From: Chlorokybus atmophyticus
Lineage: Eukaryota; Plantae; Mesostigma and Chlorokybus algae
NCBI GenBank assembly: GCA_009103225.1
Contig: RHPI01000017.1
Location: 1 to 64,000, forward strand
Direction: 5' to 3'
DNA length: 64,000 nucleotides
Shown: piece by piece, positions 1-64,000 of the stretch
Numbering within the stretch: the first letter of the stretch is position 1
Layout: each line of letters opens with the position of its first letter
Position numbers and translations under genes: made by a program
The notes under the pieces: model-generated
Told to the model about the DNA's origin: nothing
The model's database searches: none
The model's input: only the letters and a program-made list of their open reading frames with translations

Positions 1-1183
1 TGCATACACGCGCGTAAGCACATGCACGCACACACACGTAAACATACACTGCGTGTATGCACACATGCATACACGCATGACTATGTACACGCATTCGCGC
101 GCCTACAAGCATTGTGTGGGTGTACTTTCAGCACATACATACACAAGTGCTTACTCTCATGACACCTGCAAGCAGGCGTTGTATAGATGCCAACTGCTCG
201 ATGAATGGCACCATCCATGCCTCCTCTGCCACTGGCTCACTGGAGTTGCTTGAAGCAACTTCTGGTTGGCAGCACTTCACTTGAGCATCATGCTCAGTCG
301 TGCAGGCGGATGATCCGCCTGCACGACTTCTTCAAGTCAGCTTGCACCAGCAACTATGCAAAGTACTTCATGTGAGTGACTACTTTGACAGCTAGCCAAG
401 TCACAGCTGCGGACACAAGGCACGTAGCTTCTGCACAAAAGTTACCATGCTCAGTTGCATAGATTAACTACAATTGTGACCAAGCTAGCAGCCTTCAGCT
501 GCCGACTCGGTATGCCTGCACAAGACAAAGGTCTGCATGCTTATCAATCGCAAGCATATTTGTGTAGCAACAATTACGTCAGTTGCCAGCAGCTGTTCAC
601 ACTGCAAAGCAAACACATGCATTCGCAACTTGCTCTCATGCATGTATAAACACCAGCAGCATTTCAACAGCAATTGCTGCCGGCAGGTCAAGCAAGAGGC
701 GCCCATCTCACAAACTACCAGTAGTAAGCCAACCACAACCTCAACCGCAACCTCAACCGCAACAGTAACAACAGCAGCAGCGGCCGCTGTCACACTGCGC
801 ATGCTTGCACGAAGACTACAGTAACAATGCTACGGTACATGAGTGCTTTGGCTTCCAGCAGCAGCGAAGCAACATTCGACAAGCAACCCGCCGATTACTA
901 CCACGGCCCGCACCACCCCACCGCCGCCGCCGCCGCCGCCAGCTTGGACCGCAGCACCAGCAACGACAGCTCAGCAGATTGCATTGACCAGCATGCGCGG
1001 ATGACTACAAGCTGCAGGCTGCGAGTTCTGCTGACGTACGCTCGATCCCATCCGTTGAGTCAGCGGTATTTTAGTAAGCAGCCGGTCGCCGTACCATTCA
1101 TGGTTCGTAAGCAATGCACCCTATGCATGCGTACTGTGCATGTGTACTAACAAAGTCCTCTGGCTTACAGGCGCGGAGCACGC

Positions 1184-1470
1184 GACCAGCACTGGTCCTG
1201 TCGCTGGCACAAGACCAAGACTGGTGCGCTACTGACCGCCTTGGTACCGGACCAGTGCTGCGCTGGTACATGTACGCAGGCCGCGGGGCAAGCGACCAGC
1301 CCTGGTCCTTCCGGTTGCACGCGTACGGTACCAATGCTGCACTGGTGCATAGGCCGCGGAGCATGCGACCAGTCCTGGTCCGGTTATTCGAATCAGGTCG
1401 TCCGGCTGCGGGGCCGGACCACCAGTGGTCCGGTCATGCCGGACCAGTCGCGGCACTGGTACGCCACAGC
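1184..1470. repeat. Array of short palindromic sites, consensus GACCAG-N2-CTGGTC
   Basis: Perfect copies at 1184-1197, 1294-1307 and 1367-1380, a degenerate copy at 1213-1226 and a variant CCGGACCAC-CA-GTGGTCCGG at 1414-1433. Most copies are preceded by GCGG(A/G)GC. Confidence 0.85.
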
Positions 1471-1643
1471 GTACCAGACGGGGTCTACGGGCCGCGTACG
1501 ACTGGTCGGCGCGTAAAAAGCCCTGTGCTAAGAGCGGGGTGTTAAAAAAGGGCTAAGAACTTGGAACTCTGTAAGCAGGCAGCTAAGAGTGGTTCAAGAT
1601 CTTAGACAAGGTTGAACGTACCCAGGCTTGCTAAAGTCTTCAT

Positions 1644-3930
1644 CTAAAGCCTTGGCAGCGATACACCCATAGAATCTGCCTCTTTTGCGCATGTCGTCGC
1701 AGACAGTGACAAACTGTTTTTCTCGATAAGGACAGCCGGCCGGAGTCCAGATGATTGACAACGCTCATGATATGGGGGGGTTCGAGTTTGGTAAAGTTGT
1801 CCTATAGATTCAAGGAAATGCCCTGCGCTATGTTCAGCTTTCCATCGGCCATAAACAAGTCTTCTTTGCTGTGCAGCACATGGAAAAAGCGCTGATATTC
1901 TGGCTTTGAGAGGCCGAGATCCATTGCAATCCTGCAGTAGCAATGTAATTTAGCGAAAATGTAGCAAGCTGTATCGGATGTTGTGCACTGTTTACACATA
2001 CAGTTTTAAAGTCGTACATAACATGGACGCGCTTGGTGTGGGGGACTTTAGCCACCTCGTCATCCGTTGGAGGCGTTAGGGACTCTCACAAGATGACCAT
2101 CCATGACCGTGCGCAGTCAAGCCACGCTTCAGCCCCCCTTGTCTTGCGGGTTTGCCCAATGGACAGCTTAAATGGTTGACCATGCTGTTTCCAGATGTCA
2201 CGCATGGCGTGCATGACCCCCAATGGCGTGGACTTTTGTCGCAGCTCATCCTGCAAGTTGTGCAGCCTACTCAGGTTGAGGATCTGAAGTCTAGGGATGT
2301 TAGTCACGACCTGTCACATGTAGAGTTGTTGGTTTGATACTAAAGGTATCATAACTTGACAACAACAAAGCAGCCTATTTCCATCCTTTGAGACGCCCAT
2401 TTTGGATCATCTGGATGACCATGTTGCCTGCACTGATATATTGTCAGCGAGTGATTCCCGCACAGGATCTCGAACTGCCATCTTTTGTTCGACGGGTCCT
2501 GCAAAAACTCGTCTGCTAGCGGTTGACGCCATTCTGTGGGTCCGTCAGTCTTTTCGAGCACCAATCCAATCCACCGTTTGTAGCTTGGCAGGCCAGCATC
2601 GATCTCGCCCTCCACAAGCTTCAGCCTAGCCTCGGTCACCGGTCTCACGGAATGGCCCGGGCGAGCAAGCATCATCCGATCAACGGGAACATTAAAAAAG
2701 GTGTTCCCTCCAGAAGTTTGAACCAAAGGGGGCAGCACCAACCGACTCAGCAGGCCTGAAACATAACAAGCAAGCGACTATCGAATACCCTATGGCAACG
2801 CACTTAGTAATTGTGCCTTGAGTTAATGGACGCAGAGTAATGACAAACAGGCCAAAGCCGAATACAATAGCTCGCTTTTGTCACTGGTCTTAATGACAGG
2901 TGAGTAGCCTGCAGGTTTGCCACTATCGGAATTATCTGAATCTTTTTATGTGGACGTGGAAGGCTTGGTTGCCCTTGCTGAGTGACGCGCTGTTATCGGG
3001 CAGGTATGCAAAGCATAACAAGAGTAATGGATGTGTCAAGCCCTTGACATTGATGTGGTATACCATAAGCTACCTCGCAGCCATTCGAAGAACTTTTCGT
3101 TCAAGTCGTCTGTTGGATCCACAGATGCTTCAGCACCCTTCGGTTAACACTTGCTGCAAGATCCATTAAATCGAGCTCGTTCTCTGCCTCAGCTTCGTCT
3201 GACATGAAACCCCTCGCTTTGGACAACATCAGAATGTTCGGCTTATGACACAATGACGTCATTGTCGTCGTTGATATCGCTGCAAGGCAACCCGAGACAG
3301 TATATGGACTTCCATCGGAGCACCACGCTCAAAGTAGGGCGTAGGTAGATATGTTGCCCTGTGCACGGTAAGCTAAGCCGGATCTTGGAACTCATGTAAC
3401 CCACGCTTATAAAGACAACGCTCACCTTACGCTATACGTTAAGACGGTAATTTCCCTGACCCATGTACCGCAACTTTCAAACATGTTGGCGCTCAGCTTG
3501 ACCTATTAATTTCAAAACTGCAACGCTTGGTACGAGGCTGACTTTGATTGAATTTTGCTTTTTAGCCCATGGCAACCTTAAATTGCTATCTGTCAACACA
3601 AGCTTGTCACATACTTGTAAACATCGCACACAATTCAGATCAGAGACATCTGCTGCACACCCTTGGTTACTCACATGAGTAGATGATGGGTTCATCTGCA
3701 TTACTGCTGACGCTAAAATCTTCTTGGTCTTGCTCTTTGTTGTCGTTGGGTTGATCGTTTCTGGTGTCTACTTGCTTCTTGTCCTGCTGTTATCATTGGA
3801 AGAAATCTCAACCGGCTTTTCCAGCTTTTTAAAACTGTCAGGTGTCTTCTGCCAAGGAGTCTTGTCTTGTTTCTTCTTCGTAGCACCTTTTTTCGGCTGC
3901 GTGCCTGCAGGCTTTCGTTGCGGTCCCTAG
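1644..3930 (-). pseudogene. Multi-exon ParB/Sulfiredoxin-like domain gene, decayed, probably transposon-borne
   Basis: ORF 2349-2741 contains HSVRPVTEARLKLVEGEI...WQFEILCGNHSL, resembling the ParB-N RxV and GNH motifs. Downstream segments include RLHNLQDELRQ and SVVNHLDSGRLSLS. A Lys-rich exon begins after an AG at about 3925. GT-AG introns and several in-frame stops are present. Confidence 0.55.
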
Positions 3931-4019
3931 CCAGGGCTAACAATTGCCAGGGGTTGTCTCGGTTCACAAAGTAGTAAGTTCATATGTGCGAAGCAATTGT
4001 ACTTTACTTGAAAACTCTA

Positions 4020-4350
4020 AGCGCAGGAAGTTAAGGGAGGTTTCAGATTTTAAACTAACAAGAGCAGGCAGCTAAAGAAGGTCTAGGATCTTGAACCTTT
4101 CTTAACTTGGAGTAAAGGGAGGTCCAAGATCTTAAACCTCCAAGAACAGGCAGCTAGGGAAGGTTACGATTGTGAACTTGAAAGAGCCGGCAGCTAAGGG
4201 AGGTCCAATCTTGGACCTCCTCTAACTGTAAGTCAAGGAAGGGTTCAAGATCTCAAACCTCCAAGAACAGGCAGCTAAGAGAGGTCTAAGATTTTGGACC
4301 TCCAAGATCAGGCAACTACTCCATAAGATCTTGGAACTCCAAGATCTCAG
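4020..4350. repeat. About 7 degenerate 40-45 bp units with near-palindromic core AGGTCCAAGATCTTGGACCT
   Basis: GCAGGCAGCTAA...AGGTCYAAGATCTT(G/A)(G/A)ACCT recurs through the interval. The same motif also occurs at about 1575-1615, 3370-3390 and 8620-8645. Confidence 0.85.
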
Positions 4351-4599
4351 CAGCAGAACAAGAAGCAGCAAGAGGCGTACTGGAATGGTGGGGGCAAATG
4401 TGAACGCTTCGAGCTGCGCGAAGTAGTGTCCTCCTGTGCTTTCTCCCCATCTGGAGTGTCCTTGTTTGCACTGCATAGCAGTATACACTATTAGATGCCA
4501 TTGTCTATAACGGCAATAGCAGTTAACGACAAGGTGTTGCTGGTGGCTGTGCCGACAACAAGGTACAGCTACCAGCAATGTACTAGTGTACCAACAATC

Positions 4600-5030
4600 A
4601 ACTACAACAGCAACTTCAACACAACAACTCAGTAACAGCGCAGCAACTTCAATTCAACAATCAGTCAATAGCAACTGGGACACAACACACAGCAATTCAG
4701 CAACCAGTTGATTGTTGCGCGCACAAGTTGCTGTGCACAGAATTCCACTACAATTAGTAACAATAGCAACTGGGACACAACATACAGCAACTTAGCAATC
4801 AGTCGATTGCTACGCACACAAGTTGCTATGCGCAGCAATCAACTACAATTAGTAACAATAGCGATTGGGACACAACACACAGCAATTCAGCAACCAGTTG
4901 GTGCGCACGCAAGTTGCTGTGCGCAGCAATCAACTACAATTAGTAACAATACCGACTGGGACACAACACACAGCAATTGAGCAACCAATTGATTGCTGCA
5001 CACACAAGTTGCTGTGCGCAGCAATCAACT
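4600..5030. repeat. Tandem repeat, about 95 bp period, about 4.5 copies
   Basis: AGCAACTGGGACACAAC-like anchor at 4670, 4765, 4860 and 4951. Confidence 0.85.
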
Positions 5031-5449
5031 ACAAAGGAATACAATGCTGGTGGTGGTGGTGGTGGTGCTATAGCGGTAACAATCAGCAGCGGCAGCAGCA
5101 GTCACAAGCAAGCATAGTAGTAACAAACACTACCAACAAACACAACACAAACCTAGTCGACTTGCGCTTTGACCCCCCCATGCTGCTGCACGCACGCCCA
5201 CGCCCTGCACCGGCCCCTGCCGCCCACGCCCACGCCGCCCCAACTAACCATGTCCCCACACACGGAGGCGCCGCTTCTCAAACTCCTACACCCCTCAAAG
5301 CCTCAACACCGCCTCCGCCCCTGCCAACGCCGCTAACGCCCCCGCCAACGCCACTGCCGCCCTCGCTAAAGCGCCCCTGAACATTAGGGTTTCTGGCTAT
5401 GGCTGCCGAGGCCAAAAACCTAAGTGGCTGGGCGCCACCTCTCAAACCA

Positions 5450-5512
5450 CGAGAGCAACTCTGTCGCAGTAGCTATCATGGTATGAGAGCTACTGCGACA
5501 GAGTTGCTCTCG
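5450..5512. repeat. Perfect 25-bp inverted repeat (hairpin) with 13-nt loop
   Basis: CGAGAGCAACTCTGTCGCAGTAGCT (5450-5474) and AGCTACTGCGACAGAGTTGCTCTCG (5488-5512) are exact reverse complements. Confidence 0.95.
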
Positions 5513-7452
5513 CAGTATGAGAGGTATCATATCTTGGAAAAAGCGAATCAATAACTTAATAGTAATTGATTATTATATACATGATTGCCGATGAGTTGGT
5601 AACCGTCGATTTTTGGTCTCATGTGATGGTGCGTTAACCTCCGCATTACTCAGCCTTTGCACAAGACAGTATGCAAGGTCATATCATAGTGTTGAAGGTA
5701 ACAATGTGTTAATTTGATGCCACTTTGATTTTTATTGTCATACTCTTGGTGTTGAATTATTTTCAATTAACTACAACCAACTACTATCTCCATATAATTT
5801 CATTGAAATATAGACTGTGCTATAGACTATTGCTCAATAAAACTCTACAGTAGATATGTATATTATCATTGAAATTGTTACGTAATGCAATAGAAGCGTT
5901 ACGTAACACGCGTATCATCAATTGTACGCATCAGTCATCACTCACGGCATATTACAAGTACACATGCCAAGCATTACGTGACACCTTACGCATTGCAATC
6001 AGCGTACACTTCATTCAATTTTGATATAACACGACAGATCTATAATATCATCTACGCAATAATCACATGCAACAATTATAGATTGGCAAATAGACACATT
6101 ATTATCATGTTTGTGCACAGAAAAAACCAACATTACATGTAATTATTATGGATTGAAAATTAGCACTTTATTATTTGTGCAGAAAAAAAAACCAGCATGA
6201 TGCGTGTGCTGGGCTTCACTGAAACCACTTTGCGAAAAGCGGTGTAATCACCGTTCTACCATCGAGTGGGTTCTATAAAACTAAACACGCGCAACATGCT
6301 ACTCTACATAGCGCACACATAAGTATCTGTACCAATTATACTCTTATGCAGCGCAAGCATTGGGGCGAGAGCGAGCAATACAATAAACAAATGTCGTCGT
6401 CCGTTTGATATATTGATGGTCGAGTATAGACATAGTAACTTAGATCAACAAATGGAAAACTATGCTTCCTAGTTGCGACATTAATCGCGCGTTGTACCCT
6501 AACCCCTAATCCTAACCCCCTCACTCGGTGAGCTCAACTCCAGTGCAGCTGGTCGGCGGCGGCGGTCATGTACTTGTTGGCGGCGGCGGCGGTGTTGTTT
6601 TCAGCTGGGCGCTAGTGTGTTTCAGTAGATCCCACAGTGTAGAGTGTAGCTAAAGCTTGCAAGTTGTAATTTGCAAGTTGAAAGACCTAATGCGGTAGCT
6701 GGTAAGTGAGTACTGGCTTTGGGCGGTGGTATGGGCGGCGATGTGGGGGCCATATGGGGTGGCGAGAGCGAGCCAGGTGAGTTGAAGCTTGCTGCTCTAC
6801 TTGACCGTTAAAACGTCTTTAAGCTAGTTTTAGCATAAAACACTGAGGATATAAAGACTTGCGGTAAGGGTTGCGCTGTCCCAGCGCTCATGCAAGAGGG
6901 TTTGATAAGCGGGAGCATACCTGGCGCCACCTAGCAGGTACAGTATCCGTGCGTTATAGTCTTGTATGCACTGTCTGACAGTTGAAAATTGATATCACTG
7001 TAATGCACACCACACGCTAGTTGCTGCAGCAGTAAATCCTGTGCTGGTCATCAGCAAAACCGAAAAGCGCAACATATAGAGCTGCATGCACACAGCAAGT
7101 TACATTAAGCAGAGACATTTGCACACACACCCATGTTGCTTATGTGATTGTTCCATGCATGGTAAGCACAATGTACTGCAGCAGGGGAGCTGCCCCTTGG
7201 TAAATATACAGTTGGCATGTACTGGCACACAGTTATCATTGATCATGCAACATCCACATACAAGAGCAAACGCGTACACATATACACAGATGTTGCAACC
7301 TCATTACTGTGTAGTTCTTGCAGTTGCTTATGTATCTAGATGGTATTGTCACAACCGCACCCAAAGCCCTTCAGCTTGGGGTGTTGAAGTTCCTAGTCTG
7401 CAAGACTGTGTTACTTGCATTCTGGGTCCATTGCTTGTCAGGCAGCATACAT

Positions 7453-7759
7453 GAGATCTTGGAGGTCCAATAACTTCAATCGTTGTGCGTCACTAGACCT
7501 TCAAGATCTCAGGTCGTCTATCCCTCGATGCCAGAGATCTTAAAGGTCCATTAACCTCACTCGTTGTGTGTTACTAGACCTTTAAAATCTCAGGTCATCA
7601 ATCCCTCTGCCTGAGATCTTAAAAGTCCATTAACCTCACTCGTTGTGTGTTACTGAACCTCCAAGATCTCAGGTCGACAATTTCGCTCATTTCTTGGTGC
7701 CTGAGATCTTAGAGGTCTACTAACTCTATCATTGTGTTATACTAGACCTCTACAATCTC
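7453..7759. repeat. Four tandem stem-loop units (about 17-bp imperfect stems, about 24-nt loops)
   Basis: Units at 7453-7510, 7534-7591, 7613-7670 and 7703-7759 follow GAGATCTTRRAGGTCYA-loop-TAGACCTYYAAGATCTC. Confidence 0.9.
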
Positions 7760-10700
7760 ACCACCTTAAGCCCTCAAAGAACTCACTTTATTGTCTTGCC
7801 TTCAGGTGGACTGTTGGTCGTATATCAAGCGGCTTAGCCAAGAACATTGTCAAAGTCTGTGGCAATTCAACCGCGACAACATCGCTGGTACTTAAAGATC
7901 TTTTGACTAAGCAACCGTTGCTGCAAGCTGCCATCCAACACAACGAAGACCTTCAGGCTGTTATTGATGCCCCAGCCCTTTGCACTGTTGCCAAAATGTA
8001 TAGAAAAGCTTATAAAGAAGTTTAAGCAACAAGATCAGAAGCTCATCGTCCTGCACGAGCCGTGCTCGTTAAAACCGGTAGCAGTGTGTTGCTGACAATC
8101 TAAAAAGATGCACGTGTCGTGCAGAAAGTCGCTGCACTTCTTAACATCAAACGTTACCGGTTCTCTCAGCTGACATCCATTCGGAATGACTGGAGCCTGA
8201 AGCAGCGTAGCAAACGCAAAGACAGCTTGCGTGTGGCCGTACGGAATTTGATCCAACAGTTTAGGCATGAGAACACTAGAGAGTCTGCATCCAAACGCGA
8301 TCAAGTTCACGCTCGAGATGAAGTCACTAACAAGAGGCAGCATAATATCAAATTCTGTAAAAGATATCTAAAAGGCACCACGCACATAGAGCTGTTTTTA
8401 AACTTTAAAGAGCAGCACCCGAAAGTTCAAGCACAGCATTGGTCGTTTGACAAGCTGAAACCTTACTATATTGGAGGACGAGACGTTCGTCATGTATGTG
8501 TTTGTTCAGTACACACAGAAAACAAGGAGATGTGGGACGCCCTTACCAATTTTCTGCGCCTGCGGCATATTGATAGTTGTCATTGTGCTTGTGAATACTG
8601 TAAGGTAAGCAAGCTAGCAGTTACTCGACCTCCAAGATCTTACAAGCCGGCTGCCTGTTGACATATTGTTTAACAGGTTCAGAAGACTTGCGGCTGCAAC
8701 AGTCCTAATCATCCAATGTACAGCAGGTGTTCATTGGCTTGCAAAGGGTTTTTGAGCCATCCAACAGACGCTGTCAACTCTATCATGTGCCCAAAGGAAC
8801 CTGGTGAAGACTACCATAAAAAGCGATGTGTGCAAGGAGAATGCAGTCGTTGTGGTTGGGACAAGCCACTTTTAAACTGACCTATCGATCTGCGAGACGT
8901 CACTACGCGACTATGTTCGTCCCTTTATAAAAGCAAAAGCAGAGAGGGCGCGCTGCTGATGGTTTTGTCAAAGAGTACGAATGCGTGGACTTTGCCAAGC
9001 AGTCGCTTACTTACTTGGTATTCCGCATGTGATACCGACCTATGCTGGAGGACTTTCGCTGGCACGCGATCCCAGGTTCGTGGCAAGCTTCTCCGCAACG
9101 ACAGTGCTTGCAGACGTTTAATCGCGGCACCATTGTCACGATGAGTGACTTTCTGAAAAACTATATCATTCGACCAAATTACGAGCTGCTGCAGCAGCAC
9201 TTTCAATCCGCACCTGTAGGGATCTATGTCATGATAGTGCATCGTCACGCGCAAATTGAGGTCAATGGCATCGAGTCTACAGATGAGGAGCCTGTGCGCA
9301 TAAAAGAGGTAAAGCAGCATGTGTTATGTTAATACACCTATCATAGCTAACTTGCCCGCTGGCCTGGTTTAACTCAGCCGTGTTTTACGCAGGTGCACTT
9401 CTTTATAACGGATGACACTATCAAAGACAGCTTCATGGTGCATTGTTGCTTCAGAAGACTCCTGGGGGGGTATCGGTGCAGGGACATTGCTGCACACAAA
9501 GTTGTCAGTTGGAGTGATACTTGTAGCGTACAATTCAAGTGCGCAAAACAATTCGGACAGATAGCAAGGTTTGGAGTGCCTGTTCCCACGACCTTTGCAT
9601 CGGCTGTTAATTGCGAGGGCGACCCTGCGGCTTATTGTCATATAAAGCTGGGATGGCATTATCCTTGCCCTCAGCACGGTAAAAGAGAACACGACGGCCA
9701 GGGAGGAACATCAAAGCACCTTCTCGACAGGGCAGTGCTACAGGGAGAACAGATAGTGAATGCTGAGTCCGCAGCATATTACGCCAATGAGCACCTGGGC
9801 CGAGGAGCTGTATTCACGTATGTATCTTAAGAAGGCGAGGCGTGTGTGCAGAAGCGCTTTTTTCACCTTTTGAACATTGACGAGGTTGTGCATAAACTGA
9901 AAGGAAGCAATTACCGGGCAGTGCCAGGCACTATGAAGTTTCAGGTCGTGCGAGCAACGGGTGAGGCGGATCGCTTCATGTCCCGTGCGCTCTCTTGCTT
10001 CTGTGCACCATGTGTCAAGGAGCTGCATTCTAGCTGCGTTAGCAAGGAGTATGCGGGCAGGTGGAAGCAGCAGGTGCTCGTGGCTGGAGATGATGAAGCG
10101 GAAGAGGCTGAGCAAGAGGTAGGCATTTCTCAGATCTTGGAAGTGCAGCAACTGAACATTCGGCACATGTAGCTGAATGTCTTGTGAGACAGTGCTGAGC
10201 CTGCAAGTTAATGAAGGTTTAGTATCCTGCATCGCAAGCTGTCTGTGCACCCTTGTACACAAATGTCATGATAGACATTGCTGAGCCTGCAAGTTAATGG
10301 ACGTCCAGCATCTTGCAATGTGTGCCGATGCAAGCAGGGTACTGCAGTTTCCGTAATCCGAGTGCTTGCTGTCTTATAGATGCTAATGCTAAACCAAGAG
10401 ACGCTGGCGTTGACCTTGAAGAAGGGGAATCTCTTCGTTGTATCTTCAGACAGGAGCGCTGAAGATCACAACAAAGATGCACCTTATTTGATCCTTCAAT
10501 GTGTGGAGGAGGCAGAAAGAAGTCGTCAATCCACAACCCGTGCGGACAGCCACGGCAACGGGGTGCTGCCGGACACCCTATACGTTATAGGAGTATATTT
10601 TCGGCGACTTTCGCAACAACATGTCCCAGTCAATAGTTGCCAAAACGGTCTTTGTGGTTCCTACCGCCTCAACCTCACAAAAAGGCAAGAGTACCAGCTT

Positions 10701-10867
10701 ACTTACTGCGGTGCGCACCCAAGGTCACGTTAGAGCGGGAGTCCGAGAGTGAACGACTTACGCGCACTAAGTCTAAGCTGACGACATGGAAAGGTATAAG
10801 GGAGTCGTTGTTTCGCATAGGGACGAGCTGCAGGAGGCCATTCTTGAGGTGTTGTGAAGTAAATTAG
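7732..10867 (+). mobile_element. Sola2-like DDD transposase gene, multi-exon, with frameshifts (likely inactive)
   Basis: Motifs RKD; SFDKLKPYY..RHVCVCSVHTEN (CxCxxHxN); SDFLKNY at 9144 (DFxENY-like); WSDTCSVQFK at 9513; HGKREHDGQGGTSK at 9675-9716; SCFCAPC. GT-AG introns, e.g. about 10118-10379. Confidence 0.65.
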
Positions 10868-11142
10868 CTAGGGTTGTACATTTGCTTGGCTAAGTGTAGA
10901 TTGTTTGCCAGGTAATGCAAGTTGCTATAGTGGATGTTGAATCATGTTTTCCGTGTATAATGTGCTGCCGTGGATGTCGCTTCATGTATCTTGAAAAGTT
11001 GCAAGTAGTGTAAATATCATCATGTCTTTATGTAGGAATTAGCTCATTGGTTATGATGAGTTTAATGGGCATTCGAGATAAAATCTTGTGCAAATTGCAA
11101 TAACAGCTGTGTTTAGCCTACCCTAGGCCCGTTTTTATAACT

Positions 11143-11818
11143 TTGAAGCGCCCAAGCCATTTGCAAGAAGTGTCCCCGCAGATCTTGCTACACGCCTTCA
11201 GCGTGCCAGGAGCCAAGTTTGCTGCCCAGGAGAACGCTTGGATGACAACCAAAATTTTTGAGAAGTGGATTGAGGAGCTGGCAAAGTGGATGGCAGGAGG
11301 CAACAACCCTTCCAACCCTGCACTGCTAATTGTGGACGGCCATGTGAGCAGGTACAACCCCACCATGATACGCTTCACACAAGACCACGGCCTGCACATT
11401 CTGGTCTTGCCACCCCACACCACTCATCGGCTGCAAGTATTGGATGTGTCATGATTCCATCCGTTCAAGGAGCAACACAGGAAAGAGTACATGCAGAGGC
11501 ATGGAGCAGGTATAACTGGGAGCTCAGCAGGAAGGAGTTCTTAAAGTTGTTCGTTACCCCTTTCTATGTAGGACTTTCCCCTGCCAACATCATCTCTAGG
11601 TTTCGTGCCTGTGGGTTATGGCCTCTCAATATACACGCATTAGACAAGTACTTCACGGAGCAGGAGACAACCCCACCACCACCAGGACTGTTTGCTTTAC
11701 CGGAGGCTATGGAGGTGGGAGATGGAGACAACAACAACAACAACAACAACAACACGGAGAAGGCACCACCCAACACAGAGGCGCCAGTGAAGAAGAGGAG
11801 AGGGTTCACAACTGCACA
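11143..11818 (+). mobile_element. pogo/Fot1-like DDE_1 transposase, 5' portion, frameshifted
   Basis: AWMTTKIFEKW...ALLIVDGHVSR...LVLPPHTTHRLQVLDV, then NIISRFRACGLWPLN in another frame. Interrupted at KKRRGFTTAH by an LTR. Confidence 0.85.
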
Positions 11819-12157
11819 TGTAACGGAGTGCTACCTCTATAGAGGTTCCCCGCCCTTGTTTAGGATTAAATAAGGGTCCCAACGGGTATATACAACCAAT
11901 TAAGCCGTATTAGGGCCGTTAACCTAGTGTTAAGGCCCTAATGTAGTGTTACTTAACTGTAACACTGATATCGACATGAGACATGAGTCTCATGTCGATA
12001 TCAGCTGTATGGCGGCACTGCTAACGCAGCAGCCGCCATAGCCAGGGGATCTTCAACTTCGGCAGTTGCCCCTGGCGGCGGCGGTGTGGTCGGCGTGGCT
12101 GGTGGTGGTGTTGGGGTAGGGGATTAAAGGGAGGAGGTAGCACCCCCTCTCCTTACA
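11819..12157 (+). repeat. 5' LTR (339 bp)
   Basis: Starts TGTAACGGAGTGCTACC and ends CTCCTTACA; near-identical to 18809-19130. Confidence 0.95.
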
Positions 12158-12158
12158 T

Positions 12159-12170
12159 TGGTATCGGAGC
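12159..12170 (+). promoter_or_regulatory. Primer-binding site, tRNA-iMet type
   Basis: TGGTATCGGAGC immediately after the 5' LTR; one G:U-compatible change from the canonical TGGTATCAGAGC. Confidence 0.9.
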
Positions 12171-12344
12171 ACGGGCGGCAAGGGGCCTGTGGGAGGGGCG
12201 ACGGCAGGCTGCAGGGGCGGCGGCAGGCCGCAGGGGCGGCGGCAGGCGGCAGGCGGCGGCAGGCGGCAGCGACGTTAAACTAGTGGTAGTTAAAGTGTTT
12301 TATGTTTTAACTATAATAGTTAAACGCTGCTGCTGGTGCCTAGC

Positions 12345-13256
12345 CTAGCCTAGCCTAGCCTGGCTTGCCATGCCATGCATGCCATGCCTAGCCTAGCATG
12401 CCTGTCCTAGTCTAATTTGTTATTGTGTGAAGGGAGCCGGCCATTCAGGCCTATCCCTGAAGCATTGCATTGCAGCACAACACATAGTAAACATACATTG
12501 ATTGTATTATATTGTGTGTGTACCACCACGTGGATTCGTGGTGGTGTAAGGGTTTTTCTATTAATTTGGAAATTCCCTTGGGGGGGGCAGTTCGGTGGCA
12601 ACATCGACTGTCTCAGTGCCGCCATTTTGAGCGGTGAGGCCGCCAGAATTTTCTGAGCGGCCGATATCAAACTCACCATTCACAACTGGTCGATATCGGC
12701 CAGTAAGGTCGATTTGACGAGATTTTGGCAGACTGTGTGTCAATCACAGTTGTGAATTGTGCTGGGTTGTACAAAGTGAAAACTTTGAGAAATCATAACT
12801 CTGCCTAGTCTAGCCTAGCTTGCCATGCCATGCATGCCATGCCTAGCCTAGCATGCCTGTCCTAGTCTAATTTGTTATTGTGTGAAGGGAGCCGGCCATT
12901 CAGGCCTATCCCTGAAGCATTGCATTTCAGCACAACACATAGTAAACATACATTGATTGTATTATATTGTGTGTGTACCACCACGTGGATTCGTGGTGGT
13001 GTAAGGGTTTTTTTATTAATTTGGAAATTCCCTTGGGGGGGGGCAGTTCGGTGGCAACATCGACTGTCTCAGTGCCGCCATTTTGAGCGGTGAGGCCGCC
13101 AGAATTGCTTGAGCGGCCGATATCAAACTCATCATTCACAACTGCTCGATATCGGCCTGTAAGGTCGATTTGACGAGATTTGGCAGACTGTGTGTCAATC
13201 ACAGTTGTGAATTGTGCTGGGTTGTACAAAGTGAAAACTTTGAGAAATCATAACTC
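12345..13256. repeat. About 455-bp tandem duplication in the retrotransposon 5' UTR
   Basis: Block from CCTAGCCTAG...GCCATGCC to GAAATCATAACTC occurs twice; the matching ORF-track peptides start at 12417 and 12872. Confidence 0.92.
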
Positions 13257-13650
13257 GTGAAACGTCGCGTGGATTCGCGCACGGTTTGTTGCAGAGTCAG
13301 TGTCTAGTTGAGAGGTGTGTGGAGAGCTCTTTTTGGGGTGTATACTCCACCGTAAAGCCTCAAAACTTGACGAGACAAAATCATTAGATTTTACCTGTAT
13401 TGCAGTGCACAATCTGAGTACTTGTGCACTTGCTAATGGCTGTCTTTGGGCAGATGTCTGACCAAGGAGAGGGAGGTGAGAAGTACTTTACCGTCCCTGA
13501 TTCATCGTCATCATACGAACCATCAAGTGATGACAAAGTGAGAGACTTCGACACGAGTGAGAGCTACAAGTCACTGAGAGTGACAAGGAGGAAGCTGCGC
13601 AGGATAGCGAAGCTTCTCCCAATCAATCTACTCAGAGTGGGCCAGCTACA

Positions 13651-14916
13651 ATGGACACACAGTCTGTCATTGGTGGGGCTATTGAGAAGTATGCGCGAGA
13701 GCGCAAAGCCTTGATCGATGCTCACCCACAGCTTCGTCAGGAAGTGTGGGATGCATGGGCGCAGACGGTTCGTGATGGCTATGAGACAGACTTTGCCACA
13801 CTCCCTCGTGCAAGCAAGGAGATGGTGATCCGCATGCTCGAGCATGAGCTGACGGACAACATCCCGCCACTCGTGCGAGGTGATAAAAAGGTGGCTGCTA
13901 TCATGACCGTATATGATAAGCCTCTCCCTTACCAAGGCAAGCGAATGGCGTCTGAGGCTTTGGCCAACTTGGGAGTGGAAACCTCACAGCGTTGCAAGGA
14001 CGTGTTCTGGTACTTGGGACCTAACTTGGAAGACAAGTTGACTGGCCGAGTGCAGTTGACGGCACGCCTTGATGCTATGCAGTCTGAGTTGGTGGCGCTG
14101 CGCCAACAGGTGGCGGGTGCTACTTCAGCAGCTGGTGCATCAGCGGGGCTGCCGGTTACAGCACTGAACAAGCCTGAGAAGTTCAAGCCCAACGGCAGTG
14201 TCAACATCCATGATTGGGTGGTCACTGTTGAGCACTATTTGACAGCACTGAAGCGCCCAGTTGGTGAGCACATTGCTGTTGCTGAGTTGCTCATGCCATC
14301 TGACGCTCTCGCCGAGTGGGCGAGGCAGACAGAGGATGGTGCGGCTAAGACAGTGGAGGCACTATTCAAGTTCCTTGTGGAGCGCTATGGTGGCATGGAT
14401 CCAGCTACTCAGGCTCGCAACAAGCTCAACAAGCTGCGACAGAATGGCAGAACGGCTTCAGTCTATCTGCAGGAGTTCCAAGCGTTGGTGGGCCGCGTGA
14501 ACAGTGGCCTCATGCCCATGGACAAGGCTGAGCAGTTTGAGTTGTACAAGCGCGGCTTGGATGCGCGTGTGCGCGATCAGCTGCAGTACAACACGGCAAC
14601 GGGACTTCCTTGGGTTCCTGAGGACTTGGCCCAGCTGCAGAAGCTGAGCGTGTATCTGTACAGTGATGACACGGCGGTGCAGGAAAAGGCACATGTGGCA
14701 GCTGCGGCCAAGCCGCACGGGGTGGGAGGAAAGCGTTACCCTCAGCCGAGTGCGCACACGGCAAAGAAGGCGAAGACATTCACGCCTCCGACCGGTGGCA
14801 CATCTGCTGGTGGTGCTACACCCGCTGCGGCTCGCACCTGTTACGTCTGTCACCAGCCGGGCCACATTGCGAAGAACTGCCCCGCCAAGAAGGGCAAGGC
14901 CAAGAAGGTTGAATAG
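13651..14916 (+). CDS. Gag polyprotein (421 aa) with C-terminal CCHC zinc knuckle
   Basis: KPEKFKP...DWVVTVEHYL; ARNKLNKLRQNG..ASVYLQEF; CYVCHQPGHIAKNC. Confidence 0.92.
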   Translation: MDTQSVIGGAIEKYARERKALIDAHPQLRQEVWDAWAQTVRDGYETDFATLPRASKEMVIRMLEHELTDNIPPLVRGDKKVAAIMTVYDKPLPYQGKRMASEALANLGVETSQRCKDVFWYLGPNLEDKLTGRVQLTARLDAMQSELVALRQQVAGATSAAGASAGLPVTALNKPEKFKPNGSVNIHDWVVTVEHYLTALKRPVGEHIAVAELLMPSDALAEWARQTEDGAAKTVEALFKFLVERYGGMDPATQARNKLNKLRQNGRTASVYLQEFQALVGRVNSGLMPMDKAEQFELYKRGLDARVRDQLQYNTATGLPWVPEDLAQLQKLSVYLYSDDTAVQEKAHVAAAAKPHGVGGKRYPQPSAHTAKKAKTFTPPTGGTSAGGATPAAARTCYVCHQPGHIAKNCPAKKGKAKKVE

Positions 14917-17900
14917 GATTACGCCGTGACTGATGTAGATGCGGTTGATAGCCAGTTGCTTGAGATGCAAGCAGCAAACTGGTTTGATGATCTGTCTCAA
15001 GTGCATGTAATGACACATGCATGGCAAGCACATGACAAGTTGCCACTCTTTGATGTTGAAAAAGTGGAAGAGAATGCTTGTGTGCTTGTACATGTGGAGT
15101 TCAACATGCTTACCGATGTGTTGCATGCATTGACTGAGTTGCAGAATAAGCACAGAACCTTGAGTATGGTGGTGATGGTGCCAAAGTATCATGGCCCATG
15201 GTTAAAACATACTCGCGGAGGGTCTGTGTTGAAGCAATTCAGCAAGCGTGAAACAAGGACAGTACGGTTGTCAGCCATATTGATCAACCCTCGCATTAGT
15301 CACGGACTCTTGGCTACATTTCAAGGACGGGTGGTACCTCTGTTGTGGACATTTAGTGGCACAATGCAAGGTGTAAACAGTTCGTTCTTGATTGACACTG
15401 GTGCAACACACAACTTCGTTGAGGAACAATGGGTTGTGCGCAACAAGATAGCGTGTAAACCCTCAGCATTTTCAGCTGCCGGTGCGGGGGGTGCGTTGCC
15501 AGTGAAAGGGGAAATAAAAATAAAATTAAAGATTGGTAATTATCATGCCACTCTTACTTTCATAGTGGTATCCATCGACATATCAGGTGTTGATGTGGTA
15601 TTAGGACAGGAATGGCAGGAAAATGTCAAAATGACATTTGATACTGGCGCACGCTTGTGCACAGTACAGAAAGGTCGTAAGCGTGTAACATTGTCTGTGA
15701 AAGGGTCACATAGCTTGGACCACAAGCAGACCGACCTTGCGCTACTCACTGCACTGCAAGTGAAACGTGCGTTGCGCAAAAATACACCGGCTTTTCTGGT
15801 ACATTTGACGTCGTCGGACGACTTTGTGCCGGGAAATACAGAAGGTGTTGCAGACATCATTGAGGAGTATCAAGATGTGTTCTCAGATAAGTTGCCAGGC
15901 TTACCTCCTGATCGAGGTGTCGGACACACAATATCACTCATTCCTGATAGTGAGCCTCCGTTTCGGCCTATATATAGGCTGAGCCCCCGAGTGAGGGGGG
16001 AAATGGAAACTCAAATCAAAGAGTTATTGGAAAAGGGATTGATTGAATCGAGTTCTTCACCCTTTGGCGCGCCTATCTTGTTGTTGATGAAAAAGAATGG
16101 AAAGCTGCGCATGTGTGTGGATTACCGTGCTTTGAACAAGATCACGGTAAAGAATCGATACCCGCTGCCCCGGATTGATGATGTGTTTGATACACTGTCG
16201 GGAAATGCGTACTTTAGTACGTTGGACTTGACAAGTGGGTATCATCAAATCCGGATTCATCCTTCCGATGTTTACAAGACAGCATTCAGAACACCTTCGG
16301 GCCATTATCAATACAAAGTGTTACCTTTTGGATTGACTAATGCGCCCGCAGTGTTTCAGAAGGAAATGAATAAGATTTTTGGTGGCATACTTGGCAAGTA
16401 TGTTATGGTTTACTTGGATGACATCATTGTCTTTAGTAAAACCAAGGAAGAGCATAAGCAGCACTTGGAAGCGGTGTTCGCCTTGCTGCGTACACATCGC
16501 TTGTTTGCCAATCTTGCGAAGTGTGACTTCTGCAAGACGGAGTTGCCATTCTTGGGGCACATTGTGAGCGGTGCGGGTGTGAAACCTGACCCTCGCAAAG
16601 TGCAAGTTGTAAAGGATTGGCCTCAACCTAAGAATATCCATCAGCTGCGATCATTCTTGGGATTGGCAAACTACTTTCGCAAGTTTATGATGGGGTACTC
16701 CACAGTAGTGGTGCCTTTGACAAAACTGTTGCGAAAAGATGCTCCATTCTTATGGACANGAACAAGAAGCTGCTATGCAACAGGTGAAGCTAGCTTTGAC
16801 TTCTGCTCCAGTGTTGGCATTGCCAAACTGGGACAAGCATTTCACTGTGGTTAGCGATGCGTCCACCCTTGGGTGTGGTGCAGTACTGTTGCAAGATGGC
16901 AGACCATGTGCTTATGAGAGTAGGAAGTTCATCCCAGCAGAGGTGAATTACACTACCACCGAGCAAGAGTTGCTTGGTATAGTACATGCTCTGGAAACAT
17001 GGCGATGTTACTTGGAGGGGGTTCAGTTCACAGTGGTGACTGATCATAATCCATTGGTGTATTTCTCAACACAGCAAAACTTGTCACGAAGGCAAGCCCG
17101 CTGGAATGAGTTTCTGTCTCGGTTTACCTTTGAGTGGGTATACCGGCCAGGCAGAACCAATGTTGCTGATCCTCTGAGTCGTTGTCCATCATTGTTGGCA
17201 GCTATGCGTGCGCAATTGCTTGCGACGCGCGGTACATTGCCACCGGATGATGAGTTTGTGCAAGCTGTTGTGCAAGGGTATGCTTTTGACCCATGGTTCT
17301 CGTCAGAGGACAACGTGCAAAAGCTGAGCAAACGAGACAACTTGTATTATGTGGGCACCAGCTTGGTAATACCTGACCATGCTGGATTGCGTGCGAAATG
17401 CATAGCTGATGTACACGATCCACCGTACGCTGGGCACTTTGGCAGTCGCAAGACTGTTAAAGCAGCGCAACAGTTGTATTGGTGGCTATCGTTGCCTGTT
17501 GACGCAAAACGGTATGTGGACACGTGTGACAAATGTCAGCGTGATAAGCCGTTACGTCAGAAACCCGCTGGTTTGCTGCGACCATTGCCTATTCCTGATG
17601 GCAAATGGGAAAGTGTGAGTATGGACTTAATTACTGAGCTCCCAGAGACAGCATTAGGTCACACTGCGGTTGCAGTTTTCGTGGATCGTTTGACAAAAAT
17701 GGTCCACATTGTCCCTTGTCGCACGGAGATAGGCTCTCGTGAGTTGGCGATGGTTTTTGTCGCGTCTGTGTTCAAGTTACATGGCTTGCCCCGCAACTTT
17801 GTGTCAGATCGCGATCCGCGATTTGTGGCTCAGTTTTGGAAGTCGGTATGCAGCTTCTTACACATTCAGCAGAACATGAGCACTGCTTACCATCCACAGA

Positions 17901-18685
17901 CGGATGGTCAGACAGAACGCGCCAATCAAGTGATTGAGGAAACCATCCGGCATTATGTGAGCCCGAATCAGAGTGATTGGGATATTTATCTCCCAATGGC
18001 TGAGTTTGCGATCAATAATGCATGGCAAGAGAGTGTGCAGGAGACTCCGTTCTTCTTAAATTACGGAGTGCATCCACTGAGTCCTGCGAACATTAAGTTG
18101 CCCGCTACTGACGTGACTCGCGTACCTGCAGCGCGCGAGATGGCTTCGGCCATGCAGGATAGGTTAGCGTTGGCAAAAGACTGTCTGCGCGCAGCGCAAG
18201 ACAGACAAAAAGCCCAAGCTGATGCGCATCGTAGAGAGGCCAACTACGATGTGGGCTGTTCGGTGCTGTTAAGTACTAAAAATGTATCCATCAAGGGAGT
18301 GGGTACCCGCAAGTTTTTCCCTCGCTGGATAGGCCCTTTCAAAGTGACTGATCGGGTCGGCACTCACGCGTATCGCTTGGACTTGCCAAAGTCGATACGC
18401 ATTCACAATGTGTTTCACGCGAGTGTACTGAAACCATACCGTTCTGACGGTCGGGTTCAACCTCCTCCACCCCCCATTGCAGTGGATGGCGACGATACTT
18501 TCGAGTATGAGGTGGAAGCAATCCTCAGTCACCGTAAGCCTCGACGCGGACGCGCGCCGTCTTACTTGGTGAAATAGAAAGGGTATGGTGTTGAGCACAA
18601 CACGTGGGAGCCCGAAAGGAATCTTACCAACTGCCAAGAGATTCTTCGGGGGTACTGGAGTGCTGTGTCCACACGCGGACGGTAA
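14917..18685 (+). CDS. Pol polyprotein: N-terminal extra domain, protease, RT, RNase H, integrase, chromodomain (nonsense codon in chromodomain)
   Basis: LIDTGATHNF; LRMCVDYRALN, PFGLTNAP, YLDDIIV; VVSDAS..GCGAVL, TDHNPL; HDPPYAGHFG..CDKCQ, SMDLITELP, VSDRDPRF, GQTER; YEVEAILSH..YLVK*KGY..NTWEP. The apparent frameshift coincides with a single n at 16759. Confidence 0.92.
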
Positions 18686-18795
18686 AAGGGTGCTGGCAGA
18701 TATCTTTACCGCTTCGGCCCTGGTTCTCTCACTGCTTTGGTTCTCGGTAATCATGGTGGGGCTTTGCTAACCCTTCAATGAGGACATTGAAACCT

Positions 18796-18808
18796 AAGTG
18801 GGGGGGAA
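18796..18808 (+). promoter_or_regulatory. Polypurine tract
   Basis: AAGTGGGGGGGAA directly before the 3' LTR. Confidence 0.85.
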
Positions 18809-19130
18809 TGTAACGGAGTGCTACCTCTATAGAGGTTCCCCGCCCTTATTTAGGATTAAATAAGGGTCCCAACGGGTATATACAGCCAATTAAGCCGTAT
18901 TAGGGCCGTTAACCTTGTGTTAAGGCCCTAATGTAGTATTACTTAACTGTAACACTGATATCGACATGAGACATGAGTCTCATGTCGATATCAGCTGTAT
19001 GGCGGCACTGCTAATGCAGCAGCCGCCATAGCCAGGGGATCTTCTGCTTCGGCAATTGGTGCATGGCGTGGCTGGTGGTGGTGTTGGGGTAGGGGATTAA
19101 AGGGAGGAGGTAGCACCCCCTCTCCTTACA
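18809..19130 (+). repeat. 3' LTR (322 bp)
   Basis: Matches the 5' LTR apart from about 5 substitutions and one divergent block. Confidence 0.95.
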
Positions 19131-19135
19131 GCACA

Positions 19136-19470
19136 CCTGTTGACATCAGATGAGATAGCAGCAGAGCTGGAGAAGCTTGATGCAGAGAAGGAAGCAAAAG
19201 AGACAGCTAAGCAAGCCCGCAAGGAAGCAACACAGCAACGCAAACAGCAAGCAGCACAAGAAGCAGTGCAGATAGCAGAGAAGCTGACAACAAAGAAGAA
19301 GGAAACAGCCTTGAAAAAGATGCTTGCCGACCGGGAGAAGGAGAAGAGGAGTCAACAGAAGGCTGAGGCACAGGCTGAGGCACATGTTGAGGCACAGGCT
19401 GAGCAACAATTAAAGTAGGCAGAGAAAGAGCAGAGGGAACGCACAGCAAGAGAGGCAAACGAGCTGCTGA
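19136..19470 (+). mobile_element. pogo/Fot1-like transposase, 3' portion (charged coiled-coil tail)
   Basis: Removing the LTR element and one TSD restores the frame ...GFTTAH-LLTSDEIAAELEKLDAEKEAK... Confidence 0.85.
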
Positions 19471-20572
19471 GATGAGGTATGAATGGAACCCTATGATGTG
19501 CGAGAACCAACTGGGGGACCCCTTGTGGGACTATGCGGAGGACTTCGCCCAGCGCCACCTCCGTGATGATCCTCCAACCAACAACCTCGCTAAGGAGGCG
19601 GGCTCCCGCTGGCGACAGAACCCCAAACATGCAAGACACAAGCGCAGTCCGACCCTCTTACAACCCAAGACCAGTTTAACATAGACCTCTTAACTTGCAT
19701 GCATTGTACATACAAGAAACCACACACACACACAAAAAAGCTGCGACATGATGCATGCCGCCTCAGATATGCCGTTCAGGACGCTCACCTCGCCACATGC
19801 TTGCTTGCAACTTTGCACAATGCCAGCATTTTTAATTGCAAAGCGTAGTCTTGGCGGCAAAGAATGCCTGCAGTGGAAATGCCTGCACATCACAGCCATC
19901 ACCACCATGATGCGCCTGCCCCCCCAGCGTGTTCAAGCAGCTCGCAGCCACTCCAGAATGGCTGCGGGCAGCAAAGTAATAGCCCTCAGCAAGAGCTGGC
20001 AGAGGCTGACAGCCTTTGGCAGCTGACTCGAGTCCCCAAGTTTGGGCTCGCTGACTGGTGAGCTGATACCCGTCACACCTCAACTTTGGCACGCTGTAAC
20101 TCACGTTTTAGATGGCCAAAAAATATAAAAAATATGGCTGTGTGGCATAAAAGCTAAGCTACAAATAATATATGCATGTCCGCCAAATAATCAATGACGC
20201 GCACGCCACACCCTTAAAACCCCAAAACATCCCCAACTTTAGTGAGTTTACCCCAAGGAAAGATCCGCGACCTTGGGAAAGTCGCAGGTCGGAAGGAACG
20301 AAAAGGGACCGTAAAGAACGCGAATCAAAACGGTCGCAAGAACGAGATCGAGTGGTTTGCGCGAACGAGAATTAATACGACCGGAAAGAGACGACCGTGC
20401 GCGATCGCCAGTCGAGATGGCTCGGTCGCTTGCGAGCGCAGGGCTAAGAAACAGAACCCTAAGAAGTAGCCGAGAACCTGCTACATTTTAATGGGGGAGG
20501 TGTGTTACGGCAGCCAGAGAGCTGGGCGTAATACATACTGATAGAAGTAGCCGTTATTCCTACCATGGTCTT

Positions 20573-21423
20573 TTATGGCTTGGATGGCCGGACCCTTATC
20601 GTGACAGCCAGGTACACCCCAGCACTGTTACCCATAGGGATGCCTGTAACTTGTTGAAACAGCTGGTCCTGTGCTGTTTGCATGTACAGGTTGTTAATGA
20701 GAAACTGCAACACAGCATGTAGCATAGGTGTTGTAAAAACACGTGTGACACCCTCTCGTACCACAGTAGTGCCTCTCACCCAAGTATGCGTTACTACCCA
20801 TGCCTGAACATTAATGTGCAAGTGGGTTTTACATTCATGACGCAGCACACAATCAAAATCGTTGTCCATAAAGCCTTGCATGCGTTGCAGCAAGTCATTG
20901 TGTGCAAGGTTTATGTACAAGCTAATCACTACGTAGTGAAATCCAAATTTTGCAGCAATACATGCTCACGCTTCTGTTGTGGGCTGCGTGTCTGATTAAA
21001 GTGCTCATGCAATCGAGCAAAGCCCTTGAAGTCCTTGAGTATCCAGCTTTGCAACTGTTTCCCCAAAGCTTCGCTCCACAATACATCCACAACATTTGTT
21101 ATTCCCTTGTAACAACGGGCTAGCCACAAAGAAGCATCAGACAATGTTGTAGCATATGCTGCAGGAATAAAACGTGGCTTGGGGGGTTCCTTATGCAAGT
21201 GAGGCAAGCGTGCGGGTACTCTCTGTTTTACAATGGAGAAGCCTTGCTGTGTGTTGTAGGCTTCATGTAGCTGCACGATATCTTGACATGTAGCCGACGA
21301 CAGTTGGTAAGTTGTGGTTGCCAACTCCGTCCTCAAGCAGAAAAAGTATGCAAAAAGAGTCGAGTTGTGCTCAAGGTGTGTGTGGGTCCCTGCGTGCGTA
21401 TGAGTGCAATATGCATTGGTCAA
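20573..21423 (-). mobile_element. Penelope-like retroelement RT fragment, frameshifted and truncated before the YxDD motif
   Basis: KPRFIPAAYATTLSDASLWL, WILKD, LDFTT/SLYINLAHNDL, LFQQVTGIPMGNSAGVYLA. Weak similarity may extend to about 22200. Confidence 0.7.
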
Positions 21424-23409
21424 GGTGTGACAAATCTACATTGCTGGAGAGAGGTGTAGTGTACGCATACAGCAATGACAAGTATACACATGCAATGGCT
21501 GTGCGTCGCTTTCGAGACAGACCCTTTAGGTCCAGGGTTGCGCCCCATTTTCACAGAGAAACATGGTCGTGGGTGAGGCTCGTTCTTAGCCATGCATATG
21601 TGTTTTAATTTGTTTAAATATATTGCTGGTGCTGGTGGTTTCGACTGCTCATGCTACTGACTGTGATCATTTTTATTTCCATTTTGCCGTTTCGGTAGGG
21701 TATCCTTTGCACTGACAGGAATTGGCAGTCAGTGCCAAGGGCAATTCCTGTAAAAGCAGACATGAATTTCTATTAGAGCAAAGTCAATTCCAACCATGCA
21801 TGCCCACATGTATGGTTGGAATTGACTCCTCTCAGAAGTTAATTCAGGAAAAAAACAATACAATGGTCCGAGGGCCGAAAGTACAAGGCATGTTGCAGAG
21901 CTCTAACTGGCGGAGAGTAGGAGAGCAATAAAGTGGACAAAGTGGCTGAGAAGATGGAATGATGTAATGAAAAGCAGGAATCAGTGGGCCAACAGTGAAT
22001 GGAGTGAGGAAAGCTTGCAAAAACCTGTTGAGATGAAATAGAAGCAAGCAGCAACATGCACGCGCGTATAACCACAACGCATGAACATGGCTCCAGGACA
22101 CAAACCACAAAACAGCTGAGCAGCAAGCAGCAACACACGCGCTGTCACGCTTTTAGGGCAGGGCGTCTCGCTACTAAGTACTTACTGTAAGTCATGCTGT
22201 TATAAAATTCCGCTGCATGTGTGGTGCTCGTGAGTTGTACATGGGCTCATGCACAGCATTCCTTTGAGCCCATGCGACCTCGGGCATGATAAACTACACA
22301 AGGCATGAGTGAGCTAGCACAGAGCTGCGCAGTGCTGCAGCTGATGTTATAGCTTAGCAATGTCACATTTATGTGGCATAAGTCACCCGGTGCTGCCATG
22401 CAGCAGACATGAGATAAGGGATAAGATTGCCTTATCTCCTTGCTTGGTCAATACAATTGTGAAGGCACGGGGCCTTAGCATTGGTTGTGCCAGGTCGGGG
22501 GGCTGCAAAGGGGAGTACACCCTGTGACAGGGGCGTTATCAACAGTGTGTTGAACAACGGAGCCGGAGGGTGTTACTTTAATTTATGGGTGCCTATCCTG
22601 GTTGTTAAAGGGGCCCTCCCCCATCCCGTGTGGGGTTGTGTGCAGCTTTGGAAAGTGCTGCTGTATCGTCTTGAAGTCTGTTACACCTGTGCAGGTAAGT
22701 GTGTGACAGGCGTTACACTGATATCGGCGCGTGATTTGCTCACTGGTTGTGCACCCTTCAGCTGCTCACTAGCACGTGCTGCATGTTTATTACTGTTCAG
22801 TTCAGTGCATACACGTGCATATGCACGAGCATTGCTATTGATACACGGTGTTGCATTGCAGAGAGTTGTGCATGCATGCACGCACCTATGATGTAGTGTG
22901 ACACACCACATCACATGATACACAAAGTTTACAACTGTACATAATGTGTTTTGGTCAAAAACACAACTCGTGAGATGTAAACACCTAAAACTGCTGGCGC
23001 AAATTGGCTCAACACGTATCAAGCCTGACATTGAACCTGGCGCCGGACAATTCGGATTGCACGGCTTATGTTTGGCCTGCTGCTTGGCGGTATTGTTGGT
23101 GTTGTGGACGGCGGCATTGCCGGCGGCGGGGGCGGCAGCTGTGGTCTGCCATGGCTTCGGGTGTGAGTCAGCTGGCGTAGACGCCTGTCACGGTAAGCGT
23201 CGCACTGACTTCCTATGCGAAGCGGCGCCACACCCAAGCAGGAGCTGCCCAAGCTGGAGGCTTGGCAGGATCTCGGGCGGGGCTTAGGGTTTCAGCGCCA
23301 CTGCTCAGTCCCTCTCCTGCAAGCAGGAGCTGGTGGTACGTAAATGTGTGTCGTGCTTAATGCCATTGCTGTTGTTTTCGTTGTGGGTGTTTAGTGTTGC
23401 TGTTACTTA

Positions 23410-26290
23410 TTTACAATGTTGTTGTTACTGTTGCTGCGCCGCAGTGGCTGCCGCGATGTCGCAAATGCGGGAAAACGCCACTTGACGGCAGCATTAGGTG
23501 TGAGGCGCAGGCCACCACATCAGAAGCTTCACCTTCCCCGCAGGTGAATCAGCCACGTACAGCTTGGCAGGATGTTGCCATGCATGCTCAACTGACCACT
23601 TAGAGTCTAAACACGGGCAAAAAAGTCTTTGGGAGTTGTTGGAAGAAAGGTCTATATTATGCGTTTAGCATATGGTTTGCATGCATGGTTGAAATTAGGC
23701 CCATTGTGCTAACTTTGCTCCAGCGTAGAAGATATAGTGCATTGGCAGTTAGCTTGCTAAACTCAATGCGAGTGTACGCGTGCGCATGCTTAACAGGCGC
23801 CCCGCCAATGTCTACCAATAACGCGCCTCAGCGAGAGGACATTCGCGCATTGCCAATTGCAGGAAGTACCATCTCTACACGGGGACGCAGCAAAGACCGC
23901 CACAAGTTTGAGGTATTAGTTGCAGTATCGCGATCTACCTGCATTGTTCTTGCTTGCTGGTTTCTTGGAACTCCCAAGCACAATACAGAGCGGGCCTCAT
24001 CCTTGCAGATTGAGTACATTTTAAGAGGGGAACCATAGATAACGAGAATGTCATTAGAGGCGCAAATGGCACTGGCACTGGTTGATTGTTGTACTAGATG
24101 GGATGTTTGCACAAGGGTTCTTCCAGCGACTTGAGGTACCGTCATTGCTATCTCTTGTTGATATCGCTGCCATGCTTAGCAAGGCAAAAAGTCAATTTTG
24201 CGACATGCAGGACACAGTGGGGTTTGGTTCAATCAACTACATCATACTGGGGCACTATAGCCCAAAGCGCGCTGAAACTCGGAAGTTTGTTGGCGGACAC
24301 TCTGCCTGGTCCAGGTGTGTCTGCTGTGGTCATGGTACGTAACTGAACATGACGTTCAGTCATGTGTGTTCAGGCGTTCAAAGTTAACCGCATTGTGTCA
24401 TGCGTGCCATTGCAGTGGATGTGCGATGCAGTAATGTTGCAGCAAAGTTGGTTCGCGATACGCTTCCTGCCGGCTGGTCGAGAGCAAGTATAAGATGACA
24501 ATTGTGAAGGGCAACCCTCAGATGCGCTTGACCCTGGAGGAGGTCAGTCGCTCGTGACCCGTGCAAGCATGAGAATCAATAGGAGCTGACTTGCATTGAC
24601 TTGACCAGGCCATGAGCTAAGGTTCATGTTGACGCCAACACCGCGCTGGCTGGAGGGAATGGTCACGTACGATCCACGGACAGGCATTCTGTACACGCAC
24701 AAGCTGTTCTCTGCGCACGTGTGCCCTGAGGAGAGTGATGACGAGGGCTTGGGGTGGGGACACTTACGGCGAGGACTGGCGCTATTTTTACGACTGCATG
24801 CTGGCGCCGACAGCTGTCCATGCAGCTGTGGCGTTGGAAAAGCTCGCTCTGAAAGTGGACCCGCCTTCTCACATGGAGCTGCGTGGCATCAATCTTATTG
24901 TCGCGGATGCAAAGTTTTTGTGGTCTGTGGTGGCAAAGTTGCTGCCCAGAGCTCAGAGCGCACCTCAGAACAAGCCTGCAGTGCTGGTGTCAAGGGGTGA
25001 ATATGATACTGTCGTGAGCGTGCTGGCCATGTTGCACGAACTAGTCATTCGCTCAGCCGTGACAGAGCTGTTGCGCGCGTATGGCCAATGGACAGCAGCT
25101 CAGACCGCTGCCGCAAACGATGCGATGGTTGCCGTCATTCATGCCTCGGTTAATGGCAACACGTCCGCGTTGGCGCAAGCCATCAACCGCGGTTCCGTCA
25201 AGGCCGGCGTGGGCGTGCAGACCCTCAACTGCAAGGTGAGCACGTCTTCAGAGGTCGCGGCAGTGGTGGCACGCAGTGAAGGGTTTGTCTTCAGCAGCCC
25301 GACGCTCGGCGGCCACATGCCCACCCCTGTTCAGAAAGCACTCGGAGCTATCCTTAAGGACGAGTCTGCGTGCAAAACCATGCGGCGTGTTCGGCAGCGT
25401 TGGTTGGAGTGGTGAAGCTGTTGAGCTGCAGTCGCGGTTGAAAGACGCCGGCTTTGGGTTCGCGTTTGACCCCATCCGCGTCAAGTTCAAGCCCGGAGCA
25501 GTCTCTACAGCTCCGCGAAGAAAGCGGGACGGACTTGGCCCAGGCGATCTTGAAAGCGAAGAAGAAGGGAAGCGCGCCCAAGTACACGGCTGCCATGGAC
25601 ACAGAACAGGCTGTTGGACGCAATGTGGGCGCGCTGTGCGTGTTGACTGCGCGCGTTGCAGATGCCGGCATGTTGACTTCGTGGGTCTCACAGGTATCTA
25701 TCTGAAAGGTTGCACAATCGAACAATGCACAGACACTACATCCGTGCAGAGGTGTTTGGCATATCAATGGTTGTCAACTCCCTTGCAGGCATCGTTTCAG
25801 CCGCCAGGCTTGACGATGGCTGTTGCAAAAGACCGTGTTGTGGAGAACCTGGTGCAGCCCGGCGCAAGTTTTGTGTTGAGAGGGCAGGACTAAAGAGGTC
25901 ATGCTGAAGCCATTCAAGCCTGCACAGGATCGCTTTGAAGGACTTGAAGTGCAGCGGTCGGAGAAGAGCGGTGCTGTCATTATACCCACGGCAGTAAGTG
26001 CTATGGTTGTCTGCATGTTGGACGTGTTTAGCTTTTGGGAACACGCGTGTGTGTTGAACACGCGAGCATTACAGGTGTCCTTCTTGGAGTGCCCAGTGCA
26101 ACAGCGTATGGAGACAGGGGACCACTGCGTGATATATGCAACAGTTGATTCTGGCAGATTGCTGGTAAGTGGTCAAGCCATATGCACAATGCGCACACAT
26201 CTTACATGTTGTAGCTTAACTTGCTGTTCGCTGCAGGATGATAAGGCCTTGACAGCTGTGCACTACAGGAGATTAGGGTCGACTTACTAG
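23410..26290 (+). pseudogene. FLVA: Class C flavodiiron protein (FLVA/Flv1 type) unprocessed pseudogene
   Basis: Metallo-beta-lactamase-like part (DIRALPIA..RHKFE/IEY, PRW..TYDPRTGILYTHKLFSAHVC, DWRYFYDCML), flavodoxin part (SSPTLGGHMPTPVQKALG, GVFGSVGWSGEA) and flavin reductase part (SWVSQ, PPGLTMAVAKDR, GDHCVIYATV, TAVHYRRLGSTY*). At least five frameshifts lie within exons. Confidence 0.85.
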
Positions 26291-27407
26291 TTACATTAAT
26301 TGGATCTCTGTACAGAGCATGTAACGTTTAACAGGCACCTGGTGATGTCGCAAACATTCTACTGATATCCGCTGGCAATGCTATAGAGCAGGTTGTAAAC
26401 TGCTTGTACTGTATCCACCTGGCGTGGCCTACACAACAGTATCTTGCTGGCATCTAGGCCTCTGTCAGAACTGAATGAAACTGTATACACAGAGCAAGAG
26501 GCTGAACACCTTAGTTGCATTGCCACGCTTGTCCGCACATAGGGCTTGCAGTTCTACCTGCGTTGAAATCCGGCTGTCTGTGTAGTGAACTACGACGCAA
26601 CTGCACTACTAGTGGTACAGTTTGCTGTGCACAATTGGTGCAGGCTAGCAATGCAACATGTACGAGGCTTGCTAGTTGGCCTAGCTAGACCGCTTTGTTG
26701 CATGCATAGAGAGGTGTTGTTTCTGCTTGTCGTCCTGCGCAGTGTCGCTGGCAAGATTGCAGCCCAGAATGCTGCGCGTGCGGGAGGTTGGGGGATGGGA
26801 GGTTGCACCCGAAGTGCTTGGTTGTGTCGTGAGATGTCGATATACTATTGTACATCATTGAAGGAGTGTTGTGTACAGAAGGGGTAAGGCTGGTAAGTGT
26901 ACATCAAATGCAGGACATGCATGCGCATGCACAACGTGTAGTTCAGTCAGCACGCAGCAACACATGCAAGGTGTCGTACAAATGACAATTAGTTGACCAC
27001 CGGGCTACTACTAGCACGCTAATCTACTGCCTCTACCCCGTTAGACATGTGTGTCCACGTGTACGTTCTTGCATGTGTTGTTCTTGTGATTGACTGCTGC
27101 TGTCTGCACCGCAACAAGCAAGCACCCGCAGTCAGCAACCAGAAGGAAATCGCTACAATGTGGGCAGAGCTGCTCGGCACATTTGTTCATGACAATGTAA
27201 CAACATTGCTCTCCGCAGGCATGCGACCATTGGGCCACGAAAATAAATTGCCAAGTGCAATCTACCACTGCAGGCTGTGCCTGCTTGAAGATGGTGTGTG
27301 TGCTACACAAACACAACATTCACTAACCTATGCTACGCAACGGCAACCGCAACTGTCATGTCTACTGCTACTGCGACAAATCAATGGAGTGTAAACCAAA
27401 CACAACT

Positions 27408-28460
27408 TCAACATTGCAACCACTTGCTAAGCTTGTCAAAGTTCTCTAAGACTAAATACTCCTCAACATACACTTCTTTCATGGTTGGTACATCTTCCAG
27501 GAGCTTCAGAATGGTTCCAACTTCTCTCTCAAGGCGTTGCGCGTTTGGGGGTGTCCTCGTGTTGCGATTGTCAACAATTGCATCCGCCATCACCGCAAAC
27601 TGTTGCGGTGGCAAGTTGAACAGTTCTGCCAGCTCCTTTACTTTTGATCTTGCAGAAAGTGCAGAGCTTGCAGAGCTTGTAGACTCCAAGTACGATTGGA
27701 AACAATGACATGGACGGTAGTGGGCCTTTGTTCCTTGCTTGTCAGTCGAGGCTGGCTGAAACCTCTCCGACACCAAACGCAGCACCTGCGCTGCCAAGTT
27801 GCTCAATTGAAGCTGACCCAAAGGTTCTGCAAACTCTACCAGCTTCGTCTTCATGTTCTTGAACTGCCGTTGCAGCTCTCTGAGTTCCTGCCGCATCGCA
27901 CCGACTTCTGACAGCTGCGACTCCACTGTTGTCGTTGGCTTGATGATCAGCGAGGCTTTGGCAGTGGACAACTCTGCCTCGGTTTGGTCAGCTGGTAGAC
28001 TTGCAGGCTGATGTTGCCCGAGCTGCAGACATTCCACGGACTCGACAGCGATCTCGTGCTTGTTCTTCAAGCGCTTGACGACGTAGTCTGCAATGTTGGC
28101 GCCTACTTTTCGTTTGGCCACTTTGATGTTTTGCAGGGGCACATAACACTTGAGGCTGACCACAGCTTGCTTCTTGGTGCCTGTAGGCCTCTTGCTGCTG
28201 CCATAGTCTGCACTACTGTCTTCAGTTGTCTGAATACACGCAATGAGGCCTGTCACAATGTTTGCAAAATAGCATTGTTGTCTGCGACATAAGCAGCTCT
28301 TGTCAACGTGGTTGTGTGACAAATAGCACGCAAGCTGTGGCGTCCGTGGGCATTGCGCACACAAAACCAGAAAGCAGCTTGAATAGCAAAGTGTCAACGA
28401 CCTGTTTGCTTGAATCACTGTGGCAGCAGTCCTCTCTCCTCTTCTCTTCCATATCTGCCA
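27408..28460 (-). CDS. Uncharacterised protein; long open exon with a coiled-coil segment
   Basis: About 270 open codons after an AG acceptor near 28230, including AMRQELRELQRQFKNMKTKL. A possible upstream exon reads MADMEEKRRE. No family recognised. Confidence 0.45.
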   Translation of the reverse strand, partial: WQIWKRRGERTAATVIQANRSLTLCYSSCFLVLCAQCPRTPQLACYLSHNHVDKSCLCRRQQCYFANIVTGLIACIQTTEDSSADYGSSKRPTGTKKQAVVSLKCYVPLQNIKVAKRKVGANIADYVVKRLKNKHEIAVESVECLQLGQHQPASLPADQTEAELSTAKASLIIKPTTTVESQLSEVGAMRQELRELQRQFKNMKTKLVEFAEPLGQLQLSNLAAQVLRLVSERFQPASTDKQGTKAHYRPCHCFQSYLESTSSASSALSARSKVKELAELFNLPPQQFAVMADAIVDNRNTRTPPNAQRLEREVGTILKLLEDVPTMKEVYVEEYLVLENFDKLSKWLQC

Positions 28461-30585
28461 TGCCTTTCCAAGAAATCACAGCAAAAAACAAGAAGAGAAA
28501 AGCATTACACAGCAAGAGCAACCTCCACGCAAGCTTGGTGAATGCAGGAAGACTCCGTGCTAGCACATAGCACAACCAAACACGCTTGCGAATTTGCAAC
28601 AGGGGAGGCCTCCTCCGCAGCTGCTAAACAAGGACAGTCGCAAGGAAGGCCCAGCATACAACACCACACTCGGAAAGAACGCAACCCTAATCTCACACAA
28701 CAAACGCAGAGAAACGCAGCCGACCATCCCACGCATGCACACATCATAACACAAGCATGCAGTGCGCACTGCGGTGCCAGCCCGCTGATGGAAACAGCTG
28801 CCCGCTTGCCTGCGTGAAGAGCTGAGAGTCGCTGATGGAAACAGCCGCCCGCCTGCCAATTGAGAGCGACCCTTCAACTCTGGGCTGTGTGTGCCGGCCT
28901 ATCTACCTACCTATACTTCTGAACTTTTGAACCGTTTAACCAGTAGGCCTAGCGGCATTTGCGAAGACATCAACATGAAGAACAATAGGAAGGCTCACCA
29001 AGCTGAAAAGCGCCTAAGCCTTACCAACGCCGGGGCAGGCGCAGCTCTAAGCTTATGCTACCTCAACTGCAAGCTATATCTCTAGGAACAGCCCGTGGGC
29101 TCAAACCATTCTGCGTAACCATCACCTCAGATTGCTGCTCACTATGCTCCTGCCCCGCCGCCTCCGCCTCCGCCTCCGCCTCCGCCGTGGCGCCTTGCAG
29201 AAAATTAGCTCGTGTTGCGCATTTTCCACGCGTCACGCACGTTGCGATTCATCACGTGTCAACAGAGCGTGATGATTGTTGGAGCGTCACGTCACGTCAC
29301 GTCACGTCAGGCTGTGCCAGCATGGCGGGGCGGCGGCAGCGGTCTTGTGGGTGGTGTCGCCAGGCACCTCCTTGTCCGCTTCCAGCACAGCACAAGCAGT
29401 ACCAGCCAACTTTAGACGGCGCCTGCTGAAAGCGGCAGCGCTTTCAGCGACGCGCAGCCACAGCAGGGTGGCCACCAGGCTGGCTGCTCAGGCTGCTGCC
29501 CGTGAGGCGGGCGCTGTGCCTGCTCATAATGCCGCTCATCATCACAGCATGTAAGCATTTGTGTGATTACCTGTGCTGCAAAGTCAAGCGACAGCATCTA
29601 GGCAAAGCAGTAGCTATGTCGGGGAGGTTGTACTTGTTGGCGTTGTGCACGTACGCTGCAATTCAAACCAGTGAGCCCAGTGAAACTACATTGCTATGTT
29701 CTGGGGTGCAGAAGGGATGCGAACTACCAGTTTGTATTGTGGATGACTAGAGACTACTACCAGCCGGTGTATGATGCGCATGTCGTGGTGGCACACAGCG
29801 CCATATTCACATGTAATGCTTACCTAGTCTTGTCTCGTCTTGGCTTTTCTTGCCTTTGTCTTGTGTTGTGTCTTGTGTTTCTTAGTCTTGTCTTGTCTGT
29901 CTTACCCTCTTGTCCTGTCGTTAATCTTGTCTGCTATATTCAACAGGTTCTTTAGCAATGTTTTTTCCAACACAAAGTTTCTGATCCCACTAGCATGTGC
30001 ACGTTGTTGTGCGTACGGTGCGCAATGCTGCACAATCCAAGTAGTTATAAGCATTCAGATGCTTTGAGCGCCAGCCAGAAGGACTTCAATGGGAGCCGGC
30101 TATAAGCATGCTTGTTCACCGAGTATGCTGGCGTCCTATTCACAGGGTCCAGCTCGTCGAACGCCGTGTACAAGACGTTTCGGGATAGCTTCTTGACATC
30201 CGTGCCGCTGCTGCCAAGCTTGGTTCAACTTGAGTATGCTCGAGACCTCTTGTAGTGCGAAGGTCATTGTTATGAGGCTTGCATGCACACATTCCAATAT
30301 ATGCAATATGCCTATGCGCTGTACAAAAATCAAAAGTACCATTCTAAACATTCAACGTAAGCGTCTTTGTATATAGTGACCAATGCTGTATGCTGTGTCC
30401 ACAAAGCAAACCATGCAGATGCACACCTCCCAGTAAACTTGGCATGACCTACCTCCGCACAAAGTGATGCGTTCAACATCGTCATGCCTTTATTATAAGT
30501 GCAAGTACTGTGCAAACTGGTGACATGTTCATACAGGTGTACCAAGTGCAGCACTACTCTTGCTAACCATCCTGCTTGGACTGAA

Positions 30586-35015
<4,430 letters not shown>

Positions 35016-35911
35016 CGCACCACCACCACCGCCGCCGCCGACGCCGCCGCCTCAGGGCAACCAGTTAGGGTCATTTGAGTTTTAGGAGTTGGAGCCCTAA
35101 AGTGGGTGACCCCAACGTTAGGGCCCTAACTCAGCTGAGCCCTAACCCTGGCAATAGTCATATGAGTGCGATGGATGCTGACGTTGTGGGCGCCGGTGAT
35201 GGTGGGCGGCGGTGGGGATGGGCGTGGAGGCCGGGGCGAGGACGCCCAGCCCGGCCCGGTCCCGCTAGCACTTGCGGCGCTGCCGCAGCAAACTTCAACG
35301 CGACGGTGAGCACGAGCATGAGCATGAGCATGAGCACGAGCTATCGCAGCGTTTGTAAGCATTGCATGGGCTTTCATACTGTTACACTATCAGGATAAGC
35401 AGTGTTGTTGACAGTGTCGTCATAATCAGTGCAAAGCAAGTTGAGTGCTGTTGACGTTTCGTACTTGTCTTGCCCTGTTTGTCCTTTCTAAAGAGGTGTA
35501 TTTCGCTGGTCACGTGCAGTTGATATTGCCTTGACATACATACGTATCTGCACACCCATGCGTGCAACGGAGCGCTTGTGTGCACGCACGTGTGTGCGTG
35601 CATGTGCGCATGTGTGCCTGCCAACAACAACTGCATGCATATGTGCTTGCCTGCCCGGAACGCGGCCATCTCATTGTTACCGTTGCATGCTTGTGCTACA
35701 GCAGGTGTCACTTGGTCACAATGCGCGGCATGCTCTATGACAACTTCCCACCTAAGGCTGAATGCAACGTGTGCAAGCGCCCTCACCCGCTGCTACCGGC
35801 TACTGGCAGGGGCCGGACATGGGCATGGCTCAGGCAGGATGATGCCTGAAATAACGGGTTGGGGTCTTGGCGTGAACAATGCTATGGCCAACCCATGCAG
35901 TTGACGTCATA

Positions 35912-35956
35912 AACGGACTGATCGCAGGGCAGCCGCTGCCCTGCGATCAGTCCGTT
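35912..35956. repeat. Perfect 22-bp palindrome with 1-nt centre, followed by (CCG)n(CAG)n
   Basis: AACGGACTGATCGCAGGGCAGC-C-GCTGCCCTGCGATCAGTCCGTT. Confidence 0.95.
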
Positions 35957-38530
35957 CCGCCGCCGCCGCCGCCGCCGCCGCCGCAGCAGCAGCAGCCTGT
36001 ATCGCAGCAACAACAGCAGCCGCAGCTAACACTGCGTACAAGAAGGTGGGCCTTGAGTCTCTCATGTGGTTGCGTGCCTGCGTAAATGTGTGTGCACTCT
36101 CTCTTGCACGCGCCTGCATGTGCGTGCGTGTGTGCGTGCGTGTCCTCTGCAAGGTAAGGTTACAGGGCTTTGGCAGGCATAACAACTTAGGGGACTGTGC
36201 TGGAGCAGCTGATGGGCATATTTGACTTCGTGCGCAGCACAGTGACCTCGCTTCCAGAATCCGACATAAGGTTCATCTCTTAACTTCGTGCAAACTGGTG
36301 TCATTTGCAGTCACACTCCAGCAGCGTAGTAATCCAGCTGGTGTCATGTCAGGGTCATCTGCAGTGCTTCAAGACAGAGTGAGTGTTGAACACCAATGCT
36401 GCGGCACCGAAAGGAGCTCAAAAGCATGACTTGAGGAGCTGTTCTCGAAGCAGCTGCGCTGTGAGCTTGAGATCCCTGTCATGCGCTGCGCTTCCACGTG
36501 TGTGGGACATACTCGCGATGCTCGACCAGTCACCACAACACAGGTCACCAACCTAGAAGGAAGGCGAGAGTGCAGATGCCTGGGCGCCGCGGTGAGTGCA
36601 TGCGCGTGTGTGGGGGAGCACAGAAGCCCGAGTTGCTTCATGATGTGAAACGCATTTGGTGAAGCACACAGTAACTTCACTGCTGAGGCTAAGGGTGTTG
36701 AGCAACAAGTTCATCGACGTGGCCTGATTGCCCCCCATACACCTACATGCAGCGCAAGGTGTAAGTAAAGTCAGCATCACCATCAACCACGGACTGTGCA
36801 ACATCTAGCATAGCATTCTCTTTGCCAGCGCACGGCACACCCAAGTGTTGCCGCCACCAAACCTGCACAAGTAGCGAAAGTGTGCCTCGAAATAAATAGC
36901 CTTGACAAAGGGGAATGTAACCATCTACCACAAGGGCCATTCAAGCTTCCACACATTATATACACGTAAGTACAACAAGCATTTTGTTCCCAGGCCGTAA
37001 CGAGAGGTTTCCCACATGCACGGTGTCTGTGGAGACAAATACCACCACAGCTAGTGGAACAGAATGCGTGATCTGTTGTACCTTTCAAAGCTGTAAACTC
37101 AGCTGCTTATTTTCGCTATCCTCTGGGTTGTGCAACAGTCAGATCATGGATATCGGTGAAAAAACTTCAAGGGCACTATTCTTGAGAGTGGTTTCGTGCC
37201 TTGCCTCCCGAGCTAAGTATAAACTTGCAAACCACCCCGTGCACGCGTGTTTAAACTTCCAGATCTAAAATGCCCAAAATTACTAACAAGCTACTCAACT
37301 CGTCAACTCTAGCATTGGTTGTTCTCACAGGGTCATGTAAGTGCACATTGCACTATGCATGTTTGCGCACATGAAAACTTAATCAACACAAAAACAAACT
37401 GTTTTATTGCTAAAGGTCTGCAACACTTGCCTGCAGCAACAGCTTGAGCTGTGTGTAGGCATTGGGCGCAGAGTCCCTGCAATTAAGGCAAGAAGCTTCT
37501 CGAGTGAGAGTCCCTCCATTGCTAGCAATCAACACAGCTAGACCACAGTACAAGCAGCAGTTCAACTTTTAAACTTTAGCGATTGAGTTGAAAAGAATGG
37601 AAGTTGCTGGGCAGAGCATTAGCAGCTAACACATACTGCTGGTGTCTTACAAAACACCAACCAGCTAGCATCTGTTTGTGAAACCTTCTCGGGATGAGAT
37701 GTTGTGTTAGACCATAAAAGCCGCTGTGGCCATGGGAGAGTATGGTGTATGCCAGTGGGATAGGCCAATTCCAGTGACGCGCACACAAAAACTCACATGA
37801 AGAGATCATGCAGGTCACTTGGGGCGCTTAGTAGTGACTACGGCCTGAATACATATACCCACACACAAGAGGAACCCCACAACACGTTGTGCCTACCCCA
37901 ATTCGGAATATGGACCTTGTCGCATCACCGTAACTTTGACAATGTGCAAAACAAAACAACATGTGCATGCTGCGCATAGACGAGAATTACTACTATATTG
38001 ATATGTTACCTTCTAAGGCTCGCCGGGCAATCCACCTGCAAGTTTTGCTGTATCTCGCGCCAAAGGTACAGCAATACAAGCGCAGTTGCCGGTAAGTACT
38101 CCCACTTTAATGCGCGATCTACCACAACCCGCCACAAGCTATGCTGAGATGACGCCGCTTGCCCAAAACTTGTTCAGCATAATAGTTTGCTTTCTCATGG
38201 CATAGCTTGCGTCGCGTTATACATCTGCAACAGTATGTTGTAGTTTAGCCCTAAACACCACTAGGTATGCATCTGCAAGTATGCACGCTGTGGACAATGA
38301 GATTGACGACGCACAACATTCGAGCTATAACTCACTCTTGCACTCTGAGGTCGGCAGGTGACTGTGTCGGGAAACTTGCATATGAGACATCCTGGTGCAA
38401 CTCAATGGTAATTGAGACTGGCTCATTGTCGATGACCGCACTTTGCACTGCAATGCGCCTCGTCACTTGCATGTACGAGTGAAACCCATGCCTACTTGTG
38501 CGCGAGAAGAGACATCGAGGTGGAGGGGGG

Positions 38531-39073
38531 NNNNNNNNNNNNNNNNNNNNNNNNNNNNNNNNNNNNNNNNNNNNNNNNNNNNNNNNNNNNNNNNNNNNNN
38601 NNNNNNNNNNNNNNNNNNNNNNNNNNNNNNNNNNNNNNNNNNNNNNNNNNNNNNNNNNNNNNNNNNNNNNNNNNNNNNNNNNNNNNNNNNNNNNNNNNNN
38701 NNNNNNNNNNNNNNNNNNNNNNNNNNNNNNNNNNNNNNNNNNNNNNNNNNNNNNNNNNNNNNNNNNNNNNNNNNNNNNNNNNNNNNNNNNNNNNNNNNNN
38801 NNNNNNNNNNNNNNNNNNNNNNNNNNNNNNNNNNNNNNNNNNNNNNNNNNNNNNNNNNNNNNNNNNNNNNNNNNNNNNNNNNNNNNNNNNNNNNNNNNNN
38901 NNNNNNNNNNNNNNNNNNNNNNNNNNNNNNNNNNNNNNNNNNNNNNNNNNNNNNNNNNNNNNNNNNNNNNNNNNNNNNNNNNNNNNNNNNNNNNNNNNNN
39001 NNNNNNNNNNNNNNNNNNNNNNNNNNNNNNNNNNNNNNNNNNNNNNNNNNNNNNNNNNNNNNNNNNNNNNNNN
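38531..39073. other. Assembly gap (N run)
   Basis: Run of n flanked by G runs. Confidence 1.
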
Positions 39074-39399
39074 GGGTACTTCTCGCGCAAGGTGTGGAAA
39101 TGGAGGTGCTTACCTGGTGATGATTGCTGTGCGTAGAAAGCGGTTGCTGCGTTGCTTTCAACCACTTTGCCCGCGACAACACCGAAGACATTAAAGTTGC
39201 CCGCTGTATTGCCAAAACCTGGGGTAGTACATCATAATTGTGTTAATCGTCAGCGCAAGGAGCAATAATAGGCACGTGCGCACCCTTATTAAAAATGCTT
39301 TAAACTTTTTGTTCTGCTCGTCAATGATCTTCAGCATGCCCATCTGTTGACACACATGGCACAACACAGCTGAAGTCATTTGTCGTACAGTCAATACAC

Positions 39400-39645
39400 G
39401 CAACGCCAGTAGCGCTTGTTGCCCTTACTTTAGCATCGATTGGCGAGGCCGCCACTGTCTTTTCGCTGCTAGGCGTGTCGGTAGCGCCTACGACACTTGC
39501 GGCCTGGCTGCCTCCACTGGCAACGCCAGTAGCGCTTGTTGCCATTACTTCAGAATCCATCGGCGAGGCCACCACTGCCTTTTCGCTGCTAGGCGTGTCG
39601 GTAGCACCCACGACGCTTGCGGCCTGGCTGCCTCCACTGGACAGG
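39400..39645. repeat. 120-bp tandem duplication, open on the minus strand (GGSQAASVVGATDTPSSEK x2)
   Basis: ACGCCAGTAGCGCTTGTTGCC recurs 120 bp apart; ORF 39321-39764 repeats the peptide. Confidence 0.85.
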
Positions 39646-40778
39646 CTTGCGATAGGGGTGTCGTAACCTGCGACGCTTGGGTTGCCGCTGCTGTGCTCCA
39701 TCGATACTTGTGTGCACTGTGTTGTTCTAGTTTCAAGCAATCCACACAAGCCAGAACAGTTCAAGCACAGGGCCCCATTGTCACCTGCGATGTGCCGACC
39801 TGACTCTCTGCACCGTCCAGGTGTTGCCCTTGGTTACCGTGGCTTCGCTTGCTGGTACACATAGCAGGTGAGACGAGTCAATTAACAATTCTTGCTGTGC
39901 AACTTGTAGCTAGAAAAGCATACAGCAAAGTGCTGCATGCCAATTAGCATTGTCTGCTGCCTACTGATGCAAAGCAAGGCGTCTATTAGCGACCAAACTA
40001 GTTCTGCGCGCGCATAGCCATTCCAGACAAGCACACCATGGTTTTGCTGATGAAAGCAAGCGCAATGCAAGCATTGATAGTAGTATTATTAGGATACTAT
40101 TATTAGGGTTCAATGCAACAGCGGCATTTTCACGATTAGCAAGCAACAATTGGTAGCACAATGACACACACCCTCCAGACTTTGTGGAGGCCCTCCAGAG
40201 CCGTGTAAGTGTAGCAGGCCTCCTGCTTGCAATTGACAAAAAAACCTACTTGTTTACCACGCAAACGCACCGGTATTCACAAGCGCAGCTGATGATGGCG
40301 CACCAGGTGCCAGCCACACATGCGATCTGACGGAAACACCCAACATGCTGACCAGCAAGCTCACAGCAGCAACGAGTTTGCTGTCAACTGCGCCTTTGCC
40401 CATCCGAACACAAACTTCCACATAGCAAGCAGGGATGCTTGCATTGCTAGCAATAAAAAAAGGATGCGCTCACCCGTTGCGAGGTTTGTGCAGGGGACAG
40501 CTGCGCAATCCAACTCAACATCATGCGGCATTGACGGGTGGCTCTCTCCGCCGTCCGGGTTTCGCCCTTGCTTGCGGTGGCTGCGCCTGCTGGTACACGC
40601 ATGATAGGTGAGACGAGCCAACCGACAATATTTACTGTAGCTGAAAGAGCCCATAGCAAAGCAGCAGCTAAGTTGTCCGCTGATCCCACTGGCAAGCGCA
40701 ATTGTCTTCACAACCATGGTTCACACATTGCTGCGGTGACATACATTTGAACACTGGGACAAGGGATGTAACATACTA

Positions 40779-43700
40779 TGTCATGCCAGCGGTCCACGAG
40801 GGGCCAACTTCTTCGTTCATGCCTACAGCCAGACATCAACCCGGCTGTCATGCTATTCGTCAACGTCCGCGAAATCTCCTCGACCATGCCTATAGCGAGG
40901 CATCTGCGCCTGCCATTAGCATGAGGACCGCGCGCCACGAGTCGTACGACTGCCACGGCGGTCGTGAGTCGTGGGTACCATCGTAGGTACCGTCGTAAGT
41001 ACCATCATAGCTGTTCCGTTCTGGCTCAGCTCGAACTGCATCGAGTTTCAACGGCTCTATCGCTTGAACTCACAACTAGCCGCTGCTCTAGGACTGCACA
41101 GTTGTAAGTAGATGCGGCTGTGCTATAAGGAGCAGACTTAGCCCCATTGCTACCTAGCAAGACTGTGAATACGAAGCAAGGACAGAGCAACGCCCCAACC
41201 TCTGCAATACAAGGACTACACGTGAGCTTGGTGTGTTTGTGATTGTTGTGTGTTATGTATGGATGCAGAGCACACACATACACATTGCATTTGCCTCACA
41301 CACTAGCTACGCGTGCTTGCATTGTTGAGCATACACACGCATCAGTCAGGGTCTGCTATCACACCTGGTAGTAGCACCCATAGCTCTTACTTCACAGGGA
41401 ACATATATATACATACATACACGTGCATCTTGCTATCGTGGGAAGGCCCTGTGAGCACAGCACCTTAGTAGGTGGCTTGTTGACTCACAGTCTTGCTCCC
41501 TTTTACATTGATAGTAGATCATTCTTGCACGCACAGTGCACCTCACATCTCACCGCACTTGCACGAGTGCATACGAGTAGGGTTGGCATCATCATCTTGG
41601 AGAGAGCAGCAGCAGCAACAAGCTGGGAGGACGACGAGTACTTTTGCACTATACCTGCAGCTCCAGCCAAGGACGGTCGCAGCAGCTTCTATAGCTGGGA
41701 GGACAACCAGCGCCTCCGTACTACACCTGCACCCCCTGCCCAAGAGACGGTTGTCGCCTTCCCCAGCTCGTCGTCAACACTGTGCAACACATCCACATCA
41801 CACCTCCACTTGTCTCGCGTCTCCCTCGACATGACTACTGCCCTTACTGCGCCACCACCTCTTTCCTTCTCTGGTCGCCCCAACACGCTGCCTCTGGACG
41901 AGTTTGTCAATAAGTTGGACTCCGTGCTGCTCCTACACGAAGCAGGCAGCCGTTGGTGGTCGGAGGAGTTGTCCTTCCAGATGGCAGCCATGTATCTCGA
42001 TGAGGAAGCACACCATGTGTGGCGCTCAGTCGCGGCTCGCTACGGCATTGGCGGATACGGCACCCTACACTCCGAGGCAGCCTCCACGACACCGCCATTG
42101 TCCACGCTCAGCCCGGCAACTCCTACACCAGCCTCTCGGCGCACCAACACCGCCGCTGGCTCACTTGTGGGCGCACCAATTATCAACATTTTGGTGCAAC
42201 ACACTGGGTTTCCCATGAGAGACCTCTACACGGCCTTGCGTCGCACCTTTCCTCCATCCACTCGAAAGAAGGTAGCTGACCTTTGCCGCTTTCGACGTCG
42301 AGACGATGAAGACCCGTTGCGGATGTGTCATCGGCTGATGTCTCTCCTCAAGGACACGGACTACCGCATCCTAAGCGACAAAGCCGCGGCCGTCATCTAC
42401 GTGTCTCAACTTGAGCCCGAGCTGTCCAACATGGTGGACACCGCTCGCAGCAACACCCGACCACAAGGCTTCTCCTTACGCCAAGCCTTCGAAGTGACCT
42501 TGCACCTGCATCAGCGCCACGTGTGGAGAAGCGCCGTGCTTGAGATGCATCAGAGCCCTGGCCGAGCTGATCTCAACACAATCTCCTTCCCTGACGAGGA
42601 CACCGACGCAGCACCTGCATCGTCACCGAGTTCTTCCCCACGGGCTGCTCACGCAGCATGCGACATGCTCCGCATGTGTCTTCGGTGTGGCCTTGAAGAC
42701 CACACAGCCAGGGAGTGCACCGAGAGGTGGGCTGCTCTATGCTGCGCCTACTGCGGCAAGAACGGCCATCTCGAGTCGGTGTGCTTCTCTCAGCATCCTC
42801 ATCTCCGCCAGCGACAACATGGTGGTGGTCTTGTGCGCGCCTGCGCGGACGAGGATGACCGCTACAGCGACGCTGATGACCATGAAGAGGACAACCCCTA
42901 CAGCGACGCTGATGACCGTGACGAGGATGGCCCCTACGACAACGATGTCGTCAACGATGATGACGAAGAGTTGTCACCCGCGCCCGTATCCGCTGGCACC
43001 CCACGCGCAGCAACTGAAGCGTTCCGACGTGCTCGCGTGCCAGCCTCACATGTTGATGATGACGTCCCCAACGCCATCTCCGTGCTCACCGCCAAGGTAG
43101 CACAGCTGGAAGCACTTGTGGATGCACGTCGCAACTTGTATCGTGCATGCTACACCGCCACACGCCGGTGCAGCTATGGGACCACGATTGCACGCACTTT
43201 CGAGGACGATGGTCGAGACGCCACGCGTACCATCACTCTTGCGTCATCACCGTCTTCGTGAAGCGGACAGTTGCAGCAACAGCTGCAGGGCTGCATCACA
43301 CGCCAGCCTCGGCGACACTGTCACCACGCACTGCCAAAGCACCAGCACCGTCACCAACTTTATCCTTGCAGTCCGTCAACTCTGTCGGCACTGTCCGCCC
43401 TTGCAGCCAGCCACTTGCTGCACGCATCCACCACATCGGCGCCGTCTACGGCCGCGCCAAGCACGACGACGCAGCTACAGCTGCATCGTCATGACGACAA
43501 GGCCGACACGCGCGTTGTTTCATCCTCCACAACGCTGCCAGCTCCAGCTCCGCCCTCCTCGCTGACGTGCGCATCCACGCGCACCAGCCCTTCAAGCCAT
43601 CACAGGCACACACACCTGTACCGGCTTGCTGACGTGCGCAACCACGCGCACCAGCACTTCATCGCCGCAGGCACACACACCTGCCCCGGCCTCCTCGCTG

Positions 43701-45071
43701 CCGCATCCACGCGCGCCAGCTCTGCCCTTGCTGCAGGCACACACACCTGCAATCCTTAATCCCGCGCGCATCAGCTTCTTCGGCGCTGCAGGTACACACC
43801 CCTGCACCGACCTCGTCGCGGCGCATCCACGCCCACCAGCTTCTTTGGCGCGGCAGGCTCAACATCTGCATTGCCCTCTCCGTCTTCTGCGTCGCCGCGG
43901 TGGAAGCCATCACACCAACAACATCTGTCTGGGGGGTGACGTCCTCACCTACGCTGCTCCGCGCATTCTCTTCGCTCCCGTGCATACACATATGTTGAGC
44001 ATGTGCCAGGGGACCTACCTACGGCTCAAGGGGGGTGGCTTGCTGCCTACATAGCTTCCTCTACACTTAGTTATGCTGGGTGGGAGCTCTTCTCAGCTGC
44101 ACACGGATGTCTACAACAGCCCACGAGGCTGGCCTCATTCCCCATTATGGCAATACGGTTGGAAGCGACCTGGAGGGGCACACGACCCTGCCAGGCCCGA
44201 CAGCTGTCGTGCCAGCGGGCCACGAGGGGCCAACTTCCTCGTTCATGCCTACAGCCAGACATCGACCCCGCTGTCATGCTGTTCGTCAACATCCGCAAAG
44301 TCTCCTCGACCATGCCTATAGCGAGGCATCCGCGCCTGCCATTAGCATGAGGACCGCGCGCCGTACGGCGTACGACTGCTACGGCGGTCGTGAGTCGTGG
44401 GTACCATTGTAGGTACCGTCATAGGTGGGTACCATCATAGCTGTTCCGTTCTGGCTCAGCTCGAACTGCATCGAGTTCCAACGGCTCTATCGCTTGAACT
44501 CACAACTAGCCGCTGCTCTAGGACTGCACAGTTGTAAGTAGATGCGGCTGTTCTATAAGTAGCAGACTTAGCCCCATTGTTACCTAGCAAGACTCTGAGT
44601 ATGAAGCAAGGACAGAGCAACGCCCCAACCTCTGCCATACAAGGACTACACGTGAGCTTGGTGTGTTTGTGATTGTTGTGTGTTGTGTATGGATGCGGAG
44701 CACATACATACACATTGCATTTGCCTCACACACTAGCTGCGCGTGCTTGCATTGTTGAGCATACACATGCATCAGTCAGGGTCTGCTATCACACCTGTTA
44801 GTAGCACCCATAGCTTTTACTCAACAGGGAACATACATTTATACATACATACACGTGCATCTTGCTATCGTGGGAAGGCCCTGTGAGCACAGCACCTTAG
44901 TAGGTGGCTTGTTGCCTACATAGCTTCCTCTACACTTAGTTATGCTGGGTGGGAGCTCTTCTCAGCTGCACACGGATGTCTACAACAGCCCACGAGGCTG
45001 GTCTCATTCCCCATCATGGCAATACGGTTGGGAGCGACCAAAAGGGGCACACGACCCTGCCAGGCCCGACA
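40779..45071 (+). mobile_element. Gag-only element with split direct repeats A1-ORF-B1A2B2 (PAT/Ngaro/TOC1-like architecture), non-autonomous
   Basis: A1 40779-41482 matches A2 44205-44914; B1 44034-44202 matches B2 44903-45071. There is one gag-like ORF and no RT or recombinase motif inside. Confidence 0.7.
41831..43261 (+). CDS. Gag-like protein with two CCHC-type knuckles and an acidic repeat
   Basis: PLSFSGRPNTLPLDEFVNKL; FRRRDDEDPLRMCHRL; CLRCGLEDHTAREC and CAYCGKNGHLESVC; YSDADD repeats. The frame is open from 41423, but the likely start is the ATG at 41831. Confidence 0.75.
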   Translation: MTTALTAPPPLSFSGRPNTLPLDEFVNKLDSVLLLHEAGSRWWSEELSFQMAAMYLDEEAHHVWRSVAARYGIGGYGTLHSEAASTTPPLSTLSPATPTPASRRTNTAAGSLVGAPIINILVQHTGFPMRDLYTALRRTFPPSTRKKVADLCRFRRRDDEDPLRMCHRLMSLLKDTDYRILSDKAAAVIYVSQLEPELSNMVDTARSNTRPQGFSLRQAFEVTLHLHQRHVWRSAVLEMHQSPGRADLNTISFPDEDTDAAPASSPSSSPRAAHAACDMLRMCLRCGLEDHTARECTERWAALCCAYCGKNGHLESVCFSQHPHLRQRQHGGGLVRACADEDDRYSDADDHEEDNPYSDADDRDEDGPYDNDVVNDDDEELSPAPVSAGTPRAATEAFRRARVPASHVDDDVPNAISVLTAKVAQLEALVDARRNLYRACYTATRRCSYGTTIARTFEDDGRDATRTITLASSPSS

Positions 45072-46599
45072 ACCATAGCATATTACATGTAGTACAATAA
45101 TGCATCTGAGTCGTCGGCTGCCTACCAACGCAAAGCACGGCGTTCATTATCGACCAAGTTTTGCAGCCATTCTAGCCAAGCAAACTATGGTCGTGCTGTA
45201 AGAAGCAAGCGCCAACGCAAGCAAGCATTGGCGACATTAGCGATTGGCGCAATCAATAGCAGTATATGCATAATCAGCAAGCAGACAACTGCAGCTCAAT
45301 GACACATAACTCCATGTTTGTTTAACCAGAAACAGCTTTGAAATGACAGCAAGTCGCATGCTTGCGAGTGATAGAAACCCTGTTTTCATTTCCACGCACA
45401 TGCAGTTTAACTAACAGATGCCGCATTGACCACCCAACATGCATGCCGGCCAGCAACATGCAACATGCTCGCAGCAGCCGAACTCAACTCAACTCCACAA
45501 CCCATACAGCAATCAGCAGGATAGCAAGCATTGCAGCAGGCCGTTGCTCACCCCTGCCCCGAGGCCTGTGCAGGCGGTGAAAGCTGCGCAACCCTACCCA
45601 CGTGGATTGCGCAGCTGATCAGAGTCGTGCGGCGTTGGAAGGTGTGTGTCCTTGCCCAGGCCGTTCACTCCACTCGACCGTACCACCACCACCACCACTA
45701 CTACCACTACCACCACCACCACCACTACCGCCACCACCACAACGACAACCCCGCCCGCCGCCGCTCGGGGATGTCATTTGCAAATTAACATTGCACGGAA
45801 TTTGACTTTTACATTACTGACTTTTACATTAACACGGATGCAGCCAACAAAGGCTTTGTTAAACAATAGTGTGGCACACAACAGTGACAGTAGCGTCGGA
45901 ATTAATCGTTTATCAGAGCCAATGAGATTCTGACTTGACATTTCTGTAGTTTGTTGCAGGCATACATTGGATTGGCGGCTGTTGTTGAGTTTCTCACCTA
46001 TTAGAACCTGTAGCAAGATATTTAAGAGGCCCTTAACGAGCTGTGCTCGGCAGTTGCCGTCAATCTATCGTTAATAACAATGTGATCAAACCCTAGTAGG
46101 TGGTGTGTGGGTGCGCGTCGGCGAGTGTAGCCTCCCGCAGGCCAATACCAAGTACAGTCTACCCCTTTGTAGAGCATACCGTTTATCCTCCGCTATTTTA
46201 TGCTCTTGGCGGGGTAATTCTCTTTACGTCCAAGCACATACTACGCTTTTGGGTGTCAAGAGCACAAATATGCTTTAAGCGCGCTTTCATCACGCCCATC
46301 ATGCCCATTGCGTCATGCGTATCACGCTACGCCCGTCGCGCCATCACGTTCGTCACGCTAACTGTGCCTCACATCTCAACCATCACGCCCTATTCATCAC
46401 GCGTGTTACGCGTTATGCCACACCCGTTACGCACTACTCCCCCGACTTTGTGATATCGCTCACTAAAACTTGCGAGAATTACTTGAAATAGAAATATGCC
46501 CATCAATGGCTGCTTGTACCCGCGGAGCAGACCGCAGCTCATCATGCCATACGGCTTCAGCTTGACAACACATCATGGCGGTAGCAAGCTTGAGCCTGA

Positions 46600-49030
46600 T
46601 GGCTATGCTAGAGCAGAGAAATATGTGTGCCATGTAGTTGATTGTCCAGTGACTTTTCTGGTTCGGTAAACTGGTGATGGGTCAGCATCGGTAGAGTAAT
46701 TCTCACAACATAATCACAGCAGTCAGCAGCACAAGCTGCGTTTGCACCCATTGACAGTTGCTATGATCAGCAAGTGGGCTCGGGAAGGCAAAAGCGTGTG
46801 GCAATCGTACAAGGCATGCATGGGCATATGCGCAAAGTCTAGGGCACACTGATCGCAGCAACGCGCGGTGGTTCTGCAGCGAGTATCAGGTATGTGCGTA
46901 AGTCGCAATTGAGATGTGTGCTTGCGTGACTGCTGATTGACTCTTGCTGGTGCTGGTGCTCGTTGTGAAGGTGCAATGGATATATCAGACTTTGAACAAG
47001 TGTAAGCGACTGCACGCGGACGATGCTCGGTCTGTTTTTGAGTGGGTGCAGCTGCATCGCGATGTTGCGAAGTTGAATCAGCCACAAACAACCACAAGTA
47101 AAAGCGTTGTCCTCGTTTGTCAATCACCGGAGCAGCAACGCATGACGGCTGCATTTGGCAACCATGTGCTGAGCATTGATGCAACTTTTGGCACCAGCCA
47201 ATACGGGTTTGCATTGTACGCTATCATAGCAATTCAGGTAAGCAACCAACCAGCCAAAGTTGATGCTGAATGCTGACACCAATCAACTGATGCACTTCCA
47301 TATTAGGAAGACGAGGCTGGTTATCCCATTGCGCACGTGTTCACATCTGATCGGAGCGCTACATTGCTACACCAAGGGCTACTAGCCTTCAAGAAAGCAT
47401 CCGGTGCTGCAACCGAAGGGGTGGATGATGGATAAGGTAATGGTTGTTGCCATCAAGCTGATTACCAATCATGCTAAGCCGCTTGGCTTCTCATGCGTGC
47501 TATCCGCATCACTTCTCATGCATTGCTAGGATGCGGCCACGATCAAAGCCTTACGTGATCTATACGAGCAAGGGGTGTTGCTGGGCCAGATGTGCTGCGG
47601 CTTGTTGGTGGCATCAGAAAGAGCCATTAATGAATGGCTCATCGCTCATTGCGTGTCGGATGCTCTTACCCGAGAAGGTGTATAGCACAGCTTGCATGCA
47701 CACCAGCATACGTATGCATTGGTCACCCTCATGATGGTCATGCAGTGTGTGCAAGCCTTGCTGATGTGGTTGTGTGTGTACATAACAGGCTTTACAACAT
47801 CACACGCGTCCACAAGGCAGGCAAAACGCAGCTATCAAGAAGACCAGGATCTCTTACGTAGCAATGTGCGCGCTTGGATTAATAGAATGCGCTTCTGCTG
47901 AACCATTGAGGCGTATGATGTCAAGGACGCGTTCTTGAATGCATATGCTGCACTAGCCTTCACAGAGCTACGCAGCTATTTTTTGGGCTGCTGGTCTGCA
48001 TGCAAGGAGATGTGGGTAAATGGCTTCGTGCCGGACTCCCACCGTCAAGTTTGCAGTGTGCGATGTGATAACTACAGCAAAAGTCACTTTCGGCAACTCA
48101 AGCACTCCGGCATCTTCTTCATTGGGCGCTTGCCAAAGCGCCTTTATGTTGCCGTTGAAACCTTGATGGACGGGAACGGGATTCTTGCTGAACGGCGTCG
48201 AGACCGCGAGGCAAGACGTAATGGCTACAAGGGGCGGATTGTCGCAGCAGCTCGGCGCACTCATGAAGAAGCTCTGATGCTAGTCCACAAGCTTGGTGAA
48301 GGACAAGGGCGCCTTCAAGTCATTGACCTTGATGCTGGATTTTTTCTTCTTCACCTCTACAAAGAAGACATGCTACTATGAATCAGCATGCATTCATGCA
48401 CATGTGCTGCGTTTGAAATGGAGAACGTGGGTCGGGAAGGACCGTTGCTGCTGTGCAAGCATGTGAGAGCTGCGGCCATGATAACCTTTGACTATGCTGA
48501 TTGGGGCATTAAGTCTTTCACGGACATCAGCTACTTTGCTGTTCTGACAGCTACTCTACCTTCAATGGCTACGGAGAGCGTGCAGTATGAGCAAGTTGAC
48601 CCAGCTACAGTGACTTTCCAACCCAACTTACATCCGGAAGACACAAGCAACTTTCGGCACGTGTGCGGCGCCATCAACAATATGGGGGTGTATCTGAATG
48701 GGTGCATTGCGAAAGCCACCTTGGGCAGCTCCACGCCAGCAAAGTTGCAGCTAGCGCATCAGATCCTACATCACTACGCTTTGCAAAGCGTAGTGATGCG
48801 CAGGTAATTCCAGGCTTCCAATGGCAGGCCATAATGGCACATGCCGGGCAACGCGTGTACAAGCAAAATGCGTTTGCGCATCGCGACAGGCGCAAGGGAA
48901 AGAGACGGAGAGGCCAGTCACCTGAAGTAGATGTTGTATTGGGGAAGGGCAGCAAAAGAAGTAACAAAAATGTGCGAACCATGCCTGCATACTGAACATG
49001 CTATGACAACACGCAGCTGGTTGCCTATGT
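46600..49030 (+). mobile_element. Mutator-like (MULE) transposase with SWIM zinc finger, intron-containing and decayed
   Basis: VLSIDATFGTSQYGFALY, GYPIAHVF, MDK, W..CKEMW, SCTCAAF...LCKHVRAA (CxC-xn-CxH). Frameshifts present; TIRs not identified. Confidence 0.7.
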
Positions 49031-49837
49031 AAACTGCCACATGTCACAGACCATAGCAAGTCAGTACTTCATGTCAACCATGGCACAGCACTTTGTGCAT
49101 GTGCATGTGCACATTGTGCACGTCAATGCAGCAGCATATGTGCACACCTGCAACCCCACGCGCATGCGCACACGCGATTTGGACGCATTGTTTAAACAAG
49201 AGGAAAAGGTTGTTCACCAGCACGCACTGTTCACTACTGATTGCTTAGCACCAAGGTCTGGTTGCAGCAATCACTCGCTGCATGTGTACAGCATCACTAA
49301 CACTATGTCACCGTTACGCGACAACGGCTGCTACAACAAGCTTGACAAAGCGCTTCAGCTAGAACCTCTTGCGCCACCGCCATTGTTGCTGTCTTTGAGG
49401 CTGAGGGCGTGCCCTTGAGGATGACCACAGTTCCTGCTGCGGTCCACAAACCACAAATCACTACATTGACACAACAAGACCCTGCCCACAGCTTGGGTGC
49501 AAGTCCCTGAAACTGACAGGCCTGGGGACAACACAATACAGCACAACACACACACATGCATGCCCAGCCTCAGCAATTGTCTCACCAACAGCATCGTCGG
49601 CGTGGAAGTGGAAAAGAAGATGATGCACCACATGCCGGCAGGAGGAGCAGCAAGCACACAGTCATGGTCTTGGCGCAGGGCGAGCGGCCATGGCGGCAAC
49701 AGCTGCTGCGTGGCCAAAGAAACCTGAACAAGGCTGCAAATGTGTCGGTTGCACCGTCATGTTGAGTTTTGTGTCTTATAGCACAAGGTTGCAAGTGACA
49801 AACATGCAACAAGGAAAGGATACAGCACGCGCACGAG

Positions 49838-49841
49838 AGAG

Positions 49842-49887
<46 letters not shown>
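49838..49887. repeat. (GA)n microsatellite abutting a gap
   Basis: Direct reading. Confidence 0.95.
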
Positions 49888-50353
49888 NNNNNNNNNNNNN
49901 NNNNNNNNNNNNNNNNNNNNNNNNNNNNNNNNNNNNNNNNNNNNNNNNNNNNNNNNNNNNNNNNNNNNNNNNNNNNNNNNNNNNNNNNNNNNNNNNNNNN
50001 NNNNNNNNNNNNNNNNNNNNNNNNNNNNNNNNNNNNNNNNNNNNNNNNNNNNNNNNNNNNNNNNNNNNNNNNNNNNNNNNNNNNNNNNNNNNNNNNNNNN
50101 NNNNNNNNNNNNNNNNNNNNNNNNNNNNNNNNNNNNNNNNNNNNNNNNNNNNNNNNNNNNNNNNNNNNNNNNNNNNNNNNNNNNNNNNNNNNNNNNNNNN
50201 NNNNNNNNNNNNNNNNNNNNNNNNNNNNNNNNNNNNNNNNNNNNNNNNNNNNNNNNNNNNNNNNNNNNNNNNNNNNNNNNNNNNNNNNNNNNNNNNNNNN
50301 NNNNNNNNNNNNNNNNNNNNNNNNNNNNNNNNNNNNNNNNNNNNNNNNNNNNN
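49888..50353. other. Assembly gap (N run)
   Basis: Run of n. Confidence 1.
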
Positions 50354-53300
50354 GGGGGGGGCTAGCACATATGCAAACACACGTCAACATACCTCAGCAG
50401 GCCGCGACACACACCACCGCTGTTTGTGGTGGCAGTGCTGTCTCGACCTGCACAACTACCGCAAGGACGTTAAGCGGCGCCCGAGCACCTGAGAGCAGCA
50501 AGCTGAGAAGAGCGGCCATGAGAATGGCTGGCATGGTGCAGCAGCAAAAAAACGGCAGAGCAGACAGGTCACCTCTTCATTACCTCGCTTGTCACCCTGA
50601 TGCCGCCCCAGCTTCCTTTACCTCTGGCTTCTGCGCCCGCTCCCTCGCCCCGCCGAGGTGGGGTGGTGGTTATTTTCCTTCGTCCGTCAGGGGGGAGCCA
50701 CCGAGCAGCAGGCCATCAGGGAGGGGCGGGGGAGGGGCGGCTCAAACAGGCAGAGGCAGCATCATGCGCTTGAGAAGGCGTACAGGCTTGGGGTTTGGGG
50801 GGGCAAGCAGGGGGGCTACACACCCATCAGTTCAGGGGACAAGTTTGCTGAGACCACTTCCTCGTCCTCTCCTGCCTCCACTTCGACCTCGTCGTCGTTG
50901 CCATTGGACGCACAGCGAGACTCCCCTGCTTCAAGCAACAGCAGCCGGAGCCTTGTCCAGTGTCAGCGGCCGGCCGAGCCCTTAGCATCCCTTGACGAAG
51001 AGCTGAACCCGCCTGTCATTTATGGCAACGGCCCAGGTACGTGGTTGACATTATGCACAACCGGCTCAAAAAAGAAACCAGTTGACACACACATATTCGT
51101 GCACCTGATTACACTTTGCGCTGCATAAGAACTTGTTCGATTGTTTACGCCAAGTGTGGTAAGTCATAGATGTCACATGCAGATGAGTATGACATTTGGT
51201 ATCAGCTGTACTACCTTGTGGATCAGCGCCCGGTGACGCAGCTGCGGCGTGTTACTGTGCGTTTTGACGACAAATGCGACTCCTGAAACACAACTCGTTT
51301 GGCGGCTACAGCCAAATTGCAGGATGACAGCAACTACTCGACACGTAAGTTGTGTTGTCCTGTGTTACACATCGCACCACAATGTAGGGATCATATGCTT
51401 GCTGATCATGTGTAGCACATATGTGTGTGCGCGTGAGGATGTGCCTATTGCTGTTGCGCACTACGTAGAGGTGCTCCAGCACACATGGACACTGTGCAAT
51501 GGAGTAATGCATAAGAGGGACGGCTTTCCGATCTTTGACATGTGAGTGCAGCTGTGCAATAGTAATACTTTGCATTGATGAAAGGTCTATGTAAGCTGAG
51601 TAGTTGGACCCGTGTGTGCAGATGGTTTCACAAGGGCACTTCAGGTATAAGTACACGTGGGTGTCCAAGCTGCCGTTCCCTGTGAGCACCCCTGCCAGTC
51701 CATTGGAAGTATTCGTTGATCCTCCCACAGGTTTGTTTCTTTCGTAAGGATCGCACTTGTGCTGAGCTGCGCACATGCACATGCATCAACCCATCTATGC
51801 GTCCACCCATGCTATGGTGTCAGGCTTTTGTTTGTTCTGAACACACACAGTGCTGGGGTTGAGGTACTGTGTGCTAGTTGAAATGTGCTGAACGGCGCGC
51901 ACGCGCACTCATGCATTAAGCCATCCATGCGTGCACCATCCACATGGTTTTAGCCAGGCTTGCTCTTTACAGATTCACAGTGCTCCCGTCACAGGCTGGC
52001 AACCTCACATGCCGTGGCCCCCTCGAGCTCTTAAACGCCCCAAGCCTTGGTGGCTGCGCAAACTCGACGCACTTATATGGGATGGGACGGATGAGTGCGA
52101 GGAGCCGTTTGCCAAAAATCAGCGGCAAGGGTTGCCTTGATTCCTGTTCTCGCTGTATTGCACTCCGGAGGGCCGCAACTCCAATGATGCTGAGCTCCAA
52201 GAGTATCATCCTAATGTGGTTAAGCCATAGGGATATAAATTAATATGCGCGCAAACTCCCCTTGCCACGGCCTTCGTAGAGTCCTTGTGACTCTAGACGC
52301 AGTGTACAAATGTATAGTCAGACTGTACACATCAGCAAGATGCCTTGTCTTGTACTGTTGTTGATTGTGTACAAAGATCTTTGGATCACTAAGTGTTTAA
52401 AGACCTTGAGGGGCATTACGACGGGCTGGTTGCGTTTGTTCTGCGTGTTGGTTGCTCTGCAAGGAATCTACAGATGTGCACACAACGCATGCAGCAACAA
52501 TACAAATTAGTTTCAAAGCATGCAACAGATCCAAAAATATTTTTACATACAAGACGTACAGGCATTTGGCATCGCGCCAATGCCGACACAACAGAGCATG
52601 CAAGTGCTTACTGTGGTTGTGCCATATCACGTGCACGCAAGCAGGCAAGTATCCACCAAACATCCACACAAGCACATGCATAGGCAGAGACATTGTGGTG
52701 ACACTCCCAATGCACTACTCGAAACAAATCAGAGACTACAACAACTACTATGAACCACACCACTTGCAGGATGGGTGCTATGAGTTTGCTTGTGCATGAC
52801 GAAGCTGTTGAAAACCACCAATGCACGCCGTACTCACTCATACCCATCCTGTACACAACAGTACACAACAAAGCACGCACTTGAGCAAACGGCACAATGC
52901 TTGCTTAAATGCATTTAGCAACTGCTACTCTATGCTGCTTATGCTATTGTTATACGTGCTAGAGAAAGTTGCACGACATCAAGTCTGGTACGCACCACAT
53001 GAAAGTGCTCTTGCCTTGACGGCAGTCTATCAAGTTATTGTCATAACACAGCAAATGTGCTGTGGTTTGGCTAACTTCTACATACCCTTGTTCCATGCGC
53101 AAACAAATGCCTTATGGGCCTATAAAATATGTTACAACTACCAACAACTTAGTAGAGCTTTCAACCATTCATGGGCACTCGCGGCAAGGTTGGGGAACCT
53201 ACGCTGCTTCTAGCAGCATGTAAGCCTATAATTGCTTGTTGCTTGAGTTTAGAAATAGCAGCTCCAGCCAGCGCCTTGCCGGCAGCTCCAAGCCCCGTGC

Positions 53301-54337
53301 AGGAGCAAGCTTCAAACCCACAATGGTGGTGAGATATCGAAAGGCGCAACATCTCCACCTTTAGTGTGTTGCAATTGCACAGCAGCGGATGCAAAGATGA
53401 TGGCATACATAGTGAGCGGGCGAACGTTCAACATGTGTTAGTGCGCAAAGGAGGGGGCAGTGAGCGTCACACGCAGCAGCATGTCCGTCTCTGCAATGCA
53501 CACAGCTTGATACCAGCAACTACTCAATTGTACGGTACCGTTCACAGCTGGAAGCGAAGCAGAGAAGCGTAGGCCCTTGAACATGATGAAGTGAAGATAA
53601 AGCGGCTGCAAATTCTGATGTGAGCACACCTCACCTCTCGGGCATGCACCGCACTCTCAGCACCAACACATTCAGTCAGCGATTATACACACCGTACGCA
53701 CACTGCAAAGCAACGGGGTTAATGCTATTGCATGCACGGTCTGGAGCAAAACACACGTTTATACAAGTGTACAACGACACAACGAGTGCCGCCACATTAC
53801 TCAAACATGAAAGACTTGCGTTACCAACTGTTGGAAAAGCGGCTAGGGTTTGTATGCTACTGAACAGCAGCATAGTCTATGCACTAGCGACAACAGCCGC
53901 CATAGCTTCTTCGTATGTCCACCGTTGATCTACATGCAAAGGTGCCTCAGTTGTTGATTGTGCCTGCAGCTACTTCAGAGGTCTGCAGCCGGTTCTTCTT
54001 GTTGAGAAGCAAGCATGCAAGTGAAGAGGGCAAGCAATGACACACAAGAGAAGGCAACACACTTCATGCACTCAAGACATCCATGGCCCGAGAGAGAAGA
54101 ACAGGAGACTCTGACCAACATTGAGAAGCTGGAGACTGCTGCTACCCCTGCTATTGAAACACAAGTCAGCATGGAGACAGGTGTCACAGGCAGGAGCCAA
54201 TTGTGGCGCCTCTACCATGCCTATGGCTTCAGCCCACTCAAGGACGTGGTGTACGCCACACACAGGTGGTGTACGCCACACACAGGAATAGCCATTGTAT
54301 GTCCTATGTATGCTGCTGTGGCTATTTATTACTCAGG

Positions 54338-54369
54338 AATCCTAACCCTAACCCTAACCCTACCCTAAC
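54338..54369 (+). repeat. Interstitial telomere-like (CCCTAA)n tract
   Basis: AATCCTAACCCTAACCCTAACCCTACCCTAAC. Confidence 0.8.
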
Positions 54370-54602
54370 TTGTGCGCAGCTGACTTCTGCGCAGTAAGAC
54401 TCCGAAGAAGCACAGCTGTCCGCAGTGCTTCGGCGGCGGCGGTGGCGGCGGCGGAGGTGGCGGGAGTGAAATCGGTGGTTGACTGTTTTGCGTCTTGGCG
54501 TTTTCGGGCCTACTTGCTAGGTTGCGGTGCTGGAAGCTGTTTCTAGCTGCTACCAAGCTGCAAGGTTGTGTGCTGCTCTCAAGCACAATGTCAGTGTATA
54601 GG

Positions 54603-57003
54603 ATGAGCGTTGAGCTTGTCTCTAAACGGGTAGCTAAATTGTGAAGAGGGGTTCCAAGTGCACAAGCAGTAGCGGAGAAGTTCAAGGAGGGAGAGATTGA
54701 TGGAGAAGCTTACTACAGCCTCTCAGCAGAAATTCTTGCACAGATCACACCTAGGCTGAGCATTGTTTCGCGGATCCTCAAAGACGTGCAGAAGTTAAAC
54801 AGGGATGAGCCGAGGTTGCAAGCTGAAGATGAAGAGGAGCAAGACGAGGCGGGAGCACAACCTGGGGACACAGGTGTGCTTGCTTTCAACTAGTCTGCTG
54901 CCAAGCTGCTGGTGCAACTTAATTGCTCCTGCAGCTGAAGCTCTGCTTGCTCATCGGTATGCTTTGGTCTGCAGCTTCAGTCAAGCTAAAGCTACAACTC
55001 AATTGAACCTGCGGCTTGGTTGAAGCTGCAGCTTGAGTAATGGCTGCATATCGGCTTTCTGCCAAGCAGAGCCTCAGCCAAGCCGCAGCTGCAGTTTAGC
55101 TGAAGTGGTAGGTTGGGTGAAGCTCTACTTGCTTTGCTGTATTTTGTACGCTTCGGTCTGCAGCTTCAGTAAAGCAACAGCGTTAGCCAAGCCGCAATTG
55201 CAACATAGCTGAAGCTGCAGCTTGGCTAAAGCTCTGCTTGCTTTGCTCTCTTTTGCAAGTGCCATGCGCTGACTGTTGGCCTTGTGCGCAGGAGCTGTTG
55301 ATGAAGTTAACTGCGAAGACGAGTCAGAGGCAGTCATGAAGGCAAAGCTGGAGGAAAAGTGCTTTGCCCTGTCGCTGACAAGCCTAGGGGACCAGAGCAA
55401 AATGGGCAAGCTTACTTGAAGAAGAAGGACGAGACACAGTGGAGAATACAGGAGGACAACCGCAAGCTTCTAAAGGAGAAGCTGTGGGCCAAGTTCCCAG
55501 ACCACTGTGTTGGCAGGAGCTTCAATCGGGCCGGCCCAGATTATGACATGAGGGAGGAGGTGGTTGCGGATGTAATGCAGAATCACACTCCGCTGGAGAT
55601 CAACGGACAGACATTGCGCTGGCCTGCAAGTAAGTAATCTGCGTCTGCCTATGTGCATGTGCGTCTATATGCCAGCTGCCACCTGCCAGATGTCTTGTGC
55701 TTCCTTTAGAATGGCTGCTCACTGCCTCTTGTTTGCAGAATGGATTCGTGAGCAAATCCGCCGGTTTGTGGATAATGCAAGACGGGGCCATCCATTAACG
55801 CCAGGCGAAACGGTAGGCTTGACCCGTGAGCAGCGCAAGGAGAAGATGCGCGCTGCACGCGCTGAGAAGCGCGCTGACGCAGAGGAGCCAGCTCCACGCC
55901 GCTCGCGCACAGACTACGGGCTTGGCCCACATTTCACCGTTGCACTTTCCCTCCAGCCAAAATGCTGTGCTGCTTGCCTTGTTGACTGCTGAGCCGCCTT
56001 CTCAAGCGCAGCTGCGTGAGGACTGGGTGGCTTTCAAGTACGCCATTTATCCTCTTGCACAAGGCTTTGCACCCGCACTCGTAAAAAATTCAAATGCGGC
56101 TGGTGCTGCAGACCGGCAAGAGATGCTGCAAGCACCAGCGGCAGCAGCAGCCGCAGGGTTGTGGCTGTTGGGCGCGGTCAAGTACTTGAGGTGCTTGAGC
56201 AAGAGACTCCTTGGCGCAGCTACAAAGTGAAGGTGCTGGAGTGGTACAACGCCAAGGGTATCGGTGATCAACGCGTCTTCATGCTAGTATGTGACACGGA
56301 CGGGTATGCTGGCCAGCTGACCGGGGACGAGCACTTGTGCAGCAATGTCTTGGTGAGCGTAGTAGAGCGTGTGCTGCGGCACAGCATATTGCAAGCGTAA
56401 CTGCAAGGAAGACTATATGCGTGACATGCACTAATGCGGCTGGTTGAGTGATGCAGGGACGCAGTTGTGCTTGGCCTGCATCCTTGGTAGCCCCGTCTGC
56501 AGTCTGCCCTTGCTCAGACTGCTCTTCAGGCGACTGCATTGCAGAAATCACCCCAAGATGCGTTCGCGCGCTCGTGGTTGACAAGCGCGTGCAGCCAGAA
56601 GACCAGCATGACATCAATCAGAGGGTAAAAACGTTGCAGTGGGTTGTAACGTGTGCAGCATGCTTGCACGATGCACACTTGTAACAATTCTTGCTTGCAG
56701 ATCAATCGTTGCTTTGACCACCTCATGCACTTAGCTGGCATCTGCTGCAATACCTTTTGCGCCAATGTTCCCAACCGCGAGAGCTTGCTGGAGGTGTACA
56801 CTTCCTGGAGGGGGACATACGGGACGCAGATTGGGAGGCTGCCGAAGGAGGACCATCTGCTTGCAAAGTTCACTGACTCGCAGATCGGTCTCATGCTTGT
56901 TACATTTGCAGTCAACAAGCGCTGGCTGGTACAGGATGACTCTGGAGAAGCACGCTATGGCTGGCACTGGAATAGTCAAGCCAAGCGACAACCCGGTCCA
57001 TAA
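54603..57003 (+). pseudogene. Decayed multi-exon gene with N-terminal SAM-like domain
   Basis: AEKFKEGEIDGEAYYSLSAEIL...RILKDVQKL resembles the SAM consensus F..EEIDG..L..L. Further exon-like blocks continue to 57003, with in-frame stops. Confidence 0.45.
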
Positions 57004-57399
57004 TTGGGTACCAAGCGGAAGACCTTCGCTCATCTTTCTTGCAGCAACCAGTCTAGCTTCCATGCAGCTTCCTCGCAGCCGCCAGTCTAGCTTCCTGCTA
57101 AAAGTTTAACTTCTTGCTAGCAGTTTAGCTTGCTACCAGCAGTTTAGCTTCCTGGTAGCAGTTAGCTTCTTGCAAACAATTGGAGCCTATTCTAGTACTA
57201 GTTAAGAGTACATGGTACAATGTAAACTCCATATGAGGTTAAGATTTCTTTGCCAGGAAAACTGCCTGCAATTTGCCTGCATATGCCTGCTATATTGTGC
57301 TGCTAATTGTGGAATGAAGATGGCTGGGCCGTTATCGGCATGACTGCTGGTCCACCGAGGTCGACACACCAGGAGCTGTGCCGTCAATGGCACGACTGC

Positions 57400-57685
57400 T
57401 GCTGCTGCTGTGCCGAAGTCGGCAGAAGTGCTACCGTACCGAAGACGGCAGGATCGTTGCTGTGCCGAAGTCGGCAGAAGTGCTATTGTGCCGAAAACGG
57501 CAGGATCGTTGCTGTGCCGAAGACGGTAGGATCGCTGCTGTGCCGAAGTCGGCAGAAGTGCTATTGTGCAGAAGACGGCATAAGCGCTGCTGTGCCGAAG
57601 ACGGTGGGGTCGCAGCTGTGCCGAAGACGGCAGAAGCGCTGCTATGCCGAAGATGTTAGAAGTACTGCTGTGCCGAGGTCGGCCC
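57400..57685. repeat. About 26-bp tandem repeat, about 11 copies, each with a TGCCG-AAG(A/T)-CGGCA mini-hairpin
   Basis: TGCTGTGCCGAAG(T/A)CGGCAG recurs throughout. Confidence 0.9.
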
Positions 57686-57849
57686 AACGCAGTTTGCCCC
57701 GTCAGCGGCAGTAACCAGCTTGTGCCGGCTGACAGATAGTGACTTACAATCCTCTGCCGGCACAAAGCGACTTGTGCCGTCTTGGGAGAAGAACTGCTCG
57801 CAGAACTCGAAGGCAGGTGCCGCTGACGGCACAACTGGCTTGTGCCGAG

Positions 57850-59001
57850 AACGGATTCTGCTGCAGGCGCCGTGTGTTCGCCTTGTTCTTGTCTTCATAG
57901 TTGCTTAATTTCTTGTATTTGTCTCGTGTGTACAAGGCCACAAAGTCCGCTTGCTCTTCCTTGTTTGAGACGCGTTGCTCCACAGTGAGCAACTTGGGTA
58001 GCACATCATCTAGGGTTTGCTCCGATGACGATGTCTCGAGCAGAGTAGCGACAACTTCGTACTCTAATGGCAGTCCTGCAACAATCGCCAATACGAACTC
58101 CGTTTCTTCCATCTTGTGGCCGACGTTGATGAGGTCCGTCCACAGCTCTCTCGCACGTGCAACATACTTTGTGACCGGCTCGGCCGTCTCTTTATGAAGC
58201 GCGCTTAGCTGCTTGCGTAATTGTATTTTTCTGACGTTGTTCTTGGCTTGAAATACGGCTGCAAGCTTCTCTCAAGCTTGTCTGCCATCTTCACATGCTG
58301 TGAGCATGGGATAGTGATGTGGCTTGCAGTTAAGCACCATCAAGGAATGTGCTTAAACTGAGTGTTCAAGCCAGATGCTTTCTTCTCCTGCTCTTGGTGC
58401 AGATGCTTTCGGGTCAACATACTTCCAAATCTTCTTGTGGATAAGTAGTGCCTTCATCTCTACGCACCAAGTGCTGTAGTTGTTTGTGTCCAGCTTTGTG
58501 ATCAGCCCTTTATCGTAGCTTACCTCCATCTTTGCCGCGCCTGCTTTCTTCTTGCAGTTAGCACTTGAGACTTGCTTTGATAATCTTCACGTGTTGTGAC
58601 TTTAGTGACTTTGTTGACTTCAGTGACTTTAACCTGCACTTCACTCTTCAGTGACTTCAATGACTTCGGACTTGAATGACTTCGGTCTTCACTTCACTCT
58701 TCAGCGCCTTCAGTCTTGAGTGATTTTGGTCTCCTCTTCACTCTTTAGTCTTTAATGACTTCGATCTTCACTTCAATGCACTTTGTCACTTTTCTTCACT
58801 TCGCTTTCTTTCTCTTTCTTACACTCTTCACGCGTAGTGTGGGCCCATAACCTGTTGAGAAGCAAGCATGCAAGTGAAGAGGGCAAGCAATGACACACAG
58901 GAGAAGGCAACACACTTCCCGATTTATTATCGACAGACCGCGGGGTTATATACCCGCCAGTCAGTACACAGTTTGTACACACTGCTGGTCTACATGCAAC
59001 A
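57850..59001 (-). mobile_element. Truncated Ty1/copia element: 5' LTR (58853-59001), half-tRNA-iMet PBS (58840-58852), decayed gag (58529 to about 57850)
   Basis: LTR bounded by TGTTG...CAACA; PBS GGTTATGGGCCCA on the minus strand; gag KLDTNNYSTWCVEMKALL, QLRKQLSALH, KYVARAREL, GLPLEYEVV with stops. No pol seen. Confidence 0.85.
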
Positions 59002-59289
59002 GCGTCCGATATACTGAACCATATCCTACGCTGTAAGATGTGCCACGTAGCTAACTTGATAAGCTTTGTAACAAGCTATGCCACGTCCTATAAGACTGAG
59101 TATCCTAGGAGATATGACGATTCTCCTAGGACCCTTCTCTGCAGTCCGCGCCAGGACCTTCATGTCCGGAGTCTTCGAGGTCCTCCCATCGAGGTCCCTT
59201 CTCTTCTCTCTTGTATGCAGGGCAGACTGACCGGATGTAGGAATATCTTCAACACTTCTGCCTACAATTAGTGGTGGCCGCACTCAATG

Positions 59290-61459
59290 CAGACGTGGAT
59301 TGGATTCCGAACTGTCTTCGCGTCAGCTGACGTGACGGTGATGTGCATGTGTGCTCCTTGGGCAACTCGCTTTCAGCTGCATGCATGCAACCAAGGTGGC
59401 ATGTGGAGGTTGTTGATGTGGGCTGCCTTGTGTAAGATGTCGGCGTTGGGTGCTCATGGCATGCTCTTGCATCCGTGCAAGGTCAGCACGTTGGCGGCGG
59501 TGGTACTTGCGGGCGAGGTCAGCGCCTCAGCAATGGTGGTGGCGAGCACCTTCGCACCGCCTAGTAGGCAGTACATCTGGCGTAGGTGGGGAGCCTCTGA
59601 GAATCTCCACGGTACGCGAGGGTGAACAAGTGGTGAAATCTTCCAATAAGGGTGGCCTAGGTGCTGCCTTCCTAGAGCTAGACATCAACCTCAAGGCCAG
59701 CAAGAATTCAGTTGTTGGCTTGCAATGGTGAGAGCGTGGGCAAAGCCAGACGTGCACCCCGGAGTATTTGACTTCCATGCGTAGACATGGATGTGCCGTA
59801 GTGCTATTATATTATCTGAGCGAGTATGTGCGATTATAGTATTGTGATTTCCTGTGCTACATGGTGTGAACAGTAGTGTAATATACAGGTTAGTTCTTCA
59901 GAAAAGTTCCCTTACACAAGCCTTTTGCAGTATGGGTAGCCTACCCACCGGGTGCAGAACATTGGTGGCGTGCTGCAATTAGAACAGCCTTCCCTGGCTG
60001 CTCTTCAGGCCGCTCCTGCTAAGTGCGAGGGTTGCCGTTCTGCTGGGATCCGCTTCTACTCGTGGGATGTGTGCCCAGCGTGCCTGCGGGTGCGCTGCGT
60101 CTAGGGCTGCCTTATGCTCAAGACCCTCCCCTTAAACACAATCCCCTCTTGCCTCCTCTGCAAACCTCTCTTATTCAAAGTGCATCATGGTCCCTTCCCT
60201 GCGGCCAATTAGAAGCAAAATGCCTTGGGGGTGTGGATGGTGGACAGCTGTATACAAGTGTACATATTTACAGGTCTTCCTATACAATGTGTATAAAGCT
60301 CCCTCCTGTATAAAGGTATAGATGTACAAAGTGACGCCTACCGCATAATAGATCAGTGTGTCTTTTGTCATGTTGGTATAGACTGATAAAGTGTACATAG
60401 CAGCTGTGCATTGCTATGTATGGCAACAAATGCGCATAGATCAGCAACGTAACTCCTTTTGTGTAGTGGTGATAGCTTTCTATTTGCATGCTTAGTGTGG
60501 CCTCACGTGCTCAACAACTGCACATGGCTACGAGTGCTCATGGCATGACGGGCAGAGTTTCTCGGCGGCAGAGATCAAGCTCCATCCAAGCCTGCAGCAC
60601 TGCTGCCACAAGCTCCGCTCCCTACTGCACAAGCAGGACAACAGGCGGCACTTGCAGATACGACACCGGACGTCAGTAGTCATCCACCCGCATCGCAAGA
60701 TAGGCGGGCACTGATGGGTCTTCGAGTCTCGCTATTGCAAGAAGGGGGCAAGACCTCTTGGATGCGCCATAGCGCACAGGAGACATGATCCTTGATCAAT
60801 GCCAATCCTGCCCTGATCAACAATCAACGCAGGCATGTACTTATTTGCGAACAAGCAACAAAGCGAGTACTGTACTACTCCAGTGTACAGGCGCGCAACT
60901 AGGCATGATCGGCAAACATATGAGTACAGAGTCAGGTAATTTCGGTGGAATGTGCTTCCGTTCGGCTTGAACCAAGCATGTTATGCCTTCACCATCATTT
61001 AGCAGGTGATACTCAGACCATTGCGCGAGGAAGGCATAGGCACGGTGGCGTACATTGATGACATGCACCTGGCCCACGCTTCTCTCTACCATCTATGGTG
61101 GAGGATACGCTTAGTGATGATGCTGTTCGCTACGCTGGGTTGGTTCTTTGGGGTGGCAAAGTGCGCGTTCTGGCCATTGCTGCGGCTGAAGTTCTTAGGT
61201 TCGATTGTTGACACGGTGGTGGGCTTGTTCGCCATTCCGGAGGTCAAGATGAGTGCACTCGAATAGCAGCTGAAGGACCTGAGCGTGGCAACAAAGCACA
61301 CCAACAGGCAGCTGGCTGAGGTGGCAGGCAAGTTGTTGGCTTTTAAGTTGGCGTTGCCCCCTGTGCGGCTATTTGCGCGGTTGCTTATGCAGCAGGTGGA
61401 CTATGGGCGAGCATGGCATGATGAGTACCCTTCAGCTGCACACACTGTCGAGTTGGCGG
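59290..61459 (+). mobile_element. Decayed DIRS-order retroelement: RT at about 60947-61459; possible tyrosine recombinase remnant at about 59290-59830
   Basis: WNVLPFGLNQACYAFTII*QVILRPLREEGIGTVAYIDD...LKFLGSIVDT...AGKLLAF is DIRS-type RT. The upstream LELDINLKASKN..YYYL is only weakly recombinase-like. Confidence 0.65.
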
Positions 61460-64000
61460 TGTGACGGTGCTCGTGCCTTGTCACCTGTAAGTTGGTCCAA
61501 TCCACAACCCTCTCACCAAGACACGGTATTCACACCGGAACCTTGCCCCCTCTGCCAAGCACACACGCGCGCCCCGCCACTCGCGTACGCACGCGCATGC
61601 GCTCGAAGTTACACACCGACTTGTGTAGCGCCTTGGATCGTCACACAAGCAAGCACACACCAGTGGACACACGTTAGTAACCCCTGCTAACCACCACCAA
61701 GCTTGCACGCAAGAAACTAGGGAGCTAAAGGTTGTATTGCACAAAGTGAGATGTCCTTTTTATACCTACCAATCTGCACATGCTACTGTTTAGACATTTC
61801 TCGAGCTAGACGGAATTAGAAGCTAAAATATTCTTGTAGAACCTTGTAGCACACTTCTAGACCTTTCCTACGCATCAAGGAACTCCTTGAAAGATGCCCA
61901 CATTGCAAAGTTATACTATTTGGCGCCAGGCCCTTCCAGAAATCTAGTCAAGTCCTTCTCGACTGGCCCTCCGCTTTTTGGCGTCTTTTAGACCAGTTCT
62001 GGGACCGGTCGATATCTGCGGCAGACTCACAACCTACCGATATCCGCCACAAGTCATGAAAACGTCGTGCTTAATGAATAGGCCAAAAAAGGTCCTAAGA
62101 TCATGAAACTCGGCCTCGACTGTTACACTCCTCCCCCCTTAGGTGAGCTTCGTCCTCGAAGCTCGCGAGGTTGTCATGATCGTCGTTGCAGAACTTGTTG
62201 TGCATTCGCCAGGTGCTCCTCCGGTTCTCAAGTGGCCTTATGCATAGGGTAGCCCTTCCACTTCACGAAGTATTTGCGCACGTTGCGCACCAGTTTCTCC
62301 CCCACAATGTCCTCCACTTCATATTCCACATGATTGACTGTAGTAACTTAGGCGGTGGACATAATGGTGATTCTCCTCGATATGGTTTCAGCAGGGATAT
62401 ACGAAAGACAGGATGGATGTGCATAGTCTTAGGTAGTTGCAACTTATACACGACGTCCGAGAACATCTTTATGACATTAAAAGGTCAAAGCCAACATTCA
62501 CTCAACTTGCGAACTCCAGCACGCACCCGTAGTTCCTTGCAAAAAGCATAACCATGTCGCCTTCTCGAAATGTGACATGTCGGCGATGCGCGTCCGCGTA
62601 TTGTGTTTGCCTATTTTGTGCCACCAATAGCGCCTCCCTCGCTGCCTTGTTGATGTCCGCACACGTTGGAAGAAAATTGCTTACAACTTCCACATCAATG
62701 TCACTTCGTTGCGGTGTCCATGTTGTCAGCGGTGTCAGCGTGTGTTGGCCATAGTTCATGAGAAAGGGGGTGACACCCGTGCTTGCATTGGTGTGGTTGT
62801 TGATGGCAAATTCCACCACTTTCAGCAACTCCGCCCAATTGTTTGTGAAGCGGGATCCACGATCGCTCACAATGCTTCGTGGTAGTCCGTGGGAACGAAA
62901 GATATGCTTCATAAACAAGCTTGCTGCCTCTAGTGCCGTGCAAGACTCATAACACGGTGTCAAGTGTACCATTTTGCTGGTTTTGTCCACAAACACGAAT
63001 ATTGCGTCGTACCCTTCTGTTGTCTTCGGCAGCCCCGTAATAAAGTCCATAGTATAGTTGCTCCCACTTGGACAATGGCACGGGAAAGGGTTGTAGCAAC
63101 CCACCTGGCTCTTGGTTGCTTGCTTTCACCATTTGACATGCGTCGCACAACGCCACATAGTCGCGTACATCACGATGCATCTCCCGCCAGTGACAGCGTT
63201 GTTTCAAGCTTGCTAACGTCCTCTCCACTCCTTGGTGGCAAGCAATGGGTACGTCATGAGCTTCTTTAAGGAGTTGAACGCGTATATGTGCAACATTGGG
63301 GATGTACAAGCGGCCATGATGCCATAATAGGCCGTCTTGCTTTGTCCAATGTCCACTTGTGTCCGTTGCTGTGCTCTCCATGTCCCGCAAGACTCTCCTA
63401 CCTTCTGTGTCTTCGCAAAGCACTTGTCGGATCTAGTCGGCCCACTCCGGTTGCACTTGAGCGAGTGCTTCAATCGCATATAACCGGCTTAGCGCGTCGG
63501 CCACAATATTAGACGTACCGGGCTTGTACTTGATCTTAAAAGTTGAAAGAACTCCAACCACCGCGCTTGTCTCCAGCTTAAATGTGGTTGTGTCTGTAAG
63601 TACCTCGATGTTGGATGGTCCGTCTCTAGCACGAACCTTTTGCCCTCAAGAAAGCAATCTGCAACGCCATTGTCGCAGCGCCAATAGCTCCTTCTCGTGC
63701 ACAGGGTAGTTCAGCTCTGCTCCACTCAATTTTTTACTATAGAACGCTACAGGTTGAAGACCCATGCCTTGGTCTTGCTGTAACACAGCTCTCACAGCCC
63801 TGTTGCGGACCAGTTTCAGGAGGCCATATATTGTGCTGCGGGCCTGCGTAGGACAACATCACAGCATGTTACCAGGAACGCATCACAAGTTGTGCCCAGC
63901 ATGCCATTGGCGCTAGCCAATGGGCACGACATCGACAGTACTTGCCGGTCAGTCCCGGTGATGAGACACCAAATCTGGCCAAGGAGGTCAGTGAAGCTGT
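61460..64000 (-). mobile_element. Second Ty3/gypsy chromovirus, 3' part: RNase H, integrase, chromodomain, PPT (62128-62140), 3' LTR (61460-62127); decayed and running off the window
   Basis: HDVPIACHQG..CDACQ, MDFITGLP, IVSDRGSRF, HPVFRISLLKPY, YEVEDIVG..YFVKWKGY; AAGGGGGGAGGAG PPT; LTR TGTAACA...CGTCACA. Frameshifts and stops present. Confidence 0.9.

Follow-up and report, generated by a model that had tools for sequence, protein, structure and literature searches.

A probable decayed copy of a cargo-carrying Sola2 transposon with arrays of a common dyad motif

Two divergent, spliced and stop-riddled genes lie on either side of a spacer of 36% GC in the 64-kb window that we analyzed (the whole stretch of DNA, positions 1 to 64,000). 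We think that this locus is probably one decayed and likely end-truncated copy of a large cargo-carrying Sola2 transposon, and that the dyads repeated along it are likely docking sites for a protein. Established by the analysis are the identity of the right gene, the specificity and phasing of the dyad motif, and the ruined state of both reading frames. The identity of the left gene, the putative cargo, is discussed separately below.

Results

Layout of the locus

The preliminary description of this DNA had reported divergent, intron-containing genes with an AT-rich spacer between them, and the layout in Table 1 agrees with it. The spacer (5526-6480) has a GC content of 35.9%, as against 67% (5160-5400) and 63% (6521-6620) in the two leaders. 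It may be a bidirectional promoter region or may have been inserted later. No RNA gene was returned by Rfam and tRNA scans covering positions 1-12000, spacer included. A telomere-like motif and a GC-rich leader had also been described for each gene, and such motifs are present at 5384 and at 6497-6520. The motif at 5384 is TTAGGGTT, which reads AACCCTAA in the sense of the left gene. With 14 occurrences of CCCTAA in the window, this motif is not specific to the element.

Table 1. Features of the locus, in window coordinates (strand given where one applies).
Feature	Position	Strand	Basis
Degenerate 41-nt unit, 1-2 copies, just 3' of the left gene; AGATCT core at 1597	1515-1615	-	
Left (cargo) pseudogene	1597-3926	-	stop-free pieces
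Weak single motif copy, 3 mismatches, in a putative left-gene intron	3380-3393		
Dyad array, ~8 units x 41 nt, full dyad per unit	3998-4350		repeat + motif search
Tandem array, 95 nt x3.9, with its own short palindrome (4793-4812)	4592-5034		
Left-gene leader, GC-rich (67%), ending at AACCCTAA (5384-5391, - strand reading)	5160-5400	-	
Hairpin, 89 nt, near-perfect, bordering the AT-rich spacer	5437-5525		dG -45.4 kcal/mol, z -12.8
AT-rich spacer (35.9% GC) between the divergent genes	5526-6480		base composition
Telomere-like CCCTAACCCCTAATCCTAACCCCC (6497-6520), then right-gene leader, GC-rich (63%)	6497-6620	+	
Dyad array, 79-81-nt unit, x2.9-3.8	7448-7765		repeat + motif search
Sola2-type DDE transposase pseudogene, by sequence	7804-10857	+	homology, motifs, fold of relatives
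Perfect motif copy in the 67-nt intron 8607-8673	8627-8641	+	
Motif copy with 2 mismatches, where intron 10118-10379 begins	10132-10145	-	

The right gene

Judged by its sequence, the right gene is a pseudogene of a Sola2-type DDE transposase. Its coding pieces lie at 7804-8606, 8674-8877, about 8950-9308, 9393-10117 and 10380-10857, and the introns at 8607-8673, 9309-9392 and 10118-10379 have GT..AG borders. The reading frame is interrupted by in-frame stops (8023, 8104, 8878, about 9030 and 9828) and by frameshifts near 8880-8940 and 10680-10800. A phmmer search with exon 9393-9827 recovered 22 relatives, all of them eukaryote-like. In tblastn, the Klebsormidium transcript P0002 matches 9132-10079 with an E value of 8e-36, and the N-terminal part of the gene (8215-8517) aligns with residues 3-99 of a second relative, P0016.

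Conserved in this family are DFxEN, YRH, VKEHxFFxSDD, WSDGxxxQFK and YHGKxExD. These five motifs, in the window gene and in relatives P0016, P0013 and P0002, are collinear with those of the Sola2_DFa-2 and Sola2_PPa-1 transposases, a comparison made by reading the printed sequences without a formal score. The corresponding forms in the published proteins are DFKEN, (I)YHR, VKEHFDVFSD, WSDGAKHFKS and YHGKSDVD (Bao and Jurka, 2013; PMC3627910, Additional file 3). The window copy retains the D of DFLKN, the D of TDD, and HGKREHD. Furthermore, AF2 modeling of P0016 from an alignment of 20 sequences gave a core of pLDDT 75-94 with the order beta-beta-beta-alpha-beta-alpha-beta, and Foldseek matched this core to integrase, IstA and RNase H (probabilities up to 0.97, E about 1e-3). 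The Sola2-like transposase proposed in the preliminary description is therefore well founded, in the five collinear motifs, the Klebsormidium match and the RNase H/integrase fold of the relatives.

The stop-free pieces of the right gene gave no match in Pfam, PHROGs, NCBIfam or PADLOC, and a word search with the transposase exon, limited by the length of the candidate, returned nothing. DUF7869, to which the ESM Atlas pointed for this exon, was rejected, as Pfam gave no match for the intact relatives.

The dyad motif

A palindromic motif had been described across both genes, and we find it to be real, specific to the element and common to the non-coding parts of both. Its consensus, GGAGGTCyrAGATCTyrGACCTCC, spans 24 bp with a BglII (AGATCT) / GATC core, and the sequence taken as the candidate protein-binding site was GGAGGTCCAAGATCTTGGACCTCC. 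With up to two mismatches, GACCTCCAAGATCTY has 11 matches where 0.10 would be expected. When a 14-mer was searched with up to three mismatches, 21 of the 23 matches in the window fell inside 1556-10300, where chance would give ~0.7 by our own estimate (~5 in the whole window). The rest of the window adds only the weak matches at 37141 and 37803. The site at 10132 did not appear in the earlier list. One exact match of the 18-nt palindrome core in viral contigs (L001) was taken for chance.

The two dyad arrays differ in most of their sequence. The 41-nt-unit array, in which the repeat search counted eight units at 3998-4326, has full dyads at, for example, 4199-4220 (GGAGGTCCAATCTTGGACCTCC) and 4326-4347 and lies right next to the left gene's first coding piece, ~70 nt off on the 5' side. 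Each 79-81-nt unit of the other array contains two half-sites, inverted and ~41 nt apart, and this array stops 40 nt ahead of the 3' splice site at 7803. Half-sites are spaced by ~41 nt in both arrays, which have ~25 nt in common and nothing more (local score 35; shuffles 19.3 +/- 2.3, maximum 28), and blastn between the two gave no cross-match. Since the likeness is confined to ~25 nt, it looks like conservation of a site and not like a duplicated block. At the other end of the left gene, a lone copy of the 41-nt unit is found at 1550-1593, and the 1597 site is an AGATCT core with weak arms. The character of the sequence shifts leftward of ~1515.

The left gene

In its present state, the left gene codes for ~470 aa only. 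Its stop-free pieces are 3926-3771, which is basic and NLS-like, 3328-3104, 2777-2352 (the 'ParB-like' piece), 2313-2089, 1933-1805 and 1764-1597, with in-frame stops at about 3768, 3101, 2086 and 1802 and a frameshift near 1790. The decay that had been suspected for this locus is thus evident from stops and frameshifts in both genes, and nothing in the present copy can still function.

A ParB/Srx fold had been proposed for this gene and is not supported here, as no profile or sequence match to ParB came from Pfam, PADLOC, PDB or plasmids, the AF2 model was uninformative, and what stands for it is a pattern seen by eye. Searches on both genes were run exon by exon rather than on a spliced protein. 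None of the stop-free pieces matched a family in Pfam at E<=10, PHROGs, NCBIfam or PADLOC; ParBc/Srx (PF02195), searched in this exon-by-exon manner, gave no match at E<=10, and the segment 1647-1943 had no Pfam match in any of its three frames. Pfam likewise detected no 2OG-oxygenase, N6-methylase/methyltransferase or SET domain in the pieces. There was no match in the PDB (phmmer, E<=10), and no ParB among the tblastn matches at E<=10 in 72,556 plasmids. For a decayed 142-aa exon, the power of these profile and sequence searches is low. Metagenome and viral scans contained no relatives, and a word search with the ParB-like exon, again limited by candidate length, found nothing. The single-sequence AF2 model of this exon has a mean pLDDT of 46.4, too low for a fold search. 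Look-alikes among phage ssDNA-binding proteins (ESM Atlas) were discarded for low recognition.

The by-eye pattern reads VPVD..(R)..L..I...G....I.V....ILCGNHS, followed by a helix-turn-helix-like stretch, LGLS...YQRF. Inspected in the same way, the position of the GxxR or arginine-rich CTP-binding motif reads ILCGNHSLT, without arginine.

Ends and surroundings

Between 900-1800 on one flank and 10300-11300 on the other, no TIR of at least 10 nt was found, and no TSD could be seen; the ends of this copy are probably lost or lie elsewhere. Because neither TIRs nor a TSD were found, the limits of 1560-10867 originally proposed are not element ends, and the copy is probably truncated. There is no second copy of the element within the window, no part of which looked human. 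The neighbors are a pogo DDE_1 fragment and a Ty3/gypsy element, and the region is a transposon graveyard. Insertion into the neighboring pogo-like element was considered and rejected because the left flank has no pogo N-terminal half.

Discussion

The earlier proposal of a single large DNA transposon is upheld in part: the dyad motif common to both genes fits it, but no TIRs or TSD were found to show it by its ends. From this common motif we infer that both genes belong to one element. In the reading that we favor, the central region would drive divergent transcription of a DDE transposase to the right and a spliced cargo gene to the left. The ~20 dyads, which occupy non-coding parts only (arrays 5' of each coding region, introns and the 3' end of the cargo gene), would most likely dock a sequence-specific DNA-binding protein encoded by the element. 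This protein could be the transposase, or the cargo protein through its N-terminal module. By such docking the element would be able to mark or regulate its own DNA or to assemble on it. The cargo protein may be ParB-like and may be the one that binds the dyads.

The same transposon could also be read with the dyads as binding sites of the transposase, like the subterminal repeats of hAT, CACTA or Mutator elements, in which case the left gene would be a passenger that takes no part at the dyads and is not ParB-like. It is well established that a DNA transposon can contain several short binding sites for its transposase; here one array lies directly 5' of the transposase coding region, and the ParB tests on the left gene all failed. 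However, the arrays are found mid-element, on the sides toward the central spacer and away from the outer ends, the densest array, which is the one of full dyads, lies up against the left gene, and the red-algal parallel described below has such arrays beside a ParB-like accessory gene, so that we consider this account rather unlikely.

It is distinctly improbable that two unrelated decayed elements or genes sit side by side and that the motif spread into both as a short palindromic repeat of separate origin, whether MITE-like or carried by introns. While the lack of common TIRs or a TSD, the graveyard setting with a pogo DDE_1 fragment and Ty3/gypsy element next door, and the motif copies within introns would all suit such a history, the other 54 kb, including other introns and repeats, is free of the motif bar the two weak matches. 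Furthermore, each gene has the motif at a matching place on its 5' side, and the 41-nt phasing is common to both. Divergent genes with telo-box-like motifs and GC-rich leaders might finally suggest a non-mobile pair of host genes with a bidirectional promoter, but the right gene is homologous to DDE transposases, which effectively refutes this idea; both genes are also stop-riddled, and their surroundings are transposons.

Within the favored reading of a cargo-carrying Sola2 transposon, a further proposal is that intact members may encode a eukaryotic, transposon-borne clamp of the ParB type. The 24-bp dyads with their GATC core would then serve as its loading sites, in the way of parS, and from there it would spread along the element. 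We regard this as highly doubtful. If it were true, the clamp would recruit a DNA or chromatin modifier against silencing, or tether excised copies, and a nuclear transposon of the green lineage would have taken over a bacterial partition module.

Algal genomics has recently brought up the theme of cargo DNA transposons that appear to bind the DNA of their own element and may modify it, and a Sola2-based example from the green lineage widens the transposase superfamilies and hosts with such accessory genes and site arrays. Being dead and truncated, the present copy adds little alone. Its value is as a data point toward a family consensus of site sequence, 41-nt phasing and intron placement.

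Comparison with known systems

Like bacterial ParB-parS and other CTP-clamp systems, the locus has clustered palindromes of 16-24 bp beside the gene of a proposed binding protein. It differs from them in that GNHS stands in place of GxxR, a ParA partner is missing, the gene is spliced and eukaryotic, and the left gene is without profile, sequence or fold support.

The pairing of genes had been thought undescribed, but both Sola2 transposons with passengers (PMC3627910) and algal transposons with ParB-like genes and arrays (bioRxiv 10.1101/2025.02.11.637652) have been published. Sola2 transposons of 10-15 kb with passenger genes are known from dictyostelids, namely DFa-1/2/3 and PPa-1/4/5 (Bao and Jurka, 2013; PMC3627910). 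The present copy resembles these in its five collinear transposase motifs, its large size and the long multi-exon second gene beside the transposase. However, the passenger there is Fanzor1 (TnpB-like), whereas here it is an unclassified protein without a Fanzor signature, and the dictyostelid elements have TIRs of 12-22 bp and an AT-rich 4-bp TSD, neither of which was found in the present copy.

Giant Plavaka (EnSpm/CACTA) transposons of red algae carry the accessory genes PAG1-3, of which the ParB-like PAG3 adjoins tandem inverted-repeat arrays and is proposed to bind its own element; the link of PAG3 to ParB is also weak, with an HHpred E value of 0.29 (Bostrychia genome paper, bioRxiv 10.1101/2025.02.11.637652). 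The transposase there is Plavaka and the hosts are red algae, whereas here it is of the Sola2 type in a green-lineage alga, and no 2OG-oxygenase, N6-methylase or SET domain is detectable in the present copy. What the two have in common is a tandem array of inverted repeats, here the dyad array at 3998-4350, next to an accessory gene.

The right gene is a Sola2-type transposase pseudogene

Two divergent genes with GT..AG introns occupy approximately 1515–10857 of a eukaryotic sequence (50% GC) that is rich in mobile-element debris (see table). The right gene is no longer functional, carrying in-frame stops at 8023, 8104, 8878, ~9030, and 9828 together with frameshifts, and, searched one exon at a time, it matched no curated family. 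An exhaustive phmmer search with the exon at 9393–9827 recovered 22 relatives from scattered eukaryotes, the best being a transcript of Klebsormidium subtile, whose protein matched 9132–10079 in tblastn with an E value of 8e-36. The N-terminal part (8215–8517) aligns with residues 3–99 of P0016, a 721-aa relative, and the C-terminal pieces resemble relatives by eye. The protein P0001 (Nucella lapillus KAL8577516.1) is a 2305-aa mollusc gene model containing ~39 tandem copies, each ~55 aa, of a transposase-family fragment; the model probably represents a satellite that arose from a transposase exon and was annotated as a protein by mistake.

The family alignment contains the motifs DFxEN, YRH, VKEHxFFxSDD, WSDGxxxQFK, and YHGKxExD. 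All five, compared by reading, occur in the same order in the Sola2 transposases of Dictyostelium fasciculatum and Polysphondylium pallidum (PMC3627910). An AlphaFold model of P0016, built from a 20-sequence alignment, has a confident core (pLDDT 75–94) whose Foldseek neighbors are retroviral integrase cores, the IstA transposase, and RNase H, with probabilities up to 0.97. On the strength of these shared motifs and the modeled integrase/RNase H-like fold of its relative, we identify the right gene as a Sola2-type DDE transposase pseudogene, in agreement with the preliminary description.

Features of the divergent gene pair and its surroundings
Feature	Position	Character
Left gene	1597–3926	minus strand
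Right gene	7804–10857	plus strand
Array, 41-nt unit × 8	3998–4350	full dyads
Array, 79–81-nt unit × ~3.8	7448–7765	alternating half-sites
Single dyad copies in introns	8627, 10132	
Single dyad copy in putative intron	3380	
Single dyad copy just 3′ of left gene	1597	
Spacer between divergent genes	5526–6480	36% GC
Pogo-like DDE_1 transposase fragment	11143–11817 and 19131–19400	E 1.4e-12

The identity of the left gene

The left gene comprises ~470 aa of coding sequence in five or six pieces, beginning with a basic N-terminal stretch and ending in pieces where an LGLSKPEYQRF stretch resembles a helix-turn-helix. It too is decayed, as had been proposed for this copy, with a frameshift near 1790 in addition to stops near 3768, 3101, 2086, and 1802. 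A 142-aa piece at 2777–2352 had been read as ParB-like, and the pattern is plausible by eye only. Likewise searched exon by exon, the left gene had no match in Pfam (E ≤ 10), PHROGs, NCBIfam, or PADLOC, nor in the PDB (phmmer, E ≤ 10), and there was no ParB among its matches in 72,556 plasmids (tblastn, E ≤ 10). A word search, a metagenome scan, and a viral scan returned no relatives. The ESM Atlas recognized the ParB-like exon poorly, and the phage ssDNA-binding look-alikes it offered were discarded. The candidate GxxR position reads GNHS, and single-sequence AlphaFold gave the ParB-like exon a pLDDT of 46. Because a decayed exon gives such tests little power, the ParB reading stays an unconfirmed possibility. 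We found no methyltransferase or oxygenase part in the left gene of this copy.

A private dyad motif is shared by the two genes

Allowing ≤2 mismatches, we counted 11 occurrences of the motif GACCTCCAAGATCTY, where 0.1 would be expected. As the preliminary description had observed, it is confined to the gene pair: at ≤3 mismatches, 21 of the 23 matches in the window fall within 1556–10300. Stacking 20 sites yields a ~24-bp dyad with a BglII/GATC core, GGAGGTCyrAGATCTyrGACCTCC, and near-perfect 22-mers lie at 4199–4220 and 4326–4347. Sites are spaced by ~41 nt in both arrays, and coding sequence contains no dyad copies. The likeness between the arrays is limited to ~25 nt (local score 35 vs 19.3 ± 2.3 in shuffles), and blastn between them found no match, which argues for conservation of a site rather than for a copied block. 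GATC is scarcer than base composition predicts over the whole window (143 observed vs 234 expected), and its density is 2.3-fold higher within 1550–10870 (40 sites) than outside; the dyads explain only part of this. Just after one intronic dyad copy, two 56-nt direct repeats, 82% identical, occupy 10176–10317 of a 262-nt transposase intron.

The reported layout of divergent spliced genes, AT-rich spacer, leaders, and motif arrays is real. The leaders on either side of the spacer have 67% and 63% GC, and each carries a telomere-like motif at its inner end (5384; 6497–6520). This motif is not specific to the element, because the window contains 14 occurrences of CCCTAA. A short CCCTAA-type tract far from the element, at 54341–54363, shows that the motif is dispersed in the genome. 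Precisely where the GC-rich leader meets the spacer lies an 89-nt near-perfect hairpin (5437–5525; 91% complementarity between its 43-nt arms; DNA fold −45.4 kcal/mol, z −12.8), which may have a regulatory role or may instead be a foldback or MITE end. Between the left dyad array and the left leader lies a 95-nt tandem array (4592–5034; 3.9 copies, 86% matches) whose units each have their own short palindrome of the TAGCAATCAGTCGATTGCTA type.

Limits of the element

Left of ~1515 the sequence changes character: abutting this edge, 1180–1480 is 63% GC with ~6 spaced palindromes of a different type, GGACCAG..CTGGTCC (e.g. CCGGACCACCAGTGGTCCGG at 1414–1433), possibly a site array belonging to a second, related element. 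To the right, the pogo-like fragment is interrupted by a full Ty3/gypsy LTR retrotransposon (11818–19130; gag, protease, RT, RNase H, and integrase; LTR repeats 97–100% identical). The outer flanks are not joined by any inverted repeat of ≥10 nt, so the unit is not delimited by TIRs or a TSD. With the array of a different palindrome on one side and the pogo-like fragment beginning by 11143 on the other, the copy has probably lost one end or both. Of the single transposon originally proposed, the composite layout and site arrays hold up, and the TIRs and TSD were not found. From the private motif, its identical phasing in both genes, and published precedent, we infer that both genes belong to a single element.

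A proposed mechanism

The mechanism that we consider the likeliest is mostly inferred and applies to intact family members, whereas every part of the present copy is inactive. Transcription of both divergent genes would start in the central region, and the phased dyads would be bound by a DNA-binding protein that the element itself encodes. We favor the N-terminal module of the cargo protein encoded by the left gene as this binder, with the transposase as the alternative. Once bound, this protein would either bring the enzymatic part of the cargo to the chromatin of its own element or contribute to assembly of the transposition complex.

Comparison with known elements

The pairing had been considered undescribed, which the literature contradicts. 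Sola2 elements described in 2013 are 10–15 kb long, have short TIRs and AT-rich TSDs of 4 bp, and carry Fanzor1 as a long passenger gene (PMC3627910). Giant Plavaka transposons of red algae carry three accessory genes, of which PAG3 combines a 2OG-oxygenase domain with an N-terminal domain that is ParB-like (HHpred E 0.29) and adjoins inverted repeats in tandem arrays, its binding sites according to the authors' proposal (Bostrychia genome paper, 2025; bioRxiv 10.1101/2025.02.11.637652). These accessory genes are reported to move between Plavaka, Mutator, Zisupton, and Fanzor elements (bioRxiv 10.1101/2025.02.11.637652). The element described here shares the five collinear transposase motifs with the Sola2 elements of 2013; no TIRs or TSD were found in this copy, and its left gene, unlike PAG3, has no oxygenase part. 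The new aspect is that a Sola2 transposase is combined with a green-lineage host.
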